Source of the DNA: an uncultured virus (IMG/VR IMGVR_UViG_3300013232_000154)
Taxonomy: Duplodnaviria; Heunggongvirae; Uroviricota; Caudoviricetes
Reading direction: 5' to 3' (one strand)
Length of the DNA: 64,000 nucleotides
IMG/VR virus record: IMGVR_UViG_3300013232_000154
The translations under genes and the position numbers were made by a program. Shown here one piece after another: positions 1-64,000 of the stretch; within the stretch, counting starts at the first letter, position 1; each line of letters begins with the position of its first letter. The notes beneath the pieces are model-generated. The model made no database searches and was not told the origin of the DNA. It saw only the letters and a list, made by a program, of their open reading frames with translations.

Positions 1-507
1 AAGAAAGACGGCAGTGTTTTCGTGAACTGCCGTAGGAATACCATCATCGAAATTCCAGACGTGAAAAACACGTACTGGAAAGCCATCGAGCAGTACGGCC
101 TCGTTGAAATGGCCAAGAAGATGATGGAGACCTTGTCCGAAGACGTCACCATCTACGGTGAGCTGATCGGGCCAGGCATCCAGAAGAACATCTACGCATT
201 GAAAGAACATCAGGTCCGCGTTTTCGACGTGAAAATCGGACAGAAGTGGATGCCCGTCGAGCCGTTCATCGCGGCTTTCAGCTCATGCGCTGAGTTGCTC
301 GTTCCTCGTCTCTGGAAGGGGAAGCTTAGCGAGTTCCTTGGCGGGCGTACGATCAAGCAAGCCTCTGATGGGATGTCCATGTTGAATCCCATGCAAAAAC
401 GCGAGGGGATTGTCATTCGTCCTCTTGTCGAAGACGAGGTTCCGCAGTTCGGGCGCTTGATCTTGAAGCAGCGAAGCGCAGAATACCTCGCTGAAAGCGA
501 CACGTAA
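1..507 (+). CDS. ATP-dependent RNA ligase (DRB0094/Rnl2-like), 5' part outside window
   Basis: Ligase motifs IYGELIGPGIQKNIY, VFDV, REGIVIRP, LILKQ. Confidence 0.8.
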   Translation, partial: KKDGSVFVNCRRNTIIEIPDVKNTYWKAIEQYGLVEMAKKMMETLSEDVTIYGELIGPGIQKNIYALKEHQVRVFDVKIGQKWMPVEPFIAAFSSCAELLVPRLWKGKLSEFLGGRTIKQASDGMSMLNPMQKREGIVIRPLVEDEVPQFGRLILKQRSAEYLAESDT

Positions 508-529
508 GCTCAATTACCTTGGAGGATAC

Positions 530-724
530 ATGGCACCAAACAAACTCGTGAAGGACTGGAATGACAACCAGACTCCGCTGAAAGTTCGTACGATGACATC
601 GGCGGAAGACGTTCCATGTCTAGTGGTTGAATCCGTTGACGGAAGCCGAGCACTAGTGCTTGAGTTTGACGGCAAAGACTTCATTTGGCCAGAAGTGCTT
701 CCGAGAGAAGTAAAGGCAAAGTGA
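530..724 (+). CDS. hypothetical protein
   Basis: GGAGG SD, operon position. Confidence 0.6.
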   Translation: MAPNKLVKDWNDNQTPLKVRTMTSAEDVPCLVVESVDGSRALVLEFDGKDFIWPEVLPREVKAK

Positions 725-754
725 GAAACCCAATTGCCTTGAAAGGAGCGTAGC

Positions 755-967
755 ATGAAGATAGGCGACAAAGTTGAGGTTTTAGACCCTGGTCTTGCGA
801 TGCTTCGCAGGTTGATGGGCAAACGTGCCAAGGCTAACAATTTAGGAGTTGTGCAAGAAATCATGGATAACGGCGACGTTCTTGTAGCGTTCCCGATCGG
901 GAAAGGAGATGAGGCCCACTCTCAAATCGCTCCTTACCCCAAACACATGGTGAGAGTTTTGGGCTGA
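755..967 (+). CDS. hypothetical protein (SH3/KOW-like start MKIGDKV)
   Basis: AAGGAG SD. Confidence 0.65.
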   Translation: MKIGDKVEVLDPGLAMLRRLMGKRAKANNLGVVQEIMDNGDVLVAFPIGKGDEAHSQIAPYPKHMVRVLG

Positions 968-1139
968 ATGGCAAAGCGTAAACGTAACTGGAGGTTAGCG
1001 TGTACGTAGCATTGAGAGAAGAACGGAAGATGTGGGCCTGCATCTCCAACTCTCGCCATTTTCCAAAATGGCACAGATCACATCGGAAATGGCTTAGGCG
1101 ATACAATTACTGGTTGCGTATGTTTCGCAGGAGGATGGA

Positions 1140-1397
1140 ATGGCAAAGCGTAAACGTAGAAAGCGTTTTTCAACCATCATTCGAGAAATGACTCCTATAC
1201 TCGTCAAGGAGTTGTGTAAGGCAGCAAAGAAGTACCGCTCTTGCGGGCCAGAATGTTTTCTCGTTGGGAAGAAGTCGTGTCGTACTTGCGGCATCAAAGT
1301 GGGTCGTGAACGGTTTGATAACGGTCTTTCTTGCGGGATTCATTGCGACGAGTGTTTCGATCACATGGTCGCAGAGGCCCGAAGCAAAAGCTGGTGA
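1140..1397 (+). CDS. hypothetical Cys-rich protein
   Basis: GGAGG SD; CxxC pairs. Confidence 0.6.
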   Translation: MAKRKRRKRFSTIIREMTPILVKELCKAAKKYRSCGPECFLVGKKSCRTCGIKVGRERFDNGLSCGIHCDECFDHMVAEARSKSW

Positions 1398-1567
1398 GAA
1401 GCCATGAAGAAAATGAAGAAGCGGATGAGAAAGTACAGATGCTCGGCTTGTGGCGCAGTAATACTGCGCATGGCTTCAACAAAGACCTATAAGTCTTACT
1501 GCGAGAAGTCGGATCGATACGTACGGATCAGACTAGTAGAAAAGAAGAAGTAGGGCCTTAAGAAAGC

Positions 1568-1843
1568 TTGGAGAATGACATGGCCGACGGAGAGGGCTGT
1601 AAGTGCGAAGCGCATGGAGAATGCGAGTGCAGTTGTCCAGATGTTGACTGGACGCCGAAAGAACTCGTTCTTGCGAGGAAGCGCATCGCCGCGCTTGAAG
1701 CCGTAATCATACACATGCGCTCTTGCCGAAAGCCACCCTCATATTGCGCCGTATGCAATGACCTCTTGGCCGTAGCCGAGATGCTTGATGAGCAAAGCAA
1801 ACTGCTTCCAGAGGACAGTGGCGAAGACCCATTTGGCAGTTAA
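1568..1843 (+). CDS. hypothetical Cys-rich protein
   Basis: ORF in + operon. Confidence 0.55.
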   Translation: MENDMADGEGCKCEAHGECECSCPDVDWTPKELVLARKRIAALEAVIIHMRSCRKPPSYCAVCNDLLAVAEMLDEQSKLLPEDSGEDPFGS

Positions 1844-1855
1844 AAGGAGCATTAA

Positions 1856-2125
1856 GTGGCTTGCAACCAGGAAAAACGAGAACATGACTCTGAGTTCACA
1901 GAGTTTGAAATCAAATGCAAGATGCGGTCTCGATGGGTTCCGCATTTTCTGGCTATGTTGAAATACATGCAGCAGTTAGGATCCATGGGAGGGTCACGGC
2001 TTGTTTCGTTTTACTCTGATGGAGATGGAGACTTCAGGCCAGAATTCAAATGGGACAAAAGCCTCAAATCAGATGTTAAACCAGTTCGAGATGATCATGG
2101 CAACAGAACGTTTGATGCCGGATAG
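1856..2125 (+). CDS. hypothetical phage protein
   Basis: AAGGAG SD; DGDGDFRP motif. Confidence 0.65.
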   Translation: MACNQEKREHDSEFTEFEIKCKMRSRWVPHFLAMLKYMQQLGSMGGSRLVSFYSDGDGDFRPEFKWDKSLKSDVKPVRDDHGNRTFDAG

Positions 2126-2352
2126 TACAATAGTACTGATCCAATTTTGGAGGTTTCAACTAAGATGATTGTGAGACATAGAGATCTTCAAGAAGGCCCA
2201 CAAACTTGCATCAACGGGATGTGGGTTCCAGTTAGGCCAGAGAATTATAAATTTCGGTCTTTTCGAGAACGCATACGAGAGGCATGGCTTGTTTTCCTTG
2301 GTAAGTACGATCCATTTGTCTGGCCACAAGATGAAAAATAAAGGAGCATGAA

Positions 2353-3489
2353 GTGATCAAAGCCAGCCTGATCTACGACGGTCGAGGATACCCAAACATC
2401 CCAGAGGAGATGGGCAAGCCTAAGACAGGTCAACTCCAAGGGATGCCATCTGAGCAGCTCTCCGAGCTTGCTGGGAGAGTCTGCTACGACTCACTTGGAA
2501 AAGGAAGGGACAGCCAGGAATTCCACAAGCATGTTCTCGAGGTCGGACACCTTTCCGTCTACGAACACTTTCATTTCACTGTGGTAATTGAGTTGTCTCT
2601 CGGCCCTAACGATTACGGAACGGTTCGGCCTGGGCCGCTGCTTTATCTGTACCAAGCGATCGCCAACAGACCAGGCATCTATGTAGCCCCGTACGGGCAC
2701 AGAGGCGTCCGCCTCACGGTTAATTTGAGATCTGTCTTAGACTGGGCCAAGTTCACGGAGCAATTCGTTCCTAAAGACACTAACCAAGAAACCGTTGCAA
2801 AAGCCCTCGGTGATGCGCTGGAGAACGTGGCTGCGCTGCTCGCTCCCATGGTAGTTAAGCCAAAGCGTCCTGTCTGCTCGCAGACAGTCGAGATCGGATT
2901 TGGACTGAAGATGCCAGTCTCCAACATGGAAGCGGAAGACGAACATGAGAAGTATGTGACCCTGTTCCTCTCTGGGAGCCGAGGCAACTCCCACGAGCAA
3001 GTCAGACACGGCGATTGGACAGCAATCAGCCAACGTAGTACTCGATTCGTAGACGAAACAGATACCCCATGGGTCGAGCATCCCCTCCTTGAGGCATTCT
3101 TCATCCAGACCAGCAACGAACCACTCAAGAGAAGGCATCTTGACCTCATTGAACAAGCGCGGTCAGTCTACAAAGAGACTGTTGATTCCCTCGAGAAGTG
3201 GGAAACCGAAAAGGGCGTCGAGAAGATTTCAGCAAGGAAGCAGGCTCGTGGGGCGGCCCGTGGGTTCCTTGGGAACGCCTTGATGACAGAACTGGTCTTC
3301 TCGGCCTCGGTCTGGCAGTGGAAGCACATGCTGAAGCAGAGGTGTTCGGTCTATGCGGATGCCGAGATCAGACAGATGTACGTCGGGGTCCTTCAAGCCT
3401 TGAAGCGAACCCAGTACTACGACTCGTTCAAGGACATGGATACGATGCTTTGCCCAGACGGGATCGGCAAGTGTCTGAGAGGAGACTGA
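2353..3489 (+). CDS. thyX: flavin-dependent thymidylate synthase (tandem-domain ThyX)
   Basis: AGRVCYDS, GHLSVYEH, HEQVRH..SQRSTRFVD, ADAEIR motifs. Confidence 0.85.
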   Translation: MIKASLIYDGRGYPNIPEEMGKPKTGQLQGMPSEQLSELAGRVCYDSLGKGRDSQEFHKHVLEVGHLSVYEHFHFTVVIELSLGPNDYGTVRPGPLLYLYQAIANRPGIYVAPYGHRGVRLTVNLRSVLDWAKFTEQFVPKDTNQETVAKALGDALENVAALLAPMVVKPKRPVCSQTVEIGFGLKMPVSNMEAEDEHEKYVTLFLSGSRGNSHEQVRHGDWTAISQRSTRFVDETDTPWVEHPLLEAFFIQTSNEPLKRRHLDLIEQARSVYKETVDSLEKWETEKGVEKISARKQARGAARGFLGNALMTELVFSASVWQWKHMLKQRCSVYADAEIRQMYVGVLQALKRTQYYDSFKDMDTMLCPDGIGKCLRGD

Positions 3490-3491
3490 CG

Positions 3492-3812
3492 ATGCTTTTC
3501 ATGGCATTTAATCAAGAAGGAAGGGCTTTTTTACTTGGGTACTTCAAAGACTTGGATGCTGCCAAAGAAGAAGTACTAAAGTATGGCGAAGAAAAATACT
3601 ACGGGTTACTTCTAACTGACGTGATGATCGTAGGGCTCGAAGGACTTCTAATAAAAGTGAGACGCGAAGAGTACAGAGAAAGGCAGCGGGAGCTTTCTAT
3701 TAAACGAGAAGCCAAGTACGAGGAAGAACAAAGGCTCGCAAAAGAAGCCAAGGAACGCGCAGAGTACGAACGCCTCAAGGCCAAGTTTGAGCAGAAGGAA
3801 AGCAAAGCATGA
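3492..3812 (+). CDS. hypothetical protein, coiled-coil C-terminus
   Basis: GGAG SD; ERAEYERLKAKF tail. Confidence 0.6.
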   Translation: MLFMAFNQEGRAFLLGYFKDLDAAKEEVLKYGEEKYYGLLLTDVMIVGLEGLLIKVRREEYRERQRELSIKREAKYEEEQRLAKEAKERAEYERLKAKFEQKESKA

Positions 3813-4099
3813 ATGGTAACGAGTTCTACAAAGAAATGGAAAATAAGGATGCCCCGTCTGAACGTCCATACGGATGGATACAATGGAAGGGAACAGACGT
3901 GTGCATGGATGTGCATTGCGTCTGCGGACACCATGGACACGTAGACAAGGACTTCTTCTATTTCTACAAGTGTCCTAAATGCGGAAAGAAGTATGCGGTA
4001 GGGGCAGTCGTCAAACTCATCCCTTTGACCGATGAACAAGCTTCCTATGTTGAATCAACTGCGGTTGGTTTCCATTCTGGAACAGACGAGGAGGAGTGA
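3809..4099 (+). CDS. Zn-ribbon hypothetical protein
   Basis: WIQWKGTDVCMD, CxC and CPKC. Confidence 0.7.
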   Translation: MNGNEFYKEMENKDAPSERPYGWIQWKGTDVCMDVHCVCGHHGHVDKDFFYFYKCPKCGKKYAVGAVVKLIPLTDEQASYVESTAVGFHSGTDEEE

Positions 4100-4479
4100 T
4101 GGATACAATCGACCAGACTGGCTCGTGGCTTCTTCGGGCCAAGACGATTGAGTTCTTGATCGCATTGGTCATACTTGTTCCAGTACTGATCTTCTTATTG
4201 ATGAAGTTCGTTCGAGACCTGATTGGGCTTCCGTTTGGAAGAGTTCCCAGTACCTTCGTGAAACAAAACGACGTCAAGCTGATCAAGTCGCTCTTGGCGC
4301 AGAGCCGTAACTTTGTGGCAATCAGCGAAAGAGAGGCCGTGGCCAGACTGTTCGTCGCGAACGGGATCTACTTCATCAAAGGGCCATTCCGAAGCCCCGT
4401 CAACTTCACTGACGAGGAACTAAAGAGGATGCCCACGAACGCGGAACTCATGAATGCCCGCTTGAAGGAAAATACTTGA
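4096..4479 (+). CDS. membrane protein
   Basis: N-terminal hydrophobic helix; coupled start. Confidence 0.6.
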   Translation: MMDTIDQTGSWLLRAKTIEFLIALVILVPVLIFLLMKFVRDLIGLPFGRVPSTFVKQNDVKLIKSLLAQSRNFVAISEREAVARLFVANGIYFIKGPFRSPVNFTDEELKRMPTNAELMNARLKENT

Positions 4480-4744
4480 CACACGTCAAATCCAATGTAT
4501 GATGTTAGCAGAGGGTTGAGAAATGACATAGGTAGCAGCTAATTTTCATACGCGGGGGACCACCGCGACGGTAGGAGAGACGAGTTCTGGCTTCCAAGCC
4601 AGGCTCGTCTTTTTTTGTCCCTAGAAAGGATGATGCCATGACATAGGTACAGTTCCGTAATCGAGGCCCTCCCTTTCTCCTTCTATGACCTAACTCATGG
4701 CCATGTGGCCATGGGTAAAACCATAGATCAAAGGAGAAAAGAAG
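4477..4744 (+). promoter_or_regulatory. sigma70-type promoter and leader with two ATG-ACA-TAG minigenes, a terminator and an SD-sequestering stem
   Basis: TTGACA-N16-TATGAT at 4477; ATGACATAGGTA at 4523 and 4638; anti-SD 4673-4687. Confidence 0.65.
4578..4616 (+). terminator. intrinsic terminator in leader
   Basis: AGACGAG..CTCGTCT stem followed by T-run. Confidence 0.75.
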
Positions 4745-5173
4745 ATGATTACCCTAAGAAACGCGCTCGTGTACCTCGCCCATCAGGAAGCCGATAGGAT
4801 CCACTGGTACAAGACCACCAACGTGCAGTTCGGCCCGAAGTCCGCCGACTGGACGTCCTACACTCGTTCCAAGAAGATGGCCTCGCTGTACTTGACGGCC
4901 ATCGCCATAGTCAAGCACTTCAACATGGACCAGGAAACCTTCAAGAAGAAGGTCTTCAAGGCCACGGTGTACGAGGCCCTCCGCGCCAACAAGAAACTCC
5001 AAGCCCACTCCCCGAAGCGAGCCGCAAGGAAGCTTGTTCGGAGGGCGCTCAGGCAGATCAAACGGCTTGATCTGCAAGCGATGGCCAAGGACGTGATCCC
5101 GTGGCTCAAAGAACGCGAGATCGAGCGAGTGAACCGTGTCATGGAGGAAGCCAAATGCGCCTCTACGCGGTGA
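4745..5173 (+). CDS. hypothetical protein, first gene of Pth operon
   Basis: AAGGAG SD; overlaps next gene. Confidence 0.7.
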   Translation: MITLRNALVYLAHQEADRIHWYKTTNVQFGPKSADWTSYTRSKKMASLYLTAIAIVKHFNMDQETFKKKVFKATVYEALRANKKLQAHSPKRAARKLVRRALRQIKRLDLQAMAKDVIPWLKEREIERVNRVMEEAKCASTR

Positions 5174-5484
5174 GTCGTGGCGACCTCAGCCCTGGCCAGC
5201 AAGCCGTCCAGGCTTGCCACGCGGTTGCGGACTTGTGCGTCCGCAACCGCGACGAGGCTATTTCGGAATGGGCCGACAACCACAAGACCATGGTCATCCT
5301 CGGGGCCAAAGACGAACACGAGCTAAGGGCGCTTCTAGAGGCCCTTAGCTCGGCTGGGCTAAGATGCCAGCCATTCTTCGAGCCAGACATAGGAGACCAA
5401 CTGACGGCATTCGCCATCCACCCAGGCGACTGGATGGAGGCGAAGGCGCGGCTTTCAAGGATGCCGCTTTTAGGAAAGAGGTGA
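5155..5484 (+). CDS. peptidyl-tRNA hydrolase (PTH2-like)
   Basis: R-DLSPGQQAVQACHA, FFEPDIGDQLTA motifs. Confidence 0.75.
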   Translation: MRLYAVSRGDLSPGQQAVQACHAVADLCVRNRDEAISEWADNHKTMVILGAKDEHELRALLEALSSAGLRCQPFFEPDIGDQLTAFAIHPGDWMEAKARLSRMPLLGKR

Positions 5485-5487
5485 ACC

Positions 5488-5778
5488 ATGAACGGGCGTG
5501 GCGACAACAGAACGATAGAACCACACAACGGCAGATGGGCTGGAGAGAACTGGATCTTTCATCTTCGAACGCCAAGGGCGCGAAAAAGGTACTTCTGTGA
5601 TGCCTGTGGACAGGCAATAAACAAGGGGGATCGCTATGTGAACTACGTGACCGCAAACCTTGAGGGGCCAGGAATGGAGACGTGGCATATTCATGGCGAA
5701 TGCTACGAAGAGAACACGCCGATGTTCTCTGGTATCAGGCCAGACTGGAGGTTCTGGTGGCCACAAGATCATGACTAA
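5488..5778 (+). CDS. Zn-finger hypothetical protein
   Basis: ARKRYFCDAC..IxKG..HxEC. Confidence 0.6.
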   Translation: MNGRGDNRTIEPHNGRWAGENWIFHLRTPRARKRYFCDACGQAINKGDRYVNYVTANLEGPGMETWHIHGECYEENTPMFSGIRPDWRFWWPQDHD

Positions 5779-6064
5779 GGCAGGTATAATCAAGCCAAGG
5801 AGTCCAACCATGGTAAGACATAAGTTTAGCGAGTTGATACACGGGATGATATTCATGCATGGGGAATACAAGAGGCGGTACATTCGCATCGAGGACGTGG
5901 AAGACTTCAGCAAGCAGAAGTGGAACTCTGTCTCCTTGAGCGGCGGAGTCCTGAACTACTTCCCCAAGAACGCCATAATCCTCGTCACGAACAAGGTCTC
6001 CCAAAGAATACAGGCAAATAACAGACGTAAATTGAAATCGTTTCCCATGCGCAGGACTGTTTAA
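5771..6064 (+). CDS. hypothetical protein
   Basis: coupled ORF. Confidence 0.5.
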   Translation: MTKAGIIKPRSPTMVRHKFSELIHGMIFMHGEYKRRYIRIEDVEDFSKQKWNSVSLSGGVLNYFPKNAIILVTNKVSQRIQANNRRKLKSFPMRRTV

Positions 6065-6112
6065 TTAACGCCTGATTTTCAATCAAATCATTTCAAGCGA
6101 TCCAATGCCCAC

Positions 6113-6140
6113 TTGACAAACTCCAAAGATGTGCTATAAT
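6113..6140 (+). promoter_or_regulatory. sigma70-type promoter
   Basis: TTGACA-N16-TATAAT. Confidence 0.75.
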
Positions 6141-6164
6141 TAATGTAGAAAGGAGCGATGAAAT

Positions 6165-6812
6165 ATGCGCTTGAAGATCGAAGACGTGGCTGGAGTCGTG
6201 GACAAGAGGATGAGGGTGATCTGCAAGTGGCTGGGTTCTCAGTTCCCGCAAGTCAAGGGATCTCGGACGCTCAAGATCAGACGGTCGAGAAAAAACAGGT
6301 ACTACGGGTATTGCTACGGGTCATGGGCCGACGTGTGGATCGACTGGGAGAAGAGGGAGTACCCGTACACCGTCGCAGACCACCGCTTTGAGTCGGCCAA
6401 CTGCTGGAAGGAAAGCTACCCAGTCAACAACGTCTACGAACTGTTCGTGTCCATCGCTGGGCACGAGCTGGCTCACATGCAACGTGCGGGCAAGCGCATG
6501 AGAAAGTCAAGGCGCGAGGCCTTCTGCAACAAACGAGGCAAAGAACTCGTCGAGCTTTTTAGGGCTGAGAACATCTTGGACGTCGCAGAGAACCAGGCGA
6601 ACTCCTTCTATGAGGAGATCGATCAGAAAATCAAGGAAGACGAGAAGTCCAAAGCGTGGAAGAGTTCGCCTCAAGGGATTGCGGATGCCCTTGAACAGAG
6701 GAAAAAGGTCTGGATGACCAAGCTGAAAAGAGCGCAAAACGCCATCAAGAAGATCGATCGGAAGATCAGATACAACCAAAAGAAACTTGACCATTCCACG
6801 TCTTCGTGCTAG
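6165..6812 (+). CDS. putative Zn-metalloprotein (HExxH)
   Basis: HELAH motif; follows promoter. Confidence 0.65.
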   Translation: MRLKIEDVAGVVDKRMRVICKWLGSQFPQVKGSRTLKIRRSRKNRYYGYCYGSWADVWIDWEKREYPYTVADHRFESANCWKESYPVNNVYELFVSIAGHELAHMQRAGKRMRKSRREAFCNKRGKELVELFRAENILDVAENQANSFYEEIDQKIKEDEKSKAWKSSPQGIADALEQRKKVWMTKLKRAQNAIKKIDRKIRYNQKKLDHSTSSC

Positions 6813-7363
6813 CATCATGGCATGTGTGGCGGCGAATGGCCAGAGAGATGCCCTCATTGCCTGCAACCCGTCTTCCTTGGAACTGGGACGGGAGACAAAC
6901 TTTGTGGTTGTGGCGCGTGCAATCACTCGGCTTACGTCAACCTCGCCCCATACCGAGAACCAGAACCAAAAGAAAAACACCCTTGGAGACCACCAAGGTC
7001 TAAGCCTTCAAAGCCGCGCAAAACAGTTGACACAATCGAGGTGATCATAGAATCGTGGTTCTTGAAGTGGACTACGAGGGCGATTGGGTTCAGATAGTCA
7101 AAGGAGACGTTCCTTGAGTACGCAGAACGAAGCGCAGACAACGCCGCAGATTACACACCCAATGCAATGGCTCTTATTGGGGTTCGTTATAGGCGCTTCC
7201 GCAATGGGATTTCTCCTCGTAATTGTTCCAAGCAAGCACGAAAAAGACCGCCTGAAGATGGAGGCGGATGCCACCAAGTATGGGTATGGCATATACGTCC
7301 CCGACGAGGATTCAAGACCACAGTTCAAATGGATCATTCCACCAGATAAAAAGGGGCCAACCC

Positions 7364-7549
7364 ATGAAATCGGTCGATAAGATTGCATCAGAAGTACGTA
7401 AACTAAGAAAAGAGATAGAGGCTCTCGAGACACGCGAATCCTCCCTCTGTAGGGAGTTGCAGAAGCAACTATGTAATGGTTGCCTCCAAGCCGTACGTTG
7501 TTGGGAAACAGACATCATGAACTGCGTAAATTGGAGAAAAAAGCAATGA
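7364..7549 (+). CDS. small coiled-coil protein
   Basis: SD and coupled start. Confidence 0.5.
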   Translation: MKSVDKIASEVRKLRKEIEALETRESSLCRELQKQLCNGCLQAVRCWETDIMNCVNWRKKQ

Positions 7550-7582
7550 GGAATTGGTAGGATCGGTAGCGTATTCGTCCTC

Positions 7583-8005
7583 ATGAACGAAATCAAACCG
7601 CCACTTGTCACAGCTTGGGTACGCCGCGAATGCAAGTTCGCCGAGCCACAGCCCAGGAACGTGGCCACGTTCTTCGGAGAACCTTTCTGGTGCGGAGCCG
7701 TGGATATTGAGTCTGGCGAAATACTTGAGGTCCATACGTTCGAAGAGGCAGAGGGAGTTGACTTCCATCATTCCTTCTACTTTAGCGAAGAGGCTCAAGA
7801 GGGCATGCGTAATGGATCCGTTGGATTCTTCTACATGAGCCCAGACGGACACGTCAACGTGGATATGGTAGAACGATCCGAGTTCCATCACGCCATAAAC
7901 CCGCATCTCTCTTCAAAGATCCTCTCCCAAATAACCGTACGACGTCCAGAAACACCTTCCCCTTGGGCGCTTCCAAACGCCAAACGTCCCGTCGAAGGCG
8001 ACTGA
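7583..8005 (+). CDS. hypothetical protein with N-terminal W-x4-CKFA motif
   Basis: VTAWVRRECKFA; AGG-N18-CGTAT-N8-ATG upstream. Confidence 0.65.
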   Translation: MNEIKPPLVTAWVRRECKFAEPQPRNVATFFGEPFWCGAVDIESGEILEVHTFEEAEGVDFHHSFYFSEEAQEGMRNGSVGFFYMSPDGHVNVDMVERSEFHHAINPHLSSKILSQITVRRPETPSPWALPNAKRPVEGD

Positions 8006-8061
8006 AAAACTGTTGACCAGCGAAAAGCTTGTGCTAGCATTCTCCTCAGGAGGATGCGATC

Positions 8062-8649
8062 ATGAGCCAGTACATGCCAGAGAACTCTCCGTTCACAAAG
8101 TACGTTACCATGGTTAGAGACTCTGGTCTCGCTGATGATAATATGGAAAACCAACGCGTCTCGACCATGAACTGCATACATATTCGTTTGTTGCAGATGG
8201 TGAAGTTCTTCGAGGACATGGAGGCATACGGATTCAGAAGCGAGGAAGAGAGAAGCATCCTTCTAGCCTTCAAACCAGCCCTCCTTGACGCATCCAAAAA
8301 GGTTGATAGGCTTGAGCGCGAGTATCATCAGCGCAACGCTTTGAAGCACGCTTTTACATGCAAGACTATGAGCGCCTTCCAGAAGGACATTTGCGGGCTT
8401 CTTTTGTCGATCAAACTCCCAGCAAACGCGTTCTTCGAGTACGTGACCGACCCAGATTCCAACCCCCCACGGACACTCGACTTCGCCATCCCAAACAAGC
8501 GCATTGGGATTGCCATCGGCGACAAGGACAAATGCTATGATGCCCTGGCAGTTTCATACGGATGGACGATCTTGAGGTTCTCGGAACAAGAGTTCGTCAA
8601 CGATCCAGACTGGGTTCACAAAACGATCAGACAGGCGGTGACAAGATGA
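8062..8649 (+). CDS. protein with C-terminal Vsr/DUF559-like nuclease fold
   Basis: LDFAIP..IGIAI..GWTILRF. Confidence 0.5.
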   Translation: MSQYMPENSPFTKYVTMVRDSGLADDNMENQRVSTMNCIHIRLLQMVKFFEDMEAYGFRSEEERSILLAFKPALLDASKKVDRLEREYHQRNALKHAFTCKTMSAFQKDICGLLLSIKLPANAFFEYVTDPDSNPPRTLDFAIPNKRIGIAIGDKDKCYDALAVSYGWTILRFSEQEFVNDPDWVHKTIRQAVTR

Positions 8650-8972
8650 AGTTTCCCAAAAAGATCCCAGGGTATTCCAAGGTAAAGGTCAAACGCGTCA
8701 ACTTCAGCAAAACAGAATACCCCACATTCCAGTTCAGGTTCTGGCTCCCAGATCACCCAATGAGGATCCTCCAAGGAGTACCAAATGGAGACCCAAAGGA
8801 CATCATTAAAAATGCTGTTGAAGGCATCGAAGACCTCAAAAAACAAGGGCTAACCCCAACCGAAGTGATCATTGTCACAAGCGACAACCACAAGGGAAAG
8901 GCCTCTGTTGTAGTAAGTGACCCACGTCAGCCACTGTACAAGTACGGGGAACATCCAGATCCAGATGAATAG
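8646..8972 (+). CDS. hypothetical protein
   Basis: ATGA-coupled. Confidence 0.55.
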   Translation: MKFPKKIPGYSKVKVKRVNFSKTEYPTFQFRFWLPDHPMRILQGVPNGDPKDIIKNAVEGIEDLKKQGLTPTEVIIVTSDNHKGKASVVVSDPRQPLYKYGEHPDPDE

Positions 8973-9336
8973 GAGTCTTGTAATGAGTTCAGTTGCCGAG
9001 TTCATTTTATCGAACAGAGTTCACAGGTACTTGACTGACAAAAAGTACAAGGGGCGTAAGCCATCTGGCTCCAGATCCAATTATTTCGCCTTGGTCTACG
9101 TAAACAAAGAACCCTATGCCTTGAAGATTGAACTGTCAAGACACAAAGGTGTTGGATCAGTTTGTTTCTATCTCCACTATCCACAAGACATTAAGGTTGA
9201 CAAAGAAGCGCACACTTTCATGCCAGGCAGTTGGACAACTTGTATCATGTGGAAGGGGCTGTACGGGAAGAAGAAGTTCAAGGTTTCTAACGGCGGCTGG
9301 TTGTGGATCAAGGTTACTAAAGGAGATGACCAATGA
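8965..9336 (+). CDS. hypothetical protein
   Basis: coupled ORF. Confidence 0.55.
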   Translation: MNRSLVMSSVAEFILSNRVHRYLTDKKYKGRKPSGSRSNYFALVYVNKEPYALKIELSRHKGVGSVCFYLHYPQDIKVDKEAHTFMPGSWTTCIMWKGLYGKKKFKVSNGGWLWIKVTKGDDQ

Positions 9337-9818
9337 GAAAAGTCAAAACGCTAGATAAGTGGCCAGCTAAATGGACCAAAGGACGACCAACGGTGGTCAG
9401 TCAACATATCTCGGCTTTCCAAGCAACACTTGGTGACGGGGCGCTAATAACCTCAGCCAGAGTCTCAACTCGAGGCGCGATTGCCGAGTCGGGAGGACCA
9501 GAACCATTTGATATCGCTTGCAACATTGGAGAGAAGTCGGAGCAAGGGATGAAAGACGCCTTGCTACTTGTTCTTAGGGAAAAAATGATAAATGACCTTG
9601 AGGCTGCAAACAAAATCCTCAAGTCTTACTTCACGGGAGCCAACCTGACAATAGAGGAGGCAACAACGGCATTGCTCTATTCACCCGCAATGTCCGTATG
9701 CATTTCTAACTCAAAAATGACCAAAGACGAGTTACTTAAGAAGCACGCCGAGCTTCGTCAAAACAGACGCAAAAAGTACGAAGAGATGCTTGACGTTGTC
9801 AAAGGTCTAACGGAATGA
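9333..9818 (+). CDS. hypothetical protein
   Basis: ATGA-coupled, SD. Confidence 0.6.
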   Translation: MRKVKTLDKWPAKWTKGRPTVVSQHISAFQATLGDGALITSARVSTRGAIAESGGPEPFDIACNIGEKSEQGMKDALLLVLREKMINDLEAANKILKSYFTGANLTIEEATTALLYSPAMSVCISNSKMTKDELLKKHAELRQNRRKKYEEMLDVVKGLTE

Positions 9819-10090
9819 CCGAAGCCAGACTCTTCTCTCTTGAAGCCGAGGCCAGGAAGGTCTTGGACAACGCATGCAAGCATAGGGATCGCATGTACCG
9901 CCTTGAGTACAAAGAGTGGAAGAAGATCATGAAGATGTTCGAGCGGGCCGCGTTCTTGCTCAAGCAAAGTGGAGACACCAGTTACCTCAACCTCATAAAA
10001 CCGTTCATCAAAATGTGTCGCAGACGGGTCGAAAGTTCCCCGTTTCATAGGGCGGACAGAAGCCGTGCCAAAAAAACCAGAAAAAGTTGA
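9815..10090 (+). CDS. hypothetical protein
   Basis: ATGA-coupled. Confidence 0.55.
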   Translation: MTEARLFSLEAEARKVLDNACKHRDRMYRLEYKEWKKIMKMFERAAFLLKQSGDTSYLNLIKPFIKMCRRRVESSPFHRADRSRAKKTRKS

Positions 10091-10100
10091 AGGAGTTCCC

Positions 10101-10128
10101 TTGACTCGCGTGTATGATATGGTAGAGT
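10101..10128 (+). promoter_or_regulatory. promoter of tRNA array 1
   Basis: TTGACT-N16-TAGAGT with extended TG. Confidence 0.65.
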
Positions 10129-10177
10129 TCGCGTAAGGACGAATGGTTCGTCCTGCTTTAGGAGTCTAGAGTCTACA

Positions 10178-10294
10178 ATGCGTACCATGGCCGCCCACTT
10201 AGCGATGCATGCTTCCCTCTCCGCAGGGACAAGGGCCGCCGCGTTGTCGCATTTTGGTTGCCTGAGTCTCGATACCGGAGATTCAGGCCCCTAG
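10178..10294 (+). CDS. attenuator leader peptide of tRNA array 1 (38 aa)
   Basis: MRTMAAHLAMHASLSAGTRAAALSHFGCLSLDTGDSGP*; stop lies in antiterminator strand. Confidence 0.75.
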   Translation: MRTMAAHLAMHASLSAGTRAAALSHFGCLSLDTGDSGP

Positions 10295-10357
10295 ATCCCA
10301 AGGAAAAATCCGAACGGGGTCTAGGGGCGAACTGAAGAGGTTCGCCCCTTTTCTTTT
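10287..10357 (+). terminator. terminator/antiterminator switch
   Basis: Terminator AGGGGCGAAC/GTTCGCCCCT+TTTCTTTT (10323-10357); competing 13-bp helix 10287-10299/10316-10328. Confidence 0.8.
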
Positions 10358-10388
10358 GCCGTAAAAGAAGTTGTGAGATTGGAAGGAT

Positions 10389-10464
10389 CCAGGGTTGGTG
10401 TAGGTGGTACGCACGTAGGCCTGAAGAGCCTGAGGGTCCCGTCCGACTCGGGAACCCTGGACCA
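10389..10464 (+). tRNA. tRNA-Phe(GAA)
   Basis: Acceptor CCAGGGT/ACCCTGG-A-CCA; loop CT GAA GA. Confidence 0.75.
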
Positions 10465-10474
10465 TAAGGAAGAG

Positions 10475-10651
10475 ATGAAGCAGAAGGTGTTGGACGCGAT
10501 CAGGTTGAGAAAGGGCTTGGCAACCAGAATGTTCGATCTGAGACGCAGGAACAGAAAGGCATACGAGGAAGCCCTCCGCGTACTGCCACAAGAGCTGAGC
10601 GTAGACGTTCGCGATCACGTTGAGACGGCAGTCGTGTTGAGAGGCAAATGA
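10475..10651 (+). CDS. small hypothetical protein
   Basis: AAGGAAGAG SD. Confidence 0.5.
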   Translation: MKQKVLDAIRLRKGLATRMFDLRRRNRKAYEEALRVLPQELSVDVRDHVETAVVLRGK

Positions 10652-10697
10652 CGGGCTAATACGGTTCGTTCTTGGTTCCGAGATTGGCCTTGACGTA

Positions 10698-10716
10698 GAT
10701 CTTTGACAACGGAATA
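10698..10716 (+). promoter_or_regulatory. rrn-type boxA-like element
   Basis: GATCTTTGACAACGGAATA. Confidence 0.5.
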
Positions 10717-10792
10717 GCGCATGAAGTAACTTAGTCAACAAACGGCCTGGCGGGCGCTTAGCCCGCCAGGCCGAGACGTGAACGAGTTTCAT

Positions 10793-10867
10793 AGCGGCGA
10801 CGACAGCAGCGTCGACCTAGCTCTCATAAGGCTGGGGTGTAGAGTGCGAATCTCTCCGCCGCTACCA
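10793..10867 (+). tRNA. tRNA-Met/Ile2(CAT)
   Basis: AGCGGCG/CGCCGCT-A-CCA; CT CAT AA. Confidence 0.7.
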
Positions 10868-10892
10868 GATCCGTCTCAAAAACGGGTCACCA
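10868..10892 (+). ncRNA. microhelix with ACCA end
   Basis: GATCCGT-CTCAAAA-ACGGGTC-ACCA. Confidence 0.4.
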
Positions 10893-11017
10893 TGGCTGAA
10901 TGCCGTTGAGACTACATGGTGAAGCGATGGGGCCTAAAAAACCCCGTCTCGAGTTGGGTTCAAACCCCGACAATCTTGCCCTCGGGCAGGAGAAGTCTCA
11001 GCAACTTTTGTCAGCCA
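10893..11017 (+). ncRNA. Y RNA (YrlA)-like RNA 1
   Basis: GGCTGAATGC...TTGTCAGCC terminal stem with tRNA-like arms inside. Confidence 0.65.
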
Positions 11018-11099
11018 AAATTCAGGGGAAGATTCCAGTGAGAGACTGGACGGCGCTCGCAAGCGTCAGTGGTTCAAGGCAACCAGAACGTCCCCAGAT

Positions 11100-11175
11100 G
11101 CGGGTGTGGTGTAGCGGCTCTGCACGCGACTTTGCCAAAGTCGAGGTGCCGGATCGACCCCGGCCACCCGCTCCA
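11100..11175 (+). tRNA. tRNA-Gly(GCC)
   Basis: cloverleaf, TCCA end. Confidence 0.85.
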
Positions 11176-11186
11176 AGTTCCTAGGT

Positions 11187-11263
11187 GGTGTCTATGGTGT
11201 AGCGGCTCTGCACGCTTGACTGTGGATCAAGAGGTACGGGTTCAACTCCCGTTAGACACCCCA
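11187..11263 (+). tRNA. tRNA-His(GTG)
   Basis: G-1, C73, CCA. Confidence 0.9.
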
Positions 11264-11306
11264 AATTGCAGTTGCATGGCAATGTTGTAGCTGCATGTCA
11301 ATTTGT

Positions 11307-11381
11307 GGGCCGCTGGTATAATGGGATTACGCTTCCCTCGCACGGAAGAAATTCGGGTTCAATTCCCGAGCGCGTCCACCA
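11307..11381 (+). tRNA. tRNA-Ala(CGC)
   Basis: G3:U70; bulged acceptor. Confidence 0.75.
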
Positions 11382-11383
11382 AT

Positions 11384-11457
11384 GGGGGTATGATCTAACG
11401 GGATGATGTAGCCTTTGCAAGGCTAACGTCCGAGTTCGACTCTCGGTACCTCCACCA
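11384..11457 (+). tRNA. tRNA-Ala(TGC)
   Basis: G3:U70, ACCA. Confidence 0.9.
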
Positions 11458-11484
11458 TTTGTCATGAAGCAAAGGAACTTACTG

Positions 11485-11760
11485 ATGCCAAAAGTCGAAG
11501 AACATCCATTCAAAGATGGGGTTCAATATTGGTTTTGGTGTCCAGGCTGCAAAGGCAGTCACGCCTTCACCGTTCCTCCATGGACTTTCAATGGAGACAT
11601 TGAGAAACCAACCTTCACTCCATCGTTACTCTGTAATCAGTCTCATCCGCCATCAAGATGTCATTCGATAGTTACGGATGGAATGATTCATTTCTGTGGA
11701 GACTGTCATCACGAACTGGCTGGTAAGGTCGTACCGATGGAAGAAGCAAGACTTTGGTAG
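11485..11760 (+). CDS. DUF6527-like Zn-binding protein
   Basis: CPGC..H..WTFNGD..KPTFTPS..CHS..DCHH. Confidence 0.75.
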   Translation: MPKVEEHPFKDGVQYWFWCPGCKGSHAFTVPPWTFNGDIEKPTFTPSLLCNQSHPPSRCHSIVTDGMIHFCGDCHHELAGKVVPMEEARLW

Positions 11761-11765
11761 TAATG

Positions 11766-11899
11766 ATCCCGAATGCGCAAGCGAGTACATCGAAGACCGC
11801 CTCAGTGTGGGTTCGAATCCCACTCATGCCCGACGAGGGCATGATAGTCCAACTGGCAGAGACAGCGGGCAAAAGCCTCTCTTGCAATTTTGTCGGGAT
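11766..11899 (+). ncRNA. Y RNA (YrlA)-like RNA 2, canonical topology
   Basis: ATCCCGAATGC...TTGTCGGGAT; T arm, loop-closed acceptor, D arm; anticodon stem continues into long stem. Confidence 0.8.
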
Positions 11900-11904
11900 G
11901 ACTT

Positions 11905-11978
11905 GGGGCCATCGTCCAATAGGAGGACGCCAGGACGGCATCCTGGAAATTCGGGTGCAACTCCCGATGGTTCCACCA
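11905..11978 (+). tRNA. tRNA-Ala(GGC)
   Basis: G3:U70; loop AC GGC AT. Confidence 0.8.
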
Positions 11979-11980
11979 AT

Positions 11981-12067
11981 GAGCAGATCTTCTAAAAAAA
12001 ACGGGGATCCCCGAGGATACCGCCTTGAGTGGCGGAGATGAAGGCGAAAATCCTTCTCTGCTCTCCA
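11981..12067 (+). ncRNA. atypical tRNA-like RNA
   Basis: GAGCAGA/TCTGCTC-T-CCA; expanded D arm; 6-nt loop TTGAGT. Confidence 0.5.
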
Positions 12068-12070
12068 TTT

Positions 12071-12140
12071 GGGGCGATAGCCGGACAACCCGGCAGAGAT
12101 ACTTGGCCTTCAGCGGGTTCGAATCCCGTTCGCTCCACCA
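12071..12140 (+). ncRNA. Ala-acceptor tRNA-like RNA without a proper anticodon arm
   Basis: GGGGCGA/TCGCTCC-ACCA with G3:U70, canonical T arm. Confidence 0.55.
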
Positions 12141-12216
12141 TGGGAGATCGTCTAACGCCAGGACTCCGCGCAAACATGAGCGGATAACGGGGGTTAAACT
12201 CCCTCTCTCCCTACCA
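12141..12216 (+). ncRNA. tRNA-like RNA with aberrant anticodon loop
   Basis: D and T arms, ACCA; CCGC-GCAAACATGA-GCGG. Confidence 0.5.
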
Positions 12217-12235
12217 TATTCGCGTATGATCAATC

Positions 12236-12517
12236 ATGAACAAGAAAGAGATCATTGACGCAGTTCGTGCTTGTACTGAATGGACCATCGAAGATTTGGT
12301 CTCGTTAGAACAAATCGCTAAAGACCTACGCAGAGGAACAGTACGAGCAAGACGAGACTTGATTCCCGTCGGCCCTCGCAACGTCCATACCGAGCATTGT
12401 TGTCTGACTCATGGATGCAAGTATAGCGATCCGAAATGTCCCGTGGCGACTGGAAACAATAGACAGTCTTACGACTGCGAAGAATGCGGCTTGGAAGACG
12501 AAGGTTACTTTGATTGA
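12236..12517 (+). CDS. hypothetical Cys/His-rich protein
   Basis: HTEHCCLTHGCKY motif. Confidence 0.65.
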   Translation: MNKKEIIDAVRACTEWTIEDLVSLEQIAKDLRRGTVRARRDLIPVGPRNVHTEHCCLTHGCKYSDPKCPVATGNNRQSYDCEECGLEDEGYFD

Positions 12518-12521
12518 TTAT

Positions 12522-12716
12522 GGGGGATTGGTGTAATGGCGCACGCCGACTTGAAACGTCGGAGGAACGGGTTCGATTCCCGTACATTAGTCTCTGGCTA
12601 ATTTTGCCTGTCCTGGTTTCTGAAACCGCATGGGGCGTTTCACCTCATGTGAATGGAATCGGGTTCGCGGATGGCCAGCGTTAACAGGATACGGACAGGG
12701 ACTACATCCTCCACCA
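12522..12716 (+). ncRNA. tRNA(GAA)-like RNA interrupted by a 122-nt structured insert
   Basis: 5' acceptor, D, anticodon and T arms at 12522-12583; 3' acceptor ATCCTCC-A-CCA at 12706-12716. Confidence 0.65.
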
Positions 12717-12786
12717 TCTTCAAATGCCCCCTCTGGCGCTACGATCCGCCTTGATCAGCGGGGAGCGCTTTTGGGGGCTCCAGATT

Positions 12787-12861
12787 GGACCCGTAGTTTA
12801 ATAGTAGAACACTTGCCTGTCGAGCAAGAGGCGCGGGGAGCGTTACCCCTCGGGTCCGCCA
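12787..12861 (+). tRNA. tRNA-Asp(GTC)
   Basis: cloverleaf, GCCA. Confidence 0.85.
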
Positions 12862-12868
12862 TGTTCAT

Positions 12869-12954
12869 GTCACTGTGGCGTAATTGGCAGCCGCGCCAGC
12901 TTGAGGGGCTGGTGGGTAATTCCCGTGTGGGTTCGACTCCCACCAGTGACACCA
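12869..12954 (+). tRNA. tRNA-Leu(GAG)
   Basis: long variable arm, ACCA. Confidence 0.9.
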
Positions 12955-12962
12955 AACTTCAT

Positions 12963-13040
12963 GGGGTCGAGGCCGAAGAAGCCGAGGCGCTTCCCTGTCA
13001 CGGAAGAGTAAAGCGGGTGCGAGTCCCGTCGATCCCGCCA
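12963..13040 (+). tRNA. tRNA-Asp(GTC)
   Basis: cloverleaf, GCCA. Confidence 0.85.
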
Positions 13041-13098
13041 TACAAGTTATGAACTATTGCCATAGAAAATACGTTATTACGTCACAAAGGAGACTTAT

Positions 13099-14640
13099 AT
13101 GCCTACATCTATTGATGAACCAGTTCTTCAAGACATTGAGGTTGAGCAAGATGGCATTTTTGGATCTGTTTCAGACACGTTCGGTTCGTCTCCATGGTGG
13201 ATCGTCTCAGGAGCCTTTCATGGGTTGTTGTTGCTACTGGTCACGCTGATCAGCATGACTCTTATCAGACCAACCCAGAGCGACACTATAATGACCACCA
13301 ACTTAGAAAAATCAAAACCACCAGAATATGACGAGAAAAAGCCACGTGACGTATTCAAAAACGCGGTTCAAGTCACGGAAGACGGGCCAGTGGTTGAACA
13401 TCCAGTTGTTACCCATGATCTGGTTGAGGTATCCGATCATGTAGAGACAGCAGACGATATGGACATGGCAAAAGCCAAAGGCGACAACATGGACGCCATT
13501 TCCGACGTCCCGCTTGGCGGTGTTGGTTTTGTTGCGGCCATGGGTTTAGGCGGTGGCGGTGGAGGGGCTTTTGGTCAGCGTGGAGAAGGTGGAAAGCGAA
13601 GGCTAGTATCCAAGAATGGTGGGGGTCAAGTTACTGAAGATTCCGTATCCGCAGCATTGCGCTGGCTAGCTAGGCATCAAGAACAAGATGGACATTGGGA
13701 CACGATTAAATACGGATCCGATCAGAAAACAGATACCGCGTCTACTGGCTTTGCCCTCTTGGCATTCCTCGGCGCTGGACACACAGAGAAGGTTGGACAA
13801 TACAGGGACAATGTCAGGCGAGCTGTTGCATGGCTCAAGTCTAGGCAAAACGCGGATGGACTAGTGTTTGACCAGACCGATGCTGGAGCGCATCGTGGGG
13901 TTGGCTATCCGCACGCTATCGCTGGGATGGCTCTGGCTGAGGCCGCTGGAATGGGAAAGGTCGCCGACACCGTAAGCGCGGCCCAGAAAGCGATTTCCTA
14001 CAGCGTAGACAAGCATCAGAATGGAGACGGCTACGACAAGCGTGGCTTTAGGTATCAGCCAAAGCAACAAGGGGATTTATCTGTAACTGGTTGGTTCGTG
14101 ATGCAACTGAAATCAGCCAAAGTAGCTGGACTCAACGTTGATCATCAGAACTTTGAGGGCGTACTAAAGTTCCTTGACTCTGTGGAGCGCAAAGGACGCG
14201 GTGGAGACAAGGGGTACGGCCCAGCGTCTACTTATGCATACACTGCTGACAACGACCACGAACAGACTGCCCATAGACTAACGGCGATTGGCAACCTATG
14301 CCGACAGTTCTTGGGATGGAAAAAGGATGATTTGCAGGCAAGCGTTTCCTGGTTTGTTGAAAAGGGTGGAGTTCCGAATGGATGGGGAGAAGGACAGACG
14401 GATCTGTACTACTGGTACTACGGTACCCTTTGTACGTTCCAGCAGGGTGGCGATATTTGGAAACAATGGAACGAAGCCATGAAGAAGACTCTCTGTGGAA
14501 ACCAGCGCCAAGGAGGAGACGAAGACGGGTCATGGGACCCAGTCGGCGACTACTCCAAAGAATGGGGACGTGTTGGGCAAACCGCAATGTGTGCTCTATG
14601 CCTAGAAGTATACTACCGTTATTTGCCGATGTACAAATAA
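13099..14640 (+). CDS. membrane-anchored prenyltransferase/squalene-cyclase-repeat protein (Planctomycete type)
   Basis: TM with SxxxH, Gly-rich linker, ALRWLARHQxxDGxW, DLSVTGW, YYWYYGT, LEVYYRY. Confidence 0.8.
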   Translation: MPTSIDEPVLQDIEVEQDGIFGSVSDTFGSSPWWIVSGAFHGLLLLLVTLISMTLIRPTQSDTIMTTNLEKSKPPEYDEKKPRDVFKNAVQVTEDGPVVEHPVVTHDLVEVSDHVETADDMDMAKAKGDNMDAISDVPLGGVGFVAAMGLGGGGGGAFGQRGEGGKRRLVSKNGGGQVTEDSVSAALRWLARHQEQDGHWDTIKYGSDQKTDTASTGFALLAFLGAGHTEKVGQYRDNVRRAVAWLKSRQNADGLVFDQTDAGAHRGVGYPHAIAGMALAEAAGMGKVADTVSAAQKAISYSVDKHQNGDGYDKRGFRYQPKQQGDLSVTGWFVMQLKSAKVAGLNVDHQNFEGVLKFLDSVERKGRGGDKGYGPASTYAYTADNDHEQTAHRLTAIGNLCRQFLGWKKDDLQASVSWFVEKGGVPNGWGEGQTDLYYWYYGTLCTFQQGGDIWKQWNEAMKKTLCGNQRQGGDEDGSWDPVGDYSKEWGRVGQTAMCALCLEVYYRYLPMYK

Positions 14641-14645
14641 GTTAC

Positions 14646-14733
14646 GGTAGGTTGGCAGAGTGGTCTATCGCATCCGCCTTGAAAGCGGAAGGGCTGAAAG
14701 GCCCCGTGGGTTCGAATCCTACACCTACCGCCA
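14646..14733 (+). tRNA. tRNA-Ser(TGA)
   Basis: long variable arm, GCCA. Confidence 0.9.
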
Positions 14734-14774
14734 TCCTTGAAGGATGGAATGTCCCAAAGGTCGTAACTACGAGC

Positions 14775-15353
14775 ATGAAGATCAATCAGTGGCTATTATC
14801 CAACTGCCGCTTCGCCCAGACCAAGCCTTGGCAAATGACCTTGGATGAGTGGAAGAAACTCAACAACGTCCAGAAGGAATCGTACCAAGAGGCATTCAAT
14901 GCCACGTCCCCAATAGGTACCTTCCCGCATGATAGGGAAAAGGTCGTGTGGCGCGACGAGGGCGCGTACTCCTTCACTTCTCCTAACGGCAAAAAGTACG
15001 TTTGGGACATCGTCAAGACCGAGTTCACTCCTAAACATTGGGGCTCTCCAAACGTCACGCGTTACCTAGCCACCGCTCCTGGTTCTGACGTCCCTTTGGC
15101 TGGATTGGTCATCAACAACAGGATCAATCAAGCGGTTGCAGCGCATGCCTTGGAAAACAAAGTCGGGCTAATGCAAGAACTGCTTAGAAGGGCCAAGAAG
15201 GACTTCGGATCCATCTCTGGGGCTAGTCCGATGTCGAGTCAAGGGGCCAAGATGTTGCATCGCTTCGAGATAATGGAAGCATTGAAGGCTGGGGAGCAAG
15301 TCTCACCAGAGGTTTTGAAAGATTACCCAGATCTACAAGGTATGATTCGTTAG
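14775..15353 (+). CDS. hypothetical protein with N-terminal W-x4-CRFA motif
   Basis: INQWLLSNCRFA; PWQMT; C-terminal VLKDYPDL. Confidence 0.65.
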   Translation: MKINQWLLSNCRFAQTKPWQMTLDEWKKLNNVQKESYQEAFNATSPIGTFPHDREKVVWRDEGAYSFTSPNGKKYVWDIVKTEFTPKHWGSPNVTRYLATAPGSDVPLAGLVINNRINQAVAAHALENKVGLMQELLRRAKKDFGSISGASPMSSQGAKMLHRFEIMEALKAGEQVSPEVLKDYPDLQGMIR

Positions 15354-15381
15354 CTCGTCTACCACGTGTAGAAGGAGCAAC

Positions 15382-15411
15382 GGCCCCGCCCGAAGGCCTT
15401 CGGGCGGGGCC
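15382..15411. repeat. perfect 30-bp GC-rich palindrome
   Basis: GGCCCCGCCCGAAGG/CCTTCGGGCGGGGCC. Confidence 0.85.
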
Positions 15412-15495
15412 AGCCTAACTCATCGGCCAGCGAGAGCGTAAGCGCCGAAGGAGATGGGTCTGGCCTCTGGTCAGACCTTTATCAAGGAGCAGACC

Positions 15496-15783
15496 ATGAC
15501 GCTCGGAGAGATCTCTGAACCCCTTGGCAAACGCGGATTCGTGACTCGTGAGAAGTGGTGTCGTGAGTACGACAACCCAGAGGTTGTAGGAACGACGAAA
15601 TGCGTCTTGCATTTTGGGATGGACAACGTGGCCTGGCTTTGCTTACGCGAGAACGACTTGATCCAGCGCCAAAGCAACTATGGACGCCATGCCTCGATGA
15701 CATCCGGGCCATGGACTGGATCAAGCTTCCGTTCTTCTGGAATGGGTCACAAGATGACTTCCTTCCGTTTGAACGATAGTTGA
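15496..15783 (+). CDS. hypothetical protein
   Basis: AAGGAG SD. Confidence 0.5.
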   Translation: MTLGEISEPLGKRGFVTREKWCREYDNPEVVGTTKCVLHFGMDNVAWLCLRENDLIQRQSNYGRHASMTSGPWTGSSFRSSGMGHKMTSFRLNDS

Positions 15784-15829
15784 GAATAGAGTTTTCTGGC
15801 TGTCGAGGACAGTCAGCATACGCATTTGA

Positions 15830-15916
15830 CGCGGGATAGACTAGAGGTCAAAGTCACAAGGCTCATAACCTTGGCTGCGCAAGCAGACGCAGGTTCGAAT
15901 CCTGCTCCCGCTACCA
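15830..15916 (+). tRNA. tRNA-Met(CAT), initiator-like 1:72 mismatch, long variable arm
   Basis: CGCGGGA/TCCCGCT-ACCA. Confidence 0.8.
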
Positions 15917-15931
15917 CTAGGAGAATGAAGC

Positions 15932-16330
15932 ATGAAAATCGCCTTCGAAACAGAATCAAGCTGGCCAACTCCTCCATTCGAAGTTATGCAATGGGCAAGT
16001 AGAGAGCTTGAACTAGGGTACAAGTTCATCCTCTACATTGATCCAGATCCCCGTGATGAGAAGAGTGAGAAGTGTTACATCCTTCAAAACGGACGCGAAT
16101 ATGTTCGCATCTTCCTCAAGAACATTGATGGAAACGTTCAAGTCGGTTGCAAGCAAATGCCAGAATACCCTCGGTACTGTTCCCGATGTGATGGTCTTCT
16201 TCAGAAAGAAAACCTCGTGGGGACGCTGGCAATATGCAAGACATGCTTGCGCCCAGACGATAGGCCTCCATTGGACAACCATTACTGGGGGTGGGATTTC
16301 TACTCTGGATACTCTGGAATGGCCCAGTAG
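15932..16330 (+). CDS. hypothetical protein
   Basis: AGGAG SD; CxxC pairs. Confidence 0.6.
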   Translation: MKIAFETESSWPTPPFEVMQWASRELELGYKFILYIDPDPRDEKSEKCYILQNGREYVRIFLKNIDGNVQVGCKQMPEYPRYCSRCDGLLQKENLVGTLAICKTCLRPDDRPPLDNHYWGWDFYSGYSGMAQ

Positions 16331-16397
16331 CCCAATTGGCAGCGGCATCTGACTTAAGATCAGAGAGTTGCGAGTTCGAATCTCGCCTGGGCTACCA
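16321..16397 (+). tRNA. tRNA-Leu(TAA), short variable arm
   Basis: cloverleaf, ACCA. Confidence 0.85.
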
Positions 16398-16577
16398 CTT
16401 CTCAAGATACTTGTTGATCAGATCGGCAAGAGCATCGTTCTCAATATAGAAAAGATCATCATTCCGCAGGTGTTTAACGACCTCCAAAATCTGCCCGACA
16501 CGGAAGTCTCTCTTGCCAGCCCTCTTGAGAGCCTTGAATAGCTTGTCTTGCTTGGTTCTGTCTGGTGTCTTCATCAT
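16392..16577 (-). CDS. small antisense-oriented protein between tRNAs
   Basis: GGAG SD; DDLFYIENDAL motif. Confidence 0.55.
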   Translation of the reverse strand: MMKTPDRTKQDKLFKALKRAGKRDFRVGQILEVVKHLRNDDLFYIENDALADLINKYLEKW

Positions 16578-16587
16578 TCGCTCCAAT

Positions 16588-16662
16588 GGCGCGGTAGCCC
16601 AATGCAGAGGCGCATGCTCGAGAAGCATGTTCGTGTGGGTTCAAATCCCACTCGCGCCACCA
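16588..16662 (+). tRNA. tRNA-Leu(GAG), C33, short variable arm
   Basis: cloverleaf, ACCA. Confidence 0.75.
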
Positions 16663-16757
16663 TCATAGCGCATAGGAATCGTGCTTGCAATACATTTTAG
16701 TCGTGGTAGTATCCTTGAGACATGGTGCGGGTTCCGTTACCAATCAAGGAGCTAAAG

Positions 16758-17954
16758 ATGAGCAGGTTCCCACTAGGCGAACGTAATCCACCTCGCGATA
16801 TCGGGTTGAAGAAGCTTGATTATTACGCTCCAGCAGAAGTGACCCGCCGAGACAGCATCCCGCTTGAAAACCTCGTACCAGCCAATACTGGCAAGTTCGA
16901 CTTCCAGCGCGATGGCTGGAGGATTCGCGACCAAATCATCCTCAAGACAAACGTCGGTAGGGAAACCGCGTTGAGTCGCTTCCTTACTTGTTTCCAAGAT
17001 CCAGGCAAGAAGTACGAGCCAAACGTCTATGCCATCTGCAAGGACGAATGGGAAAAGAAAAGACAGTCGCTCAAGATGACCAAGTTAAGCGTATCCGTCG
17101 AGTACAGAGAGGGAATGCGACCAGAAGGTGAGTCGCAAGTCCTGGCCTCGATAACGGCGACGTACTACGGTTCAGAGATCTATGGACACGAAGGCCGTTT
17201 GGTCATCAATGGTGGATGGGACAAGCTGGCCGAACATCTCGGGCCGATGGTCTTGAAGGAAGGCGCAAGCCTGGACCCAGCAGTAGCCAAGATCGAGCAA
17301 GATGCCCACGATTTCAACAAAGGAAAAGAGAAGGTATACGGCTGGGAAATGCATCCAGACACTTGGAAGAAGATCATGGATGCTTACGCCACGCTGCCTC
17401 ACTTGGCTGGTGGTCGAGTATTCTTGGACGACAGCGACCTCGTGTTGGTCAGATCCAATCCAACGCTTCTGCATAACAACAGAATGAAGGCGATCCAAGA
17501 GAAGCTTGAGACGAGCAATGCCAGCCCCTCGGCGTGGGACAGCGTGTATGAAGTCGAACAAGAAAACGGAAAGGTATTCATCACGTTTGATGGCGAGACG
17601 GCACACATCCTATCGGTAAGCCGAGAATTCACGAAGCCAGAACGCAAACCTCTTGACTTAAAGGTGAACCAGAAGCTTTTTGCCCTTGGTCTTCCACTGA
17701 CCTTGAACAAAAGGGTGAGCAAGGACACGATTAAGCCAGTCTACACAAAGCCATCTCAGAGACGCGAGAACAAGGATCTCATTGTGATGGGGAACATCGA
17801 AGACATAGACATTAAGGGCCTCAAGAAGAAGCTTGACGAACAGGCTCGTGTTCGGGCGGAGCGCGTGAAATACGAGGTTCAGTACATCCAAGGCGAGGGA
17901 CCAGAGGCCGAGGTACGGATCACTGGTCGGAACCCAGATAGGGATGAACGATGA
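16758..17954 (+). CDS. hypothetical protein
   Basis: long ORF, AAGGAG SD. Confidence 0.75.
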   Translation: MSRFPLGERNPPRDIGLKKLDYYAPAEVTRRDSIPLENLVPANTGKFDFQRDGWRIRDQIILKTNVGRETALSRFLTCFQDPGKKYEPNVYAICKDEWEKKRQSLKMTKLSVSVEYREGMRPEGESQVLASITATYYGSEIYGHEGRLVINGGWDKLAEHLGPMVLKEGASLDPAVAKIEQDAHDFNKGKEKVYGWEMHPDTWKKIMDAYATLPHLAGGRVFLDDSDLVLVRSNPTLLHNNRMKAIQEKLETSNASPSAWDSVYEVEQENGKVFITFDGETAHILSVSREFTKPERKPLDLKVNQKLFALGLPLTLNKRVSKDTIKPVYTKPSQRRENKDLIVMGNIEDIDIKGLKKKLDEQARVRAERVKYEVQYIQGEGPEAEVRITGRNPDRDER

Positions 17955-18421
17955 GCAAGAAAACGAAAACTGAGAAAGCCGCCCCAGCCCCAGCGATGAT
18001 GTGTGGGGCATGTCGAAATTTTTACGTGAGTGGGACACCAGTTAGGGTCTCGTCTCTTGAGCCTGCACTTCAAGAAGAGCTTTACGGAGCGGATAAAGAA
18101 AAGAAAGTTGTCAAACTCCGCGTACCAATGATAAAAAGTTTTGGTGATCAAGGGGTAAAATGGATTCGAGAAGCATCCCAATCCAAAAATGTTATCCTGT
18201 CTTATGACATCGGTCACAACCAGATCAGGACGTTTCATGGAACCGAGGTCATTGAATTCAGGATCATTGCTAGGCCAGGCGACAGGATGGAAATCGAGTT
18301 TTTGTTCGCGTACCATCACACCGAGGACGGATGTTCCCCACCACCCGAATATTACTCTCCAGCAAGGGTAATGACGTGGAACGATTGGGACGAATTCATA
18401 GCAAAAGGGATGGCGCGGTAG
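17951..18421 (+). CDS. hypothetical protein
   Basis: ATGA-coupled. Confidence 0.6.
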   Translation: MSKKTKTEKAAPAPAMMCGACRNFYVSGTPVRVSSLEPALQEELYGADKEKKVVKLRVPMIKSFGDQGVKWIREASQSKNVILSYDIGHNQIRTFHGTEVIEFRIIARPGDRMEIEFLFAYHHTEDGCSPPPEYYSPARVMTWNDWDEFIAKGMAR

Positions 18422-18487
18422 CCCAATAGCAGAGGCGCATGGCTCAGAACCATGTTGTTGTGGGTGCGATTCCCACCCGCGCTACCA
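18412..18487 (+). tRNA. tRNA-Leu(CAG)
   Basis: cloverleaf, ACCA. Confidence 0.85.
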
Positions 18488-18501
18488 GTAAGGAGTTACG
18501 A

Positions 18502-18693
18502 ATGTTTGATTCATTTCTTTGTAAGCTGGTTATGTTTCTTTTCATCGTTAGCAACCTCATCTTCATCGGAAAATCTTCCCTAGGAAGAGAAGGCGTTAAC
18601 GAGCCATGCATAATTTCTGGACTCATCGCCACATTCTTCTGTTCTCTCAGCTTGCTACAAGGATGCTTCAAGCGAGACAAGGAAATCTTATGA
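18502..18693 (+). CDS. small membrane protein
   Basis: two hydrophobic helices, SD. Confidence 0.55.
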   Translation: MFDSFLCKLVMFLFIVSNLIFIGKSSLGREGVNEPCIISGLIATFFCSLSLLQGCFKRDKEIL

Positions 18694-18848
18694 TCAGACT
18701 TGTCTGTTCGATCTGCGCTGCCATTTGCGCGATCATGAACTTGATTCTGTTCTGCATGGGGCGTGATAACAAGCCAACCTTATTCATGTTCTTCTTTTTT
18801 TCTACGCTCTTCTTCTACTTGACCATAAGGGAGATCAAAAAGCGATGA
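18690..18848 (+). CDS. small membrane protein
   Basis: two hydrophobic helices, coupled. Confidence 0.5.
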   Translation: MIRLVCSICAAICAIMNLILFCMGRDNKPTLFMFFFFSTLFFYLTIREIKKR

Positions 18849-19339
18849 CCCCGCAGATCTACCGCAATTTCATAAGTGGCGCATACTGCATCGTCTTCGG
18901 TACGATCAAGCATTCCAATGGAGAAGACGTCGTCCTCTATCAAGGAATTCTTGATGGCAAGATGCAAGTCATGCCAGAGCGTCAATGGGGCGAATACGTT
19001 GGACCAGCCATGTCTGGAACACCACTTTTTCAATTGGTCAAACCGATGCCGTTTAACCTGCCTGGCGGTCATACGCTTGTCGTTCACTGCAAGAAGGCTC
19101 CTTATGACGTTTACATCGGGCGTCCATCGAAGTGGGGTAACCCGTACAAGGTCGGACCGATCACCCGTGAGGAGGCGATTGAAAAGTACCTTCAAGACCT
19201 CATCAACGATCCGTTCCTCCTGAGCCACATCAACGAGATTCAAGGCAAGGTTCTTGGCTGCTACTGCAAGCCAGAAGCTTGTCATGGTGATATTCTGGCT
19301 CGTTTGGCTAACGCGTACAACATTTCTGCGTCCTTATAG
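18845..19339 (+). CDS. DUF1653-like/DUF4326 fusion protein
   Basis: YDVYIGRPSKWGNPY, LGCYCKPEACHGDIL. Confidence 0.75.
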   Translation: MTPQIYRNFISGAYCIVFGTIKHSNGEDVVLYQGILDGKMQVMPERQWGEYVGPAMSGTPLFQLVKPMPFNLPGGHTLVVHCKKAPYDVYIGRPSKWGNPYKVGPITREEAIEKYLQDLINDPFLLSHINEIQGKVLGCYCKPEACHGDILARLANAYNISASL

Positions 19340-19406
19340 TGTAGCGGATTCTGCACGGCTGTCTCCGAAGCAGCAAGTGGAGGTTCAACTCCTCCTGAGG
19401 ACGCCA
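19330..19406 (+). tRNA. tRNA-Arg(CCG)
   Basis: cloverleaf, GCCA. Confidence 0.85.
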
Positions 19407-19414
19407 GTTTTCAT

Positions 19415-19486
19415 GCCCCAGTGACGCGGTCGTCAGTCCTCCTTGGTAAGGAGGTCGCGCAGGCTCAACTCCTGCCTGGGGCTCCA
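19415..19486 (+). tRNA. tRNA-Thr(GGT)
   Basis: cloverleaf, short D arm. Confidence 0.8.
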
Positions 19487-19490
19487 GGAT

Positions 19491-19567
19491 GGCCCAGTAG
19501 CCCAATTAGCAGAGGCGCTAGTTTCAAGAACTAGAGGTTGTGGGTGCAAGTCCCACCTGGGCTACCA
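19491..19567 (+). tRNA. tRNA-Leu(CAA)
   Basis: cloverleaf, ACCA. Confidence 0.85.
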
Positions 19568-19599
19568 AATCAGCACGATTTTCCTTGACTTCGGCTCAC

Positions 19600-19675
19600 G
19601 CCCCATTAGTGTAGCGGAACAGCATTGCTCGGTCCTAACGAGCAGGAGAAGGTTCGACTCCTTCATGGGGTGCCA
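19600..19675 (+). tRNA. tRNA-Arg(CCT)
   Basis: cloverleaf, GCCA. Confidence 0.85.
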
Positions 19676-19678
19676 AAC

Positions 19679-20095
19679 ATGACCAAGTACGTGGTTGGTT
19701 TCTACTACGTGACGCATCCGAACACCGTTCTTCTCATTCGCAAGAAGCGCCCAGACTGGCAGAAGGGCCTTTTGAACGGAGTCGGAGGACACGTAGAGAA
19801 CGACGAGTCAGACGTAGCGGCCATGCGAAGGGAATTCGAGGAAGAAGCTGGGATAGACGTAATCGGGTGGCGGTCTTTCCTTGAAATCAAGCGTGATCCA
19901 GGGTTCCACATCACCTTTTTCTATTTCAAAGGTGAGCGCGGGGAGATGAACAACATCCATGCCCGTACGGACGAGCAGCTTGAATGGCATGCCATGAACA
20001 GGCTCCCAGACGACATCATTCCGAATTTGGCTTGGATCATACCTCTTTCTTTGGAGCGGGAGATTGAAGGCCCGCTTATAATCAATTACAAGTAA
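19679..20095 (+). CDS. NUDIX hydrolase
   Basis: GGHVENDESDVAAMRREFEEEAG Nudix box. Confidence 0.9.
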   Translation: MTKYVVGFYYVTHPNTVLLIRKKRPDWQKGLLNGVGGHVENDESDVAAMRREFEEEAGIDVIGWRSFLEIKRDPGFHITFFYFKGERGEMNNIHARTDEQLEWHAMNRLPDDIIPNLAWIIPLSLEREIEGPLIINYK

Positions 20096-20103
20096 GGAGA
20101 TTT

Positions 20104-20177
20104 GCGGGTATAGCACAATGGTAGTGCGCGAGATTTCCAATCTCGTTACGAGGGTTCGATTCCCTCTACCCGCTCCA
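20104..20177 (+). tRNA. tRNA-Gly(TCC)
   Basis: cloverleaf, TCCA. Confidence 0.9.
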
Positions 20178-20190
20178 TTTAGGAGGATAC

Positions 20191-20267
20191 GCGTCCATAG
20201 TGTCAATAGCCGAGCATGAGACCCTTCCAAGGTCTAGGGGAGAGCGCAAGTCTCTCTGGACGCTCCA
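20191..20267 (+). tRNA. tRNA-Gly(TCC)
   Basis: cloverleaf, TCCA. Confidence 0.8.
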
Positions 20268-20272
20268 AAATC

Positions 20273-20632
20273 ATGAAAGTCATCGTAGCTGGTTCCCGTG
20301 GCATTCTAGACTACTCCATCGTGGAGAAGGCCATCAAGGAGTCTGGTTTCGATGTCACTGAAGTCGTATCGGGAGGAGCTCGCGGAGTCGATCAGCTTGG
20401 CGAAAGATGGGCTCGCGAGCATGATGTCGCCATACGCCAGTTCCTCCCGGACTGGACCACTCACGGCAAGAGCGCTGGGTTCATCAGGAACGATCTGATG
20501 GTCAAGCATGCTCAAGGCCTGATCTGCATTTGGGACGGCTCGAGTCGCGGAACCAAGCATACGCTTGCACAAGCGCTCAAGAAAGGGATTCCCGTACATC
20601 TCGTACGGACTGACGACGCGGGTATGGTGTAG
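20273..20632 (+). CDS. SLOG/YspA-like (DUF2493) protein
   Basis: VIVAGSR, VSGGARGVD, GKSAGFIRN, WDGSSRGT. Confidence 0.85.
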   Translation: MKVIVAGSRGILDYSIVEKAIKESGFDVTEVVSGGARGVDQLGERWAREHDVAIRQFLPDWTTHGKSAGFIRNDLMVKHAQGLICIWDGSSRGTKHTLAQALKKGIPVHLVRTDDAGMV

Positions 20633-20691
20633 TGGCAACACGCAACCTTCCCAAGGTTGAGATGCGGGTCCGATTCCCGCTTCCCGCTCCA
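20618..20691 (+). tRNA. tRNA-Gly(CCC)
   Basis: cloverleaf, TCCA. Confidence 0.85.
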
Positions 20692-20715
20692 TTCAGAGAA
20701 TTAGGGGCTTGATCC

Positions 20716-21420
20716 ATGAGGCCTAGCTACGTCAGCAAGAAGGGCAAGTTGGTCGAACTGAACATATCGTTACATGCAAAATGTAGGTTTGTGAGTCGAT
20801 GGCGCAAGGTCTTCGTTGGAGAGAGGCCTCCAGATGACGTTGAGGCCGAGATTTGCAGGCTATTCGAAACCGCCTCAAGAGTCAGCAGCTTCACAAAAAG
20901 AGACAAAATGCGGATGAAGCGGTACGGAAGTGATACCATGTTCTTCAGGACGGAAGACTTCACGTTCGTAGTACAAGACTCGACCATATTGACGATTGAG
21001 GTCAGCAAGGAAGGCATGAGGTACCTCAACAAGAAGAGCGCCCAGCCGTTACCCGCGTACATTCCATCGACTACTAAAAGCTACGATTACAACTCGCGAT
21101 ACACCGCTCCAGATTCTCGTCTGAAGATCGTGGCATCGGCCATCACCGACGAAGGAAAGATGAAGTTTGTTAACCTTGGAAGGTATGGTTCCACCGTTGA
21201 ACGTCTTAACACGGACGCTGACTTTGAGAAGGAAATGATGGATAGGTTTGCGTTCAAGCATCCGACTTGGCGTATGATTGGTCTATACGTGAACGTGTCG
21301 AAAAGAAACCATGGCAGTGATTTGCAAGTCGTGAATACGGCGCTGTTCCAGGCGGCTCCTGGGCCTCGTCTGCAAAGCGAGGACAAAGAGGGTTCGACTC
21401 CCTCCAGCGCCTCCAATTAG
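20716..21420 (+). CDS. hypothetical protein (3' end runs through tRNA-Cys)
   Basis: long ORF; ISLHAKCRF start. Confidence 0.6.
   Translation: MRPSYVSKKGKLVELNISLHAKCRFVSRWRKVFVGERPPDDVEAEICRLFETASRVSSFTKRDKMRMKRYGSDTMFFRTEDFTFVVQDSTILTIEVSKEGMRYLNKKSAQPLPAYIPSTTKSYDYNSRYTAPDSRLKIVASAITDEGKMKFVNLGRYGSTVERLNTDADFEKEMMDRFAFKHPTWRMIGLYVNVSKRNHGSDLQVVNTALFQAAPGPRLQSEDKEGSTPSSASN
21339..21415 (+). tRNA. tRNA-Cys(GCA)
   Basis: GGCGCTG/CAGCGCC, U73. Confidence 0.8.
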
Positions 21421-21429
21421 GAGGATTCC

Positions 21430-21948
21430 ATGAGCGAACGTTGCTTGCCAGAAGATACCGCTAAGAAGGCCATGTGTCTTCTAATGCTCCACGATCAAGA
21501 AAAACTACCTCGTGATCTCGATCGGATAGAGCGAAGGATATGTTGGCATGCCAAGAACATCGCCGAAGAGGCAGAGCATGCCGACATCATCAAAGCGGTT
21601 GATGAATTGTACGCAACCCTTGAGGTCGAAAAGCTGATGGGTCCGCTCCCATGCTACGAGGAGCGATGCTTCATCTGCGACAAAAAGCTAGAGTCTTCCG
21701 TGGGAGAGTTCTTCAAGGAAGACCCGAAAGAGTTGCTTGGCCTTCCTCCTTCTGGAGGCATAGCGTTCGAGACTTGCGGGAACTATGGAAGCACGGTTTT
21801 CGACTCCATGTCTGGGGCCAGCTTGCAGATCGTGATCTGCGACGAATGCGTTAAGGCTCGCCAGGAAAAGGTCGTGTTTTTTAGGACGCACAGAGTGAAC
21901 GAAAGCTATAATTGGAAGAGATGGGAACCCACCAAGGACTATGATTGA
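21430..21948 (+). CDS. hypothetical protein
   Basis: GGAGG SD; GNYGSTVFD..ICDEC. Confidence 0.7.
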   Translation: MSERCLPEDTAKKAMCLLMLHDQEKLPRDLDRIERRICWHAKNIAEEAEHADIIKAVDELYATLEVEKLMGPLPCYEERCFICDKKLESSVGEFFKEDPKELLGLPPSGGIAFETCGNYGSTVFDSMSGASLQIVICDECVKARQEKVVFFRTHRVNESYNWKRWEPTKDYD

Positions 21949-22037
21949 GGAGAGTGAAGCGGACAAGCGCACCGCCATCGGCTCGAACCCGATTGGGACC
22001 CATGAGGTCTGAGGGGCAGGCCCTCCGCTCTCCGCCA
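21949..22037 (+). tRNA. tRNA-Ser(CGA)
   Basis: long variable arm, GCCA. Confidence 0.8.
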
Positions 22038-22218
22038 TAAGGGACAAGAACAATGGAATGCTACGTTCTGATCGACAAGAAGTCCGTCAAGGACTTAAGC
22101 AAAGCCATCGGATTCCAGATGCCTGGAAACCCCAAGTTCATCTGGCCCGAATATGAGGGAGCAATGAAGTTCTGGCGATCGAACCCAGAGGTTCAAGCTA
22201 ACTTCAACGTGGTCAAAG

Positions 22219-22848
22219 TCACTCTTCAGTTTTCCGAGTGATGAATTTCAACAGTTCTTCTCTTCCAGTGATGACGGCAAAAGGCATCGTCTTTCCACCA
22301 TCTTGCGTCACGCCAGCAACGCCTAAGCCACAAAGCTTTCCCTCCTTCGTGTAGACTGGGCTACCGCTGCTGCCGTGGTTGAATTTCTCTATCTTTGCGA
22401 CCCATCTTCCCAATGGTATCTCGGAAAGGATCACGCCTTCTTGTAGCGTCATCTTCTTGTCGGCATAGAAATTCGGGTTCATGACCACTTGAGTTTGCTG
22501 ATTGTTCTTCTTGTCAAGTTCAACGGTTTCTGGAGGAGAAAGCTTCGGCTCAAGCAAGCATAGGTCATGTTCGATGTCGATTTTGACTACCTTGCATCGG
22601 ATCCATCCGACTGGGAAGTCGACCATGATCTGATCCGCATCCTTCCCCTTCTCGTTCTTGACGATGTGGGCGGCGGTCAAAACGACCTTCTTTCCATCGA
22701 CTTTGATAGGAACGCACAAGCCATGCCCAGTGACAACCTTGTCTCCGTCCTCGAAATCAGAGCGTACGAGATAGGCTGGGTAGTCTTGGGCCAGAGCGGA
22801 CAAGGCCAGGGCGAACAAGGTCGCGATACATAGTGGGATGGATTTCAT
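22219..22848 (-). CDS. secreted trypsin-like serine protease
   Basis: Signal peptide; LTAAH, DLCLL, GSSGSP catalytic triad. Confidence 0.85.
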   Translation of the reverse strand: MKSIPLCIATLFALALSALAQDYPAYLVRSDFEDGDKVVTGHGLCVPIKVDGKKVVLTAAHIVKNEKGKDADQIMVDFPVGWIRCKVVKIDIEHDLCLLEPKLSPPETVELDKKNNQQTQVVMNPNFYADKKMTLQEGVILSEIPLGRWVAKIEKFNHGSSGSPVYTKEGKLCGLGVAGVTQDGGKTMPFAVITGREELLKFITRKTEE

Positions 22849-22898
22849 AGTTCACCTCCCATTCGTAAGTTCATCGGATGCATGGGCTAAGCCTTCAC

Positions 22899-22991
22899 GG
22901 AGCGTCAATTGGACAAGCGAGCCAACACTCGGTGCTAACGAGTTGGTACCTCGAAGAGGGGTATGAGGGGCGGGACCTCGGCGCTCCGCCA
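22899..22991 (+). tRNA. tRNA-Ser(GCT)
   Basis: long variable arm, GCCA. Confidence 0.8.
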
Positions 22992-23051
22992 TTTTTAACG
23001 AGGAACAACTCGTCCATTGTTTAAGCACAACAATAGGACGAGGGTACGACG

Positions 23052-23891
23052 ATGAAGCGTTGTCGTTCTTTCGGATGCGAGTTCGAGTTTTCTACTCCAT
23101 GGGAGGATGCCCTTCCAGTAGTCCAAAAGGTAATTCCAAAGCGCAATCTCAAGGTAGAGCGAGACTACGTACAGACCGAGAAAAACAAGACGTGGTGGCA
23201 TCTGAAGGTCGACGGCTCAACTGACATAGAACTAACCACCCCAATCTCCACGGTCTCAGACTTGCCAAACATTTGCCGCGTCATCAAGAAACTCTCCAAA
23301 AGCCTCAAGGTCACCGTGAACGATGGGTTCCATGTCCATGTCTCGGTCAAGGGCGTCGACGTTAGGCTCTTGATGATCTACTGGGCCAGATGCGAGAATG
23401 CCATATTCTCATTGGTCAACAAGCAGAGAAACGTAAACGACTCGTGCAGAAAGATATCAAACGCATTCAAAGACGGGATGGATAATCTGATGAAGGTCGC
23501 AGACGACCATCACTCGGCGCTCTCATGCTGCTACTATCACGATCGCAAGACGGTCGAGTTCAGGGTCGCAGAAGGTACGAGGGACTGGGAGTTCATTGAC
23601 GCGTGGGTACATTTCTGCTTGGCTTTCGTGGAATACTGCAAGAAGGCGGATCCGATAGAAGTCCTCACGGACAAGACCTTCAAGATCAGTGTGAGCAAGA
23701 TGTTTGATGACATCAAACTGCCAAAGAAGTACGTGAACGAGTTGATCGGAAGAAGCAAGAGGATCAATAATGCCCCACTGGCTTGGGAGCCAAAGTCGCC
23801 TTGTAAGCGAGTTCGCCAGGTTCGATCCCTGGGTGGGGCTCCAGCACACGCAAGCTATCATTATAGGCCTTATTACCTCCAAGGCCTTTGA
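23052..23891 (+). CDS. putative amidoligase (COOH-NH2 ligase type)
   Basis: FGCEFEF, DGS..ELTTP, GFHVHVS, TVEFR. Confidence 0.8.
   Translation: MKRCRSFGCEFEFSTPWEDALPVVQKVIPKRNLKVERDYVQTEKNKTWWHLKVDGSTDIELTTPISTVSDLPNICRVIKKLSKSLKVTVNDGFHVHVSVKGVDVRLLMIYWARCENAIFSLVNKQRNVNDSCRKISNAFKDGMDNLMKVADDHHSALSCCYYHDRKTVEFRVAEGTRDWEFIDAWVHFCLAFVEYCKKADPIEVLTDKTFKISVSKMFDDIKLPKKYVNELIGRSKRINNAPLAWEPKSPCKRVRQVRSLGGAPAHASYHYRPYYLQGL
23772..23843 (+). tRNA. tRNA-Thr(TGT)
   Basis: GCCCCAC/GTGGGGC-TCCA. Confidence 0.75.
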
Positions 23892-23901
23892 TATCATTAA
23901 T

Positions 23902-23991
23902 GGAGAACGAAGCGGACAAGCGAGCCGCCACTCGTTGGAAGCGAGTTGGGCCTCGAAAGGGGCTGAGAGGCAGGATCTCCGTTCTCCGCCA
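23902..23991 (+). tRNA. tRNA-Ser(GGA)
   Basis: long variable arm, GCCA. Confidence 0.8.
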
Positions 23992-23995
23992 TCAT

Positions 23996-24082
23996 GGACG
24001 ATGAACCAGCGAAGCGCTGGAACTGCCTTGAAAGCAGATTGGGCTCAAGGGGCCTGGGGAGCATGTCCTCCGTCGTCCGCCA
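23996..24082 (+). tRNA. tRNA-Ser(TGA)
   Basis: long variable arm, GCCA. Confidence 0.75.
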
Positions 24083-24112
24083 TCACCGTATGATCATGAC
24101 AGGAGAAATGAA

Positions 24113-24703
24113 GTGAAAAAGGAGGCAAAGCCCGTGACGCAAGCATTTGACGATCTGCAAAAAAAGCTTAAGAAGAAAAGGATCGCACGTGAAAGGTTAA
24201 AGACGAGGAAGCCGACCCCGATGACCATCATCGCTCCAAAGGGATGCATCATCAAGGAGCTACAGCCACTCGTCCAACTGTATGTAGATAAGGTTCTGGC
24301 CGAAGACCAAGACTGGGATTATGCATTCTTTCTCAGAATGATGATTTTCAAACTTTCTCGCATGAGGAAGTGTTTAAGAACTGGATGGAGCGCGGACCGA
24401 AAGAAGACCGCCGACCAGATTCTTAAAGTCGAAGAAGCTCTAAAGAGACTCGATAAGGACGACTACAGCATTGATAGGATCGACGTCATACATAAAAAGT
24501 ACGACGTCAAGTACGGGACCAAGAAAGAAAACGGTCAATGCCTGTTTGCCACACTCCCCCGGAAGAAGAATGGGACCTTCGACGAGAAGGCCTATGACGC
24601 AGAGATTAAACAAGCCTTCAAAGATGCCGATGCCGAAAGAAACAACGATCTCTCAATCGCTTTCGACGGGATGAAGAAGAACGTGTTGGGATGGTGGGAC
24701 TAA
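24113..24703 (+). CDS. hypothetical phage protein
   Basis: DQDWDY..GWWD pattern. Confidence 0.7.
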   Translation: MKKEAKPVTQAFDDLQKKLKKKRIARERLKTRKPTPMTIIAPKGCIIKELQPLVQLYVDKVLAEDQDWDYAFFLRMMIFKLSRMRKCLRTGWSADRKKTADQILKVEEALKRLDKDDYSIDRIDVIHKKYDVKYGTKKENGQCLFATLPRKKNGTFDEKAYDAEIKQAFKDADAERNNDLSIAFDGMKKNVLGWWD

Positions 24704-24733
24704 CGGTATCATTGATGGACTCGGAGATTGGAC

Positions 24734-25144
24734 ATGTCACCAGAAAAGACTGAAAAACTGATCAAGAACTTCCCGACCCTTTATGGACTATCAAAGGCTC
24801 CTCCAACCGAGGCCTCGATGTGTTTCGGGTTCGAATGCGACGATGGATGGATAGAGTTGATCTGGATACTTAGCGAGAAGATAGAAAGATGGAACGACAA
24901 GAATCCCAAGACGCCCATACGGGCGGTTCAAGTCAAAGAAAAGTTTGGTGGTCTCAGGTTCTACGTCGATCATGAGCCAGATGAAATCCACGAGGCCATA
25001 CAAAAGGCGGAGAAACTGAGCTACAAGACGTGTGAAATGACTGGCGTACCAGGCCGACTGTGCCGAAGGGGATCTTGGTATAAGACTCTTTGCGCGAAGG
25101 AAGCCAAGAAGCTTAGTTTCGTTCCAGTATCGGAGGCAGAATGA
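24734..25144 (+). CDS. conserved phage protein
   Basis: CDDGW, QVKEKFGGLRFY, TCE..G. Confidence 0.75.
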   Translation: MSPEKTEKLIKNFPTLYGLSKAPPTEASMCFGFECDDGWIELIWILSEKIERWNDKNPKTPIRAVQVKEKFGGLRFYVDHEPDEIHEAIQKAEKLSYKTCEMTGVPGRLCRRGSWYKTLCAKEAKKLSFVPVSEAE

Positions 25145-25377
25145 CCAAGGAAGACCTTCTCGATGCGGCCACGGACAACCAAGAGGCCGTCACGGAGAGC
25201 AACATCTGTGGATGTTTCGTATGCGGAAAGGTGTACCCAAGCGTAGACGTGGACGAGTTCATTGGGGCTACTGCGGTATGCCCAGTCTGCAAGAAGCAAG
25301 GAGTTCTTCCTTCTTCCACCGAGCTTCCAGTTCATGACGAGTCGTTCCTGAACGAGATCAAGAACAAATTCTTTTAG
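25141..25377 (+). CDS. Zn-binding small protein
   Basis: CGCFVC..TAVCPVC. Confidence 0.7.
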   Translation: MTKEDLLDAATDNQEAVTESNICGCFVCGKVYPSVDVDEFIGATAVCPVCKKQGVLPSSTELPVHDESFLNEIKNKFF

Positions 25378-25387
25378 GAGATCAAGG

Positions 25388-25660
25388 ATGAAATTTCGTG
25401 AAGGGTTCGTGAGCAATTCTAGCAGCGCCAGCTTCATCATCAGCAAGCCGAAATTGAGCGCTCTACAACTCATAGCGCTCCATAACCACATCCAAATCGG
25501 CAAGGAACTCGGTATTGAATACTGTGATCCAGAAGACGCTTGGGACATCACAGAAGACGACGACACGATTACGTTGAGTACCTTCATGAATAATTTCGAC
25601 ATGGAAGAGTTCATAAGGAAGATCGAGGCGACACACGCAATCCTTGAGCGTGGAGACTAG
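25388..25660 (+). CDS. phage protein, MKxRxGFVSNSSS family
   Basis: N-terminal motif shared with 37979 and 38434. Confidence 0.75.
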   Translation: MKFREGFVSNSSSASFIISKPKLSALQLIALHNHIQIGKELGIEYCDPEDAWDITEDDDTITLSTFMNNFDMEEFIRKIEATHAILERGD

Positions 25661-25668
25661 TTTTAGAT

Positions 25669-25745
25669 GGCGCGGTAGCCCAATTGGCAGCGGCGCTTGG
25701 CTTAGGACCAAGAGGTTGCGGGTTCGAATCCCGCCCGCGCTACCA
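25669..25745 (+). tRNA. tRNA-Leu(TAG)
   Basis: cloverleaf, ACCA. Confidence 0.9.
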
Positions 25746-25807
25746 TCTTTCATGCGCTGTTCCGTGGATTGTTGAAGGATTGTGCCAAAAAAGATAGAAC
25801 TTTTAGT

Positions 25808-25834
25808 TGACACGGGACGTATGTGGTGTAGGAT
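25808..25834 (+). promoter_or_regulatory. promoter of tRNA array 2
   Basis: TTGACA...TAGGAT. Confidence 0.65.
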
Positions 25835-25882
25835 AGTAAGTGAATGGCGGGCGTTCCGCCATCACATGAGAAGGAAAAGGTC

Positions 25883-25969
25883 ATGTTGAACTTCTTCGCG
25901 CAACCAACGAGCCCAGAGACGCAGCCCTGGTATATTTACCAGGAACCGCGTAATTTTGGCCTCGGGTAG
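25883..25969 (+). CDS. attenuator leader peptide of tRNA array 2 (28 aa)
   Basis: MLNFFAQPTSPETQPWYIYQEPRNFGLG*; AAGGAAAAGG SD. Confidence 0.75.
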   Translation: MLNFFAQPTSPETQPWYIYQEPRNFGLG

Positions 25970-26020
25970 CGCGATCAGGAACCGCAAAAACCCCGAGGCC
26001 GAAAGCCTCGGGGTTTTTTT
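25958..26020 (+). terminator. terminator/antiterminator switch
   Basis: AAAAACCCCGAGGC-CGAAA-GCCTCGGGGTTTTTTT; competing GGCCTCGGG at 25958-25966. Confidence 0.85.
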
Positions 26021-26074
26021 GTTGGTGTTGGAAGTCTGGTCGGGAAGCCCAAAGTCGGGACGAACGAACAGACC

Positions 26075-26093
26075 GCTCTCTGAAAACCGAATA
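26075..26093 (+). promoter_or_regulatory. rrn-type boxA-like element
   Basis: GCTCTCTGAAAACCGAATA. Confidence 0.5.
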
Positions 26094-26108
26094 GGCGACG
26101 TAAATTGT

Positions 26109-26203
26109 GGCTCCTTCGTTCAATCGCGGAGGACCCCCAGATGGTACTGCGTCATAGACGTGGACGCTCTGGGGAAACGTGGGTTAGAACCCCACAGGAG
26201 CCA
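26109..26203 (+). ncRNA. tRNA-like RNA with expanded anticodon loop
   Basis: GGCTCCT/AGGAGCC; CCCAGA/TCTGGG stem enclosing 26 nt with an extra hairpin. Confidence 0.55.
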
Positions 26204-26211
26204 TCCTAAGT

Positions 26212-26289
26212 GTCCCCATGGTGTAGTTGGTCTAACACACGTGGTTCTCAGCCACGAGATCGAGGGTTCGACTCCCTCTGGGGATACCA
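26212..26289 (+). tRNA. tRNA-Glu(CTC)
   Basis: cloverleaf, ACCA. Confidence 0.9.
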
Positions 26290-26291
26290 GA

Positions 26292-26351
26292 ATGCCGAAT
26301 GCCGAAGGGACTACATCGGAAAAATGACGTCTCTTCAAACTTTGTCGGCAT
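26292..26351 (+). ncRNA. Y RNA-like RNA 3 (minimal, stem only)
   Basis: ATGCCGAATGC..GGGACTACAT..GTCTCT..TTGTCGGCAT. Confidence 0.65.
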
Positions 26352-26358
26352 GCTTTTT

Positions 26359-26443
26359 GGGTCTGCTAGGGCTGGGATGAAGCCCACGCGCCTGTAAGCG
26401 CGGCCTATATGGCTAAGCGGTTTGAATCCGCTCAGATCCACCA
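26359..26443 (+). tRNA. tRNA-Tyr(GTA), atypical loop
   Basis: variable arm, ACCA. Confidence 0.65.
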
Positions 26444-26447
26444 GTTT

Positions 26448-26532
26448 GGGTCCACTAGGTCTGGGGGAAGCCAGGAAGTCTGTAAAACTTCTGCCTTACG
26501 GATAAGAGGTTCGAGTCCTCATGGACCCACCA
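26448..26532 (+). tRNA. tRNA-Tyr(GTA)
   Basis: variable arm, ACCA. Confidence 0.8.
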
Positions 26533-26534
26533 AT

Positions 26535-26620
26535 GGTGCGGTGGCAGAGTAGAAATGCACTTGGCTGTAAACCAAGCGCCCGAAAGGGCATCGGGGGTGC
26601 AATTCCCTCCCGTACCACCA
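26535..26620 (+). tRNA. tRNA-Tyr(GTA)
   Basis: variable arm, ACCA. Confidence 0.9.
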
Positions 26621-26622
26621 TT

Positions 26623-26702
26623 AGCCGAATGCCGAGGGGATTACATCTTTCTCATACAAAGAGCCGCCCCGCAAGGGGCTAATCTCCTCACTCTTGTCGG
26701 CT
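26623..26702 (+). ncRNA. Y RNA-like RNA 4
   Basis: AGCCGAATGC...TTGTCGGCT; internal CTTT-CTCATAC-AAAG hairpin. Confidence 0.65.
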
Positions 26703-26712
26703 GAACTTTTCT

Positions 26713-27087
26713 GGCTCTGGAGTGGCAGAGGATCGGTCTCCCATCCAGCGGGAGAAAAGGAACCTTGTCTCTTAGATCTCACCGAGGGGCCTGTCATCCT
26801 TCCCGTCGGGCAAATGCCTGAAGAACGATCCGTGGGTTCCACACCGCTAAAAACGATGGAAAAGCGGTCTCGCCTTCGATGGTGAGCAGTTCAGACCAAG
26901 TACGTCCCGCGTTCCAGCCGTGGGTTGGAGGGATAGCCTTGGGAGAGGAGAGCATAGGTTTCGTGTAACCGGGCCACGCCTTCATGGGTAACCATGCGGG
27001 ACAGCGAATGCCGTGGCAGGGGAGCGCGTTTCCTAAAAGGCCTCTAGCTGGACTGTTACGCGGGTTCGAGTCCCGTCAGAGCCACCA
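26713..27087 (+). ncRNA. 375-nt tmRNA-shaped RNA with tRNA-like termini
   Basis: GGCTCTG/CAGAGCC-A-CCA, T arm GCGGG-TTCGAGT-CCCGT, long helix TCCAGC/GCTGGA. Confidence 0.65.
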
Positions 27088-27097
27088 ATTTTCAAAT

Positions 27098-27175
27098 GTC
27101 CCCATGGTGTAGTTGGTCTAACACATCGCGTTTTCATCGCGAAGATCGCGGGTTCGAATCCCGCTGGGGATACCA
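27098..27175 (+). tRNA. tRNA-Glu(TTC)
   Basis: cloverleaf, ACCA. Confidence 0.9.
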
Positions 27176-27306
27176 TGACCGAATGCAGAAGGGATTACAT
27201 CTCATGTGAAGAGAGAGATCTGGGTTCGAATCCCAGCAGCCCCACATCGACGGGGCTGTAGCTTAATGGCAGAGCGCTAAACTAGTCTCTTCAATTTTGT
27301 CGGTCA
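27176..27306 (+). ncRNA. Y RNA-like RNA 5 with permuted tRNA (GTG loop)
   Basis: TGACCGAATGC...TTGTCGGTCA enclosing anticodon, T, acceptor and D arms. Confidence 0.75.
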
Positions 27307-27311
27307 ATTAC

Positions 27312-27383
27312 AGGCTCGAGGACAAGGGTCCAACTAGGCCTCCAAAACCTAGGAAGGGGGAGCGTTACCCTCCGAGCCTGCCA
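27312..27383 (+). tRNA. tRNA-Trp(CCA)
   Basis: A1:U72, G73. Confidence 0.75.
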
Positions 27384-27386
27384 TAC

Positions 27387-27461
27387 GTTCCCGTGGTCTA
27401 GCGGCAGGACGAGACCCCTTCAAGGTCTAAGGGATGGGTTCAATTCCCTCTGGGAACACCA
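27387..27461 (+). tRNA. tRNA-Glu(TTC)
   Basis: cloverleaf, loop CC TTC AA. Confidence 0.8.
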
Positions 27462-27530
27462 AATTTTGGTATCTATGGCCTCAAAAGGAATGTAAATATT
27501 GATGGTTGAATCTTTTGTGAGGAGATCATC

Positions 27531-28223
27531 ATGGGTACACAGTTCGGCAAAGATGACGTACAAAACATATTAGACCAAGTAGTTAATCGCATAACATACA
27601 CGACTAAGAATGGTGGAACCTTACAGACCGAATTCAAAGCATGTGTCCCCGTGAGACTGGTAATTGTAAAAGGGGACAATCTCTCGCGCCCCTACTTTAG
27701 GGTCTTTGGTACGATGAACGTAAAATACTATCCAGATCTAGGACAAGTAAAGTTGGACAAAATGTACATTAAATTTTTCTATGATCCCTTTAGTTTCAAA
27801 CCATCTGAGCGTATGAGGCAATATATCTTTACGCTGATCGACCATGAGTTAGATCACGCGAATTACTTTACTTCCTTGTCCAAAGAAGAACTGGAAAGGC
27901 AACACGAGGAACAACGTCCTTTTATGGAGTCGTTTGATAAATCCATTGGAATGGCAGATTCACAGGCTTTAGAAAGAGCCTTGCTTAGTGAAATGGAGAA
28001 AAGGGCACACGTATATAGTTTAGACGCGCAAGCGAAAAGAGAGGGTAGGGGATTCGCAGAAGTATTGGAAGAGTTCCTTAAAATGTCTCTAGGTCAAGAG
28101 GCTGGACTGTCACCAATGATGAAAAGAGTTAAGGATGCATATTTGGCCTATCATGCTGAAAAGTTCCCCAGTTCAAAAGTTGCGAACTGGATCAGATCAG
28201 TCCTAAAGTTTTGCGCAAGTTAG
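27531..28223 (+). CDS. putative Zn-metallopeptidase-like protein
   Basis: HELDH..E motif; C-terminal VANWIRSVLKFC. Confidence 0.65.
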   Translation: MGTQFGKDDVQNILDQVVNRITYTTKNGGTLQTEFKACVPVRLVIVKGDNLSRPYFRVFGTMNVKYYPDLGQVKLDKMYIKFFYDPFSFKPSERMRQYIFTLIDHELDHANYFTSLSKEELERQHEEQRPFMESFDKSIGMADSQALERALLSEMEKRAHVYSLDAQAKREGRGFAEVLEEFLKMSLGQEAGLSPMMKRVKDAYLAYHAEKFPSSKVANWIRSVLKFCAS

Positions 28224-28255
28224 TAAATTTCGGATGGGTTCAATTCCCCATTTTT

Positions 28256-28341
28256 GGTAGCGTAGCCTAATGGTCGAGGCACTTGCCTGATACGCAAGGG
28301 GCGAAAGCCTTATGCAGGTTCGATTCCTGCCGCTACCACCA
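28256..28341 (+). tRNA. tRNA-Ile(GAT), long variable arm
   Basis: cloverleaf, ACCA. Confidence 0.8.
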
Positions 28342-28355
28342 TTAAAATTTCATAA

Positions 28356-28431
28356 TGGCCCATGGTAGAGTGGTTCTGCACGTCTGGCCGATAACCAGAA
28401 GAGCCAGGTTCGATTCCTGGTGGGCCAACCA
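28356..28431 (+). tRNA. tRNA-Ile(GAT)
   Basis: cloverleaf, ACCA. Confidence 0.8.
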
Positions 28432-28435
28432 ATTT

Positions 28436-28508
28436 CGCGGGTTAGTTCAACGCCAGAACGGCTCCCATGGGGGAGCAGACGGTGGTTTAACTCCATCACC
28501 CGCGACCA
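28436..28508 (+). tRNA. tRNA-Pro-like (TGG), shortened anticodon loop
   Basis: C1:G72, A73; GCTCC-CATGGG-GGAGC. Confidence 0.5.
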
Positions 28509-28514
28509 GTTTAT

Positions 28515-28588
28515 TGCCTCGTAGTGTAATGGCAGCTCGCATGGCTCTGAACCATGAGGCGGAGGTTCGATTCCTCCCGAGGCAACCA
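28515..28588 (+). tRNA. tRNA-Gln(CTG)
   Basis: U1:A72. Confidence 0.85.
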
Positions 28589-28600
28589 GTATGATGTACT

Positions 28601-29236
28601 ATGAAGATATACATCACCCGACATGGCCACCGCGAAGATGACCCACATAACCCATCTGGAAAGCACATCCCAGAGGGAAGGCCGCTCGACCCAAACATAT
28701 CTTCGATCGGCATGGCCCAGGCCACTGCCTTGGGCAAGAGACTTAAGGCCGAGGCCCAGATCAAGACAATCTATGCTTCTCCTTTTCTCAGGACGTCCCA
28801 CACGGCCCATCTGATCGCGAAGGAGCTTGGGCTGAAGGTCAAGCTGGAATGGGGGATCACGGAGTCGTTCTATCCGCAGTGGTTCAGCGCGTGGCCAGGG
28901 ACTACGGACAGACAGAAGCTTGCCGCGATGTTCGACACGATTGACTTGTCGTATGTCCCGCTTGGTATCTTGCCGACTTGTCCTGAAGAGAATCAATGGC
29001 GCACGAATGATCGACTCTTGGAGGTCATGAAGAGGCTGGTCATAGACGAGGACACGCTGATCGTCACGCACGCATTGCCCATGCTACTGCTTCAAGCTGG
29101 AATGGCTGGTTGGGGCGAAGGGGAATGGAACGTTTACTGCTGCTCTCTGAGTTGCATAGAAAAGGTAGGGGATAAGTGGGTGACCAGGTTGAAGTGTGAT
29201 GGAGAACATCTAAAAAGCATCGGCTTGTATCTGTGA
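28601..29236 (+). CDS. histidine phosphatase family protein
   Basis: RHG, IYASPFLRT..TA, LIVTH. Confidence 0.9.
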   Translation: MKIYITRHGHREDDPHNPSGKHIPEGRPLDPNISSIGMAQATALGKRLKAEAQIKTIYASPFLRTSHTAHLIAKELGLKVKLEWGITESFYPQWFSAWPGTTDRQKLAAMFDTIDLSYVPLGILPTCPEENQWRTNDRLLEVMKRLVIDEDTLIVTHALPMLLLQAGMAGWGEGEWNVYCCSLSCIEKVGDKWVTRLKCDGEHLKSIGLYL

Positions 29237-29272
29237 GGCGCGTATGATCTCTAATGGAAAGGAGACGTACAC

Positions 29273-29413
29273 ATGGCAAGGAAGATCAAAAGCGTTAAGA
29301 AGAAGGACAGTTGTCTGCTCGTTCCCATCGAGGAGGCTCATTTGCTGATGAACCTATGTGACAAAGGAATCATTAGCAAGGATGAACTTCGCAAGAAAAT
29401 CATCAGTTTTTAA
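29273..29413 (+). CDS. small hypothetical protein
   Basis: AAGGAG SD, 46 aa. Confidence 0.5.
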   Translation: MARKIKSVKKKDSCLLVPIEEAHLLMNLCDKGIISKDELRKKIISF

Positions 29414-29420
29414 TTGAAAT

Positions 29421-29547
29421 TGGCCGAATGCAGGTTAGGGACTACAGCCTGAAGAGCTGGAGGAGCCGTTCGACTCGGCAGCGCCCACTTGACGGGCGTT
29501 TAGTGTAACGGTTGCACGACAAACGTCTCTGCCATTTTTGTCGGCCA
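29421..29547 (+). ncRNA. Y RNA-like RNA 6 with permuted tRNA (GAA loop)
   Basis: TGGCCGAATGC...TTGTCGGCCA enclosing anticodon, T, acceptor and D arms. Confidence 0.75.
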
Positions 29548-29553
29548 TGTTTT

Positions 29554-29630
29554 CGGAGCGTAGTTCAGCTTGGGAGAACGCTTGGTTTGGGTCCAAGAGG
29601 TCGCAGGTTCAAATCCTGTCGCTCCGACCA
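29554..29630 (+). tRNA. tRNA-Pro(TGG)
   Basis: cloverleaf, ACCA. Confidence 0.9.
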
Positions 29631-29649
29631 TTTTGAGAGGAGGTGAGCC

Positions 29650-30111
29650 ATGATCTTCAAACGATTTCATGCCGATGTTCATCCCAATCCGTTCATTGTC
29701 TTCAAAGAAGATGGTGATACCCAGTCGTTTGTATGTACGCGCTGGATCTTTGAATTTCCGACGCTTAACGGGGCTATGGAAGTATGGAACCGTAAGTTCA
29801 TGAAAGAAATCAAAGAAACAGACCCTGAATTTATCCGTTCTTTGGCTGTTTTTGGGACGGCGATCATGGCTACGCTTACAGAGCCGATCCATGAATGCGC
29901 AAAGGCGCTGGGCTTTGTTTCTAGCAACAGAGAATTCAAAGATCTGGTTTCGGCCAAGGCCATCTTTTGCAATGGCATTCCTGTAAGACTTGGTCAAGCC
30001 GTGTTCGACTTCAATCCCATCGACATCACGCCTCTAAAGGCACTGATAATGCGCAAAGGAAAACAAGAAAGAGTCATTCTGATTGCTCCAAACCATTCGA
30101 CGGAAGTTTAG
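29650..30111 (+). CDS. protein with C-terminal S4-like RNA-binding domain
   Basis: LGFVSSNREFKDLVSAKAIFCNG..RKGK resembles the TyrRS S4 domain. Confidence 0.55.
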   Translation: MIFKRFHADVHPNPFIVFKEDGDTQSFVCTRWIFEFPTLNGAMEVWNRKFMKEIKETDPEFIRSLAVFGTAIMATLTEPIHECAKALGFVSSNREFKDLVSAKAIFCNGIPVRLGQAVFDFNPIDITPLKALIMRKGKQERVILIAPNHSTEV

Positions 30112-30116
30112 TTTTT

Positions 30117-30194
30117 CGGGCTGTAGCGTAGTTTGGTCATCGCGCCTGACTGGGGGTCAGGAGATCGTGGGTTCAAATCCCGCCAGCCCGACCA
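30117..30194 (+). tRNA. tRNA-Pro(GGG)
   Basis: cloverleaf, ACCA. Confidence 0.9.
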
Positions 30195-30209
30195 TTTTAG
30201 GAGTCTGCG

Positions 30210-30476
30210 ATGAAACGCTACGAAAACGGTGAGCTTGTAACCAAGGAACGCATGGAAGACGAGGAATGGTACTACAATGGATATCAGACACTCATGCATA
30301 TCTCCATGTACCCTGACATTGGTGAGGACTGCGATGAAATTGCCAGAGTGTTCTGGGAAGAAAACCCTGACAGTAATCTCACAAAAGAACAGGTTCTAAG
30401 ATGGGCCTGTGTCCACGCAGCGATATCGGCGCGATTGCCTGAAGAGTTAAAGAAAGCATTAAAAGAAGAGTCATGA
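30210..30476 (+). CDS. hypothetical protein
   Basis: AGGAG SD. Confidence 0.6.
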   Translation: MKRYENGELVTKERMEDEEWYYNGYQTLMHISMYPDIGEDCDEIARVFWEENPDSNLTKEQVLRWACVHAAISARLPEELKKALKEES

Positions 30477-30554
30477 TGGGGAGCGGTCCAGCTTGGAGTG
30501 GACGCCTGCTTCGGGAGCAGGAGAGCGCGGGTTCAAGTCCCGCCTCCCCAACCA
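30477..30554 (+). tRNA. tRNA-Pro(CGG)
   Basis: cloverleaf, ACCA. Confidence 0.85.
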
Positions 30555-30568
30555 TTTCCACAACACAT

Positions 30569-30644
30569 CGGAGACGAGGGAGCTAGTGACCCCGCTCGTT
30601 TTGGAAGCGAGTATAGCGCAGTGCGATCCTGCGGTCTCCGACCA
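30569..30644 (+). tRNA. tRNA-Pro(TGG)
   Basis: CGGAGAC/GTCTCCG-ACCA. Confidence 0.75.
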
Positions 30645-30663
30645 TTTCAAGAAAGGAGAAGCC

Positions 30664-30810
30664 ATGGCGACGAAGTACAAGAACTACCTTGAGTTCCTAG
30701 AGACCGCCGTGGCCTCCGAGCACCTCAAGAAGAACGACCCGAAGAAGTGGGAAGAGATGAAGGCAAAGCTCAAGAAGGAGCGTTTCCTTGTAAAGCTAAA
30801 GGTCAAATAG
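30664..30810 (+). CDS. small hypothetical protein
   Basis: AAGGAG SD. Confidence 0.6.
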   Translation: MATKYKNYLEFLETAVASEHLKKNDPKKWEEMKAKLKKERFLVKLKVK

Positions 30811-30885
30811 GGGCGCGGAGGGTGGGTACCTCGGCTGATCTCCAAAGTCAGCGCTTAGCGGGTTCGATTCCTGCCGCCCCTGCCA
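30809..30885 (+). tRNA. tRNA-Trp(CCA)
   Basis: AGGGGCG/CGCCCCT-GCCA. Confidence 0.85.
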
Positions 30886-30901
30886 TTAAAAGGATGATCC
30901 A

Positions 30902-31294
30902 ATGATTAAGCAAGTGATCGTGATCCGCAAGGATCTCGGGATGCGCCGCGGCAAAGAAATCGCCCAAGGCGCTCATGCTTCCATGATGTTCCTTTCAAAG
31001 CTTGTACAAGAGCATCTTAGGAAGTCGATTATTGTTTCCTCAGAGATCTGCTTGAGTGATGCTCAGGCAGAATGGATAAATGGGCGCTTCACCAAGATCT
31101 GTCTTCAGGTTCCTGACGAGGCATCCTTGTTGTCCATTGCCGAAGAAGCACGAAAGGCTGGTCTGGATTGCCATGTAGTGACCGATGCTGGTGTCACCGA
31201 GTTCAATGGTGTTCCGACCAATACTTGTCTGGCAATCGGTCCAGATGAGGCGGAGAAGATTGATGCAGTAACTGGAAAGTTGTCGTTGTACTAA
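30902..31294 (+). CDS. pth2: peptidyl-tRNA hydrolase Pth2
   Basis: KQVIVIRKDLGMRRGKEIAQGAHA, DAGVTEF, TCLAIGP. Confidence 0.9.
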   Translation: MIKQVIVIRKDLGMRRGKEIAQGAHASMMFLSKLVQEHLRKSIIVSSEICLSDAQAEWINGRFTKICLQVPDEASLLSIAEEARKAGLDCHVVTDAGVTEFNGVPTNTCLAIGPDEAEKIDAVTGKLSLY

Positions 31295-31296
31295 AT

Positions 31297-31370
31297 GCCA
31301 GCGTGTGGCGTGGGCCACGTCATCACTCGTAATGATGAACTAGCGGGTTCGACTCCCGCCGCTGGCTCCA
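31297..31370 (+). tRNA. tRNA-Thr(CGT)
   Basis: cloverleaf, TCCA. Confidence 0.85.
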
Positions 31371-31380
31371 TATAATCAGC

Positions 31381-31779
31381 ATGGGGACTATCATGCCGTA
31401 CATGTCCAGCGGTTTCTTGCGATACCACCCTCCATACAAGGTCATCGTGGAGGCCGATCAGGAACTGTCGAGATATTATCGGTCGTTGATACCTAAATCT
31501 GTTGACATCAAGGTCCCGATGTATGCGCCACACATCACCGTAGTCAGGAAAGAAGTCCCGCCTAAGATGGAAGTCTTCGGCAAGCATGAGGGAGAGTTGG
31601 TATTCTTCGAGTACGACACGGAGATACATCATGATGAGACCTATTACTGGCTCAATGCCTACTCCAAGCGGCTTGAGGAGATTAGAGAAGAACTTGGCTT
31701 GCCAGTAATGAGCGCATACACAAGACCTCCAGACGGTAGAAGATGTTTCCACATCACCATCGGGAACTTGAAGAGTTAG
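31381..31779 (+). CDS. 2H phosphoesterase family protein
   Basis: two HxT motifs (PHITV, FHITI). Confidence 0.75.
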   Translation: MGTIMPYMSSGFLRYHPPYKVIVEADQELSRYYRSLIPKSVDIKVPMYAPHITVVRKEVPPKMEVFGKHEGELVFFEYDTEIHHDETYYWLNAYSKRLEEIREELGLPVMSAYTRPPDGRRCFHITIGNLKS

Positions 31780-31781
31780 AG

Positions 31782-31855
31782 TGCCTCGTAGCTCAATGGC
31801 AGAGCGGTGGGCTTTGAACCCAACGACGGAGTTTCGATTACTCCCGAGGCAACCA
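31782..31855 (+). tRNA. tRNA-Gln(TTG)
   Basis: U1:A72, ACCA. Confidence 0.85.
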
Positions 31856-31875
31856 TTACTCCAGGTGGTGTAACC

Positions 31876-32856
31876 ATCCACGTCGCCTATTCCGGTGGGT
31901 CATACGCGGAGACCATGAGCAAAGGAGTCTCGACGTAGGCGTCCTTGCAATTCCCCTCGCCAAATACTCTCAGCATCATGGATCGTATTCCAGTCCCCAG
32001 CTTAACCAATAGTTTGCGATAGGTCGAGTTCTTAGCGAATTCCTCGTCAAGGAACGCTCTCTTATATCTGAACTCTCTGACCGTACGCTGGTTCAGCCCC
32101 TTTGCCTCAAGATCATCCAGAGAAAGATCAAACATCCGAATCAGCATATCCAAGCGATGCGTGTATGCCAGGTACTTGAGCGGATCTTCGGAATTGAACA
32201 TCACTACGTACCCGACGAACTGAGCCTCGCATTCTCGTGCATAGCCAACAAGATGAGCCTTCTCATGCGCTATGTCTTCTGGGAACAGTTTCGAAGTTAC
32301 CACGATCTCCTGGAAGAACGGACACATAACCCCACCGATCCTACGACGCAGAAGGTATTTAGAGAACAGCGAGATCTTGGTTCTTTTGGCATGGGGAACC
32401 TGATACCCATCAACCCTTTTGGAAAACTCGTCAAGCGCGGAGTTGATGCGCTCGTTTTGTTCTTCGAACGACAATTCTCTTGAAGGTGACAGCTCGTTCA
32501 AACGCTTGACCACGTAATCTACTTCGGCGGAATGATTTAGCGTCTTTGGAATGACCAGAGCCATCTTGGTTTTTAGAGGCGCACGGAGGAAGTTCAGCCC
32601 GTATGTCAGCATCACGAGGCCGAGAACTAGGGCAGTTACATACAAGTCAGAGGTCCCATAGGATGGGTTCCATATGGCCGCAAGAACAATCAACTCATAG
32701 ATGAACAACGAACCTCCCAAGAGCGGGTCTGAAAATGCAAACCTAGTCGAGTCTGAGACTCCAGCGGTCAGTCGGGCCAATAGGCAATATATCCATCGGT
32801 GATACCAATCCCCAATCTTCATGCCGAAATCATACTGATCCACGTCGCCTATTCCG
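31876..32856. repeat. 19-bp direct repeats flanking a gene
   Basis: ATCCACGTCGCCTATTCCG at 31876-31894 and 32838-32856. Confidence 0.85.
31887..32822 (-). CDS. DUF3810-like membrane Zn-metalloprotein
   Basis: TM helices; PFFQE, HEKAHLVGYARECEAQF. Confidence 0.7.
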   Translation of the reverse strand: MKIGDWYHRWIYCLLARLTAGVSDSTRFAFSDPLLGGSLFIYELIVLAAIWNPSYGTSDLYVTALVLGLVMLTYGLNFLRAPLKTKMALVIPKTLNHSAEVDYVVKRLNELSPSRELSFEEQNERINSALDEFSKRVDGYQVPHAKRTKISLFSKYLLRRRIGGVMCPFFQEIVVTSKLFPEDIAHEKAHLVGYARECEAQFVGYVVMFNSEDPLKYLAYTHRLDMLIRMFDLSLDDLEAKGLNQRTVREFRYKRAFLDEEFAKNSTYRKLLVKLGTGIRSMMLRVFGEGNCKDAYVETPLLMVSAYDPPE

Positions 32857-32892
32857 CGAGGATTACTTCTCATCTCAGGCTAACTCATAGTT

Positions 32893-33228
32893 ATGGGAAA
32901 AGTGACCGCGTTCGTAACATCCATTTGCAAGTTTGCAGAGTCCAAGCCAGTGGTGGACTATCCGCCAATGGAGTTCATGCATCTCAGGAAGGCTATCCAA
33001 TATCTTAACTCAAATGTCAACCTTCCACATGACATTGCCCAATGGGACAAGGCCAAGATACAGAAATACCTTGACCTGACCCGTCAGAAGAAGGCCCATA
33101 TCGAAGACTGGATTTTATCAAAAAGACATGTCCTGAGGGAGCCACACTACAAGGATCTACAAGAGGCGTTCTTTCGCCTCCAGCAACGCTGGGATCGCAA
33201 GGTCAAGGTCATCGAAAGCTATTTGTAG
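32893..33228 (+). CDS. hypothetical protein with N-terminal CKFA motif
   Basis: VTAFVTSICKFA. Confidence 0.6.
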   Translation: MGKVTAFVTSICKFAESKPVVDYPPMEFMHLRKAIQYLNSNVNLPHDIAQWDKAKIQKYLDLTRQKKAHIEDWILSKRHVLREPHYKDLQEAFFRLQQRWDRKVKVIESYL

Positions 33229-33268
33229 TGGATCAAAAAAGGGCTATTAGAAGCATCCAGAGTGATTA

Positions 33269-33751
33269 ATGAACCAAAACTGGGCTATTAGTCAGTATGA
33301 TCCATCTAGGAGATTATCAATGGATACATACCTTCTAGGCTCCGCCCTCAAGATCATGATTTACGCAAGCATCGAGGTCCGCGAACGTCATCCCGATTGG
33401 TTTGACAAAGAAAAAGTAGACGAGAACTTTCTTAGGGATTATTGCAGCGTGCATATGAGAACATCCAGAAGGACTGGACACTCGCATGCCATCTACGAAG
33501 CCGCGAGGATATTCAAAAATCCCATCTTCTTGTTCCCTAGCGAACGACAAGCCATGGATAATATCCAAATATACCCAAAAGACAGATTCAGATCTGCTGG
33601 ATCCCATCTACGCGGAATTGATTGTGATTCTATTTTTGTTGATTGCGGATTTGCGCTATCAGACAAACAACGCAACAATGTTGAGGATCTTGCCTTGGGT
33701 AATCTTCCATTACACAGGAATACGTTCTGCCTCGCATACGTTGGCTACTAG
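33269..33751 (+). CDS. hypothetical protein (degenerate P-loop-like)
   Basis: RRTGHS..LRG..IFVD. Confidence 0.55.
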
Positions 33752-34095
33752 TCTATGTCGAAAAACTCGTAGCGAATCCAACTGGCGACCACCACACGTC
33801 CCTTAAAGCCAGCGGTATGCTTCACCACCTCGTGGAACGCGGTAATGGCCGCATCCAACGTCTTCTTGACTTGATACAATCTGTGCGTATTTGTTACGTA
33901 CCAAGTCTCTCCGCCGACCTCAGCCTTCCACACGGCGGCACTTTCCTCTCCATTTGGGCCATGATGCCACACGGCTTTGGCTTTCATGACCTTGGCGCGT
34001 TCCTCGTCGGTCAGCTTGACTTTGTTCTTCTTAAGGGTCTTGAGTTCTGGCTCGGCCAGCTTCTCAAAGCCCTGAGTCTTAACGAGGGTTCTCAT
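33748..34095 (-). CDS. hypothetical protein
   Basis: AGG-N18-AGAAT-N8-ATG upstream. Confidence 0.65.
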
Positions 34096-34112
34096 GCCAA
34101 GGTATTCTTGGA

Positions 34113-34373
34113 CTATTTGTCGAGTCCCTTGTTACGGATGTGATAGGATGTCCCAACGACACCCTTTAGGCAAGGCGAATGAGCGTCTGTCACGCGAACC
34201 TCGAACGAGAACTTGTTGTGTCGCAAGGCGAATGCCTTGATGGCTTGTTTGGCATTGGCCTTGTTCGTATAGGTCTTTTTCCCAGCCATCAAGACCTCGC
34301 CCTCTGGGGTTACAACTTGTATCTTGAATGCATTGCCCGCCTTGACAACCTCAAGGATGTCTAGCTTTCTCAT
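34113..34373 (-). CDS. YegP/DUF1508-like protein
   Basis: [23 protein letters not shown]. Confidence 0.55.
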
Positions 34374-34506
34374 GTGGCCTCCATTTATCATGCCTTCGCG
34401 TATGGTAACCCATGGTTTGTGTTTGTCAAGAAAGGAACTTGGCTATGGACGTCGAAAATAACAGCAGAAGGCACGGTCCCCTAGCCTCCTTTCAACCGTG
34501 CCAAAG

Positions 34507-34534
34507 TAAGGGGAGCTAACTACTCCCCTTTTTT
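34507..34534 (+). terminator. intrinsic terminator
   Basis: AAGGGGAG-CTAACTA-CTCCCCTT-TTTT. Confidence 0.7.
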
Positions 34535-34602
34535 GATGGCGTGCCAAGCCCGTTGCCATAAGCTCCGTGGCATGGTATACTTGGAGTGAAAGGAGTTCGA
34601 CC

Positions 34603-34905
34603 ATGAAAGACACAGAACGAGACCCCGATGGGCTGATTCCTCGCGACAAGGTGGACTACGGAAACCTTAGCGAGGCGGGCATTCAAGCAGCTCGTCAACT
34701 GGCTCGGAACATGGTCGCTTATGAACGGTCAAACACTTGGTATGCAAGGGTTTGCAAGAAGTTCGGGATAACGTGGTGGCATCTGTTGGGAATCGAGTTG
34801 CGGATTTCTATCTGGAAAAACTCAGTGGTAAGGATGGTCAATGGGACTTTGAGTTCCATTGACAATGGGATTTCACGCTTCAACCAGTGGATTTTGAATC
34901 ACTAG
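34603..34905 (+). CDS. hypothetical protein
   Basis: TTGCCA-N17-TATACT promoter and AAGGAG SD. Confidence 0.6.
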   Translation: MKDTERDPDGLIPRDKVDYGNLSEAGIQAARQLARNMVAYERSNTWYARVCKKFGITWWHLLGIELRISIWKNSVVRMVNGTLSSIDNGISRFNQWILNH

Positions 34906-35435
34906 CCAACTTGTGGGATTGGAGACGTTCCTCTCATTGGCGGACGAGAAAGTCTGGTTCTTGGGGCTTCTGCCATTGGTGGCTGAGGCGCATTCGGCCC
35001 GATTGGCTTGCCAGCCTGAGGCGAATACATCGTAGCCAACTCGCCCTTATCAAGGTTCCTGATCAGTTCTTGTGCCTTCGGCATGATCTGCTTGAACTGG
35101 AATGGGCGCTGAGAGAAGTATCGCGGATCGTCCTTGTCCATGGTGGATCCAAGAACCTTGTCAACAACCGCGTTTGTCAAATCGTGGACGCTAACGTTGG
35201 GGTTTTGCGACGACAACTCCTTGTAGGTCTCCCTTAAGAGTTTTTCCACGGGAGCCGCTTGGCCAGGAAAAGCAGCCAAAAGAACGGCGCGGGCAGCATG
35301 ACAAACCAGCGCCTCATCGGTCAACTCGACGCCCTTTTCCATGGCGGCTTTCTTGACCATGGAAACGATGTCGTGGTTCATCGCAAACACGCAATTTGAG
35401 CGAACCCAATCAGAGGCCTGTTGTTTGGTCATCAT
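34902..35435 (-). CDS. hypothetical protein with W-x4-CVFA motif
   Basis: ASDWVRSNCVFA. Confidence 0.65.
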   Translation of the reverse strand: MMTKQQASDWVRSNCVFAMNHDIVSMVKKAAMEKGVELTDEALVCHAARAVLLAAFPGQAAPVEKLLRETYKELSSQNPNVSVHDLTNAVVDKVLGSTMDKDDPRYFSQRPFQFKQIMPKAQELIRNLDKGELATMYSPQAGKPIGPNAPQPPMAEAPRTRLSRPPMRGTSPIPQVG

Positions 35436-35446
35436 GTCTGGTTCCC

Positions 35447-35650
35447 CTAGAACAGCATTCCTTGCTCTTCGCCACTGGCCAGAAGTTCAAGCTCTCCGAC
35501 GACTTGCTTGAGGGCCACTTTCTTATTCAAGATCAAGTCCTTAAGCGAGGCCATTTGGGCCTGAGCCGCCTCGATCTCGTTCTCAAGTCTCTTCTTCTCC
35601 GTGCGAAGGACCAAAACCTTGTCGTCCTTGGCCTTTTTGATTAGGGTCAT
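35447..35650 (-). CDS. coiled-coil small protein
   Basis: ATGA-coupled to 35647-36813. Confidence 0.55.
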   Translation of the reverse strand: MTLIKKAKDDKVLVLRTEKKRLENEIEAAQAQMASLKDLILNKKVALKQVVGELELLASGEEQGMLF

Positions 35651-36813
35651 GGCTGTCTCCGTGGATACTGTCCTTGCCAGAAGACGGGCTTGTCCGTACC
35701 AGTCAAGCTTTGCCACTCGGAAAGAAGTTCTTGCGCACGCCTCATGGACTCTGGATCACGTGCTTTTTGCAAGTCGTACAACTTCGTCTTGATGTCTTCG
35801 ACGCTATTGGTCGGTTTATCTTTTTGGGTCATGGCCGCCAATGCCTCCCCAAGGTTGTCCGTAGAGGCCAACGAATCATATGAGCCATCGGCATGCAAAA
35901 GATTGACGCCGAAACGAGGATAAGAAGGCTCTTCCCGCTGCTCTGGATCGGGATGGTCAACCCAAAGCTGCAACTTCTCGTCTAGGGTCATGAAGCTTGG
36001 GCAGATGTCGTTTCCCCACGACGTGTCCTTGAGTTTTCCGCGAGCGACGAGATCAAGGATTTCTCTTGGAACGTCGTATTCGGGGCCAAAAACATCCGCC
36101 CACGAGGCGAACTTGCACATTCCCATGAGCCATCCAGCCACCTTTGACATTTTCCTCTTGATCGACATGGCCTTCTTTCCTTTGGTCCAAGACATGATTC
36201 TGGCCAACTCGACGGCAACCTCGTCAAGCTTTCCGTTGGCGCTTCCAGACGATGATCCAGACATGTTAGCGCTTATGACGCCTTGGTTAAGATTGTACTT
36301 TATCTTCCATGACAGCTCTTCGTTTCCCAAGTCGCGCTCAGCGACAACGACGAATCCGTCGCCCTCTGGCTTGACATTGCCCCAATCCAATGGGTACTCG
36401 CGCTTCATCCGAAGGTATAAGTTCCACCCCGCCCGCTCCTCCCTTAATTTGTCAATCCCCTTCGCGGGCGGAGGTGGAGTTCTCATTTCCACTGACACGA
36501 TGGCTGGAACGGCGTCGTATCCCAGTTGCCTGGCGGCATTGCAACGGTGGATGCCGTCGCTGATCACGTACTTGCCAGTATTCCCCTTGGAGATTCGAAC
36601 TGGGCGCGTCTTTTTGGTCTGCTCCATATGCTCGACGTTGTCCCTCAACTTGGCATTGCTCCATGTCTCTGGGACGTCGATTTCGATGAGCGGGACGTTT
36701 TGGGCGACCTCCTTGTACCAAGCGCCATATTCCTCCCATTCCAACCACGCGTTGGCGTAGTTATTACGGGGCTTGTCGGACGGCATGACTATGGCTGCGC
36801 CTGGTGCCTTCAT
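35647..36813 (-). CDS. multidomain protein with ParB-like N-terminal domain
   Basis: YVISDGIHRCNAARQLG; internal VAGWLMGMCKFA. Confidence 0.7.
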   Translation of the reverse strand: MKAPGAAIVMPSDKPRNNYANAWLEWEEYGAWYKEVAQNVPLIEIDVPETWSNAKLRDNVEHMEQTKKTRPVRISKGNTGKYVISDGIHRCNAARQLGYDAVPAIVSVEMRTPPPPAKGIDKLREERAGWNLYLRMKREYPLDWGNVKPEGDGFVVVAERDLGNEELSWKIKYNLNQGVISANMSGSSSGSANGKLDEVAVELARIMSWTKGKKAMSIKRKMSKVAGWLMGMCKFASWADVFGPEYDVPREILDLVARGKLKDTSWGNDICPSFMTLDEKLQLWVDHPDPEQREEPSYPRFGVNLLHADGSYDSLASTDNLGEALAAMTQKDKPTNSVEDIKTKLYDLQKARDPESMRRAQELLSEWQSLTGTDKPVFWQGQYPRRQP

Positions 36814-36881
36814 ACCCTCTGGTTCGCCAGATGACCCTTTTTTCCCTTGACTTGGTCGTGCTAGTTGGTATCTTCGCCAAA

Positions 36882-37127
36882 ATGAAGAAGACGAAGCGAA
36901 CCAAAGACGTGAAGTACGTGGATGACCTCGACCAGTGTCCAGAATGTGGCATGGAATGGAAGTACGAGGTCGATGGGAAGACCTACTCCAAGATCATTGG
37001 ACGAGAAGATCCCAACATTTACGATGGGATTTGCGAGTGGCAATGCCCTGGCTGTGGAGCCATTTGGGACAGGTTTACGAACAAGTTGACCAAGAAGGGA
37101 CGCTCCGATGGCAAAGCAACTAGATAA
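36882..37127 (+). CDS. Zn-ribbon protein
   Basis: CPEC..YDG..WQCPGC. Confidence 0.7.
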   Translation: MKKTKRTKDVKYVDDLDQCPECGMEWKYEVDGKTYSKIIGREDPNIYDGICEWQCPGCGAIWDRFTNKLTKKGRSDGKATR

Positions 37128-37665
37128 GATTGTCGTCGTGGACGTCGAGGCCACGTGTTGGGAGTCTTCCCCTCCAGCGGGAGAGACCAACGAAATCATT
37201 GAGATTGGGGTCTGCCTACTCGATCTCAAGACGCTAGAGAAAGAGAAGAAAACAAGCATCCTTGTCAGGCCAACGCGGTCAAAGGTAAGCGACTTCTGCA
37301 CGAAGCTGACGACTTTGACTCAAGCCGATGTTGACGTTGGGACGACATTCAACCAAGCGTGTTTGAGGCTTGCGCGAGAATTCGGGACTCCGAACAGAAC
37401 GTGGGCCAGTTACGGCGATTACGATCGTAGCGCCTTCGAGCGTCAATGCCATGAGACAAACATCAAGTACCCATTCGGAAAGACCCACCTCAACATAAAA
37501 AACCTCTTTGCCATCTATAACTTCCTCAGCCGAGAGGTCGGGATGGCTGAGGCGCTGGAGCTCATCAAGGCCCCGCTGGAAGGGACACATCATCGTGGCG
37601 CGGACGACGCCGAGAACATCGCCACGATTCTGGGATGGATACTGAAATCACGAAGCTCATGTTAA
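37108..37665 (+). CDS. DEDDh 3'-5' exonuclease (ERI-1/KapD-like)
   Basis: VDVEATCW, EIIEIG, DYD, HHRGADDA. Confidence 0.9.
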   Translation: MAKQLDKIVVVDVEATCWESSPPAGETNEIIEIGVCLLDLKTLEKEKKTSILVRPTRSKVSDFCTKLTTLTQADVDVGTTFNQACLRLAREFGTPNRTWASYGDYDRSAFERQCHETNIKYPFGKTHLNIKNLFAIYNFLSREVGMAEALELIKAPLEGTHHRGADDAENIATILGWILKSRSSC

Positions 37666-37722
37666 AACTTGAGTTCTGACCGTGCCACGGCGTGTGGTAT
37701 GGTGACCTTGGAGGCAAAAAAC

Positions 37723-37968
37723 ATGGCTACCAAGCCCCGCCCAGAGTTGATCACGATCAAGATAGAGAAGGACCCGCTTGGCAGTACGGCCATGGCCCAC
37801 GTCGCCTACTTCAAGGGGACGCCGCTCGAAGAGCAGTTGAACGTCATCCTTGTTGACTTGTACGGCGACCCGCCGCCTGGCGAGTCTGGCTTCACGCCGC
37901 AGAAGGTGGATGACCTTATCGCCCAGAGGGCTGGGCTTGAGGCTTGGTTCATCGGTCAAGTGATTTAA
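37723..37968 (+). CDS. hypothetical protein
   Basis: promoter and GGAGG SD. Confidence 0.55.
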   Translation: MATKPRPELITIKIEKDPLGSTAMAHVAYFKGTPLEEQLNVILVDLYGDPPPGESGFTPQKVDDLIAQRAGLEAWFIGQVI

Positions 37969-37978
37969 GGAAACAACC

Positions 37979-38419
37979 ATGAAGATCAGAGAAGGTCATG
38001 TCAGTAACAGTTCGTCGTCTTCATTTTTCATCGTGGCCACGAAGAAGGCGTACGATGAAGCGAAGAAGAAGGTTTCCAAGCTTTCCGCTCAAACGGCGGA
38101 AGCCGTTGAGAAGGTCTTCAAGATCGGCGGGCAAGACCTCGTCATCGTAAACATCACGTACGGAGAAAGCGATGACGGCCAGCTTGATGGAGTGATCAAA
38201 GGCTACATTGAGGAGCATGGAAAGCAGAAGCTCAGGAACTGCTCTCATAAGCTACCCCAAGAGAACATGAAGTACTGTCCCGAATGTGGCCGCGAGGCGT
38301 GGTCGAAGGGGCAAGACGACTACGAGATCCGAGGCATCGTACAAGAGGCGTTTGCAAGGTTCACAAACGCGCTTGAGGAAGATAAGAAAAACGCCATAGT
38401 TGATCACGACTTCCACTAG
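37979..38419 (+). CDS. MKxRxGxVSNSSS family protein with Zn ribbon
   Basis: N-terminal motif; YCPECG. Confidence 0.75.
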   Translation: MKIREGHVSNSSSSSFFIVATKKAYDEAKKKVSKLSAQTAEAVEKVFKIGGQDLVIVNITYGESDDGQLDGVIKGYIEEHGKQKLRNCSHKLPQENMKYCPECGREAWSKGQDDYEIRGIVQEAFARFTNALEEDKKNAIVDHDFH

Positions 38420-38433
38420 GAAAGGAGTCACAC

Positions 38434-38865
38434 ATGAAGGTTCGAGATGGGCATGTCAGTAACAGCAGCAGCTCGTCGTTCCTGCTGATCGCCACCAAGG
38501 AGGCCTACGAAGAGGCCATGACCAAGGTGGACGACTACGGGAAGTACGTGGCCAAGAAGATGCAGGAGAAGTTCGGCAAGAAGATGGGCGACCAAGAGCT
38601 GGTCGTCGTCAACGAGTTCTCCTTTGACGGAGATGGCGTTGAAGTGACCAATGGCATTGACGAGCCAGAACCGCAGTTCACTTCCAAGCGTGGCTGCAAT
38701 CATTACGTCAAGGAGTCCGACTCGTTTTGCCCGAAATGCGGCAAGCCGAGGATCATCAAGGAAGAGGTCAATCCTGACGCCTCGGTCAGCGAAGCGTGGT
38801 ACAAGTTCAGAGGCATCCTGGAGAAGTCGAAGAAGGGCGTGCTCGTCGAGCGCCGTGACTTCTAA
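38434..38865 (+). CDS. tandem paralog of the MKxRxGxVSNSSS family
   Basis: similar to 37979 along its length. Confidence 0.75.
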   Translation: MKVRDGHVSNSSSSSFLLIATKEAYEEAMTKVDDYGKYVAKKMQEKFGKKMGDQELVVVNEFSFDGDGVEVTNGIDEPEPQFTSKRGCNHYVKESDSFCPKCGKPRIIKEEVNPDASVSEAWYKFRGILEKSKKGVLVERRDF

Positions 38866-38914
38866 GACTTGATCGTGCCTAGGCATGTTGTATTCTGAAC
38901 GTGGAGGATAGGAC

Positions 38915-39670
38915 ATGCCAAAAGCATTGAACGGAAAAGAAGGTTCGCATCAGCTTTTTGTTCACCGTCAGGATCTTGATACGGCCAAGGGGCCGAACAA
39001 GGAGCCAGCATGGCGCAGTAGCTTGCCTCCCGTTCGGCCCCCAGTCAAGATCCCGAAGACCAAAGCCGACGTGGACGAGATCTGCGAGAACATCCGCCAG
39101 ATCCTTGTCCTCGAACTCAAGGGAAGCAAGCTTGGAGAACACGTTTTCAGGGCTTGCGAGAAGCTGATCGACGATCCGCGCTTTCGTAGCAATCCAGCCT
39201 CTACGACGAAGCATCACTGCCATATTGGCGGACTGGCAAAACACGTTCTGGAGACTTTACGGCTGGTCGTCGGCATGGCGAACAATTGCCCGCCAGAGCA
39301 TGCGCCAGATCGGCTCGTCTTGATCTATGCCACCATTTACCATGACGCTGGAAAGATGGTTGACTACGAGAAGCTTAGCCCAGAAGACATGAAAAAGAAT
39401 CCTCGGGCGATCAGCGGATGGTGGTTCACCAAGAACCATAACCTCGTTGGACACTTGATCGCAAGCCACAAGATCATGCGAGAGAACATGATTCCTTGGA
39501 GCGAGGATCGTCAAACGCTGGCCGAGCATTGCGTCCTTGCTCATCATGGTCACCTGGAATGGGGGTCTCCCGTTGCCCCAGCAGCGATCGAGGCATGGAT
39601 TCTTCATCTTTCGGACATGATGTCGTCACGCTTCGAAGATCCCGCCGAGACCAAAAGGAAGAGCAGATGA
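38915..39670 (+). CDS. HD-domain hydrolase (YhaM-like)
   Basis: HH..GGLAKH, YHDAGK, GHL, HHG..EWGSP. Confidence 0.85.
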   Translation: MPKALNGKEGSHQLFVHRQDLDTAKGPNKEPAWRSSLPPVRPPVKIPKTKADVDEICENIRQILVLELKGSKLGEHVFRACEKLIDDPRFRSNPASTTKHHCHIGGLAKHVLETLRLVVGMANNCPPEHAPDRLVLIYATIYHDAGKMVDYEKLSPEDMKKNPRAISGWWFTKNHNLVGHLIASHKIMRENMIPWSEDRQTLAEHCVLAHHGHLEWGSPVAPAAIEAWILHLSDMMSSRFEDPAETKRKSR

Positions 39671-39930
39671 GCGGAACCAGAACCAAGAAATGCCAGTATC
39701 AGCGGCGAGCCGTCCCGCGTCCATGTCCAATGGATGCAAAGTACATGCGGTTGACATCTGAAGGTCGTCTTGTAGCATTGTGCGCCAAATGCGACGAGTC
39801 GTTCGGAGAGACCGTTGGATTGCCCGCTGGGGTATGCGTTTGCGGTAAGACGGCCACGGTACGTAACTTGGTGAACGGGAAATGGGAATGCGACGAGTGT
39901 TTCAGGGTCCGATGTGGACGATGTAAATAA
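39667..39930 (+). CDS. Cys-rich small protein
   Basis: ATGA-coupled. Confidence 0.5.
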   Translation: MSGTRTKKCQYQRRAVPRPCPMDAKYMRLTSEGRLVALCAKCDESFGETVGLPAGVCVCGKTATVRNLVNGKWECDECFRVRCGRCK

Positions 39931-39944
39931 CAGAAAGAAGAATC

Positions 39945-41195
39945 ATGTTCAACAAGTACAAAAAGCATGCTCCAAAGAAGTGGAAGGATCCTAGCCATGT
40001 GGAGGGGCAACGATCATTCCCAGACCTACCGTTATCCGCAGACCAAATTGAAGCTGCCAAGCTGATCGATGAAGGCGAGGGGCCATTCTTCCTCACTGGG
40101 CCAGCGGGATGCGGAAAGAGCTTCCTCATTGAGCATCTTAGGAAGCGTCGGCGAGTGTCAGTCTGCGCGACCACTGGCATCGCGGCCCAGTTGATCCGAG
40201 GCCGTACCGTCCATTCGTTCTGCGGCATTCACCCGAACCTGGGTGTCTTTGAGTCGTACACGGCCAACCAGCGCGTCAAAAACACGGACATTCTGATCAT
40301 CGACGAGGTTTCCATGGCCTCGAGCGAGTTGCTGACCCAGATCGTCCAGCGCTTTGAGATTGCCGAGCATTGGCCCAAGATCGTGACGGTTGGAGACCTC
40401 CTCCAGTTGCCCCCAGTTTCTGGCGGATACGTCTACGAGAACCCGATGTGGGAGACCTTCAAGGTCATCCGCTTGACCACCATCCACCGCCAGCAAGACA
40501 GATCCTTCGTGGACGCGCTGAACGACCTCCGCGTCGGCAACGTGTCTCAGCGCGTCATTGAGTTGGTCGAGGAGCGGCGGGTCGAAGCGCTGCCGACTGA
40601 CTGTACCCAGTTGTACCCGCATCGCGCCACCGTTGAAGACACCAACCTGGCCCGCTTGTCCAGCCTTGAGGGCGAAGAGAAGCGTTTCGAGTGGGAAGTC
40701 GTACGCTGGAAAAAGCATAAGGACCCACAGAAGGACGCCGAGGCATTCGAAAAGATGGCGTCAAAGGCCCGTTTCCCGAGAATGCTCTCCATCAAGATCG
40801 GGGCGCGTGTCTGCATGCTGAACAACGAGCAGAATGGGGCGTGGGTCAACGGCTCCACTGGCAAGATCGTTTCCATGGAGTTTAGCAGGATCGACGTCGA
40901 CCTTGATAACGGACGCAGGATCGAGGTCTACCCCATGGAGGAGCAAGTCTACGCGGCGGACGAGGATCCCAGTCTGGTGGTCAAGCAGTACCCGATGATG
41001 CTGGCTTGGGCCTTGACAGCGCACAAGTCACAGGGTATGACTTTGGATAGGGTGGGCATCGACTTGTCGAACCACTTCGCGCCAGGAATGACTTACGTGG
41101 CCTTGTCGCGCTGCAAGACCAAGGAAGGCTTGCATCTGATCGGAAAGATGTCGCCCATCAAGGTTGACGCAAGGGCGCTGGCCATCTGCGTGTGA
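39945..41195 (+). CDS. Pif1-like SF1B DNA helicase
   Basis: GPAGCGKS, IIDEVSM, GDLLQLPPV, HKSQGMTL, YVALSR. Confidence 0.9.
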   Translation: MFNKYKKHAPKKWKDPSHVEGQRSFPDLPLSADQIEAAKLIDEGEGPFFLTGPAGCGKSFLIEHLRKRRRVSVCATTGIAAQLIRGRTVHSFCGIHPNLGVFESYTANQRVKNTDILIIDEVSMASSELLTQIVQRFEIAEHWPKIVTVGDLLQLPPVSGGYVYENPMWETFKVIRLTTIHRQQDRSFVDALNDLRVGNVSQRVIELVEERRVEALPTDCTQLYPHRATVEDTNLARLSSLEGEEKRFEWEVVRWKKHKDPQKDAEAFEKMASKARFPRMLSIKIGARVCMLNNEQNGAWVNGSTGKIVSMEFSRIDVDLDNGRRIEVYPMEEQVYAADEDPSLVVKQYPMMLAWALTAHKSQGMTLDRVGIDLSNHFAPGMTYVALSRCKTKEGLHLIGKMSPIKVDARALAICV

Positions 41196-41217
41196 AGAAA
41201 ATCTTCTTGATGAGAGG

Positions 41218-41535
41218 ATGACGCAAATGGACGGACACCCGCAACTTTGCCCAAAGACGAAGGAGGTATTTAGGGATGGAGTTTTTCAGTTGGCCCTTAC
41301 GTGTCAGCCACATCCACAATTGTCTTGGTGTTTGTCAAGCTTCTACGGTGAAGACCGAAGATTCCTTGCTCGTTACCAGGCTTGCGCCTGGCAAGACAGG
41401 GCGGACAGATGGCAACTAGTTCTTGGATATTGCATGAACAAAGATCGCTTTACACTTTTGGATATCTCTCGTCGTAGTCTGGGAGAATGTCTGTTGAATT
41501 CAAGAGCGTGGCGTTTGTGGGAACAGAAGACTTAA
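41218..41535 (+). CDS. hypothetical protein
   Basis: ORF in operon. Confidence 0.45.
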   Translation: MTQMDGHPQLCPKTKEVFRDGVFQLALTCQPHPQLSWCLSSFYGEDRRFLARYQACAWQDRADRWQLVLGYCMNKDRFTLLDISRRSLGECLLNSRAWRLWEQKT

Positions 41536-41547
41536 AAGGAACGATCC

Positions 41548-41937
41548 ATGAAGTGGCATACCGAACCGCTCACCATCAGCGACTTGGTTCTTTTTCAAGT
41601 CGATCTTGATAACGGAGACAACGATACCCACGTTGGGTACAAAGGTGACGAAGACGACACGATGTGGGACGCCCATGACTGCGACATCGGATGGCAAGCC
41701 GAAGACGTGTCCAGATGGGTTCCATTGAAAGAGATCCTTGAAAACTTGCGGTGCATTGAATTGACCAATCCGAATGGACAGCCAGTAACCTTAAACAGAA
41801 TTCAGATTATTGAAACTCAATCAGCTAAAGACGGATCGTGTGACATCAAAACGACCCAGTTGCCAGTACCGATATGGTTGAACGTGAAGGAGTCTGTCGA
41901 GACCGTACGGGAACTGATTCGTCGAGCGGACGAATAG
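41548..41937 (+). CDS. hypothetical protein
   Basis: SD; C-terminal VKESVETV. Confidence 0.6.
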   Translation: MKWHTEPLTISDLVLFQVDLDNGDNDTHVGYKGDEDDTMWDAHDCDIGWQAEDVSRWVPLKEILENLRCIELTNPNGQPVTLNRIQIIETQSAKDGSCDIKTTQLPVPIWLNVKESVETVRELIRRADE

Positions 41938-42237
41938 ATGGAGGCGATCATGGGATCAAAGAAAAAGGAGGTAAGAACTCGCTTTAGAAATAGCGTGTTC
42001 GATCGCGACGATAACAAGTGCGTGATCTGTGGTAGCGACCGCGATCTTGACGCCCATCACATCACGAACAGAAACCTCATGCCCAAAGGCGGGTACGTCG
42101 CCGAGAACGGCGTGACACTCTGCGGTAACTGCCACTTGAAGGCTGAGCTGGCCGATCCGAAGGATCACATGTACGGCCCAGAAGCTCTTTACACCAAGAT
42201 TGGATCAAGCAGAGAAAAGGCCATGGAGGCAATATGA
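41938..42237 (+). CDS. HNH endonuclease
   Basis: RDDNKCVICG..AHHI..NGVTLCGNCH. Confidence 0.85.
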   Translation: MEAIMGSKKKEVRTRFRNSVFDRDDNKCVICGSDRDLDAHHITNRNLMPKGGYVAENGVTLCGNCHLKAELADPKDHMYGPEALYTKIGSSREKAMEAI

Positions 42238-42545
42238 TTCTCCTTTACAAGGATTGTCGCAAGGCGCTGATTGTGGCCTTGGAGCGAGTCAGAAAAGCGG
42301 TCTGCCAGTACTCTGGCGACAGATGCGACTGCAAGTACGGCGCTTCCATACGGGGAGAGGAGACTGGTTGCCCCGAACTCAGAGACGTGATTGACTTTTT
42401 CAACACCATGACTGAGGCGGAGTACAAGAAAATCTGGAAAAGGGCCGAGAAGCGACGAGTGAAAGAAGAAAGAGCGTCCGTCACCAAAGCTGCTGACTTT
42501 TTTTACCAAAATCCACTTACCACACCAGATGAGATTGAAGAATGA
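42234..42545 (+). CDS. hypothetical protein
   Basis: coupled; CDCKYG..GCPE. Confidence 0.6.
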   Translation: MILLYKDCRKALIVALERVRKAVCQYSGDRCDCKYGASIRGEETGCPELRDVIDFFNTMTEAEYKKIWKRAEKRRVKEERASVTKAADFFYQNPLTTPDEIEE

Positions 42546-42985
42546 TCGAATTTACGTCTGGCAACATGTTTGACGGGAAGTACGACGTCATGGTCAATAC
42601 CGTGAACTGCGTCGGCGTCATGGGCAAGGGCGTTGCCTTAGAGTTCAAGGGTCGTTTCCCCGACATGTTCTTGGCGTACAAGACGGCTTGCGCAAATGGA
42701 GAGGTCGTTCCAGGAAAGCTGCACGTTTGGGACGATTTGTTCGTTACCGTCGTGAATTTGCCGACCAAGAGACACTGGAGAGACCCTTCGCGCTATGAGG
42801 ACGTGAACGCGGGACTTGTCGCTCTCAAGGAATACTTGATGACGAGAGGATCAGCTACCGTCGCGCTTCCTCCGCCTGGTTGTGGTAACGGAGGCTTGGA
42901 CTGGAAGGTAGTCAAGGAAATGGTGACCAAGCATTTGTCTAACTTGGATGCCAAGATAACGGTGTTCGAGCCACTGGAGAAGTAG
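42542..42985 (+). CDS. macrodomain ADP-ribose hydrolase (DarG/Poa1-like)
   Basis: VNTVNCVGVMGKGVALEFK, PTKRHW, PGCGNGGLDW. Confidence 0.9.
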   Translation: MIEFTSGNMFDGKYDVMVNTVNCVGVMGKGVALEFKGRFPDMFLAYKTACANGEVVPGKLHVWDDLFVTVVNLPTKRHWRDPSRYEDVNAGLVALKEYLMTRGSATVALPPPGCGNGGLDWKVVKEMVTKHLSNLDAKITVFEPLEK

Positions 42986-43434
42986 ATGGCAAAGAAGAAA
43001 TTCCCAGACTTCTCCCGCATCGGATTTGACGATAAGCGGATCATCCCAAGCTCTATCGTCGTGGCGGAGATTGGCGGCAAGCCGTACCCATGGAAGAAAG
43101 GCGATCAGCTTCTCTACTTGGGTGACATTCATGGCATGGATGGTCATTGCATCGTTGTGGACAAAAAGTGGCACGTCTTCTGGGGTTACCATACGTAGAA
43201 CTTCAGGATGGCCACGGAGGACGAAACATGAAGATCCTAGTCGGAGATTTGGTTAACTACTCATACAAGGTACGCTCAAAAAGCTACCGAGGATGGGGAA
43301 AGGTCGTTGGACGTGGAAAGTACCACGGGATGGGACACGTTTTACACGTCCTTCCGTACGAGCAAGCTGAATCCATTGCGATCTGCTTGAAGGACAAGGA
43401 AATCACAAAGGTTTTAGGAGTCAAGAGGTGAGAC

Positions 43435-43701
43435 ATGCTTCCAGATCATCCAGACGGTCATGCCCTCGAGAACGGCCTCTGCGTTTCGCGCAAGGGCGGG
43501 TACAACGTGGCCGTCTACCGCTGCAAATGTGGTAGGGAGCAAACGGCGGTGTGTGAGCCTTATCCTGGTGGCATAGATCCATACTTCGCCGAGAAGATGG
43601 GCTGGCGACGGATCAATGCCATGTGGGAATGCCCTTTCTGTACTGGGCATACCGACAACCTATTCAAGGTCTTCGGAATGGAAGAGGAGCCAGAACAATG
43701 A
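43435..43701 (+). CDS. Zn-ribbon hypothetical protein
   Basis: CKCG..WECPFC. Confidence 0.55.
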   Translation: MLPDHPDGHALENGLCVSRKGGYNVAVYRCKCGREQTAVCEPYPGGIDPYFAEKMGWRRINAMWECPFCTGHTDNLFKVFGMEEEPEQ

Positions 43702-43997
43702 TCTGCGAGAAGTACAAGATCAAGATTTGCACAGATCCCATTCATGGGTGGCAAAACGTGATCGACGAGCTTTGCTACCACCTTCCTAATGGTTATGGTC
43801 TTATTGTCAACGAGCAAGCATGCTTCATCGCAACTGCCCCAAAAGAGAGAATTGAGTTCGTAACCGAAAGGAAGCGCATCGAAATCACCAAAAAGACTGC
43901 AAAGATGGCCATCATGCTAGCCGCAGCCATTCGCAAGAAAGAGGATCTGCACAAGAAGTTGCGATGTCTGTTGTTCGATCCGAAAGGATAACGTAAC

Positions 43998-44306
43998 ATG
44001 GAAATGGATTGGGACGTGTTTTTCTTGAAAGCCAACTTGATGATGGAAGAGGAGATGTTGTCTGCAAACGCCAGCCTCCAGAAGATCGTCAGGATCATCT
44101 TCTTGGTGTCCGCCATCGTTGTTTTGGCCGCGATAGTCGGATCTTTCGTTACGGAATCGTGCTGGGCATTCGTCCCCTTGTTCTGGATCTTCGGAGCCGT
44201 AATGACCCATTGCGGGGTTGAGCTGATTTCGTTACACTTCTCCATGAAGAAGTCCAAGAGGCTCATAAAAGGGATCAAGGACTTGGTCTTCGAGAGGGAA
44301 CGCTAA
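43998..44306 (+). CDS. membrane protein
   Basis: two TM helices. Confidence 0.6.
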   Translation: MEMDWDVFFLKANLMMEEEMLSANASLQKIVRIIFLVSAIVVLAAIVGSFVTESCWAFVPLFWIFGAVMTHCGVELISLHFSMKKSKRLIKGIKDLVFERER

Positions 44307-44809
44307 TGGACAAGAGAGTGAAGCTCCCGCATTGGGACTTGCATGTCGTACACTCATGCATCTTCTACCAATCCGATCTGACAAAAAAGATCGTTGACAT
44401 GATGGTCGAGTCAGTCGACTCGAATCCAACGGTTTCCATATGCTCCAGCGCCGATGCCATGTGTTGCCATCCCGCGTTCAAAGCGCTCCTCAGAATGGGA
44501 ACGATTGCTCTTCCACGTTTGTTTGAGCGATTGGAGTCCAGTTCTCCATCATGGACCGACCTCTCGGCAATTCAAGGAATCCTTACGAACGTCACCAAGG
44601 ATGGATACGCGCCGTTCTTCTCGATACTGGGGCCGAATATACCAGTAGAACACCATGGCGTGATGGGCGAGCTGGTTAAGGACTACGTGAAGTGGTGGAA
44701 GGACGGAGCCGACGGGCATAGATGCATGAAATGCAACTGCTTGTTCAAGGAAGATCCTTGTCCGATGTGTACCGTCAACAAGTGGCCCAAAAAGGAGGAG
44801 GATAAATGA
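44306..44809 (+). CDS. hypothetical protein
   Basis: coupled ORF. Confidence 0.6.
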   Translation: MDKRVKLPHWDLHVVHSCIFYQSDLTKKIVDMMVESVDSNPTVSICSSADAMCCHPAFKALLRMGTIALPRLFERLESSSPSWTDLSAIQGILTNVTKDGYAPFFSILGPNIPVEHHGVMGELVKDYVKWWKDGADGHRCMKCNCLFKEDPCPMCTVNKWPKKEEDK

Positions 44810-45285
44810 TAATCGTTAGCCAGGCGAAAAAGACGCTCATCATCATGCGCGGTCTCCCCGGAAGCGGTAAGTCGACTAGGGCCAAGGCCCTTGCGGCTGG
44901 TGGCGAGATCTTCTCCACCGACAACTTCTTCATGAAAGGTGGCAAGTACATCTACGACCCAGCATTGATCGGTAAGGCTCACGAGTGGAATCAGCAAGCG
45001 GCCATCGTAGCCATGATCCAAGGTGTTTCACCGGTGGTCATCGACAACACGAACATCAAGCGCATGCATGTCGAGCCTTACATTCAAGCCGCAAAGAAAC
45101 TCGGCTACGAGATCCAAGTCGCAGAACCAGACTCTCCGTGGTGGAAAAAACACTTCAAACGAGACATGACCCCAGAGGACAAGACCAAGCTCGTCAAGGA
45201 GTTAATGTCTCATGGGACGCATGACGTCCCAGAAGCCGCAATCACGAAGATGATTGACGGATGGGAACACGACTTCGAAGTCTAG
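44806..45285 (+). CDS. AAA_33 P-loop kinase (polynucleotide kinase-like)
   Basis: MRGLPGSGKST, STD, VIDNTN, THDVP. Confidence 0.85.
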   Translation: MIIVSQAKKTLIIMRGLPGSGKSTRAKALAAGGEIFSTDNFFMKGGKYIYDPALIGKAHEWNQQAAIVAMIQGVSPVVIDNTNIKRMHVEPYIQAAKKLGYEIQVAEPDSPWWKKHFKRDMTPEDKTKLVKELMSHGTHDVPEAAITKMIDGWEHDFEV

Positions 45286-45294
45286 GAGGATCGC

Positions 45295-45762
45295 ATGCCA
45301 CACGGGCTTGACACAGAGAACGAGGTATTCTTCTACGAGCAGGAGTTCTACGTCCTGAGCAACTTCTCCTCGTTCCAAGTCGACTTCCAAGGCCACACCT
45401 TCCAGACTTCGGAACACGCCTACCACTGGGCGAAGTTCCCTGATTCACTGGTCTGCTCATCTCTGGTGATGGCCGCCAAGTCGGCCCACGACGCCCTCAA
45501 GTTGGCGCACGAGTATGAGGAATTCGTGCGAAAAGACTGGAAGGATGTTCGGGTCGACATCATGCGACAGATCCTACGCGCAAAGGTCTCGCAACACCCG
45601 TACGTACGAAAGAAGCTGCTCGAGACTGGCGATAGAACCATCATCGAGAATTCCTGGCGCGACGACTTCTGGGGTTGGGGGCCAAACAAGCGAGGCAAGA
45701 ACATGCTCGGAAAGATTTGGATGGAAGTAAGAAGCGAAATTCGTCAGTCGGAAGGCCAGTAA
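45295..45762 (+). CDS. NADAR (YbiA-like) protein
   Basis: LSNF, TSEHAY..KF, LLETG..IE..DDFWG..GKNMLG. Confidence 0.9.
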   Translation: MPHGLDTENEVFFYEQEFYVLSNFSSFQVDFQGHTFQTSEHAYHWAKFPDSLVCSSLVMAAKSAHDALKLAHEYEEFVRKDWKDVRVDIMRQILRAKVSQHPYVRKKLLETGDRTIIENSWRDDFWGWGPNKRGKNMLGKIWMEVRSEIRQSEGQ

Positions 45763-45763
45763 C

Positions 45764-46225
45764 ATGCAGACGTTCCTCCCCTACCCAGATTTTGCCTTGA
45801 CCGCCAAAGCGCTCGACTGGAGGCGACTTGGAAAGCAACGCATTGAGGCCCGACAAATAATCGAAACGCTGATCGGCATTTCGAGTGGATGGAACAACCA
45901 TCCAGCGGTCAAGATGTGGCGTGGACATGAAGTTGCCTTGTCCATGTACTTGAAGTCCATCATTGACGAGTGGGTGTCTAGAGGATACCGCAACGAGGCG
46001 CAGTTCGTCCAAGTCATTGATCGTCGCCACGTAAAGATTCTCTTTGGAGGTCGTCCAGGGGTCATTCTGAAGACATCCAAAACTATTATGCCTCCATGGT
46101 TAGGTAACAAGTCATTTCATGCCAGCCATCGTAGTAACTTGCTGCGGAAAGATCGTGCTTGGTACTCCAGATTCGAATGGAAGGAACCGCCTAGCCTTCC
46201 ATACGTTTGGCCGACTGTGAGGTGA
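45764..46225 (+). CDS. pyrimidine-dimer glycosylase-like protein (DenV family)
   Basis: MQTFLPY..LD.RRLGKQRIE, HPAVKMW, SHRSNLLRK. Confidence 0.85.
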   Translation: MQTFLPYPDFALTAKALDWRRLGKQRIEARQIIETLIGISSGWNNHPAVKMWRGHEVALSMYLKSIIDEWVSRGYRNEAQFVQVIDRRHVKILFGGRPGVILKTSKTIMPPWLGNKSFHASHRSNLLRKDRAWYSRFEWKEPPSLPYVWPTVR

Positions 46226-46489
46226 ACGATGGAGAGGGTAAAGACCAAGATCAAGTGTGACCAGTGCGACTCCGAATTCGAGAGCGACTATGATCCAGAA
46301 TGGGAGACGCCCGACGATGCTGCATGGGCTGAGTCTTGTCATGACTGCGGGGACGTATTATGCCCTAAGTGTGATCGTTACCACGATTGCAGTGAATGGG
46401 CTGCCGTCGCAGAGGATTTCAATGAAAAGTGATCCTTCAGTAAAACAGGCCATTTCAACGCGGGGCAAAGTGTACTAAAATAATGAAAT

Positions 46490-46912
46490 CTAGTATGACT
46501 TGTTTTTTATATTAGAGATAGTTCCCAGCGAAACACCTACTGCGTCCCTTATGTCTATATATCTTTTGCCGTCAGCGAGCATTGCTTCAATTTGGTTTTT
46601 CCTGTCAAGAGAAAGGGTATATCCTCCAAGCGTATTAAGTCTTAGTTCTTGTGGTATGCTTATGACTAATTCTGCTTCTTTATGGTTTGATTCTTTGGTA
46701 CCAAAAACTGTACAAATGGTTCGAAACTGCCATTCTGGCAGATGCGGGTACTTGTCCCATTCTTTTTGCAAAAGTTTAGAGTGATGTTTCTGTTGGCACA
46801 AATCTAAATAATGTTGCGACCACCGAAGGAAAGGGTTTGGCCTCCTAGTCTTACCGATGTAGACCTTGTTGCTTAGAACACATCGTATTTCGTATATCCA
46901 ATAGCTGTCCAT
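46490..46912 (-). CDS. GIY-YIG homing endonuclease with C-terminal HTH
   Basis: WIYEI..KVYIGKT..RW..H; AT-rich. Confidence 0.8.
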   Translation of the reverse strand: MDSYWIYEIRCVLSNKVYIGKTRRPNPFLRWSQHYLDLCQQKHHSKLLQKEWDKYPHLPEWQFRTICTVFGTKESNHKEAELVISIPQELRLNTLGGYTLSLDRKNQIEAMLADGKRYIDIRDAVGVSLGTISNIKNKSY

Positions 46913-46941
46913 ATCTAGATTATACTTGAAATAATGAAACC

Positions 46942-47529
46942 CTACTTAATGATCTGGATCTTCGACGGGTTCAATACTAGGTAACTAGTGGATCCTATGC
47001 CTTCGACTTGGTTCTCGTACGCCATTCCATCATAACCTTTAGAAACCAACAGTTCTCTAAGGGCCTTCTCTTGCTGGTATTGACCCCAAGCCATCTCGTA
47101 CTCTGGTTGCGTGATGTATCCTTGATGCAGAAGCCACGTCCCAATGCCATTGAACTTCCATTGCCCGAAGTCGTCTGGAAGCTGGATTACCTTGTCAAGA
47201 TGAAGCATGGCCGCGATCGGCTCGAACGCCTGTGGCTGTGCTTTGACGTATGCCGCTGCCTCGCCTTTTGACTTGAATGGACCAACCCCATCACTTCCTT
47301 GGTCATCGAATACCCAGAAACCGTCCTTGTCGCCGTCGATGGAATACTCTATCTCGCTCCCTCCAATGGCGCTGAATCGGTCTTGGGCCGCTTCTTCCGT
47401 TCCAAAGTGGACGCCCAATTGGTCGCCAGGGTCAAAGGACTCAAACTTGGAGCGCGTGGCATGGTAGACTGGCCCCACGGTGGCCAACTTGCTCAATGAG
47501 GCACAGATAGATCGGATCCAAGGTCTCAT
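46942..47529 (-). CDS. ADP-ribosyltransferase-like (ART-PolyVal-like) protein
   Basis: VYHAT..F..GVHFG..A; GYDG..Y.NQVEG..SYLVL. Confidence 0.55.
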   Translation of the reverse strand: MRPWIRSICASLSKLATVGPVYHATRSKFESFDPGDQLGVHFGTEEAAQDRFSAIGGSEIEYSIDGDKDGFWVFDDQGSDGVGPFKSKGEAAAYVKAQPQAFEPIAAMLHLDKVIQLPDDFGQWKFNGIGTWLLHQGYITQPEYEMAWGQYQQEKALRELLVSKGYDGMAYENQVEGIGSTSYLVLNPSKIQIIK

Positions 47530-47622
47530 GCCTCCTAATTAGCCCACAAGCCCCATATTCCTGTCTAAATGGGCTTGCACACAAGGGGAAAGGTGATAGC
47601 ATGCGCGGTTGAGGAGGGAGAG

Positions 47623-47931
47623 ATGTTCGACTACAAACAGAAGTTCGAGCATGCTGGCAGAGGCCCCAATTGCCCGCATTGTCTCCAGAAAGATGGACAT
47701 ATTGCCGTCCTGGAATACAGAATCGCCATGCTTTGCTTCCACATCGATGCCGCCCATCTGGCACTGGGAGATGACGCCGCTTTCAAGGTTCAGATGGAAC
47801 TCAAAAAGCTGATCAAGTCGTTTGAAGACGACAAAAAGCTTCCGCCAGACCAGTTGTACGACGAGGCCGTCGAAAACTCGCTTGGTGGAAACAGCCGCTT
47901 TCCTGGCGGAATGTGGAGAGGCGACAAATGA
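47623..47931 (+). CDS. hypothetical protein
   Basis: GGAGG SD. Confidence 0.55.
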   Translation: MFDYKQKFEHAGRGPNCPHCLQKDGHIAVLEYRIAMLCFHIDAAHLALGDDAAFKVQMELKKLIKSFEDDKKLPPDQLYDEAVENSLGGNSRFPGGMWRGDK

Positions 47932-48593
47932 AATTCGTCGTCAAGGTCGATGACCAGTGGCTGGCCACCCAAAGCGTGTACGCTGAGCCAGTGTTGACTT
48001 CTGACAGATCAAAAGCCGCAGTCTTCCATGAGGTCGATCCAAATCTGATCATAAGCCAGATCAGGTCCATGTCCAAAAAAGGACAAAAGGTATCACATGA
48101 AGAGGACGATCGTGAGCCTCCGCTATTGCCGACGTACCCCGTCAACCGATGTCCGTTCTGCGAGCAGCGCCTTGATTCTTTCAACGACATTTCAGACGAC
48201 AAGTTCTTCATGAACACCACCTACTACTTCGTCCACTGTTCGAACTGCGAAGCGCGTGGCCCGCTATCGGATAACGAGTGCGAGGCTGCCGAGAACTGGA
48301 ACGGTTTGTATCCTCGCTCAAGCGCGACAAGGCTTGAACAATGTGTCTCAATCGACATAAGAGAAACACTTGAGATTCTTCACCGCGAAGAAGCCGACTT
48401 GGCCAACGCAATAAAAAGCTTGAATGATCCAAGCAAAGATCCGAAAGACCTCAAGATCATCGAAATGTACAAAAAAGATGCAGAAAACGGGTTGAAGTTC
48501 GCATGGCAACTTGTTTTCGAGCAGATAAAAACCCCAGAAGACCTTGAGATTTTGGTGAACGCATTAAGGACAAGAAAAGGAGAAGAGACGTGA
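47928..48593 (+). CDS. protein with Lar-like (restriction alleviation) Zn ribbon
   Basis: CPFC..VHCSNCEARGP..EAAENWN. Confidence 0.65.
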   Translation: MKFVVKVDDQWLATQSVYAEPVLTSDRSKAAVFHEVDPNLIISQIRSMSKKGQKVSHEEDDREPPLLPTYPVNRCPFCEQRLDSFNDISDDKFFMNTTYYFVHCSNCEARGPLSDNECEAAENWNGLYPRSSATRLEQCVSIDIRETLEILHREEADLANAIKSLNDPSKDPKDLKIIEMYKKDAENGLKFAWQLVFEQIKTPEDLEILVNALRTRKGEET

Positions 48594-49417
48594 GCGAGAA
48601 AACGTGGCCGCCAGACACAAGAAATCCATCCAAGTACAGGGTCATCGACTACGTCGGACGTGGCGACGATCCAGACGAGATAGTGTACATAGACCTTAAG
48701 GAGGACGGTACTCCACTTAACAAGGACTCCATCAGCTACAGGCGCAAGGACAAGGACGGATTCTACTCGACCACTTGGTTCAGAGATCCAAGAGCGTTCT
48801 ACTGCGCCATCTGCGGACATGGATGGGACAACTCTTGCAAGTCACTACGCAATAGCATGTTCCTGAACGACGCTCCAGAGGGCAAGGAATGCGTTCATAA
48901 TACTTGCTATCTCGGTCACCTTGGGATGGTTCAGCACGGTCTTTTCTATTGGGCGATTTGCGAAGGCAACATCAGAGACGGCATTCGCATGCTCTTCAAT
49001 GGCTTGAAGATCAAGCCTAACCAGTACGGAGGGGCTTACAACACTCCGTGGTACACAACCGACATTGTTGGGCTTAGCCTTGGCGAGAGTGGTGACTGGA
49101 AGCGTAGAAAGTTCAAGGCGCCAAACCTTCCCACGCTCGAACTCGGTAGACGCAAGCGCGTGTACTCCATGTTTCTCAAGTCTCCAGTCAAACTCGTCAT
49201 TGAAAGAAACGAAGACACAAAACACATCTTTGATGACGACACCACAAAGATATTCGGCGAGACACACATTTACGAAAATAAGTTCCCCAAGACTGCCGAT
49301 AGCATACTCATCCACGCATGGACGGATGAAAAGGTCCAGTTGTACATGAAGGCCTTCTGTTCCATCCTTTACGACAACATGAAGGACGTGTTGGAGGAGT
49401 ACGATGGTAACAAATAA
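48590..49417 (+). CDS. hypothetical protein
   Basis: coupled long ORF. Confidence 0.65.
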   Translation: MSEKTWPPDTRNPSKYRVIDYVGRGDDPDEIVYIDLKEDGTPLNKDSISYRRKDKDGFYSTTWFRDPRAFYCAICGHGWDNSCKSLRNSMFLNDAPEGKECVHNTCYLGHLGMVQHGLFYWAICEGNIRDGIRMLFNGLKIKPNQYGGAYNTPWYTTDIVGLSLGESGDWKRRKFKAPNLPTLELGRRKRVYSMFLKSPVKLVIERNEDTKHIFDDDTTKIFGETHIYENKFPKTADSILIHAWTDEKVQLYMKAFCSILYDNMKDVLEEYDGNK

Positions 49418-49587
49418 GGTCGCCCACGGCGCGGTTGGTGTTAATGTCAACCACGAGGGGAAGCTGGTACTTCTTCAAGCAGTCTCCACCAGTGACGAGG
49501 AGTATTGCAGGATATGCCTCACTCCGAAGGAGGCAAACGAGTTGGTCGACAAGCTCAAAGAAGCCATCAAAAAGGTAGAGACGAGTC

Positions 49588-50376
49588 ATGCCAAAAAGCA
49601 GACCGATTCTCTTTAACGGCGAGATGGTCAGAGCCATCTTGGCCGACAAGAAGACTCAGACCAGACGACCCGTGAAGTTCGTCCCCGCTCTTGGAGAACC
49701 AGACTACTGGTGCCCCTTGTACAAGGACAAGCCAGGCGATTTCCGTAGCATGGTAGGCAATCTTCCGAGATATTGCCCATTCGGCGACATCGGCGACACG
49801 CTCTGGGTCAAAGAAACGTGGTCCGTCGCTGCGAGCGTTCGCAGTACCTTTGAAAGCGTCTATCCAGACGACACCGTTGACTGGGAAGGGCCAGCCCCGT
49901 CACACAAACCGAAAGACCTTGTTCGCGTCGGAGAGGTTTCTCTTACCTTTAGCGAGCCATGGGTTCTCGGATGGCGAGCTGATTACTTCGGAGACGATAC
50001 GTACGAGTACAGAGGCTTCAAGTGGCGGCCATCGATCCACATGCCCAGATGGGCCTCCAGACTCGCGCTGAAAATCACGGACATTGACGTCCAACGCGTC
50101 AACGACATCACCGATGATGATGCTTTGGCCGAAGGGATAAGGCCTCATCAGGACATCACCCAGTACGAAGGCAAGATGGCCAATTGCTTCTTGCGGGAAT
50201 GGGACTACATCTACGCGTCCAGAGGCATGGGACGAAAGGAGAATCCATGGGTATGGATCATCAAGTTCGAGACGGTGGAGGCATACTGCCAAGAGAACAT
50301 AAGGAAACACATCAAGGACGATTTCGAGGGCAAGCAGGATTTATGCTTTCTCAAGCGGTTGAAATGGAAATACTAG
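49588..50376 (+). CDS. conserved phage ASCH/PUA-like protein
   Basis: PILFNGEMVRAIL..KTQTRR, WRPSIHMPRWASR, NPWVW. Confidence 0.8.
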   Translation: MPKSRPILFNGEMVRAILADKKTQTRRPVKFVPALGEPDYWCPLYKDKPGDFRSMVGNLPRYCPFGDIGDTLWVKETWSVAASVRSTFESVYPDDTVDWEGPAPSHKPKDLVRVGEVSLTFSEPWVLGWRADYFGDDTYEYRGFKWRPSIHMPRWASRLALKITDIDVQRVNDITDDDALAEGIRPHQDITQYEGKMANCFLREWDYIYASRGMGRKENPWVWIIKFETVEAYCQENIRKHIKDDFEGKQDLCFLKRLKWKY

Positions 50377-50471
50377 GGTACAACGTCCTGCTAGTCGACC
50401 TTGAGATGGACTGCAAACGAATCCTTGACCGTGCCAATCAATAGGGTATCCTTACGGTCGGAGGACATGAA

Positions 50472-50996
50472 ATGAAGTTCAGAGACATCAAACCCTATCA
50501 CGGCTGGGGTAACTATCAGGTTGACGTCCCCCTCCGCTACGTTCCCAAGAAGATCAAGGACTTCACGGACGAGTACGGCCTTGACATGAACCCCGACTTC
50601 CAACGCGCCCACGTCTGGACCAAGGACCAGCAAACGCGCTACATGGAGTTCCTACTCCGTCATGGAAGGACTGGCAGAGACCTTCTGTTCAACTCGACAT
50701 CGTGGATGAAAAATTTCAAACGTGACATGCTGCTCGTCGATGGAAAGCAGCGCATCGAGGCGATCTGCCAGTTCTTCGAGGACAACGTCCCCGTCTTTGA
50801 TGGCCATGTATTCTCCGACTACGAAGACAAGGTCGACATGATGATCAGCATGCGCTTCTACGTGAACACGCTGACGACACGCGCCGACATCCTCCAGTGG
50901 TACATCGACCTCAACGCTGGTGGAACCGTTCATGGAGAGGACGAGATCTACAAGGTCAGGGAACTTCTCAAGGAAGAGCTGAAAAAGAAATGCTGA
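50472..50996 (+). CDS. DUF262 (ParB-like) protein
   Basis: PDFQRAHVWT, VDGKQR. Confidence 0.8.
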   Translation: MKFRDIKPYHGWGNYQVDVPLRYVPKKIKDFTDEYGLDMNPDFQRAHVWTKDQQTRYMEFLLRHGRTGRDLLFNSTSWMKNFKRDMLLVDGKQRIEAICQFFEDNVPVFDGHVFSDYEDKVDMMISMRFYVNTLTTRADILQWYIDLNAGGTVHGEDEIYKVRELLKEELKKKC

Positions 50997-51451
50997 AGAT
51001 CTACCTTGCCGCTCCATTGTTCTCCGAGGCCGAGCGAATGTGGAACAAGGCATTCGCTAAAGGACTCATTGAGGCCATTTGCAAGAGAAAGTTCGCTGCC
51101 AGTACAAAGATCATCCTTCCTCAAGAGGTCGAATTGCCCCACAAGTACGGGACTAAGGAATTCGCCGTTGAAATCTACTACAAGTGCCTCAACCACATAG
51201 AAGAATCTCACGTCGTCATCGCCATACTTGACGGGCCTCAAGTCGATGACGGAACAGCGTTTGAGGTCGGATATGCTCGCGCCATGGGCAAGTCAGTCAT
51301 CGGGATAAGAAGCGACACGCGACCTGGAGAGTGGAATGGCTGCAACACGATGCTCTCCATTGGATGCAACAGGCTCATCACGTACAAGGAAAACATCGAT
51401 TACGAACTCGTGATAGATGCCATCGTTTTGGCGGCACGAAAGGAATTGTGA
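50990..51451 (+). CDS. nucleoside 2-deoxyribosyltransferase family protein
   Basis: IYLAAPLFS, DDGTAFEVGYA. Confidence 0.85.
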   Translation: MLKIYLAAPLFSEAERMWNKAFAKGLIEAICKRKFAASTKIILPQEVELPHKYGTKEFAVEIYYKCLNHIEESHVVIAILDGPQVDDGTAFEVGYARAMGKSVIGIRSDTRPGEWNGCNTMLSIGCNRLITYKENIDYELVIDAIVLAARKEL

Positions 51452-51454
51452 ACC

Positions 51455-52282
51455 ATGAAAATCACCTCCGAGGACTGCGTCAACGAGATTGACAAGGTTC
51501 TGCCTGGCAAGAAGTGGAAGCGCGTGTCCAAGAAGACCGTCATTGAGCGAGAGTTCGAGGTGGTCGGCCAGCCCAGCGTCAAGGTTCTCGTCCGAGAGGA
51601 CGGCGGGAAGCTGTCCGTCAGCTTCGGTCGATACGGCGAGCCATTAAATCCAGAACCAGATGCCAAGCGTCTGAACGAAGACGACTATTACTTCCAGTAC
51701 GATAAGGAGTTCGCCGAAGAAGAGGAGGCGGACTTCCCCGTCTTCAACATCGTCACGAAAGACTTCTGGGAAGACTTTCACCATTTCGACGACGGCGTCA
51801 ACTGCTCAAACGTCAAGATGCCAGCGGGATTCTGCGAATGCATGGAAGGCGCATTCGAGTTCAACGGGACGAAGGAGGAGGGCGTGAGGAGGCTCGTTGC
51901 CGCTGGATTCATCCCTCTTCCAGAAGAAGATTCTGGTTCTCTCAAGGACATCGTGTTCGCCGTGATCCCCATGAGGCGTGACGGCTCAGACAACGTCATG
52001 GTTTGGTTCGCCGACAAGAACAAGTTCCTTAAGAACTACAAGAAGGAACACCGAGACTACGTCCTGACTTCTAATCAGCGAGACATTCTGAACGAAGCCA
52101 TGGAAAAGGCTGGCTTTGTAGGAGGAGAAGTGGAGGATGGAGCAGATGGGTTCAGCCTTGAGTACAAGATCGAATATTGGGGCGAACACAACGATCTCAT
52201 CAGCGCGGATGACGTGAGAGCGGCCTTACGTAAGATCGGTTTCTCTGAGGATCCCAAGTACTCTAAATGGGCTTCGCAATAA
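51455..52282 (+). CDS. hypothetical protein
   Basis: long ORF. Confidence 0.65.
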   Translation: MKITSEDCVNEIDKVLPGKKWKRVSKKTVIEREFEVVGQPSVKVLVREDGGKLSVSFGRYGEPLNPEPDAKRLNEDDYYFQYDKEFAEEEEADFPVFNIVTKDFWEDFHHFDDGVNCSNVKMPAGFCECMEGAFEFNGTKEEGVRRLVAAGFIPLPEEDSGSLKDIVFAVIPMRRDGSDNVMVWFADKNKFLKNYKKEHRDYVLTSNQRDILNEAMEKAGFVGGEVEDGADGFSLEYKIEYWGEHNDLISADDVRAALRKIGFSEDPKYSKWASQ

Positions 52283-54637
52283 CTAGCCACGAGCCTTCAT
52301 GTGGCCAACGAGCCATGCCCTGACCAATTCTTGGTTTCCAACCGCAAGCGGCTCTCCAGTGGCTTCAGCAGACTGAATCGCAGAATTGATCTCGTCGTCA
52401 ATCCACTTCCCGAATAGGGAACCAAGGTTTCCATCCCATCGCATAAGCCTGTAAGTGAATTCGGCGAACCCCATGTTCTTGAGGATTTCCTTCAACTGCG
52501 GCTCGATTTCCATATGCCACAGCAAGTCATCTACTTCCCTCATGAACATTCCTTGTGCCCTGGCGTCGTCAACGTCAAAACTAGGATCAAAGTCATCTAT
52601 GCGATTGTTCCATCGTGATCTTCCGCTGTACTTTCTGTATATCGTTCGTGCTTGCTCTGGGGTCACCATCGACGGTTCGATCCCGAGGCTTTCAGCAGTC
52701 TCCACTATCTTAGGAATCCAGTGCGAAGAAAGCTTCCACTGAAGAAGCCTGGCGACGTTCAGCGTGTCACTGTATTTTTCCGAGTCTGAGGCCACGTCTA
52801 CCAAAGTAAACCTAGAGCCGTCCATCAAGATCTTCTTGCCAGACCTGGTCGGTATCTCAAGGAATGCCTTACCAGGGGCGAGAACGTCCTTCTTTACGCT
52901 AAAATCACTAGGATGGGACGGGTTGGCGACATTCGGCTTCGCCAGTATCTTTTCGTACGCCTCCTTGAGGATGGCATCTTTCTCTTCGTCAGAAATGGCG
53001 AACCCGCTCTTGCTTGGCGCGTCAGAGTAATCGCTGGCGATCTTCTCCAGAGCGTCAAGGTACAAGTACGCCCCCTGATTGTCCGTGTCCGTTGTGAAAG
53101 ACCTGACGTAACTGACAAACTCTTGAGGAGAATACTTTCTGAACATGGCCATCATGTTGTGTGACGAGTTGCCGTAATCAACCATCTTTTTGGCAATTTG
53201 CCCGAGCATGGACCACGTCGCGATCATGTTCTCGGTTATGTTTGCGTGACTTGATCTGCGACTTGTGAAGTTGTCGATATCCGTCATGATCTTTTCAAGT
53301 TCGGCGCCGCTGACGTTACTGTTTGAAACAACCTTCAAGTACTGGACGGCATAATCCGACTTCAGTCCAGTCACGGTCTCTTCAAGGGTGTCAATCTCAG
53401 AGTCACTATACGGAGGCCTTGATCCCTCGGCTTCTGCCGACGAGTTCTCGTCCTTCATCATCTTCAGTTTCTTCTCAGAGTCCAGAAGAAGCCTTGGAGA
53501 CAGCTTGCCGTCAGCCGCGAAGCTATCCATGAACGCGAAGAAGTCTCCACTGACTGGAATTTCAACTCCCTCGGCAGCGGACAACGCCTTGATTGCTCCG
53601 TACACCTCACCAAGTTGCTCCTTCTTGATCAGTCCAGAATCGCCGATCGGAGCGTCTTGAGCATCTTTGAACTGAGCCAACTTGAGGGACAAAAGTCCGA
53701 CTTGGCTGTTTCCCTTGAGGAGGAGGTACAGCGGAGACTCATCGCTGATGTGGTACTCCTCCTCGAACATCTTCTGGTTTCGTACGCACCACCTGGCGCT
53801 CTTACACAACTGATCGGCAAATCCCTCGCTCCACTTGGCCACACGAACGGCTCTGTATCCGTTCGGGAGTGGGATCATCCGCGTCCCCTCTATCCCAGCA
53901 TCTGGCTCGTCGATGCTGTACTTGCTTTCCCGCTGCTCGGGAGTGAGAGTCTTGTCGACGTACTCGGACAGCGCGTAGTGGGTTTCAAACTCGTCAAGTC
54001 CAAGCGGATAATCTGAACTCATCGCGAAGGCGAAATACTCTGACAACGCATCGGCAATTTCTCGCCTGTCTTCTACGATCTTCCTCACCGCCAACTCTTG
54101 GAAGTTAGGCTTGCCCCAGTTCTTGTACACGTTCAATTGGCTGTTGTAAAGCTTGCCAACCCATTGGAATGCCATAGGCCTGATCAGATTAAGGTCCACT
54201 TGCGGGTTGAGGCGTTGAGCCTTCCCTAAAGCAAGCGACACTATTGAGATGATTTCTGGAGGCAAATTGTTCCTGATCTGCGTCATCGTTTGCGGTGCGG
54301 AGGATACCTTGTTAATCTCCGCAACCAGTCCAGGATAATCGTACTTCGTCACGTCAATCTGGCCACCCTTGGCCTTGATCTTCGGTTTAAGCTTGTCGAA
54401 CGTCCTCAGCGCATTCCCCATCACCTCGACATCATTAACGCTGGCCTTCCCGCTCCTGATGTTCACGGCCATCCACCGCGCCAATTGGATCTTCCCAGCC
54501 GCGCTGGCGATCTGCGTGGACAACGCCTCGTCGAAGCCGAACTCCTTGACCAGAGCGGCCACGATGGCATTGGCGAAGATAGACCTGAAGTCGTCCAGAA
54601 GGCCGAACGACAGGCTACCAAAAGACACAATCCTCAT
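52283..54637 (-). CDS. large hypothetical protein (784 aa), possibly virion-associated
   Basis: Long ORF; AGG-N18-CGAAC-N8-ATG upstream; C-terminal VRAWLVGHMKA. Confidence 0.75.
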   Translation of the reverse strand: MRIVSFGSLSFGLLDDFRSIFANAIVAALVKEFGFDEALSTQIASAAGKIQLARWMAVNIRSGKASVNDVEVMGNALRTFDKLKPKIKAKGGQIDVTKYDYPGLVAEINKVSSAPQTMTQIRNNLPPEIISIVSLALGKAQRLNPQVDLNLIRPMAFQWVGKLYNSQLNVYKNWGKPNFQELAVRKIVEDRREIADALSEYFAFAMSSDYPLGLDEFETHYALSEYVDKTLTPEQRESKYSIDEPDAGIEGTRMIPLPNGYRAVRVAKWSEGFADQLCKSARWCVRNQKMFEEEYHISDESPLYLLLKGNSQVGLLSLKLAQFKDAQDAPIGDSGLIKKEQLGEVYGAIKALSAAEGVEIPVSGDFFAFMDSFAADGKLSPRLLLDSEKKLKMMKDENSSAEAEGSRPPYSDSEIDTLEETVTGLKSDYAVQYLKVVSNSNVSGAELEKIMTDIDNFTSRRSSHANITENMIATWSMLGQIAKKMVDYGNSSHNMMAMFRKYSPQEFVSYVRSFTTDTDNQGAYLYLDALEKIASDYSDAPSKSGFAISDEEKDAILKEAYEKILAKPNVANPSHPSDFSVKKDVLAPGKAFLEIPTRSGKKILMDGSRFTLVDVASDSEKYSDTLNVARLLQWKLSSHWIPKIVETAESLGIEPSMVTPEQARTIYRKYSGRSRWNNRIDDFDPSFDVDDARAQGMFMREVDDLLWHMEIEPQLKEILKNMGFAEFTYRLMRWDGNLGSLFGKWIDDEINSAIQSAEATGEPLAVGNQELVRAWLVGHMKARG

Positions 54638-54727
54638 GCCAATCTGTTCGTCCTAACCCAGCCTCGAACCTTCCACTTGACCGTGCCTTCACGCGTGATA
54701 TCCTACAAGCATCGGGAGGGTGAGTCA

Positions 54728-55519
54728 ATGATCAAGGAAACGATCGTAGATCTGGAAACTTGCTCTGCTTGCTGCTTGTCTTGCTCGTTCTGTCCAAGAC
54801 AGAGGATACATAGGCGCAACGTCACCATCGACCCAAAAGACGTCCAGTACCTCGCCAAGCATATCGGCCCTGGAAAGGTCGTCTGGCTATCTGGACTCGG
54901 GGAACCATTGCTGGATTGCCCAGACGACGCCATATCCGAACTCAAAAGCTCTGGTGCAAAGGTATACTCGAACTCGAACGCGGCCTTCCCCAAGTTCAAG
55001 GACTACCTCGATAAGTGCGTGAAGGCTGGACTCTCCTTCCTCAACATCAGCGTCTACGGATGGGATGAAGAAAGCTATGCCTCTACCAGTGGACACGACA
55101 AGTTCAAGCTGGTCCAAGAAAACGTGGCGCATGCCATCAAGGTCCTACCCACGCGCATCTCGTTCGTACAGACAGAGACCTCTCCAGAAGATGTCAAGGA
55201 ACGCCTGACGTTTGCGTTCTGGACGGAAAGGATCAGACTTCTGAGGGAGCATGGACGGGCTGATGCATCTCCGCAAAAGCCGCCTCCCCAATGCGCCCTC
55301 TGTCAGAACTATCTTTTCATCACCTCGGATGGCCGAGCGTTGGCTTGCGTCAACGACGTGGAAATGTCTGAGCCATTCGGCTTCCAGTACGAGTTGGCCC
55401 ACGCCATGAAGAGCCAATATCCTTGGCCGTTCTGCTACAAATGCGACTGCGGAGCACGCTTCGCATCGTTCAAAGAAGGCTTCCTAGAAAGAGTTATGAC
55501 TCTTGATGGCAGGCCTTGA
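54728..55519 (+). CDS. radical SAM protein with SPASM/twitch-like tail
   Basis: CLSCSFC (CxxxCxxC), GLGEPLL, C-terminal Cys cluster. Confidence 0.85.
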   Translation: MIKETIVDLETCSACCLSCSFCPRQRIHRRNVTIDPKDVQYLAKHIGPGKVVWLSGLGEPLLDCPDDAISELKSSGAKVYSNSNAAFPKFKDYLDKCVKAGLSFLNISVYGWDEESYASTSGHDKFKLVQENVAHAIKVLPTRISFVQTETSPEDVKERLTFAFWTERIRLLREHGRADASPQKPPPQCALCQNYLFITSDGRALACVNDVEMSEPFGFQYELAHAMKSQYPWPFCYKCDCGARFASFKEGFLERVMTLDGRP

Positions 55520-55566
55520 CGTGCCAAAACGGCATGGTATCCTTGATAAAGACAAAGGAGCAAGTC

Positions 55567-55929
55567 ATGGCCAAACGCGGCGGAATCAGAAAGATCGGAG
55601 ACGTACCCGAGAAGAAGGTCTGTAACCACCCAGAACACAATCCTCCCATGCATTGGAGTCCTCCACCTGGTACCTACGAGTACGTCTGCCCGAGTTGCGG
55701 AAACAAAAAGACCATTCACATCGGACCAGCATTCCTCGTCGACTTGAGATACGGAGCCATCCCGTCCGCAGAGGCGTTCCTTGAACACGCCAAGACCGAG
55801 GCCAAGACCTACCCGTCCGACGCGGTCATCCACAGGTACGTTCCAATCCTGGAAAATTTGGTGGTTGACCTCAAAAAGGCCCAGGAATACCACGTCATCA
55901 GCCAGCTTCTCTCCAGAGCTACCCGCTAA
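55567..55929 (+). CDS. hypothetical protein
   Basis: CNHPEHNPP..CPSCG. Confidence 0.65.
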   Translation: MAKRGGIRKIGDVPEKKVCNHPEHNPPMHWSPPPGTYEYVCPSCGNKKTIHIGPAFLVDLRYGAIPSAEAFLEHAKTEAKTYPSDAVIHRYVPILENLVVDLKKAQEYHVISQLLSRATR

Positions 55930-55941
55930 GGAGCGTCAAAA

Positions 55942-56610
55942 ATGCCCGACCACATCCACAACACCTTGACCATTGAGGCTCCAAAAACAGTCCTTGATGA
56001 ACTGCTTCGCCTCATCATCGTGGACTCAAAGGACGGCCCGTTCTTGGTAAAGTGGTTTGACTTTAACCAAGTCTTCCCTTACCCCAAACGTTTCGCTGAC
56101 TTAGACAGGAAAGCGGACGAATGGGACAAGATGTACGAGAAGGCTTGTGAAGACGGGTCTTGTCCAGATCTTGACAAGAAAGAGGACGCAAACGGGTTCA
56201 GAATCGTTGGCCCTGCGCGTAAAAAGTGGTTTGATGATCACCCCCGCCCAAAAGACGGGTTCAACTCTGGCGGAATGGACTGGAATGTTGTCACGTGGGG
56301 AACCAAATGGAACAGCTACGAGACGAAGGTCACCAAACCCAAGCGCAAGGAAAAAGGATCCGACACCTTCGTGGTCAAGGTCAACTTCAAGACGGCATGG
56401 GAACCGCCCATTCCCATCATCTACGGAATCGCTGCGATCTACCCCGAGGCTAAGCTCCGCTTGTCTTACAACATGGAAGGGCATAAGGAGTTTGAGCGCA
56501 GCATTGACGTTCAAGGGCCGTCGCGCCAAGAGTTTACGGGTAGCAAGTACCCCCAGAATGCTACCTTCAAATGCTCACGGACAGAGTGTTCCCTCAGGGC
56601 GATCAGATAG
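55942..56610 (+). CDS. DUF1281/YubB ferredoxin-like protein
   Basis: FDFN..P, WGTKWN, FKTAWEPP. Confidence 0.75.
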   Translation: MPDHIHNTLTIEAPKTVLDELLRLIIVDSKDGPFLVKWFDFNQVFPYPKRFADLDRKADEWDKMYEKACEDGSCPDLDKKEDANGFRIVGPARKKWFDDHPRPKDGFNSGGMDWNVVTWGTKWNSYETKVTKPKRKEKGSDTFVVKVNFKTAWEPPIPIIYGIAAIYPEAKLRLSYNMEGHKEFERSIDVQGPSRQEFTGSKYPQNATFKCSRTECSLRAIR

Positions 56611-56707
56611 GCACGCGATTTTAGAGTTGACATCACATCATGTGATGTTAGATTAGAGACATGTGAAGTTGAGGACGTCAAGGGACCAAAGACAAGGAGA
56701 CGTGAAC

Positions 56708-57658
56708 ATGTGGCATCCCGACCCCGTTGCAGAGCAGTTGATGAAAGAAATCGGCATGGAGTTCTTCGTCAAGACGAACATCCCCATCAAGGACATCAAG
56801 CTGAAGGAGTCACTGCGCCTCAACGCCAGGCCCACCGATCCCGCCGACGCCAACTTCGTCGCCAAGTATGCCTATGACATGGCCCATGGCGCGACCTTCC
56901 CCATGCCCGTCATCACTTCCATGGGCATCCTCCTCGCTGGCGTCCAGCGCCTCAGCGCAGCGGAAGACGCTGGCCGTAAGACAGTCGACGCCTACGTCAC
57001 CAAGAACTGCTCCGACGAGCAGATCGCCGACTTCATCCGTCGCGACAACGCCCGCCACGGAAAGGGAACCACAGAAGACGAGCGGATCACGCAATGCGTC
57101 AGCTTCCACAAGATGTACGGTCGGACGCTCCGCGACCTCTGCAACCAGTACTTCGGTGGCCAGCAGAACATGTACACCAAACTCGTCAAGGCCAACGAGG
57201 TCAGAAAGGTCCAGGAACGGCTCCTCGCGAAAGGCATCCAGACCCACCTCGAAACTTCCGCACTCGCTGAAATGCACCAGATCCAAGACGACAACGTCCT
57301 CTGCGACGTCCACCGCGTCGTCTCCGACCATCACCTCAACGTCAAGCAAGTCGGCGAACTGGTCTCCGAAGTCTGCTCAAAGGGTTCCGAGTCCGAACGC
57401 AAGGCCGTCTGCGTCGCCAAGAGGACGGAACTGGAACATCATACCAAAACGGGAATCGTCAAACCCGAGAACGCCCTCCGCAAACAAATCCTCTCCTTCA
57501 ACAAGGGCATGTCCGTCGGATGCAACGGCAAGCCGTTCCCGCCCATCGACCAGTTGGCCTTGGACAAGAAACAGATGTCCGAGATGAAGGCCGCCATCGA
57601 CGAGGCGATCGGCAACCTCAAGCGGTTGAAGGAGAAATCCAAATGGGCAAAGGTGTAA
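56708..57658 (+). CDS. ParB-like DNA-binding protein
   Basis: Y..DM..G..FP..V, LAGVQRL.A, NARHG. Confidence 0.6.
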   Translation: MWHPDPVAEQLMKEIGMEFFVKTNIPIKDIKLKESLRLNARPTDPADANFVAKYAYDMAHGATFPMPVITSMGILLAGVQRLSAAEDAGRKTVDAYVTKNCSDEQIADFIRRDNARHGKGTTEDERITQCVSFHKMYGRTLRDLCNQYFGGQQNMYTKLVKANEVRKVQERLLAKGIQTHLETSALAEMHQIQDDNVLCDVHRVVSDHHLNVKQVGELVSEVCSKGSESERKAVCVAKRTELEHHTKTGIVKPENALRKQILSFNKGMSVGCNGKPFPPIDQLALDKKQMSEMKAAIDEAIGNLKRLKEKSKWAKV

Positions 57659-58347
57659 GCGGTTGCGCTGACCTGGCCGAGATGGCCGAGATATTCTTAG
57701 CGGATAGACAGTGGCATCGCATGTCCGAGGTCGTCATGGTGGTGGGTCCGCAAATCCCTCCAGAACGGGCCACGTGGTTCTACCAGGCCATGCGCCCCGA
57801 GAGAACCCCTGGGAAATGCGACATGATCCAGAAGGTACGGGAGGGGACGCGACGTGGCGTCTATCTCGCCCTTCGCCGACTCATAGAACGCGGACAAGCC
57901 GAGTTCAGAGAGACGACCGACCCGTCTCTCCCGAAGAAGCCGGACAACCGCGAGTACAAGCTGCTCATGTCCTCCGAGGAGCTTGAAAAACTAAAGGCCG
58001 AAAAGAAGGCCAAAGAACCCACCGCCGAGGCTCAAAAGAAGCCCGATGAGACCACAAAACCAAAGCGATTACGGAAACGAACCTCCATGTCGACCACCAT
58101 CGCCCAGCCAGATCAGACACACTACCCAAAGGAGGCCCTCAACAGCGCCATGGCTTTCCTAGAGGATGTCGATGCCATGCGTGACATGTTCTCGGAACAG
58201 TTCCCCAATTCCGAAGACAAAGAGGACCTTGAGTTCCACCTGAGACACGTCAAGCGGATCATCACCATCAACTTCCTCAGCAAGCCAAAGGTGATGGAGC
58301 CAGCGACAGAACCGACTGAGATAACCACGGCCATAGTCAAAGGATGA
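57643..58347 (+). CDS. hypothetical protein
   Basis: coupled ORF, SD. Confidence 0.6.
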   Translation: MGKGVSGCADLAEMAEIFLADRQWHRMSEVVMVVGPQIPPERATWFYQAMRPERTPGKCDMIQKVREGTRRGVYLALRRLIERGQAEFRETTDPSLPKKPDNREYKLLMSSEELEKLKAEKKAKEPTAEAQKKPDETTKPKRLRKRTSMSTTIAQPDQTHYPKEALNSAMAFLEDVDAMRDMFSEQFPNSEDKEDLEFHLRHVKRIITINFLSKPKVMEPATEPTEITTAIVKG

Positions 58348-59726
58348 CTCCCATGTCCGAGCTAGTGGTCACATGCCCCGATGGCGAGAAGAGGGACACT
58401 GCCCGAGTCGTCAACGGCATCGTCACCCTCTTCGCTGAACATCTTCGCCAAAGGGGCATTGGCGGTGAGTGGGAGCTGGAACTCTTCAAGAAGACGGGCG
58501 GAGGGGGCCAGGAAAGGCTCCTTTTCAAGCGCCAGACCAGTGACAAGGGTCTCATCTTCCACATCAGACCCCTTGACAGAGACTCCTCGTGGACGGTCAT
58601 CACCTACCCTCCAAACGACGTGTCCGACAAAGACATCGACAAGCTGATCTCCAACGAGGAACCGAAAACGGAGGAAGTTCCAGTGGTCCAAGAAGCCCCC
58701 ACGATGGACGCCTCAGACGTGTTGTGCAACAACCGCATCTACTACGCCACCGTGACCTCCCATGCCTCGCACGGCTTCGAGATCGAAATCGAGACCAAGG
58801 ACAAAGACGTTCCCACGGTGGAGGGCTACATCGACCTCTCCGACCTCGACAAGTACGACGTCACATCACTCAACAAGTACCCCGTCGGAAAGAGGTTCAG
58901 AGTCATCGTCTGCAACAAGTTGAAAACACCCGTCATTTGCTCGACGCGCATCAAAGACGTCCTTGAAACGCCAAATGCCAGAGACGAGTTCACTGGCATA
59001 CCAGACGATGACGGCGTCCTGTCCCTTAAGACCTACACTTGCAGCTTCCATCGCGTCCTAAACCTCATAGACGAATTCGCCAACGTCGTCATGATGCCCG
59101 CAAAACGTAACTTCATCACACATGACCAAGCCGTCGAGGTTGCCACCCAGTTCCTCCTCAAGAAGTACAACGCCAAGTCCATCAGCTCCAACGGCCTCCT
59201 CAAGATCATCAGCTCCTTCTGCGGAAGGATGGAGGCCACGAAATACCAGATCTTCCATCGCCAAGGCGACGGCTACGTCCTGACCGAAGACGCATGGAAC
59301 GAAATCGGCGGAAACAGCACGATCTTCGATGAGGCCCCGAAAAAGCCGCCCCAAGAGACGCTCATCAAGCCAGACGAGCCGTTCGTCGAGATCCAGCCAG
59401 ACCCCGAACCCGTCGCCAAAAAGGACACGTACGAGTCCGCCGTCATCACGGGCATCCCCCAAGCCACCAAGGAAGACCTCGAGGTCGGCGCGGAATACTG
59501 GGCCAAGCTCTGCCGCTCCATCGAAATCTCCTCCCAGATCTCAGCCTTGCAGTTGGAAAAGGACCAGATCAAGCAGTGGCTCGCCGAAAATGAAGACAAG
59601 AAGTCCGTCTGCCACAAGCTCCAGGCCATCTTCGAGGCAAATCGCCAGCGCGTCGGCGAACTTGTCGTGCCGAATGACCTTGACCACGACCAAAACCGTG
59701 GTATCCTCAACTCGTCGCGTGAATAG
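58344..59726 (+). CDS. hypothetical protein with possible S1-like domain
   Basis: ATVTS..HGF..EGYI.LSDL..YPVG. Confidence 0.65.
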   Translation: MTPMSELVVTCPDGEKRDTARVVNGIVTLFAEHLRQRGIGGEWELELFKKTGGGGQERLLFKRQTSDKGLIFHIRPLDRDSSWTVITYPPNDVSDKDIDKLISNEEPKTEEVPVVQEAPTMDASDVLCNNRIYYATVTSHASHGFEIEIETKDKDVPTVEGYIDLSDLDKYDVTSLNKYPVGKRFRVIVCNKLKTPVICSTRIKDVLETPNARDEFTGIPDDDGVLSLKTYTCSFHRVLNLIDEFANVVMMPAKRNFITHDQAVEVATQFLLKKYNAKSISSNGLLKIISSFCGRMEATKYQIFHRQGDGYVLTEDAWNEIGGNSTIFDEAPKKPPQETLIKPDEPFVEIQPDPEPVAKKDTYESAVITGIPQATKEDLEVGAEYWAKLCRSIEISSQISALQLEKDQIKQWLAENEDKKSVCHKLQAIFEANRQRVGELVVPNDLDHDQNRGILNSSRE

Positions 59727-59753
59727 CCACGCCAAGCAAAAAGGAGCGTCACC

Positions 59754-60050
59754 ATGATCTCCGTCACCGAAGCCAAACAAGCAACCATCAAGGTCAACAA
59801 CGAAGCCCAGGAACGCTTCCGTTTGATCATCGAAACCACCATCACCAAAATGATCAACGATGCCGTCAAGACTGGCGTCTTCAAGATCACGTTCTTGGAC
59901 AGACACGTCGGCGTCCCACATCATCAAGGGAAGATCTTCGCCACCCAGCTACACAAAACCCTCGGAAGTGAGCATGGCTACTCCGTCCAGGCCGTAGCGG
60001 CGCGAAGTCCGAACGACGCATGGTCATACACGGTTTCGTGGGAGAAATAA
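59754..60050 (+). CDS. hypothetical protein
   Basis: AAGGAG SD. Confidence 0.6.
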   Translation: MISVTEAKQATIKVNNEAQERFRLIIETTITKMINDAVKTGVFKITFLDRHVGVPHHQGKIFATQLHKTLGSEHGYSVQAVAARSPNDAWSYTVSWEK

Positions 60051-60068
60051 GGAGTCGACCGCAACGAC

Positions 60069-60356
60069 ATGCATGACACCATCGTCGTCACCAAGGACGG
60101 ACGAACCGTCGTCGCCCCCATCTACGAGTTCTCCCCACAGAACGGATTCCTCTCGCTCGTGGGACAAGATCGGCCAGTCGTCATCCACTTCAAGGACATT
60201 AAGTCCGCCGTCACCAAGGAACAGCGAACCTCCGCCAGCAAGGTCGAAGACCGCGACGAACTCCAGCGGGCAAGAGACTTCATGAAGGAAGCAAGACAAC
60301 TCGGATGGTTCGGGATGTCCAAGGACACCCCGCTCCAGAAATGGGAGAGGTCATGA
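60069..60356 (+). CDS. hypothetical protein
   Basis: AAGGAG SD. Confidence 0.6.
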   Translation: MHDTIVVTKDGRTVVAPIYEFSPQNGFLSLVGQDRPVVIHFKDIKSAVTKEQRTSASKVEDRDELQRARDFMKEARQLGWFGMSKDTPLQKWERS

Positions 60357-60781
60357 GCAATCTCCCGCCTGACTACTCCGAGCGCATCAAGAGCCTCAGG
60401 CTGCGCCTCAAACTGACTCAGGTCGAGCTGGCGGCAAAGGTCGGCGTCTCATTCGCGTCCGTGAACCGATGGGAAAACGGCTGGTGTAAACCATCAAACT
60501 TGTGTTGGGCAAGGCTACTCGAAGAGGAAAAACCCATGAGCGACCGAGACGACTGCATCAAGGAACTCGCCTTGCGCCTGGCCAGATGCCGCGAAAATAA
60601 TTACGCCGCAGGAACTGACGCAACACGCGACTCGCTCCTCGTCGCCCTCGCTGACAAAGTCGTCGAACTCCAGTCCTCCATCACTAGTCTCGAAGACAAG
60701 CTGAGCGACCACGAACGTCGGCAAGAATCCGATTTGCGGGCGCTCTCTGACGGCGGTCACTACTACGGAAGGGACGACTAA
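60353..60781 (+). CDS. XRE-family HTH regulator
   Basis: IKSLR..LTQVELAAKVGVSFASVNRWENG..KP. Confidence 0.85.
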   Translation: MSNLPPDYSERIKSLRLRLKLTQVELAAKVGVSFASVNRWENGWCKPSNLCWARLLEEEKPMSDRDDCIKELALRLARCRENNYAAGTDATRDSLLVALADKVVELQSSITSLEDKLSDHERRQESDLRALSDGGHYYGRDD

Positions 60782-61062
60782 TGACCCCAACGGAACCCGC
60801 CACACCAGAATTCATGCGCAAAATGTTCAGAACGGGAATCGTAGTCGAACTCGCCTACGTCTGCCTCGGATTGTTCTGCATCGCAACATGGGTCTTCGAC
60901 ACCAGCAACGCCTCATGGTCTTTCCCATGGACGCTGGCCCACATCTTCATCAGCATGATGGTTGGAAGAAGCATCGCCCGAGTCTGGGCCTTCGCCACGC
61001 GGCTCGATGAGATTGAGGCCCTGAAGAAACGCCTCGCGCAATTGCCAAAAAAAGAAGACTAG
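60781..61062 (+). CDS. membrane protein
   Basis: two TM helices. Confidence 0.55.
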   Translation: MTPTEPATPEFMRKMFRTGIVVELAYVCLGLFCIATWVFDTSNASWSFPWTLAHIFISMMVGRSIARVWAFATRLDEIEALKKRLAQLPKKED

Positions 61063-61114
61063 TGCTTGACTCTCCGCGAAAACCGAATACATTCAGACGC
61101 GGAGGTACACTGCC

Positions 61115-63793
61115 ATGAAAGCTTACAAGGTCAAGGACGTCCCCGTCGGGTCGTTGTTCTCCCTCGCTGATCCAGAAGTTTTCGCTTCCAAAGATGGTCC
61201 ACCAATCTACCTCCGCATCGAGAAGACCAAGTCCCTCGTCGATGAATGGAACAAGAACTTTAACCAGAACTCAAGCGACTGGATCAGGGAAGGCGAGGAA
61301 CTGAGCCTCAGCGAGAGCGGGTACTTGTGCAAGTGGAACCTCGACCTGAACTGCTACCTCCGCGCCAAAGAACCCCATGACCCGCGCCCGAAACAGTACT
61401 GGGACGCCTTCGAGAAGCGCTACGAAGCATGTCTCGCGCCGAGCCGAGGCTCGGCAATCAAACGCAAGGACATCAAGAGCGGCCAAGTCTTCAGACGCTT
61501 CAACCCCAGCTTTTACATCGGCATGCTATACATGGCCATCGAACGAAACCAAGACACGCTCAACTACTTCAAGCAGCAAGGTAGCTTCGACGAGGGCTTA
61601 TTGTTCATGCTCGATGACAAAGGATGGTGCTGGAACTGTAGCCCCAATGACCTCGTCGTCCCCGTCGATGACCATGACCATACCCTCGCCGACAAGTTCG
61701 TCGGCGCCTACAGAAATAACATCGCTGGCAAGGAAGGATTCCTTAACATCCCCTTGTTCTGCTCCGACGAAGATCTACGAACGAAACAACGCCGCAAGGA
61801 CATCAAAAGCGGCCAGTTCTTCACGGACTATCCTTGCAACCGAGGCGTGTATCTCGCCGTCGAACGCAACGCGGATACCGAGTTCTTCTTCATGAAAAGC
61901 CACGACGCGGCACCCTCATTCCTCAGCGCAGATCAAATGCTCTGCATCTCTTCGGACGCACGCATGCTCACGACACACAAAGAATCCTTCGTGACTCTGG
62001 CCGAAGACAACCCGTCCCTCAGAGACCAACTCGCCTCCATCTACTCCGACGCCCTGAAGGAGTACTGCGCAGACGCCAAAAAGGAACCCGCTGGCCTCCC
62101 GCTCTTCTTCACGGAGCCAGTTTTCTACAGCCCACTCCTCGGAATGAACCATGTTCGTACCTTGCCGCCGAAGGGGACGGACAAACAAGCATTCGTCGAG
62201 GCGAAGTTCTGCAACCCCTTGACCGTTCCACAGCACGCTTCCGTTGCGTACAGGCAAGCTTTCGCTGAGGCCATACCCCCTCGAACACTGGTCACCCACT
62301 ACCCGAAACAAGCGGATGACAACAACCTCGTCTTCCTGACCATCGAACGAAACGCGTCCTCGGAAAAAGCATACTTCTTGTCACATGGACATTCCAAGCC
62401 GAAAGACATTCACGGCATGCTGTTCTGCCTCGATCGCAACGGCGACGTCTTCCCGCTTAACCCACAAGACAAGCTTTACATCCTCCCCGACGACGCCCGC
62501 AAGCAGTCGTACATCGACGCGTACTGCGATCGCTACGCCAACCGCGTCCAAAACGAAGGGTCCATGATCAAATACCTCGTCCCGGGAACGTTCTTCGCAG
62601 ACACGAAGCCTGGCGGAGACTCCTACCTCGCCATCCCACGCTCGAAAGAAAACGACGGGGACTTCCACAAATACTACCCCAACGCGGTCGAGCTGAGAGA
62701 AGACGAGGTCATCGCCATCAACAAGTTCGGATCTCCTGTCAGATACAGCGGATCCAAAGACGTCGTGATCCTCGTCATGCAAAGCGCGGAAAGCAATAAG
62801 CTCACGACCGAATACCTCACCGCCTACTACAGGAAGTTCGCCCACGTCCCGGATGGCCTCAAGGCCTGCGCAAACAAGTGCTACGAAATCATCGAAAGAG
62901 AAGACTGTGCCATGGCCCGAGCCGCCCATGCCCATCTCCAGCCCGTCTCCATACGCTTCGGACCCGAACTCTCCATCGTTAAGGACGATCCAGCAGACGA
63001 ACTCCCGCAAATTGTCCGACGCAGAGACATCCCCGTAGGCTCGTTCTTCAGCTTCGAGAAAAATGGCGACCGCTTGCTGGCCATCGACAGCACGCCAATA
63101 TGCGAAAAAGTTCTTGGCATGAAACTCGGCCAAGGACGCCTCCCTTACCTGAGCATATTCGGCGGCGTCTGCTGGTGCGAAGACGTCAAATGGGTCTGGC
63201 CTCGCGGAGAGGATTCCCCACTCGCCATCAAGTTGGCAATGGCTTGGGTTGTCGCCGCTAAGGATTTGATTGCCGATAAGAATTGGACTGCCGCCTCTGC
63301 CACGGGAGTAAGCATCCCCGCCAGCGAGATCGCCAAGTCCCTCGAAATCGTCAAAGCCGCAGACCACGTCGTCAGCGTCAAAGGACATTTCACGGGCTTC
63401 AAGGTCCAACCTCCAGCAAATGACCTCGACGCCACCCAGCGCCTCTACCAAGACCAGCGCGACTACTTCAAGCGCGAGGAACAGAAGGCCAAGGACGAAG
63501 CCATCCGCCGCGTCCAAGAACAACTCGCCACGTTCATTCCAGACAAGCGACTGGCGACCGACTGCAAGGGAGAGGATAACCGCAATAAGGAACTCGTCTG
63601 CGCCAAAGGATGCCTCTTCAACTCGTTCCATAACGCCGAATGCGCAGCCCGCTCCCTCTCCGAACTCGACAAGCACGGCTGGGGCAACGTCTCGCGGGAA
63701 GAGGAACAAGATGTCCGCTCGGCCATCACCGAACTCCAGACGTTCCTCAAGAAGTGGAAGAAGAAACACGGGAACGTCGTCAAACGGGACTAA
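61115..63793 (+). CDS. large repeat-domain protein (892 aa)
   Basis: Promoter and GGAGG SD; repeated KDI..G..F modules. Confidence 0.8.
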   Translation: MKAYKVKDVPVGSLFSLADPEVFASKDGPPIYLRIEKTKSLVDEWNKNFNQNSSDWIREGEELSLSESGYLCKWNLDLNCYLRAKEPHDPRPKQYWDAFEKRYEACLAPSRGSAIKRKDIKSGQVFRRFNPSFYIGMLYMAIERNQDTLNYFKQQGSFDEGLLFMLDDKGWCWNCSPNDLVVPVDDHDHTLADKFVGAYRNNIAGKEGFLNIPLFCSDEDLRTKQRRKDIKSGQFFTDYPCNRGVYLAVERNADTEFFFMKSHDAAPSFLSADQMLCISSDARMLTTHKESFVTLAEDNPSLRDQLASIYSDALKEYCADAKKEPAGLPLFFTEPVFYSPLLGMNHVRTLPPKGTDKQAFVEAKFCNPLTVPQHASVAYRQAFAEAIPPRTLVTHYPKQADDNNLVFLTIERNASSEKAYFLSHGHSKPKDIHGMLFCLDRNGDVFPLNPQDKLYILPDDARKQSYIDAYCDRYANRVQNEGSMIKYLVPGTFFADTKPGGDSYLAIPRSKENDGDFHKYYPNAVELREDEVIAINKFGSPVRYSGSKDVVILVMQSAESNKLTTEYLTAYYRKFAHVPDGLKACANKCYEIIEREDCAMARAAHAHLQPVSIRFGPELSIVKDDPADELPQIVRRRDIPVGSFFSFEKNGDRLLAIDSTPICEKVLGMKLGQGRLPYLSIFGGVCWCEDVKWVWPRGEDSPLAIKLAMAWVVAAKDLIADKNWTAASATGVSIPASEIAKSLEIVKAADHVVSVKGHFTGFKVQPPANDLDATQRLYQDQRDYFKREEQKAKDEAIRRVQEQLATFIPDKRLATDCKGEDNRNKELVCAKGCLFNSFHNAECAARSLSELDKHGWGNVSREEEQDVRSAITELQTFLKKWKKKHGNVVKRD

Positions 63794-63796
63794 CAG

Positions 63797-64000
63797 ATGA
63801 AGATCAGCGAAGATAAGGTTCCATCCACCGTCATGGAAGCCGTTGACATGGTCGTCAACAGCCTATGCGCCACCGAGAAGTACCATATTCTCAACGATCC
63901 ACACCCAAGCTACCACCATGGCGCTGGTCGATTCGTCCGCAACGCGTGGCGGTTATGGGAGTCTGGTTGCCCTCTCGTCAAGGACGCCAAGGCTACCTAC
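63797..64000 (+). CDS. hypothetical protein (3' truncated)
   Basis: HHGAGRFVRNAWRLW. Confidence 0.55.
   Translation, partial: MKISEDKVPSTVMEAVDMVVNSLCATEKYHILNDPHPSYHHGAGRFVRNAWRLWESGCPLVKDAKATY

Follow-up and report, generated by a model that had tools for sequence, protein, structure and literature searches.

Enterobacterial leader-peptide attenuators, such as those of trp, his, leu and pheA, regulate biosynthetic enzymes, and some of them are multivalent: the thr leader covers Thr and Ile, and the ilvGMEDA leader covers Ile, Leu and Val. A T-box riboswitch directly binds a single uncharged tRNA and controls synthetase or amino-acid genes. In Firmicutes, Term-seq has reportedly revealed ribosome-stalling attenuators of antibiotic-resistance genes. 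The tRNA genes of phages have been debated for decades, with codon compensation, substitution for degraded host tRNAs and evasion of tRNA-targeting defences as the proposed roles; to our knowledge, their regulation has hardly been discussed.

Here, we analyse a 64,000-nucleotide stretch of DNA from an uncultured tailed phage (Caudoviricetes), referred to as the window, in which two blocks of tRNA genes are each preceded by a short unit. Unit 1 had been proposed to be a codon-matched attenuator, and a second unit was found at 25807-26020, ahead of the second tRNA block. From their sequences, we consider it likely that both are ribosome-mediated (leader-peptide) transcription attenuators that gauge the decoding speed for the codons of their own array. 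Both share with the enterobacterial systems an open reading frame with a ribosome-binding site between a promoter and an intrinsic terminator, mutually exclusive antiterminator and terminator helices, and a stop codon placed to mask the 5' arm of the antiterminator. A further feature of the class, regulatory codons that correspond to the regulated product, is present in a new sense, as codons matching the anticodons of the downstream tRNAs.

The units also differ from these systems. The regulated genes are tRNA genes together with phage ORFs instead of biosynthetic enzymes, and instead of runs for one to three amino acids, the leaders sample 11 to 23 anticodons, mostly once or twice each. With T-boxes, the units share the choice between antiterminator and terminator and an input from the state of tRNA, but here the codons lie in a translatable frame and there is no T-box match. 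As in the resistance-gene attenuators, a ribosome stalled on a small upstream ORF would lead to the antiterminator, and the position of the ribosome sets the default logic; there, however, the input is a drug on the ribosome, while the input proposed here is the supply of particular tRNAs.

Structure of the two units

The sequence features and the competing helices were computed directly, see Table 1. For unit 1, the promoter, 5' hairpin, 38-codon ORF and terminator of the original prediction were all recovered at the positions it gave. Folding also bears out its claim that the stop codon is located within the 5' strand of a 13-bp antiterminator competing with the terminator; the last Pro codon is located in the same arm. 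Six bases (10323-10328) are common to the antiterminator and the terminator, so the two helices are mutually exclusive. The terminator stem has 11 pairs, seven of them G-C, and tRNA-Phe starts 32 nt past the end of the terminator (10357). The transcript, of about 220 nt, is much more stable in the leader region than shuffled sequence (z -5.2). In the folds, the antiterminator outcompetes the terminator unless 10277-10307 is blocked. This stretch corresponds to the footprint of a ribosome standing at the stop codon, and blocking it gives the full terminator. No convincing anti-antiterminator (1:2) helix was seen in the folds of unit 1; only in one truncated fold does the ribosome-binding region pair, weakly and at long range, with 10291-10298. 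A naked unit 1 transcript would, according to these folds, read through, unlike classic attenuators. The hairpin in the final third of the leader is a possible RNA polymerase pause hairpin. The Shine-Dalgarno spacing of leader 1 is long compared with the 4-9 nt of most genes of the same phage.

Unit 2 shows the full four-region attenuator layout (1:2, 2:3 and 3:4), and thereby shares with the enterobacterial attenuators also the 1:2 helix. The stop codon of leader ORF 2 (25967-25969) is located immediately 3' of the antiterminator 5' arm, and the 3' strand of the antiterminator (25992-26003) is contained within the 5' arm and loop of the terminator, which makes the two mutually exclusive. The naked RNA, about 180 nt long, folds as the 1:2 helix plus the terminator (z -6.8 against shuffles), and blocking a ribosome footprint at the stop codon gives the full terminator.

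The best Rfam matches of unit 2 are two leader-peptide attenuators, both below the gathering threshold. Thr_leader (RF00506) matches 25892-26022 with 35.6 bits (E 3e-5 in the local search and 0.0026 over 26 kb) against a gathering score of 55, and His_leader (RF00514) matches 25910-26023 with 25.3 bits against 49, so unit 2 is a member of neither family. For unit 1, the best Rfam matches were sub-threshold terminator-like small RNAs, and Thr_leader did not match.

The promoter and terminator scans covered 1-47 kb of the window. Within this range, the two unit terminators are the sole terminator-like sites on the plus strand with at least 10 pairs, the interior of array 1 contains no strong plus-strand terminator, and no plus-strand promoter-like site was found between either terminator and the first tRNA of its array. 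Since no promoter-like site intervenes and the unit terminators are unique in this range, the arrays appear reachable solely by read-through. Promoter-like sites are not in excess, with 11 observed in 9-28 kb against 12.6 expected from shuffles, and the counts of terminator-like sites are likewise not above shuffles; the promoter call for unit 1 is accordingly based on where the site is located and on the parallel with unit 2.

With default settings, ARAGORN finds 21 tRNAs in 10389-25745 and misses four of the genes listed in the original prediction, Ala-GGC, Ser-GGA, Ser-CGA and Ser-GCT. All of them turned out to be real, as did the rest of that list. The three tRNA-Ser genes have G73 and an encoded CCA. 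Threonine is the sole amino acid common to both arrays.

Table 1. Positions in the window of the features of both units and of the tRNA arrays
Feature	Position	Strand	Description
Unit 1 promoter, -35 and extended -10	10101..10128	+	sigma-70-like, 9/12 consensus matches, TG before the -10 hexamer; same layout as unit 2 promoter
Unit 1 transcription start	near 10135	+	predicted
Unit 1 5' hairpin	10136..10154	+	start of the transcript
Leader ORF 1 Shine-Dalgarno motif	10160..10164	+	13 nt before ATG; partly in weak hairpin 10155-10172
Leader ORF 1	10178..10294	+	38 codons and stop, ATG start; stop codon 10292-10294
Hairpin in final third of leader ORF 1	10260..10288	+	from folding; putative role in pausing
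Unit 1 antiterminator	10287..10328	+	hairpin of up to 13 bp, -30.5 kcal/mol; 3' arm overlaps terminator
Unit 1 intrinsic terminator	10323..10357	+	stem-loop 10323-10349, -20.6 kcal/mol, T run to 10357
Array 1	10389..25745	+	24 distinct anticodons, 11 amino acids, interspersed with about 20 ORFs
Extra tRNA with CAT anticodon	10793..10867	+	75 nt, CCA encoded; missed by ARAGORN and Rfam
tRNA-Ala (GGC)	11905..11978	+	found by Rfam and by ARAGORN at lowered threshold; missed at ARAGORN default
Type-II tRNA-Ser (CGA)	21949..22037	+	cloverleaf, atypical T loop; missed by ARAGORN and Rfam
Type-II tRNA-Ser (GCT)	22899..22991	+	cloverleaf, atypical T loop
Type-II tRNA-Ser (GGA)	23902..23991	+	cloverleaf, atypical T loop
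Unit 2 promoter	25807..25834	+	10/12 consensus matches
Unit 2 transcription start	near 25841	+	predicted
Unit 2 5' hairpin	25844..25862	+	from folding
Leader ORF 2	25883..25969	+	28 codons and stop; Shine-Dalgarno motif 7 nt upstream
Unit 2 anti-antiterminator (1:2)	25891..25979	+	-43.3 kcal/mol; encloses small hairpin 25926-25944
Unit 2 antiterminator (2:3)	25955..26003	+	25955-25966 pairs with 25992-26003, 12 bp, -24.0 kcal/mol
Unit 2 intrinsic terminator (3:4)	25986..26020	+	14 pairs, -24.7 kcal/mol, T run
Array 2	26212..31855	+	11 distinct anticodons (Glu, Tyr, Ile, Gln, Pro, Trp, Thr-CGT); also ORFs

Codon match between leaders and arrays

The match between each leader and its array was likewise computed directly, counting a codon as decodable with G:U and U:G wobble allowed. 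Array 1 can decode 36 of the 38 codons of leader 1, which samples 23 of the 24 distinct anticodons of this array, but array 2 can decode only one of the 38. The codons without an array-1 tRNA are CGT and the final CCC, and the single unsampled anticodon is Arg-CCG. Of the exceptions listed in the original prediction, CGT and Arg-CCG thus stand, whereas Leu-TAG lacks a Watson-Crick codon in the leader but may read CTG through U:G wobble.

In leader 2, 15 of the 28 codons are decodable by array 2, and all 11 array-2 anticodons are sampled. The match is concentrated in a core of 16 codons (25901-25948), where 15 are array-2-decodable and all 11 anticodons are sampled. Thirteen of the 28 codons fall outside array 2; 12 codons are array-1-readable, and two Asn codons and CGT have no phage tRNA. 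Most leader codons are present once or twice, and no link between the order of the leader codons and the order of the array tRNAs was seen by eye in either unit.

The claim that leader and array match beyond chance held up in three kinds of comparison. Among 1,000,000 random strings drawn from the codon usage of the phage, none reached the decodable count of leader 1, and its number of sampled anticodons has p = 1.5e-5; the corresponding values for leader 2 are p = 1.6e-3 (decodable count) and 7.9e-4 (anticodons sampled). When the 35 anticodons were re-dealt 24/11 between the arrays, at least 34 were sampled in 0 of 200,000 deals, and the decodable count has p = 1.85e-4. Finally, across the six frames of the 64 kb, only 12 of 45,507 stop-free 38-codon windows reach 36 decodable codons, and all 12 overlap leader 1, while six of 78,906 16-codon windows sample all 11 array-2 anticodons, every one in leader 2. 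Using only the 20 anticodons of default ARAGORN, the two values of leader 1 are reached by three windows, all in leader 1.

How far the match extends below the amino-acid level is a separate matter. The codon-level match of the original prediction is present, but with the peptides held fixed the signal beyond amino acids has only moderate strength (p 0.004-0.024), and for the decodable count it does not reach significance. For threonine, all five codons in the leaders are Watson-Crick matches to the Thr anticodons of their own array (p = 0.012).

Comparison with related phages

A similar arrangement exists in the phiCbK-like Caulobacter phages (GenBank JX100813 and relatives), where a short ORF and an annotated terminator stand ahead of tRNA blocks. 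These phages are cultured and genetically tractable. Their units share with both units described here the layout and the logic of composition, but in sequence they are not similar, each phage shows a weaker match and one of three small ORFs is without any match. In the record and in the genome paper, they are labelled merely as a hypothetical protein and predicted terminators, and a term search of the text of that paper gave zero occurrences of 'attenuat' and of 'leader'.

In a count by hand, the phiCbK block-B leader draws 31 of its 45 residues from the amino acids of its own block; with the block set of the whole family, the count is 41 of 45. The much diverged CcrPW leader has kept this composition (29 of 39 for its own block and 35 of 39 for the family set); both the CcrPW and the Colossus leaders differ greatly from that of phiCbK in sequence but have the same composition. 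In block C of phiCbK, a segment of the ORF pairs with the 5' arm of the terminator. For the small ORF ahead of the Glu/Asp pair there is no match (3 of 20 residues). The block-B leader of phiCbK is 84-91% identical in Rogue and BL10, and in this family it stayed so while the block lost Ser tRNAs. Homologous leaders in this family thus track array content at the family level, but not after recent losses of Ser tRNAs.

Relatives of this phage are present in four sequencing runs that were compared with the window, none of them registered as RNA although one may be an RNA run. Contigs about 90% identical are collinear across leader 1 (X1, X3 and X4) and across leader 2 (X1); some X3 contigs end near the unit 1 terminator and tRNA-Phe, to which we attach no meaning. 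A blastn search with 9800-10700 against the phage collection gave no match, and neither the protein-anchored scans of viral contigs nor the tRNA-pattern scans of viral and genome contigs revealed a relative. In the metagenomes, the scans turned up just two loci, both short and distant, L001 (3.6 kb) and L002; L001 contains three tRNAs in the same order as here but extends to neither leader. A search of the protein collection with the leader-1 peptide found no homologue, and the ORF of the window itself is also absent there as a called gene.

Proposed mechanism and alternative explanations

We suggest the following mechanism for both units. Transcription would start from the host-type promoter, and a ribosome would translate the short leader ORF behind the polymerase. 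If all codons are quickly decoded, the ribosome would reach the stop codon in time to cover the 5' arm of the antiterminator, so that the terminator forms and transcription stops before the first tRNA. Any slow codon would make the ribosome lag, the antiterminator would then form first, and the polymerase would enter the array. As leader 1 contains nearly all array-1 codons and the core of leader 2 contains array-2 codons, each array would be induced by poor decoding of the codons that it serves. The phage thus probably makes each tRNA set only when the matching codons are decoded slowly. The prediction of a leader-peptide attenuator upstream of array 1 has gained from the competing helices, the lack of an intervening promoter, the best codon match in the window and an independent second unit; translation of the leaders, stalling, read-through and the physiological trigger are inferred. 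Candidate triggers are the loss of host tRNAs during infection or defence and negative feedback by the phage's own tRNAs. Such self-regulation of tRNA dosage fits equally well as a loss of host tRNAs through anticodon nucleases. Since most codons are present once or twice, without the codon runs of the his and thr leaders, it would take strong depletion, or delays that add up, to throw the switch.

The stability of both RNAs is unusual, and each ends in a strong terminator, as would be expected if they were stand-alone structured small RNA genes with incidental open frames, and if array expression came from leaky read-through or unrecognised promoters. Open frames of 38 codons are no rarity in random sequence, the leader ORF has not been called as a gene, and the long ribosome-binding spacing of leader 1 also agrees with this explanation. 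We nevertheless find it improbable, as it leaves unexplained that nothing else in the 64 kb matches the anticodons of the downstream arrays as well as these two frames do, each for its own array, that re-dealt anticodon sets never fit equally and that each stop codon is located inside or next to the 5' arm of a helix competing with the terminator; moreover, neither unit matches an Rfam small-RNA family at threshold. It is very unlikely that the ORFs instead encode functional micro-proteins (38 and 28 residues), with terminators that set the ratio of peptide to downstream products and a codon content that is irrelevant. Phage early regions are rich in tiny genes, and the phiCbK block-B ORF is annotated as a hypothetical protein and well conserved in Rogue and BL10. 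However, two unrelated leaders in the window both have a composition limited to amino acids that the downstream tRNAs serve, the search of the protein collection with the leader-1 peptide found no homologue, and the divergence of the CcrPW and Colossus leaders at constant composition is the pattern expected from selection on codon content, not on a folded peptide.

The switch could also be real but sense general translation capacity or coupling, responding to ribosome slowing of any kind, or amino-acid starvation, with the codon match aiding translation of the leader by phage tRNAs. The default of unit 1, read-through whenever no ribosome is at the stop codon, agrees with this, as do the mostly single codons and the moderate codon-level signal given the peptides. 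Such a sensor needs no partition of amino acids, though, and yet leader 1 has a single codon for array 2 and all Thr codons are split by array, so this too we judge unlikely. It overlaps with the codon-specific attenuator, as negative feedback by phage tRNAs is one of the two triggers named above. A mechanism in which the leader RNA binds tRNA directly, with codon-like bases pairing to anticodons and no ribosome involved, is scarcely credible. T-box leaders likewise have an antiterminator/terminator pair and respond to tRNA, but Rfam searches at gathering or with E up to 10 gave no T-box match for either leader, the matching triplets share one frame that runs from an ATG with a Shine-Dalgarno motif through to a stop codon, and the same RNA would need to bind over 20 different tRNAs.

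Implications for phage tRNA genes

We found no published account of codon-matched attenuators before phage tRNA arrays. More tentatively, it can be speculated that multiplexed codon-sampling attenuators are widespread in large phages and have so far gone undescribed, serving as a per-isoacceptor damage sensor and homeostat; we consider this possible, but rather doubtful. In such a class, the mini-ORF would take the ribosome once over each codon class served by the sub-array, and sensing would be per tRNA species rather than per amino acid. The sub-array would be turned on when any matching host isoacceptor is missing, e.g. through an anticodon nuclease or another tRNA-targeting defence, and turned off again as soon as decoding is restored by the tRNAs of the phage itself, which may be nuclease-resistant.

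If the two units are codon-matched attenuators, the idea becomes directly testable in the cultured phiCbK-like Caulobacter phages. Classical attenuation would then be extended from amino-acid to tRNA supply and from one to three to more than 20 codon types, and the leaders would offer compact natural sensors for tRNA availability that could serve as reporters. If the units work as read here, the phage measures the decoding of the codons that its tRNAs serve and expresses each tRNA block on demand, and the units would be a built-in readout of the tRNAs that the phage expects to run short.

The phage and its two tRNA arrays

The window comes from a large uncultured phage, with a sequence of 128,945 bp, that carries Dda-like helicase, ThyX and ParB-like genes. 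The top matches of the helicase are only about 31% identical and no close cultured relative was found; a blastn search of 9800–10700 against the phage collection gave no match.

The tRNA genes are interspersed with ORFs on the + strand from 10389 to 31855. In this region, ARAGORN by default reports 37 tRNAs and Rfam, at gathering, 31, three of which are absent from the ARAGORN list. Four genes named in the original prediction, Ala-GGC, Ser-GGA, Ser-CGA and Ser-GCT, are unreported by default ARAGORN but are real genes, recovered by Rfam, ARAGORN with a lowered threshold or a cloverleaf script. The three Ser genes each have a G73 discriminator and an encoded CCA, and their T loop lacks the usual consensus. 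This atypical T loop, common to all three, makes ARAGORN and the Rfam tRNA model alike miss them. With degenerate tRNA-like genes excluded from the sets, array 1 (10389–25745) comprises 24 different anticodons, which serve 11 amino acids, and array 2 (26212–31855) comprises 11, which serve Glu, Tyr, Ile, Gln, Pro, Trp and Thr.

Nearly all tRNA genes in the region encode the 3' CCA. At 15830–15916 and 28256–28341 lie two tRNAs that have type-II length and a long variable arm; their anticodons are those of Met (CAT) and Ile (GAT). Five tRNAs with Leu anticodons are only 75–77 nt and lack the bacterial long variable arm (16321–16397, 16588–16662, 18412–18487, 19491–19567, 25669–25745); the sole Leu-anticodon tRNA of the usual type is at 12869–12954. 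Among the degenerate or odd tRNA-like genes (26359–26443, 28436–28508, 12141–12216, 12071–12140, 12528–12584 and about 26100–26205) are some whose anticodon loop has 6 or 8 bases, a truncated Phe-like copy and some without CCA. Sub-threshold matches to Rfam YrlA (bacterial Y RNA-like) also lie within the arrays (27176–27309, 26292–26354, 11766–11902; best 46.9 bits, gathering score 69), with similar motifs near 10868–10990, 12690–12710 and 29430–29480. These elements have a recurring short motif adjoining a tRNA-like T arm and look like a family of Y RNA-like modules travelling with tRNAs. Finally, a very strong 13-bp G+C-rich hairpin (10743–10773), flanked within array 1 by an ORF and the CAT tRNA, scores as a minus-strand terminator; on the + strand transcript it would be a stable hairpin without a T run.

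Two parallel leader units precede the arrays

All features given for unit 1 in the original prediction are present. A second, parallel unit, absent from that prediction, lies between the arrays.

Features of the two leader units and selected tRNA genes
Feature	Coordinates	Strand	Remarks
Unit 1 promoter-like site	10101–10128	+	9/12 matches, TG present
Unit 1 5' hairpin	10136–10154	+
Leader ORF 1	10178–10294	+	38 codons
Unit 1 hairpin	10260–10288	+
Unit 1 upstream hairpin	10287–10328	+	up to 13 bp; 5' arm holds last Pro codon and stop codon
Unit 1 terminator	10323–10349, T run to 10357	+
tRNA-Phe	start 10389	+	first tRNA past unit 1 terminator
tRNA, CAT anticodon, additional	10793–10867
tRNA-Ala (GGC)	11905–11978		Rfam; ARAGORN, lowered threshold; cloverleaf script
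tRNA-Asp (GTC), second copy	12963–13040		Rfam
tRNA-Ser, type II, three paralogues	21949–22037, 22899–22991, 23902–23991		cloverleaf
Unit 2 promoter	25807–25834	+	10/12 matches
Unit 2 5' hairpin	25844–25862	+
Leader ORF 2	25883–25969	+	28 codons; Shine-Dalgarno motif 7 nt before ATG
Unit 2 regions 1:2	25891–25979		long helix, -43.3 kcal/mol
Unit 2 regions 2:3	25955–25966 with 25992–26003		12 bp, -24.0
Unit 2 terminator	25986–26018 plus T run	+	14 pairs

The 226-nt leader of unit 1 folds much better than its shuffles (z -5.2; 0/200 as good). Taken alone, the upstream hairpin is more stable than the terminator (-30.5 vs -20.6 kcal/mol). The two overlap at 10323–10328, and in the joint fold the upstream hairpin prevails; the 5-bp remnant left behind is no longer adjacent to the T run. 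When 10277–10307 is blocked, mimicking a ribosome at the stop codon, the fold contains the complete terminator. The folds thus bear out the proposed competition between the terminator and an antiterminator with the stop codon in its 5' arm: the upstream hairpin is the predicted antiterminator, and unit 1 would be read through by default, with termination only once a ribosome reaches the end of the ORF in time. Folding of the leader revealed no convincing anti-antiterminator, the single candidate, seen in one truncated fold, being weak base pairing between the ribosome-binding region and 10291–10298. A point against the attenuator reading is the spacing of 13 nt between the Shine-Dalgarno motif and the ATG of leader 1, compared with 4–9 nt in most of 34 phage genes checked.

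By its layout, unit 2 is predicted to be a complete four-region attenuator. Region 2 ends right before the stop codon and its partner lies within the 5' arm and loop of the terminator (energy -24.7). When naked, the RNA adopts the 1:2 helix together with the terminator (z -6.8). Its top Rfam match is Thr_leader (35.6 bits, gathering score 55; E 3e-5 for the local search and 0.0026 for 26 kb); His_leader scores 25.3 bits (gathering score 49). Unit 2 resembles both of these leader-peptide attenuator families but, being below gathering, is a member of neither.

In a scan of 1–47 kb, the only + strand terminator-like sites with at least 10 pairs are the two unit terminators, and in neither unit does a promoter-like site lie between the terminator and the first tRNA. 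It speaks against the reading that, by number, promoter-like sites in 9–28 kb (11 vs 12.6 expected) and terminator-like sites (23 vs 19.0 expected) are not above shuffles.

Each leader matches its own array

Decodable codons were those that an array anticodon can read through Watson-Crick pairing or third-position G:U/U:G wobble. In the background of 8,172 codons from 27 phage ORFs, array 1 decodes 51% and array 2 27%.

Match between leader codons and array anticodons
Comparison	Decodable codons	Anticodons sampled
Leader 1 vs array 1	36/38	23/24
Leader 1 vs array 1, Watson-Crick only	28/38	19/24
Leader 1 vs array 2	1/38	1/11
Leader 2 vs array 2	15/28	11/11
Leader 2 vs array 2, Watson-Crick only	13/28	10/11
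Leader 2 vs array 1	12/28	12/24
Leader 2 core, 16 codons (25901–25948), vs array 2	15/16	11/11

Among random strings drawn from this codon usage, none of 1,000,000 reaches the decodable count of leader 1, and its anticodon coverage has p = 1.5e-5; for leader 2 the values are 1.6e-3 (decodable count) and 7.9e-4 (anticodons sampled). The proposed match of leader codons to array anticodons also held up against re-dealing of the 35 anticodons 24 + 11 between the arrays: the observed 34/35 sampled anticodons were matched in 0/200,000 deals, and the 51/66 decodable codons have p = 1.85e-4.

Within the 64 kb, 12 of the 45,507 stop-free 38-codon windows in six frames reach 36 decodable codons, and all 12 overlap the frame of leader 1. 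All 11 array-2 anticodons are sampled by 6/78,906 windows of 16 codons, all in leader 2. At 28 codons the leader-2 region ranks first, but full sampling of the 11 is reached by 60 windows too, of which some lie elsewhere; the 13/28 codons of leader 2 that do not belong to array 2 count against the match as well. Because the extra Ser tRNAs had been sought on the word of the original prediction, we reran leader 1 conservatively with only the 20 anticodons of default ARAGORN. It then has 28/38 decodable codons and samples 19/20 anticodons, values jointly reached by three windows, all in leader 1 (28 decodable alone by 103).

The original prediction placed the match at the codon level, and this stands in part. 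With the peptides held fixed and synonymous codons resampled, the summed number of sampled anticodons remains high (p = 0.004–0.024, depending on the rule), while the decodable count is not significant (p 0.05–0.35). Therefore, the main signal is the amino-acid partition between the leaders, together with unusually diverse synonymous codons. Thr is the only amino acid with tRNAs in both arrays; its codons in leader 1 are those for Thr-GGT and Thr-TGT, and leader 2 has twice that for Thr-CGT, so that 5/5 Thr codons fit their own array (p = 0.012 under phage usage).

Relatives of the phage

Relatives about 90% identical occur in three sequencing runs, with contigs collinear across both leaders. 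Over leader 1 these cover 9815–10627 (77 differences and 5 gaps), 9869–10365 (41 differences) and 9869–10374 (44), and over leader 2 25539–26636 (67 differences and 17 gaps). Protein-anchored and tRNA-pattern scans of other collections (viral and genome contigs) found none.

In L001, a short metagenomic locus from a distant relative, the type-II-length CAT tRNA is 98% identical (889–975) and the adjoining protein just 41%; the locus stops short of the leaders. At L001:85–380, a consensus promoter is followed by a 5' hairpin, as in units 1 and 2. Next come about 250 nt in which a short motif occurs three times and a terminator is absent. YrlA-like motifs are found at L001:130–330.

Leaders in phiCbK-like phages

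The record of the cultured Caulobacter phage phiCbK (JX100813) annotates rho-independent terminators directly before tRNA blocks (48120–48166, 49745–49769, 51465–51502), with a small ORF ahead of each. By hand count, as for the other residue counts in this family, 31 of the 45 residues of the block-B ORF are amino acids of its own block by ARAGORN (Pro, Lys, Leu, Ala, Ser), and 41/45 with Thr and His added; a block-B Thr tRNA is found in Rogue and BL10, and a His tRNA in Rogue, BL10, CcrPW and Colossus. The leaders of CcrPW and Colossus are very different in sequence from that of phiCbK and have the same composition (CcrPW: 29/39 residues from its own block, 35/39 with Thr). The block-C ORF (32 residues) has 12 from Phe, Val, Ile, Gln and Gly, nine of these in residues 7–18, as well as seven Arg; an Arg tRNA closes block C in Rogue and BL10. 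In folding, a segment of this ORF pairs over 12 bp with the terminator 5' arm while the 3' arm is yet to be transcribed.

Two observations go against such tracking: in the ORF preceding the Glu/Asp pair just 3/20 residues match, and the block-B leader is 84–91% identical in Rogue and BL10 despite the absence of Ser tRNAs from their blocks. Leaders were expected to track array content; here they follow the block of the family and not recent losses. ARAGORN also finds unannotated tRNAs in the CcrRogue locus L005 (3001, 3749, 3825: Thr, His, Ala) and the phiCbK locus L004 (3684, 5233: Ala, Ile).

Proposed mechanism and significance

Ribosome-mediated attenuation is a textbook class of mechanism. 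The best-supported reading is a classical case whose input and target are both new; leader translation, stalling and read-through we infer from the features and helices observed. An undelayed ribosome would reach the stop codon and mask the antiterminator 5' arm while the polymerase makes the terminator, and transcription would end. A ribosome lagging at any hungry codon would leave the arm free, so that antiterminator formation comes first and the polymerase proceeds into the array. Unit 1 would be a pure race across 38 codons. Unit 2 would have an extra 1:2 lock of the usual type, so untranslated transcripts should terminate; the array-2 codons lie on or just past region 1, and a ribosome stalled there would break the lock.

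The trigger could be loss of host tRNAs, either in the course of infection or through tRNA-targeting defences. Negative feedback keeping phage tRNA levels at need is another candidate, and the two are not exclusive. It counts against a sensitive response that most leader codons occur only once or twice, which would give low sensitivity to mild shortage.

As far as we have found, two aspects are new and without earlier description: tRNA genes as the target, and the multiplexed, array-matched codon content. Among open-access full texts, no publication was found that connects tRNA genes of phages or viruses with attenuation or leader peptides. By term search, "attenuat" and "leader" are absent from the phiCbK genome paper, as are "attenuat", "terminator", "promoter" and "leader" from PMC10264068.

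The arrays also embed protein genes (13099–14640, 23052–23891, 28601–29236, 18845–19339), among them squalene-hopene-cyclase/prenyltransferase-like, amidoligase, histidine-phosphatase-family and DUF4326 genes. If the attenuators work, these protein genes would be co-regulated with the tRNAs. With a pair of units in a single genome, each fitting the array behind it, the window offers an especially clear example.

What the first reader, a model, noticed from the sequence alone, without database searches (positions are those of the whole stretch)
12522..12716. tRNA with a 122-nt structured insert between T arm and acceptor strand, Phe anticodon and Ala identity pair
Seen: intact 5' acceptor, D, anticodon (GAA) and T arms, then insert 12584-12705 closed by TAGTCTCTG/CAGGGACTA, then ATCCTCC-A-CCA. 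The acceptor has G3:U70, the established AlaRS determinant. The closing helix resembles the Y-RNA inner helix with its strands swapped, and TACAT occurs at both junctions. Inference: an inside-out Y RNA, an unusual intron, or a mistranslating/decoy tRNA.
Basis: partly seen in the sequence, partly recalled or inferred. Interest (0 to 1): 0.7.

Follow-up and report, generated by a model that had tools for sequence, protein, structure and literature searches.

The report
Phage tRNA carrying a Y-RNA-like arm
A large uncultured phage encodes a complete tRNA-shaped RNA with a 122-base folded arm wedged between its T arm and its 3' end; the arm looks borrowed from the phage's own Y RNAs, and the layout has not been described before, though its function is unknown.

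Summary
Bases 12522-12716 (+) fold as a full cloverleaf with anticodon GAA and an encoded ACCA end. A 122-nt hairpin-closed insert (12584-12705) splits the T arm from the 3' acceptor strand. This is not chance: an acceptor complement plus CCA within 200 nt has about 2% odds, and the helix abuts both junctions.

A relative about 85% identical, seen in a public metagenome contig, keeps the whole layout. It has a compensatory C-G to G-C change in the anticodon stem. Its 15-nt block holding GGGACUACAU is unchanged.

The window also holds six YrlA-like Y RNAs. The insert shares their GGGAYUACAU/UAGUCUC helix in the same polarity, and its stem has the same helix, internal loop, helix plan. A stretch of its cap resembles one Y RNA. 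It lacks the CGAA Ro60 motif, and profile searches support only the 10-mer. So "inside-out Y RNA" is partly right.

The G3:U70/A73 alanine signature is not conserved: the relative has G3:C70 and G73. A dedicated mistranslating tRNA is therefore unlikely.

My best reading (about 0.4) is a non-decoding tRNA-framed RNA of the phage's Y-RNA/tRNA-mimic set. A protein-spliced intron and a tolerated recombination scar remain open. No RNA data were available. I rate it a new variant of a known kind.

The parts
12522..12528 (+). 5' acceptor strand GGGGGAU (G3 at 12524)
   Evidence: Sequence. Pairs with 12706-12712 in the MFE and centroid folds. No differences are listed here in the X2 relative.
12531..12544 (+). 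D arm (GUGU/GCAC stem, loop AAUGGC with G18 G19)
   Evidence: Rfam tRNA alignment; fold.
12546..12562 (+). Anticodon arm with loop UUGAAAC and anticodon GAA at 12553-12555
   Evidence: Rfam alignment. The X2 relative changes 12550 C>G together with 12558 G>C (pair 31-39 kept). It also changes 12551 and 12557 (loop positions 32 and 38). GAA is unchanged.
12567..12583 (+). T arm (ACGGG UUCGAUU CCCGU)
   Evidence: Rfam alignment. The relative has 12567 A>G (A-U to G-U) and 12577 T>G in the loop.
12584..12705 (+). 122-nt structured insert (extra arm): linker ACAU, P1, internal loop, P2, and a cap of about 72 nt with two or three hairpins
   Evidence: Folds. Single copy in the window. Kept, with +1/-1 indels, in the X2 relative.
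12588..12596 (+). P1 strand UAGUCUCUG, which leaves the tRNA core and resembles the Y-RNA 3' strand
   Evidence: Alignment A2. TCTCTGGCTAATTTTG against Y11766 gives p=0.04. The 3'-strand HMM gives no hit. Three changes in the relative.
12696..12707 (+). P1 strand CAGGGACUA plus CAU; it contains GGGACUACAU, the invariant block of the window's Y-RNA 5' strands
   Evidence: Exact 10-mer found at 5 places in the window; three are in Y RNAs, one is here and one lies in an ORF at 50201. The 12-mer match to Y26292 gives p=0.002. The block ACAGGGACTACATCC is identical in the X2 relative, P=0.011 at the third-position rate.
12607..12611 (+). P2 outer helix CCUGU, pairing with ACAGG at 12684-12688; it follows an asymmetric internal loop (AAUUUUG / AUAC), as in the Y-RNA stems
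   Evidence: Folds. Four of 5 pairs are kept in the relative (reading).
12637..12667 (+). Cap segment resembling Y27176's 5'-strand end, V arm and start of T arm (CUCAUGUGAA ... GGGUUCG)
   Evidence: Local alignment score 26. Reached by 5 of 4000 shuffles, but also by 13 of 1020 natural window segments.
12706..12716 (+). 3' acceptor strand AUCCUCC (U70 at 12710), discriminator A73, encoded CCA
   Evidence: Sequence; pattern count. The relative has ATCCCCC-G-CCA.
12717..12779 (+). 63-nt hairpin spacer flanked by CCA repeats; absent from the X2 relative, where CCA is followed by GATT and tRNA-Asp
   Evidence: Joint 12684>12780 with 30 letters between; fold at -33.9 kcal/mol.
27176..27309 (+). 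Context: best YrlA-like Y RNA of the window. Others lie at 10893-11016, 11766-11900, 26292-26354, 26623-26703 and 29421-29550.
   Evidence: Rfam YrlA at 46.9, 36.1 and 22.6 bits, all below the gathering score of 69. Strand HMMs. Folds of four of the six.

Best explanation
This is a functional but non-decoding tRNA-framed RNA that belongs to the phage's set of Y RNAs and tRNA mimics.

Proposed steps, all inferred unless marked:
- It is transcribed with the tRNA array.
- RNase P cuts at G1. The gene starts about 5 nt after the stop of the upstream ORF.
- The encoded CCA end is trimmed like any tRNA.
- The product is an RNA of about 195 nt: a normal L-shaped tRNA body plus a long irregular helix emerging between nucleotides 65 and 66.
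- That arm derives from a Y-RNA stem of the same phage. It keeps the GGGACUACAU strand that is invariant in those Y RNAs.
- The arm's position in the acceptor/T-arm stack should stop EF-Tu and the ribosome from using the RNA. This step rests on recalled structures of EF-Tu bound to tRNA.
- The molecule would therefore act as a stable decoy or tether. Its tRNA body would engage tRNA-recognising proteins (processing, repair or anticodon-nuclease enzymes). Its arm would engage whatever recognises the same motif in the phage's Y RNAs.

Shown here: the anatomy, the conservation and the Y-motif sharing.
For: Anatomy and non-chance.

Conservation in the X2 relative (tests; pairing check):
- The whole layout is kept.
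- The anticodon stem has a compensatory pair change.
- The tRNA part has 6 changes in 62 nt, against 16 changes in 62 third-codon positions of the adjoining ORF (one-sided p=0.016).
- The 15-nt block holding GGGACUACAU is unchanged (P=0.011).
- Acceptor complementarity and CCA are kept, although 63 nt downstream are missing.

Not a normal decoder:
- Its tRNA parts have 8 changes in 73 nt. The neighbouring tRNA-Asp and tRNA-Leu have 0 in 178 (p=4e-5).
- The discriminator and pair 3:70 differ between relatives.
- A canonical tRNA-Phe(GAA) already lies at 10389-10464.

Y-RNA link:
- Six YrlA-like RNAs lie in the window.
- The shared motif has the same polarity, and the stem has the same helix, loop, helix plan.
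- A cap segment resembles Y27176.

Precedent from Chen et al. 2014 (PMC4201824, passages read):
- M. smegmatis YrlA is opened by RNase P and receives CCA.
- The authors suggest that the tRNA fold protects Y RNAs from nucleases.

Context: RNA ligase, two PTH2, 2H phosphoesterase, an AAA_33 kinase-like protein and an RNase T-family exonuclease are encoded in the window.
Against: - No RNA evidence of any kind.
- The Ro60-associated GNCGAAN0-1G/CGAA motif is absent from the arm.
- No TROVE/Ro60 gene was found in the 64 kb window.
- Profile HMMs of the Y strands support only the 10-mer (E 0.11-0.19). An equally good hit lies inside an ORF at 50193.
- The first 61 nt of the arm diverge at about the third-codon-position rate: 13 of 61 against 16 of 62, p=0.67. 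Most of the arm is therefore not visibly constrained.
- Only one informative relative was seen, and its changes beyond 12644 were not shown.
- The compensatory pair consists of two adjacent double changes. These could be one mutational event.
- The fold z-score is modest at -2.2.
Confidence: 0.4

Rival explanations
1. It is an intron-containing tRNA gene. The Y-derived hairpin would be cut out at the 65/66 junction by a protein endonuclease. The ends would be rejoined by an RNA ligase, perhaps the phage's own, giving a working tRNA(GAA).
For: - The 'exons' are more conserved than most of the insert.
- The helix at the junctions is kept and the interior drifts near the neutral rate, which is an intron-like pattern.
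- The exons alone make a complete cloverleaf with CCA.
- The window encodes RNA ligase, a kinase-like protein and a 2H phosphoesterase.
- Duplicate decoders are common in this array.
Against: - No group I, group II or small-ribozyme family matches at E<=10, and 122 nt is too short for group I (recalled).
- No bulge-helix-bulge geometry: the junctions have 4 nt and 1 nt single-stranded next to a 9-bp helix.
- I found no splicing-endonuclease domain among the ORFs scanned. Bacteria are not known to have one (10.1101/312249, passage read).
- The exons diverge far faster than the neighbouring tRNAs, and the discriminator changes.
Confidence: 0.2
2. It is a recombination scar. A redundant tRNA gene was disrupted by illegitimate recombination with Y-RNA gene sequence or by a small hairpin insertion. 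It is tolerated and slowly decaying, with no function of its own.
For: - The arm looks like a patchwork of Y pieces.
- L028 shows a Y 5' strand fused to the 3' part of tRNA-Tyr.
- The lineage gains and loses small hairpins, such as the 63-nt spacer flanked by CCA repeats.
- In L018 a 96-nt element sits in three tRNA genes in both orientations.
- TACAT flanks the insert.
- Constraint is relaxed compared with the neighbouring tRNAs.
Against: - The tRNA part diverges less than third-codon positions (p=0.016).
- A compensatory stem change is present.
- The 15-nt motif block, the acceptor complementarity and CCA are all kept across about 15% divergence.
- Removing the insert through the TACAT repeat would leave two extra bases, not a normal tRNA.
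- TACAT reads TACCAT on the left side in the relative.
- The insert is single copy in the window. It was not found in IMG/VR or in GTDB species genomes.
Confidence: 0.25
3. It is an alanine-accepting tRNA-like RNA, either a mistranslating Ala-tRNA(GAA) or a tmRNA-like molecule. AlaRS would charge it through G3:U70 and A73.
For: - The window copy has G1-C72, G2-C71, G3:U70, G4-C69 and A73.
- Its acceptor is nearly the same as that of the phage's tRNA-Ala(UGC) at 11384-11457.
- AlaRS charges minihelices (recalled).
- tmRNA also joins an Ala acceptor to a large insert.
Against: - The X2 relative has C70 and G73.
- The RNA has an intact anticodon arm.
- I saw no credible tag reading frame; the only ORF starting in the insert (12630-13052) runs across two tRNA genes.
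- ARAGORN finds no tmRNA, and Rfam gives no tmRNA hit here.
- The insert sits on the wrong side of the T arm for a tmRNA.
Confidence: 0.07

Closest known systems
YrlA (Y RNA-like A; Rfam RF02553; Chen et al. 2014, PMC4201824; structure preprint 10.1101/312249)
   Same: - Phage- or bacterium-encoded tRNA mimic with real T and D arms joined to a long bipartite stem.
- Six such RNAs lie in the same array, and the finding shares their GGGAYUACAU/UAGUCUC helix with the same polarity.
- M. smegmatis YrlA is even opened by RNase P and given CCA.
   Different: - Here the acceptor ends are the transcript ends and CCA is encoded.
- A true anticodon arm with GAA is present.
- The Y-like stem is closed by a cap.
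- The stem is attached between the T arm and the 3' acceptor strand, not at the anticodon position.
- There is no GNCGAAN0-1G motif and no hit to the Rfam model.
tmRNA (one-piece and permuted two-piece forms)
   Same: - A tRNA frame (acceptor, T arm, CCA) carrying a large structured insert.
- The window copy has the G3:U70/A73 alanine signature.
   Different: - The insert lies 3' of the T arm, not between the D analogue and the T arm.
- The anticodon arm is present.
- I saw no credible tag reading frame or pseudoknots.
- The alanine pair is not conserved.
- ARAGORN and Rfam are negative.
tRNA introns: bacterial group I in the anticodon loop, and archaeal non-canonical bulge-helix-bulge introns (positions recalled)
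   Same: - A structured insert interrupts an otherwise complete tRNA.
- The helix next to both junctions is kept.
   Different: - The position is 65/66.
- There is no group I core and no BHB motif.
- The host is probably bacterial (Planctomycetota), with no known splicing endonuclease.
D. radiodurans Yrn1 (Chen et al. 2014)
   Same: A Y RNA in which the order of the tRNA-like arms relative to the RNA ends differs from YrlA, with an anticodon-like arm. This shows that tRNA and Y combinations arose more than once.
   Different: - Yrn1 has no open CCA acceptor.
- Its Ro60-binding stem holds the RNA ends.

Membership tests
tRNA (Rfam RF00005) | Covariance-model score above the gathering threshold over the cloverleaf | tested here: met
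   39.4 bits against 29, but only for model positions 7-64 of 71.
tRNA (Rfam RF00005) | Contiguous T arm and 3' acceptor strand, so that the acceptor closes within the gene | tested here: not met
   122 nt lie between position 65 and position 66. ARAGORN does not call it.
tRNA (decoding, Phe) | Identity elements and sequence kept as tightly as in the neighbouring tRNAs | tested here: not met
   8 changes in 73 nt against 0 in 178 in tRNA-Asp and tRNA-Leu. A73 becomes G73 in the relative.
YrlA / bacterial Y RNA | Hit to Rfam RF02553 | tested here: not met
   No YrlA match at E<=10 in 12400-12800. The model cannot see a strand-swapped stem, so this test is weak.
YrlA / bacterial Y RNA | GNCGAAN0-1G (CGAA) motif in the 5' strand, thought to be the Ro60 contact (PMC4201824; PMC12135203) | tested here: not met
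   The equivalent stretch reads ACAGGAUAC in the window and ACAGUAUGC in the relative.
YrlA / bacterial Y RNA | 5' and 3' ends pair to form the stem; the acceptor-like stem is a closed loop | tested here: not met
   The reverse holds: the stem is closed and the acceptor is open with CCA.
YrlA / bacterial Y RNA | tRNA-like T and D arms with G18 G19 and UUCGA | tested here: met
   alignment.
YrlA / bacterial Y RNA | Encoded next to a Ro60/TROVE gene | tested here: inconclusive
   None in the 64 kb window. The rest of the genome is not held. The related array in L018 does have a TROVE ORF.
tmRNA | Called by ARAGORN or Rfam; tag reading frame; no anticodon arm | tested here: not met
   The anticodon arm is intact.
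Group I / group II intron or small self-cleaving ribozyme | Match to any Rfam intron or ribozyme model | tested here: not met
   None at E<=10.
MITE / small mobile DNA element | Several copies; target-site duplication whose removal restores the host gene | tested here: not met
   Single copy in the window. The searches in IMG/VR and GTDB genomes gave none or only chance hits. Removal through TACAT leaves 2 extra bases.

The most novel reading that the evidence does not exclude
One reading: a natural bifunctional chimera. A chargeable tRNA with anticodon and CCA end permanently carries a Y-RNA-type handle. It would link the phage's Y-RNA partner (Ro60/PNPase-like machinery or another factor that reads GGGACUACAU) to tRNA-binding enzymes or to the ribosome.

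The other reading: the first protein-spliced tRNA intron in a bacterial virus, at position 65/66, resealed by the phage RNA ligase.
Probability: 0.2. Interest if true: 0.85.

Novelty: new variant of a known kind. Interest (0 to 1): 0.55.

Why it matters
Y RNAs and other tRNA mimics in phage tRNA arrays are known, but what they do is not. This RNA joins a complete tRNA (anticodon and CCA end included) to a Y-type stem in a topology I did not find in print.

If stable, it would be a handle for finding what reads the conserved GGGAYUACAU helix. It would also help test whether phage Y RNAs act on the tRNA machinery.

If spliced, it would be a new kind of bacterial-virus tRNA intron.

It also shows that tRNA and Y modules are being reshuffled inside these arrays.

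Tried and rejected
Searches for homologues:
- IMG/VR, exact T-arm/insert junction: 0 hits.
- IMG/VR, strand-swapped stem pattern: 17 loci, all chance matches with no tRNA context.
- IMG/VR and GTDB genomes, 3' junction pattern: 5 and 4 loci, all apparently in coding sequence and none with a tRNA context.
- Phage GenBank collection: only tRNA-Leu similarity by DNA. Two window proteins gave no match.
- Anchoring on the neighbouring terpene-cyclase gene: no relative in IMG/VR.
- The same anchor in metagenome contigs gave 74 loci. Only L028 shares other window sequence (the 26-27 kb RNA region). None holds the finding.

Other attempts:
- Own genome: not held.
- Sequencing runs: no RNA holder was listed, so expression and splicing could not be examined.
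- Parts of the stretch without contig cover in X1, X4 and X14 say nothing.
- Earlier notes of this scan: nothing for this genome or this sequence.
- Promoter and terminator scan: nothing useful near the gene.

Readings rejected:
- MITE or IS200/605-like element. It is single copy, and excision would not restore a tRNA.
- tmRNA.
- Known ribozymes and introns.
- The ORF 12630-13052 that starts in the insert. It runs across two tRNA genes and is spurious.

I could not score a strand-swapped Y stem with the Rfam model. That would need a rearranged sequence, which I did not build.

Full report
**Setting**

The window looks like part of a large, uncultured phage.
- It has about 50% G+C and many short ORFs.
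- ARAGORN tRNA genes with encoded CCA between 10.4 and 31.9 kb.
- RNA-repair and tRNA-related genes are present: an RNA ligase fragment at 1-507, two PTH2, a 2H phosphoesterase, NUDIX, an AAA_33 kinase-like protein, Macro, NADAR and an RNase T-family exonuclease.
- No whole genome is held.
- The GenBank phage collection gave only tRNA-Leu similarity by DNA, and two window proteins gave no match there. A cyclase-anchored scan and an exact junction pattern found nothing in IMG/VR.
- The neighbouring 513-aa terpene-cyclase-like protein has 60-67% identical homologues named from Planctomycetota. That hints at the host.

**The observation**

- 12522-12583 gives the 5' acceptor strand GGGGGAU, a D arm with G18 G19, an anticodon arm with loop UUGAAAC (GAA at 12553-12555) and a T arm ACGGG-UUCGAUU-CCCGU.
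- Then come 122 nt (12584-12705). They are closed by UAGUCUCUG (12588-12596) pairing with CAGGGACUA (12696-12704).
- Then come AUCCUCC (12706-12712), A73 and CCA (12714-12716).
- G3 faces U70.
- TACAT occurs at both junctions.

Tool support:
- Rfam scores 12528-12584 as tRNA positions 7-64, at 39.4 bits against a gathering score of 29.
- Nothing else in Rfam matches 12400-12800 at E<=10.
- ARAGORN does not call it.
- The MFE and centroid folds give the cloverleaf plus the closed insert, with a modest z-score of -2.2.

Chance:
- A complement of the 5' strand followed by NCCA occurs 13 times on both strands of the window. That is about 2% odds of one within 200 nt on the right strand.
- A 9-bp helix also abuts both junctions.

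**Relatives**

The only comparative data came from laying public-run contigs on 12236-13100.

Contig record 17 of run X2 (2421 nt) aligns to 12332-12684 with 54 other letters and 3 gaps.
- It then has 30 letters of its own, and then rejoins at 12780 with no differences through tRNA-Asp and tRNA-Leu.
- Those 30 letters hold a Y-like strand, the block ACAGGGACTACATCC, then CCC and G.
- With the CCA at 12780-12782 the relative reads ATCCCCC-G-CCA, followed by GATT and tRNA-Asp.
- So the relative keeps the tRNA body, the insert (with +1/-1 indels), the acceptor complement and CCA.
- It has G3:C70 and G73.
- It lacks the 63-nt hairpin spacer 12717-12779, which in the window is flanked by CCA repeats.

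Listed changes in the X2 relative:
- 12550 C>G together with 12558 G>C. Pair 31-39 goes from C-G to G-C.
- 12551 and 12557, at loop positions 32 and 38.
- 12567 A>G, which turns A-U into G-U.
- GAA is unchanged.
- No change is listed in 12522-12549.

Divergence counts (tests):
- ORF third positions: 16 of 62.
- tRNA part: 6 of 62 (one-sided p=0.016 against third positions).
- First 61 nt of the insert: 13 substitutions plus 2 indels (p=0.67 against third positions, so not distinguishable from neutral).
- The 15-nt motif block is unchanged (P=0.011).
- The finding's tRNA parts have 8 changes in 73 nt. tRNA-Asp and tRNA-Leu have 0 in 178 (p=4e-5).

Changes beyond 12644 were not shown to me ("14 more are not shown"). 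Pairs 12617/12658 and 12631/12647 therefore cannot be judged.

Other runs:
- X1 record 2 covers 12588-12738 with 4 differences.
- X14 records cover 12541-12581 and 12695-12743.
- Parts of the stretch, including the insert and the 3' junction, are thus covered by contigs from three coded studies.

**The Y-RNA link**

A permissive Rfam scan found YrlA-like matches below the gathering score of 69:
- 27176-27309: 46.9 bits.
- 26292-26354: 36.1 bits.
- 29421-29550: 22.6 bits.

Reading the sequence, strand HMMs and folds add 26623-26703, 10893-11016 and 11766-11900. All six share these features:
- An outer helix holding CGAAUGC or a close variant (CUGAAUGC in 10893).
- An asymmetric internal loop.
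- An inner helix whose 5' strand ends in GGGAYUACAU or a close variant.
- A 3' strand RUCUCY...UUUUGUCGG.
- A tRNA-like core in four of them (10893, 11766, 27176, 29421). The other two (26292, 26623) have only a short hairpin or linker there.

In the finding:
- The strand leaving the tRNA core is UAGUCUCUGGCUAAUUUUGCCUGUC.
- The strand re-entering it is ACAGGAUACGGACAGGGACUACAU (alignments A1 and A2).
- This is the same helix, the same polarity relative to the tRNA core and the same helix, loop, helix plan. The strand order is swapped and the far end is closed by a cap of about 72 nt.

Statistics are mixed:
- The exact 10-mer occurs 5 times in the window: three in Y RNAs, one in the finding and one in an ORF at 50201.
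- The 12-mer match to Y26292 gives p=0.002 against shuffles.
- The 3'-strand-like match to Y11766 gives p=0.04.
- A cap segment (12637-12667) aligns to Y27176's UUACAU-CUCAUGUGAA...GGGUUCG. The score is reached by 5 of 4000 shuffles, but also by 13 of 1020 natural window segments, mostly tRNA-bearing.
- Strand profile HMMs built without the finding give only E 0.11-0.19 for the 10-mer core. The 3'-strand HMM gives no hit.
- The GNCGAAN0-1G motif that Chen et al. 2014 link to Ro60/Rsr recognition is absent (PMC4201824, passages read).

I conclude that the arm is probably derived from Y-RNA sequence of this phage and keeps one conserved strand. It is not a YrlA, and it need not bind Ro60.

No TROVE gene is in the window. 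A GC-rich phage contig with similar Y RNAs (L018) has one inside its array.

**What it is not**

- Not a known intron or ribozyme.
- Not a tmRNA.
- Not a repeated mobile element. It is single copy in the window and was not found in IMG/VR or in GTDB species genomes.
- Removing it through the TACAT repeat would leave two extra bases. The left TACAT reads TACCAT in the relative.
- The tRNA body has no close paralogue in the array. The best matches share 46 of 62 positions, with tRNA-His and tRNA-Gly.
- Its acceptor resembles that of tRNA-Ala(UGC).

**How it most likely works**

Shown:
- The anatomy.
- Conservation of the layout.
- Relaxed but non-neutral constraint on the tRNA part.
- A conserved Y-type motif strand.

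Inferred:
- RNase P and 3' trimming give an RNA of about 195 nt.
- The arm leaves the continuous strand of the acceptor/T stack at 65/66. EF-Tu contacts the backbone there (recalled from published structures of EF-Tu bound to tRNA, not tested). The full-length RNA should therefore not decode.
- It would then be a stable tRNA-framed decoy or tether within the phage's Y-RNA/tRNA-mimic set. This echoes the suggestion by Chen et al. 2014 that the tRNA fold and CCA protect Y RNAs. It also echoes a report that a phage Ro60 with Y-like RNAs can engage host PNPase (PMC12135203, passages read).

I give this reading about 0.4. The rivals are a protein-spliced intron (0.2), a tolerated recombination scar (0.25) and an alanine-accepting or mistranslating RNA (0.07).

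**Comparison and novelty**

YrlA is a permuted tRNA with a closed acceptor and the Y stem at the anticodon position. Yrn1 differs again in arm order (PMC4201824; 10.1101/312249, passages read).

The present topology has an open CCA acceptor, a real anticodon arm and a closed Y-type stem between the T arm and the acceptor. It did not turn up in four full-text searches or in earlier notes of this scan. Those notes do record several YrlA-like mimics in other phage arrays.

I rate it a new variant of a known kind, with interest 0.55.

Noticed in passing
window 10893-11016, 11766-11900, 26292-26354, 26623-26703, 27176-27309, 29421-29550 (+): Six YrlA-like Y RNAs sit inside the tRNA array. Three start 0-2 nt after the CCA of an upstream tRNA. 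All score below Rfam's gathering threshold or are missed. No Ro60/TROVE gene lies in the window.
   Followed up: partly
window 26713-27087 (+): A 375-nt RNA with tRNA-like ends: acceptor GGCUCUG/CAGAGCC, a T arm and ACCA, with about 300 nt inserted before the T arm. The plan is tmRNA-like, but pair 3:70 is C-G and ARAGORN makes no call. It is 90.7% identical in metagenome locus L028. Rfam tmRNA scores only 13 bits.
   Followed up: partly
window 12071-12140 and 12141-12216 (+): Two further odd tRNA-like genes. The first has a G3:U70/A73 acceptor, one D-like hairpin, a T arm and no anticodon arm. The second is a cloverleaf with an oversized anticodon loop and an unusual T loop.
   Followed up: partly
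L018 about 9253-9348, about 10058-10153 and 10494-10657: In a GC-rich provirus contig with similar Y RNAs, one structured element of about 96 nt (GACTAGGGTCC...GCGAAAC) sits after GGTT in the T loops of two tRNA genes. A reverse-orientation copy sits in the anticodon loop of a tRNA-Arg(UCG), whose reverse strand reads GGTTCGAAG. This points to a DNA-level mobile element that targets GGTT^CGA.
   Followed up: partly
L018 about 12800-14430 (L102 676-2307): A 544-aa open frame with a TROVE (Ro60) match of 23.1 bits lies inside that phage's tRNA/Y-RNA array.
   Followed up: partly
L028 minus strand, about 350-435: A Y-RNA 5' strand is fused directly to the long variable arm, T arm and acceptor 3' end of tRNA-Tyr. 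The window has a Y RNA and three tRNA-like genes at that place. This is a deletion or recombination product between Y and tRNA modules.
   Followed up: no
window 12717-12779 (+): A 63-nt hairpin (-33.9 kcal/mol) flanked by CCA repeats is absent from the X2 relative. It is a small indel element placed right at a tRNA-like 3' end.
   Followed up: partly
window 15830-15916, 28256-28341, 26359-26443 (+): tRNA-Met(CAT) of 87 nt and tRNA-Ile(GAT) of 86 nt are unusually long for these isoacceptors. ARAGORN also reports a tRNA with a two-base anticodon.
   Followed up: no
window 13099-14640 (+): A terpene cyclase/prenyltransferase-repeat protein sits inside the tRNA array. It has 60-80% identical homologues in metagenomes and in Planctomycetota MAGs. 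It is probably a host-derived gene and a hint to the host.
   Followed up: partly

Follow-up and report, generated by a model that had tools for sequence, protein, structure and literature searches.

The region from 25782 to 26020 probably encodes a ribosome-stalling attenuator of the trp/his type that gates the tRNA genes directly downstream (array 2) by sensing the decoding capacity that this array itself supplies. We assign this reading, which is drawn from the sequence, a probability of about 0.7. It is supported by codon statistics, by mutually exclusive RNA pairings, by a layout that is conserved in a relative, and by a replicate unit, leader 1, which is proposed to gate array 1 in the same manner. 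We infer that the leader is translated, that readthrough depends on stalling, and that the array is co-transcribed with its leader.

The window (the whole 64,000-nt stretch analysed) looks like part of an uncultured large phage. The order of elements between 25782 and 26020 is promoter, 5' hairpin, Shine-Dalgarno sequence, 28-codon ORF, antiterminator strand and terminator, with array 2 directly downstream:

25782-25792, + strand: A-rich upstream motif GTGCCAAAAAA, common to both leader promoters
25807-25834, + strand: promoter P2, sigma-70-like, TTGACA-16-TAGGAT, 10 of 12 consensus positions
25844-25862, + strand: 5'-proximal hairpin ATGGCGGGCGTTCCGCCAT, near the predicted transcript start
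25871-25875, + strand: Shine-Dalgarno-like AAGGA, 7 nt upstream of the ATG
25883-25969, + strand: leader ORF 2, 28 codons plus TAG, encoding MLNFFAQPTSPETQPWYIYQEPRNFGLG
25896-25922, + strand: strand 1 (anti-antiterminator), predicted to pair with 25948-25974
25901-25948, + strand: putative sensing core, codons 7-22
25954-25966, + strand: strand 2 (antiterminator 5' strand, TTTTGGCCTCGGG), 13 predicted pairs with 25992-26004, stop codon at its end
25986-26020, + strand: intrinsic terminator 2 (strands 3 and 4), 14 pairs (25986-26018) and a 7-T run to 26020
26109-26203, + strand: tRNA-like element (RF00005, 35.3 bits, cut-off 29), between terminator 2 and the first array-2 tRNA
26212-31855, + strand: tRNA array 2 (ARAGORN), small ORFs interspersed

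The original prediction described this site as a second codon-matched attenuator with the same layout as the first, and the coordinates and sequences it gave for promoter, hairpin, ORF and terminator are all correct. The stop codon lies at the end of the antiterminator strand as it had said, since GGCCTCGGG occupies 25958-25966 and is followed immediately by TAG. The promoter is 49 nt upstream of the leader ORF. The motif GTGCCAAAAAA resembles an UP element and may act as one, and the 5' hairpin may act as a stabiliser or as a pause site. An in-frame ATG farther upstream, at 25844, would give a 41-codon ORF; it is absent from the diverged relative described below (L002) and was dropped in favour of the 28-codon ORF, which is the conserved one.

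ARAGORN identifies 37 tRNA genes in the window, all on the + strand and all within 10389-31855; none was called elsewhere in the 64 kb, and the third array that had been predicted for Lys, Asn and Val tRNAs would have to lie beyond the window. Rfam adds three tRNA-like matches in array 1, at 11905-11975, 12528-12584 and 12963-13037, with anticodons read by eye as GGC, GAA and GTC. A relaxed ARAGORN run that allowed introns produced 179 calls, mostly spurious, and was set aside. Array 1 contains Phe, Gly x3, His, Ala x2 (+1), Asp (+1), Leu x6, Ser, Met, Arg x2, Thr x2 (Thr-GGT and Thr-TGT) and Cys. Array 2 contains Glu CTC, a Tyr-like tRNA, Tyr x2, Glu TTC x2, Ile GAT x2, an odd-loop tRNA, Gln CTG, Pro TGG/GGG/CGG/TGG, Trp, Thr CGT and Gln TTG. 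The Tyr-like gene (26359-26443) carries GTA in a 6-base anticodon loop and was for this reason rejected as a possible Ser-GCT tRNA, which would read AGC, the one unmatched codon in the core of leader 2. The tRNA-like element at 26109-26203, for which ARAGORN makes no call, was also rejected in that role.

The replicate unit precedes array 1:

10065-10128, + strand: upstream motif and promoter P1 (TTGACT-16-TAGAGT)
10136-10154, + strand: 5' hairpin of leader 1, from folding
10178-10294, + strand: leader ORF 1, 38 codons, encoding MRTMAAHLAMHASLSAGTRAAALSHFGCLSLDTGDSGP and a stop
10287-10356, + strand: antiterminator and terminator of leader 1; the pairing of 10287-10299 with 10316-10328 overlaps the terminator (10323-10349 and T-run)
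10389-25745, + strand: tRNA array 1 (ARAGORN, Rfam), ORFs interspersed

The description of the two units as internal replicates is borne out by the upstream motif. The combination of GTGCCAAAAAA with TTGAC 10-30 nt downstream occurs twice in the window, at 10065 and 25782, against 0.00 expected, and thus nowhere except in front of the two leaders. Neither array shares its promoter, leader or terminator with the other, which fits the proposal that the tRNA genes are split into separately gated modules.

The codon match of leader 2 to array 2 was scored with standard wobble rules against the array anticodons. On recomputation 15 of the 16 codons from 7 to 22 are readable by array-2 anticodons, as had been claimed, the sole miss being AGC, and none of the remaining 12 codons is readable. 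The residues sensed would be of seven amino acids (Gln, Pro, Thr, Glu, Trp, Tyr and Ile). A score of 15 is reached by one of the 78,906 stop-free 16-codon windows in the six frames of the 64 kb, and that one is the leader-2 core. The core is the sole top window at lengths of 10, 12 and 16 codons, is tied at 8 and 20, and is not the top window at 24 and 28, a dependence consistent with a matched core flanked by unmatched codons. The claim that every array-2 anticodon type is sampled holds in the window (11 of 11; P = 6.5e-5 with random codons, and 0.006 when 15 in-set codons are taken as given), but the sampling is not strictly conserved, as the leader of L002 has lost GAG while its array keeps tRNA-Glu(CTC). 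This loss and the AGC codon, which has no reader in array 2, both count against the attenuator reading.

Leader 1 shows the reciprocal specificity. Against array 1, 33 of its 38 codons are readable and 37 of 38 residues fall within the amino-acid set; against array 2, a single codon of the 38 is readable. It samples 19 of the 21 array-1 anticodon types (P = 5e-6). Among 733 small ORFs it has the highest score, and it is also the best-scoring window of 38 codons. Several features of leader 1 count against its being an attenuator. In windows of fewer than 38 codons other loci equal its codon enrichment; the codons CGT, TCC (twice), AGT and CCC have no strict array-1 reader; its AGGAG lies 14 nt from the ATG; and it has no match to an Rfam leader family. 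When each leader is scored against the array of the other, the enrichment disappears (P = 0.89 and about 1), so a general codon bias of the phage cannot explain the match. The threonine codons, put forward as diagnostic, do divide as stated, with ACC, ACA and ACC in leader 1 and ACG twice in leader 2. The Thr-TGT tRNA of array 1 could also read ACG by wobble, and to that extent the distinction is less than exclusive.

The alternative that survives best is that the leader is a translated attenuator sensing general translation status or amino-acid supply, through charging, rather than the abundance of specific tRNAs; in that case the array match would show no more than which codons matter to the phage. 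The classical trp and his attenuators do sense the charging of tRNA and not its amount, an uncharged tRNA and an absent one are inseparable by sequence, and leader 2 covers seven amino acids. The match, on the other hand, is at the level of the anticodon, with CAA and CAG, CCA, CCC and CCG, GAA and GAG, and ACG as the only threonine codon, such that all 11 types are represented. The partition of codons between the leaders also follows the partition of the tRNA genes between the arrays, as the null cross-controls indicate, and amino-acid supply gives no reason for this. We therefore regard a sensor of charging as unlikely, though better placed than the other alternatives considered below.

RNA folding was consistent with an attenuator. 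Leader 2 folds with z = -6.5, and none of 200 shuffled sequences folds as well. The alternative structures, whose folding had been suggested as a check, have predicted energies of -41.3 kcal/mol for hairpin 1:2, -25.0 kcal/mol for 2:3 and -24.2 kcal/mol for the terminator helix 3:4. They are mutually exclusive, and antiterminator and terminator share strand 3, with 25992-25999 common to both. Helix 1:2 spans codons 5-14 of the ORF and so overlaps the regulatory codons. The equivalent analysis of leader 1 gives z = -5.2, again with none of 200 shuffles as good, and there the antiterminator strand (10287-10299) contains the stop codon.

To model the effect of a ribosome on these structures, its footprint was extended 13 nt beyond the first base of the A-site, pairs that would span the ribosome were disallowed, and an equilibrium fold was computed. 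In leader 2 the predicted terminator probability is at most 0.13 with the A-site at codons 9-16, about 0.5 at codons 7, 8 and 17, and at least 0.95 at codons 1-5, at codons 18-29 and in naked RNA. The predicted sensing window (codons 7-17) thus overlaps the matched run (codons 7-22) but is shorter. Codons 18-22 belong to the matched run, yet the equilibrium model predicts no antitermination for a ribosome stalled there, and this counts against the attenuator reading. A ribosome at codons 18-21 has not yet covered strand 2, and for these positions a kinetic argument would be needed, in which 2:3 forms before strand 4 has been made. Strand 2 would be covered by the ribosome itself if this stalled at one of the last six codons of the ORF, all of them unmatched. 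For leader 1 the model predicts formation of the terminator base (0.91-0.97) only when the ribosome is between codon 35 and the stop; at codons 8-14 and 24-32 the probability does not exceed 0.08, and at all other positions it is 0.28-0.73. A modelled profile of this kind would suit a leader that is matched along almost its entire length.

On this basis the switch might work as follows. Host RNA polymerase would start at P2 and transcribe the leader, and a ribosome would translate the 28-codon ORF. If codons 7-22 were read quickly, the ribosome would reach the stop codon and cover strand 2, strand 3 would pair with strand 4, and transcription would end at 26020. If a Gln, Pro, Thr (ACG), Glu, Trp, Tyr or Ile codon were read slowly, the ribosome would stall on or beyond strand 1, leaving strand 2 free to pair with strand 3; no terminator would form and the polymerase would run into the array. 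If the leader were not translated at all, strands 1 and 2 would pair and the terminator would form. The phage would in this way top up its tRNA set when host tRNAs for the sensed codons fall, whether by decay, by cleavage by host anticodon nucleases or through heavy demand from the phage itself, and the supply would stop once phage tRNAs had restored fast decoding. Since the tRNAs downstream read exactly the codons that would be sensed, the arrangement would constitute a negative-feedback switch that supplies tRNAs on demand.

Among 50,697 phage records there is no close relative of the window. Neither a megablast search of cultured phages with 25000-32000 nor a tblastn search with the 892-aa protein gave a match, and matches to the helicase in cultured phages are all below 60% identity. 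A distant DNA search of cultured phages with 25660-27470 returned single tRNA-Leu genes only (seven records). Two protein queries and two leader patterns detected no relative in IMG/VR, the core pattern had no match in genome contigs, and the search for homologues of the product of ORF 27531-28223 returned only the window's own protein. The pattern of the leader-1 antiterminator matched two unrelated palindromes without tRNAs in IMG/VR, and none of these searches gave a relative for leader 1. Sequences 80-99% alike are present in contigs of all four metagenome runs examined (mud, lake, sediment). The leader is covered in all four and differs at 1-6 positions in every 220-330 bases, against a divergence of about 20% in the neighbouring genes. 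Several of the ORFs between tRNA genes, 27531-28223 for example, are missing from the metagenome relatives.

A more diverged comparison comes from a search of metagenomes with the terminator sequence. Seven loci were recovered. Three of them (L002, L003 and L005) are true relatives with identical leaders, and the other four (L001, L004, L006 and L007) are unrelated terminators and were dropped. The comparison thus represents one lineage in three metagenome contigs, and since these were found by their terminator, its identity is not evidence. The gene order shared with the window is Thr-TGT, Leu-TAA, Leu-TAG, leader, tRNA-like element, Glu-CTC, Tyr, Glu-TTC, Tyr, Ile, odd tRNA, Gln and Pro, with the order of the array-2 tRNAs retained in L002 and L003. 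Neighbouring ORFs of the relative are 74% identical to those of the window (about 26% diverged), and their third codon positions 52%.

Against this background 46 of the 48 bases of the leader-2 core are identical in L002 (P = 9e-5), as are 14 of 16 third positions (P = 0.0035). The two changes, GAG to GAA and TAC to TAT, are synonymous and leave the codons readable by array 2. The 12 flanking codons have five base changes and three amino-acid changes (N3T, F5T and F25C). The contrast between core and flanks is not significant (Fisher P = 0.13), which counts against the attenuator reading. Conservation of the core may in part reflect RNA structure, as both synonymous changes keep pairing, and in the L002 comparison selection on structure and selection on codons cannot be separated.

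Start, length and stop of leader ORF 2 are conserved in all three contigs, and indels occur only outside the ORF. The P2 hexamers are identical in L002 while 5 of the 16 spacer bases differ, and the Shine-Dalgarno sequence is GAGGA at the corresponding distance. The 5' hairpin is kept by a compensatory change (TGGCGG/CCGCCA to GGGCGG/CCGCCC). In helix 1:2 one pair has changed on both sides in a compensatory manner (U-A to C-G), two changes on one side leave the pairing intact, and one pair is broken. The tRNA-like element is also present, minus a 23-nt insert.

The conserved layout bears on the possibility that the site is an ordinary boundary between transcription units, where a terminator ends transcription of array 1, the small ORF is a chance or independent gene, the codon match is coincidental, and readthrough or a different promoter accounts for expression of array 2. 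Transcripts of array 1 would also end at terminator 2, as no terminator was found in the stretch from array 1 to P2, and promoter-like sites are not enriched in the window (9 found, 12.9 expected from shuffles), which also counts against the attenuator reading. All transcripts entering array 2 must pass terminator 2, whose stem is the longest among the + strand terminator-like sites of the window and which ends 192 nt before the first ARAGORN tRNA of the array. The two + strand terminators with the longest stems (25986-26018 and 10323-10349) each have a promoter-like site on one side and a tRNA array on the other, where a terminator would be unexpected unless it were regulated. A boundary would have to accommodate by chance a core unique among the 78,906 windows, a design that occurs twice with reciprocal specificity, a stop codon placed, in both units, where the antiterminator strand ends, and promoter hexamers and an ORF frame that are kept at 26% flanking divergence. 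We consider it very improbable.

It is equally improbable that the actual product is the 28-residue peptide, or the terminated RNA of roughly 180 nt, acting in trans. Attenuator RNAs and leader peptides can act in this way, and rnTrpL and peTrpL of Sinorhizobium are reported to be attenuator-derived and trans-acting (PMC6614838, PMC7298713); the core of leader 2 is moreover conserved at the level of the peptide too. The flanking residues vary and synonymous sites of the core are conserved, which is the opposite of what selection on a protein would produce, and a role in trans would supplement the cis switch, not replace it. Least credible is direct sensing of tRNAs by codon-anticodon pairing with the leader RNA, without a ribosome, in the manner of a T-box: the leader does present a row of codons complementary to the array anticodons, but neither a gathering scan of the whole window with Rfam (31 matches, all tRNA) nor permissive Rfam scans of the leader reveal a T-box (RF00230), most of the codons are inside helix 1:2, and the Shine-Dalgarno sequence, ATG, conserved frame and stop on strand 2 point to translation. 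These last three explanations all fit the data poorly.

As a proposed attenuator, leader 2 would be of a classical type. It has a short ORF with a ribosome-binding site and start near a promoter, an intrinsic terminator between this ORF and the genes that would be controlled, an antiterminator exclusive with the terminator together with a sequestering strand over the regulatory codons, and regulatory codons that match the product of the downstream genes, which here is a tRNA and not an amino acid. The attenuators of enterobacteria, among them trpL, hisL, leuL, pheL and the multivalent leaders of thr (Thr, Ile) and ilvGMEDA (Ile, Leu, Val), share with it a short ORF close to the promoter, regulatory codons that lie within strand 1, alternative 1:2, 2:3 and 3:4 pairings, an intrinsic terminator before the structural genes and, in the multivalent cases, the sensing of more than one amino acid. 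Leader 2 differs in that it would control tRNA genes rather than biosynthetic enzymes, and in that its seven amino acids and 11 anticodon types mostly appear once or twice, whereas the enterobacterial leaders have runs of one to three amino acids. Its match is at the codon-anticodon level, and the product that would feed back is the decoder itself. The Rfam models Thr_leader (RF00506) and His_leader (RF00514) both align over their full length on leader 2, scoring 35.6 bits (threshold 55) and 25.3 bits (threshold 49); leader 2 is analogous to these families in architecture and is not a member of either.

Control of the translation apparatus by attenuation has a precedent in the pheM leader of the E. 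coli pheST operon. In both cases a leader peptide attenuates a component of the decoding machinery by sensing how cognate codons are decoded, but pheM responds to one amino acid and controls a synthetase, a host gene, and no tRNA gene. The T-box riboswitches also control genes of the translation apparatus through an antiterminator/terminator switch that responds to the state of a specific tRNA; they differ in that they bind the uncharged tRNA directly, with neither ribosome nor ORF. No account of leader-peptide attenuation before tRNA genes was found in the full-text literature accessible without subscription. The type of mechanism is thus classical; the tRNA-gene target, the "sampler" design at the level of anticodons, and the feedback through the decoder are new.

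Candidate leaders of the same class are present in phages of the phiCbK family. In phiCbK (JX100813) annotated terminators lie directly upstream of tRNA sub-arrays; the record has such annotations at 48120-48166, 49745-49769 and 51465-51502. The block Phe-Val-Ile-Ile-Val-Gln-Gln is preceded by a promoter-like site and a 32-codon ORF, MSKTYRQFVRQIQVVRNIRAGRSRMADEGFRD. Homologous leaders stand before the matching block in all five phages compared: phiCbK, Rogue, CcrSC, Colossus and the Brevundimonas phage Gurke. They are rich in Gln, Phe, Val, Arg, Ile and Asn, and the sub-array carries tRNAs for Val, Ile, Gln, Asn, Arg and Phe. In the best 14-codon window of each leader, the codons readable by its own block number 9 in phiCbK, 9 in Rogue, 13 in CcrSC, 12 in Colossus and 10 in Gurke. 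A segment of these leaders, CGGGCGGGCC, copies the 3' arm of the terminator, and in CcrSC this segment changes together with both terminator arms, a three-way covariation of the kind that would be expected for an antiterminator. In the accessible text of the phiCbK genome paper (PMC3556154) attenuation and leaders are not mentioned, and neither word stem occurs.

The phiCbK-family leaders thus resemble those of the window in having a promoter, an ORF of 31-32 codons with a core in the amino acids of the downstream tRNAs, a segment that mimics the terminator 3' arm, a terminator and an array. There is no sequence similarity between the two groups. The antiterminator strand lies in the middle of the ORF, rather than at the stop as in the window, the phiCbK mRNA may be leaderless, and the codon match of phiCbK and Rogue is looser (9 of 14). 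These leaders lend independent support, as a class, to the attenuator reading.

Phage tRNA genes are usually seen as a fixed supplement to codon usage or as replacements for tRNAs lost during infection, and to our knowledge little has been described of their regulation. On balance we favour the broader proposal that unrelated large phages run their tRNA genes as self-regulating "codon sampler" modules, in which a shortage of any one tRNA opens the terminator, and that this would be the first instance of attenuation of tRNA genes. If so, phages would measure decoding capacity and supply tRNAs on demand, and the codon sampler would be a viral sensor of host tRNA depletion, be it through decay, defence by anticodon nucleases or mismatch in codon usage. 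The feedback signal would be the tRNA itself, so that the logic of attenuation would extend from amino-acid synthesis to the decoders, and the splitting of tRNA arrays into blocks of fixed composition would be explained. The signature of promoter, sampler ORF, terminator and array could be used to find regulated tRNA modules in metagenomes. As the design is present in cultured Caulobacter phages of the phiCbK family, the idea is directly testable at the bench.

The remaining gene content of the window includes ThyX, a Dda-like helicase, an HD protein, and homologues of RNA ligase, polynucleotide kinase and phosphatase. The last three would make up a tRNA-repair set, which is consistent with a phage that faces loss of tRNAs.

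Leader 2, the 28-codon ORF proposed as the attenuator of tRNA array 2, contains one copy of a direct repeat, CAGGAACCGC, at 25940-25949, within codons 20-23. The second copy, at 25976-25985, lies immediately 5' of the A-run of the terminator, and the repeat is partly preserved in L002, a metagenome relative of the window. An in-frame ATG at 25844, inside the 5' hairpin, would lengthen leader 2 to 41 codons; this upstream ATG is absent from L002.

Between the leader-2 terminator and the first tRNA of array 2 is a tRNA-like element, and two tRNA genes of the array have abnormal anticodon loops.

26109-26203, tRNA-like element of 95 nt (RF00005, 35.3 bits)
26359-26443, Tyr-like tRNA with an anticodon loop of 6 bases (CTGTAA)
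28436-28508, odd-loop tRNA, its loop one base shorter than that of its L002 counterpart

The tRNA-like element was not called by ARAGORN, and the copy in L002 lacks a 23-nt internal insert; the element is perhaps a processing handle. The L002 counterpart of the tRNA at 28436-28508 is called as Arg-TCG by ARAGORN.

The sequence GCCGARGGGAYTACATC is found directly 3' of three array-2 tRNA genes (26301-26317, 26631-26647 and 27185-27201), three matches where 0.46 were expected. Its repetition may be the trace of a duplication, or else it may mark a processing or regulatory site. Three ORFs between the tRNAs (27531-28223, 28601-29236 and 30210-30476) are skipped at joints in the contigs of relatives, so the tRNA arrays would serve as landing pads for small genes that vary.

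In array 1, the tRNA genes behind leader 1, three tRNA hits come from Rfam only and were read by eye; all fall within the amino-acid set of that array.

11905-11975, Ala-GGC with C33
12528-12584, Phe-GAA-like fragment without an acceptor stem
12963-13037, second Asp-GTC

Elsewhere in the window, PHROGs matches identify homologues of what would be a T4-like tRNA-repair set. As read from these genes, the set suggests that the phage is exposed to host defences that cleave tRNA.

22-507, RNA ligase homologue
42542-42985, phosphatase homologue
44806-45285, polynucleotide kinase homologue

The leader of phiCbK (4842-4940 of locus L011), compared with the Rogue, CcrSC, Colossus and Gurke loci, retains Arg and Asn codons even though the Arg and Asn tRNAs that CcrSC and Colossus carry in the corresponding block are missing from phiCbK; at the site of Arg-TCT in Rogue, phiCbK has Gly-TCC. 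The same locus holds the annotated gene gp083.

L011 3041-3178 (JX100813 49540-49677), gp083, 45 aa, with a high content of Ser, Leu, Pro and Lys

On the 3' side of gp083 are an annotated terminator and a Pro-Pro-Lys-Lys-Leu-Leu-Leu-(Ala)-Ser-Ser tRNA block. This arrangement, together with its composition, makes gp083 a second candidate for a leader in phiCbK. The Thr codons of gp083 have no matching tRNA.

A near copy of the A-rich upstream motif found 5' of both leader promoters, TTGCCAAAAAA, occurs within 61042-61093. It is followed by a promoter-like TTGACT-16-TACATT, 5' of an 892-aa ORF, and could be the signature of one class of promoters.
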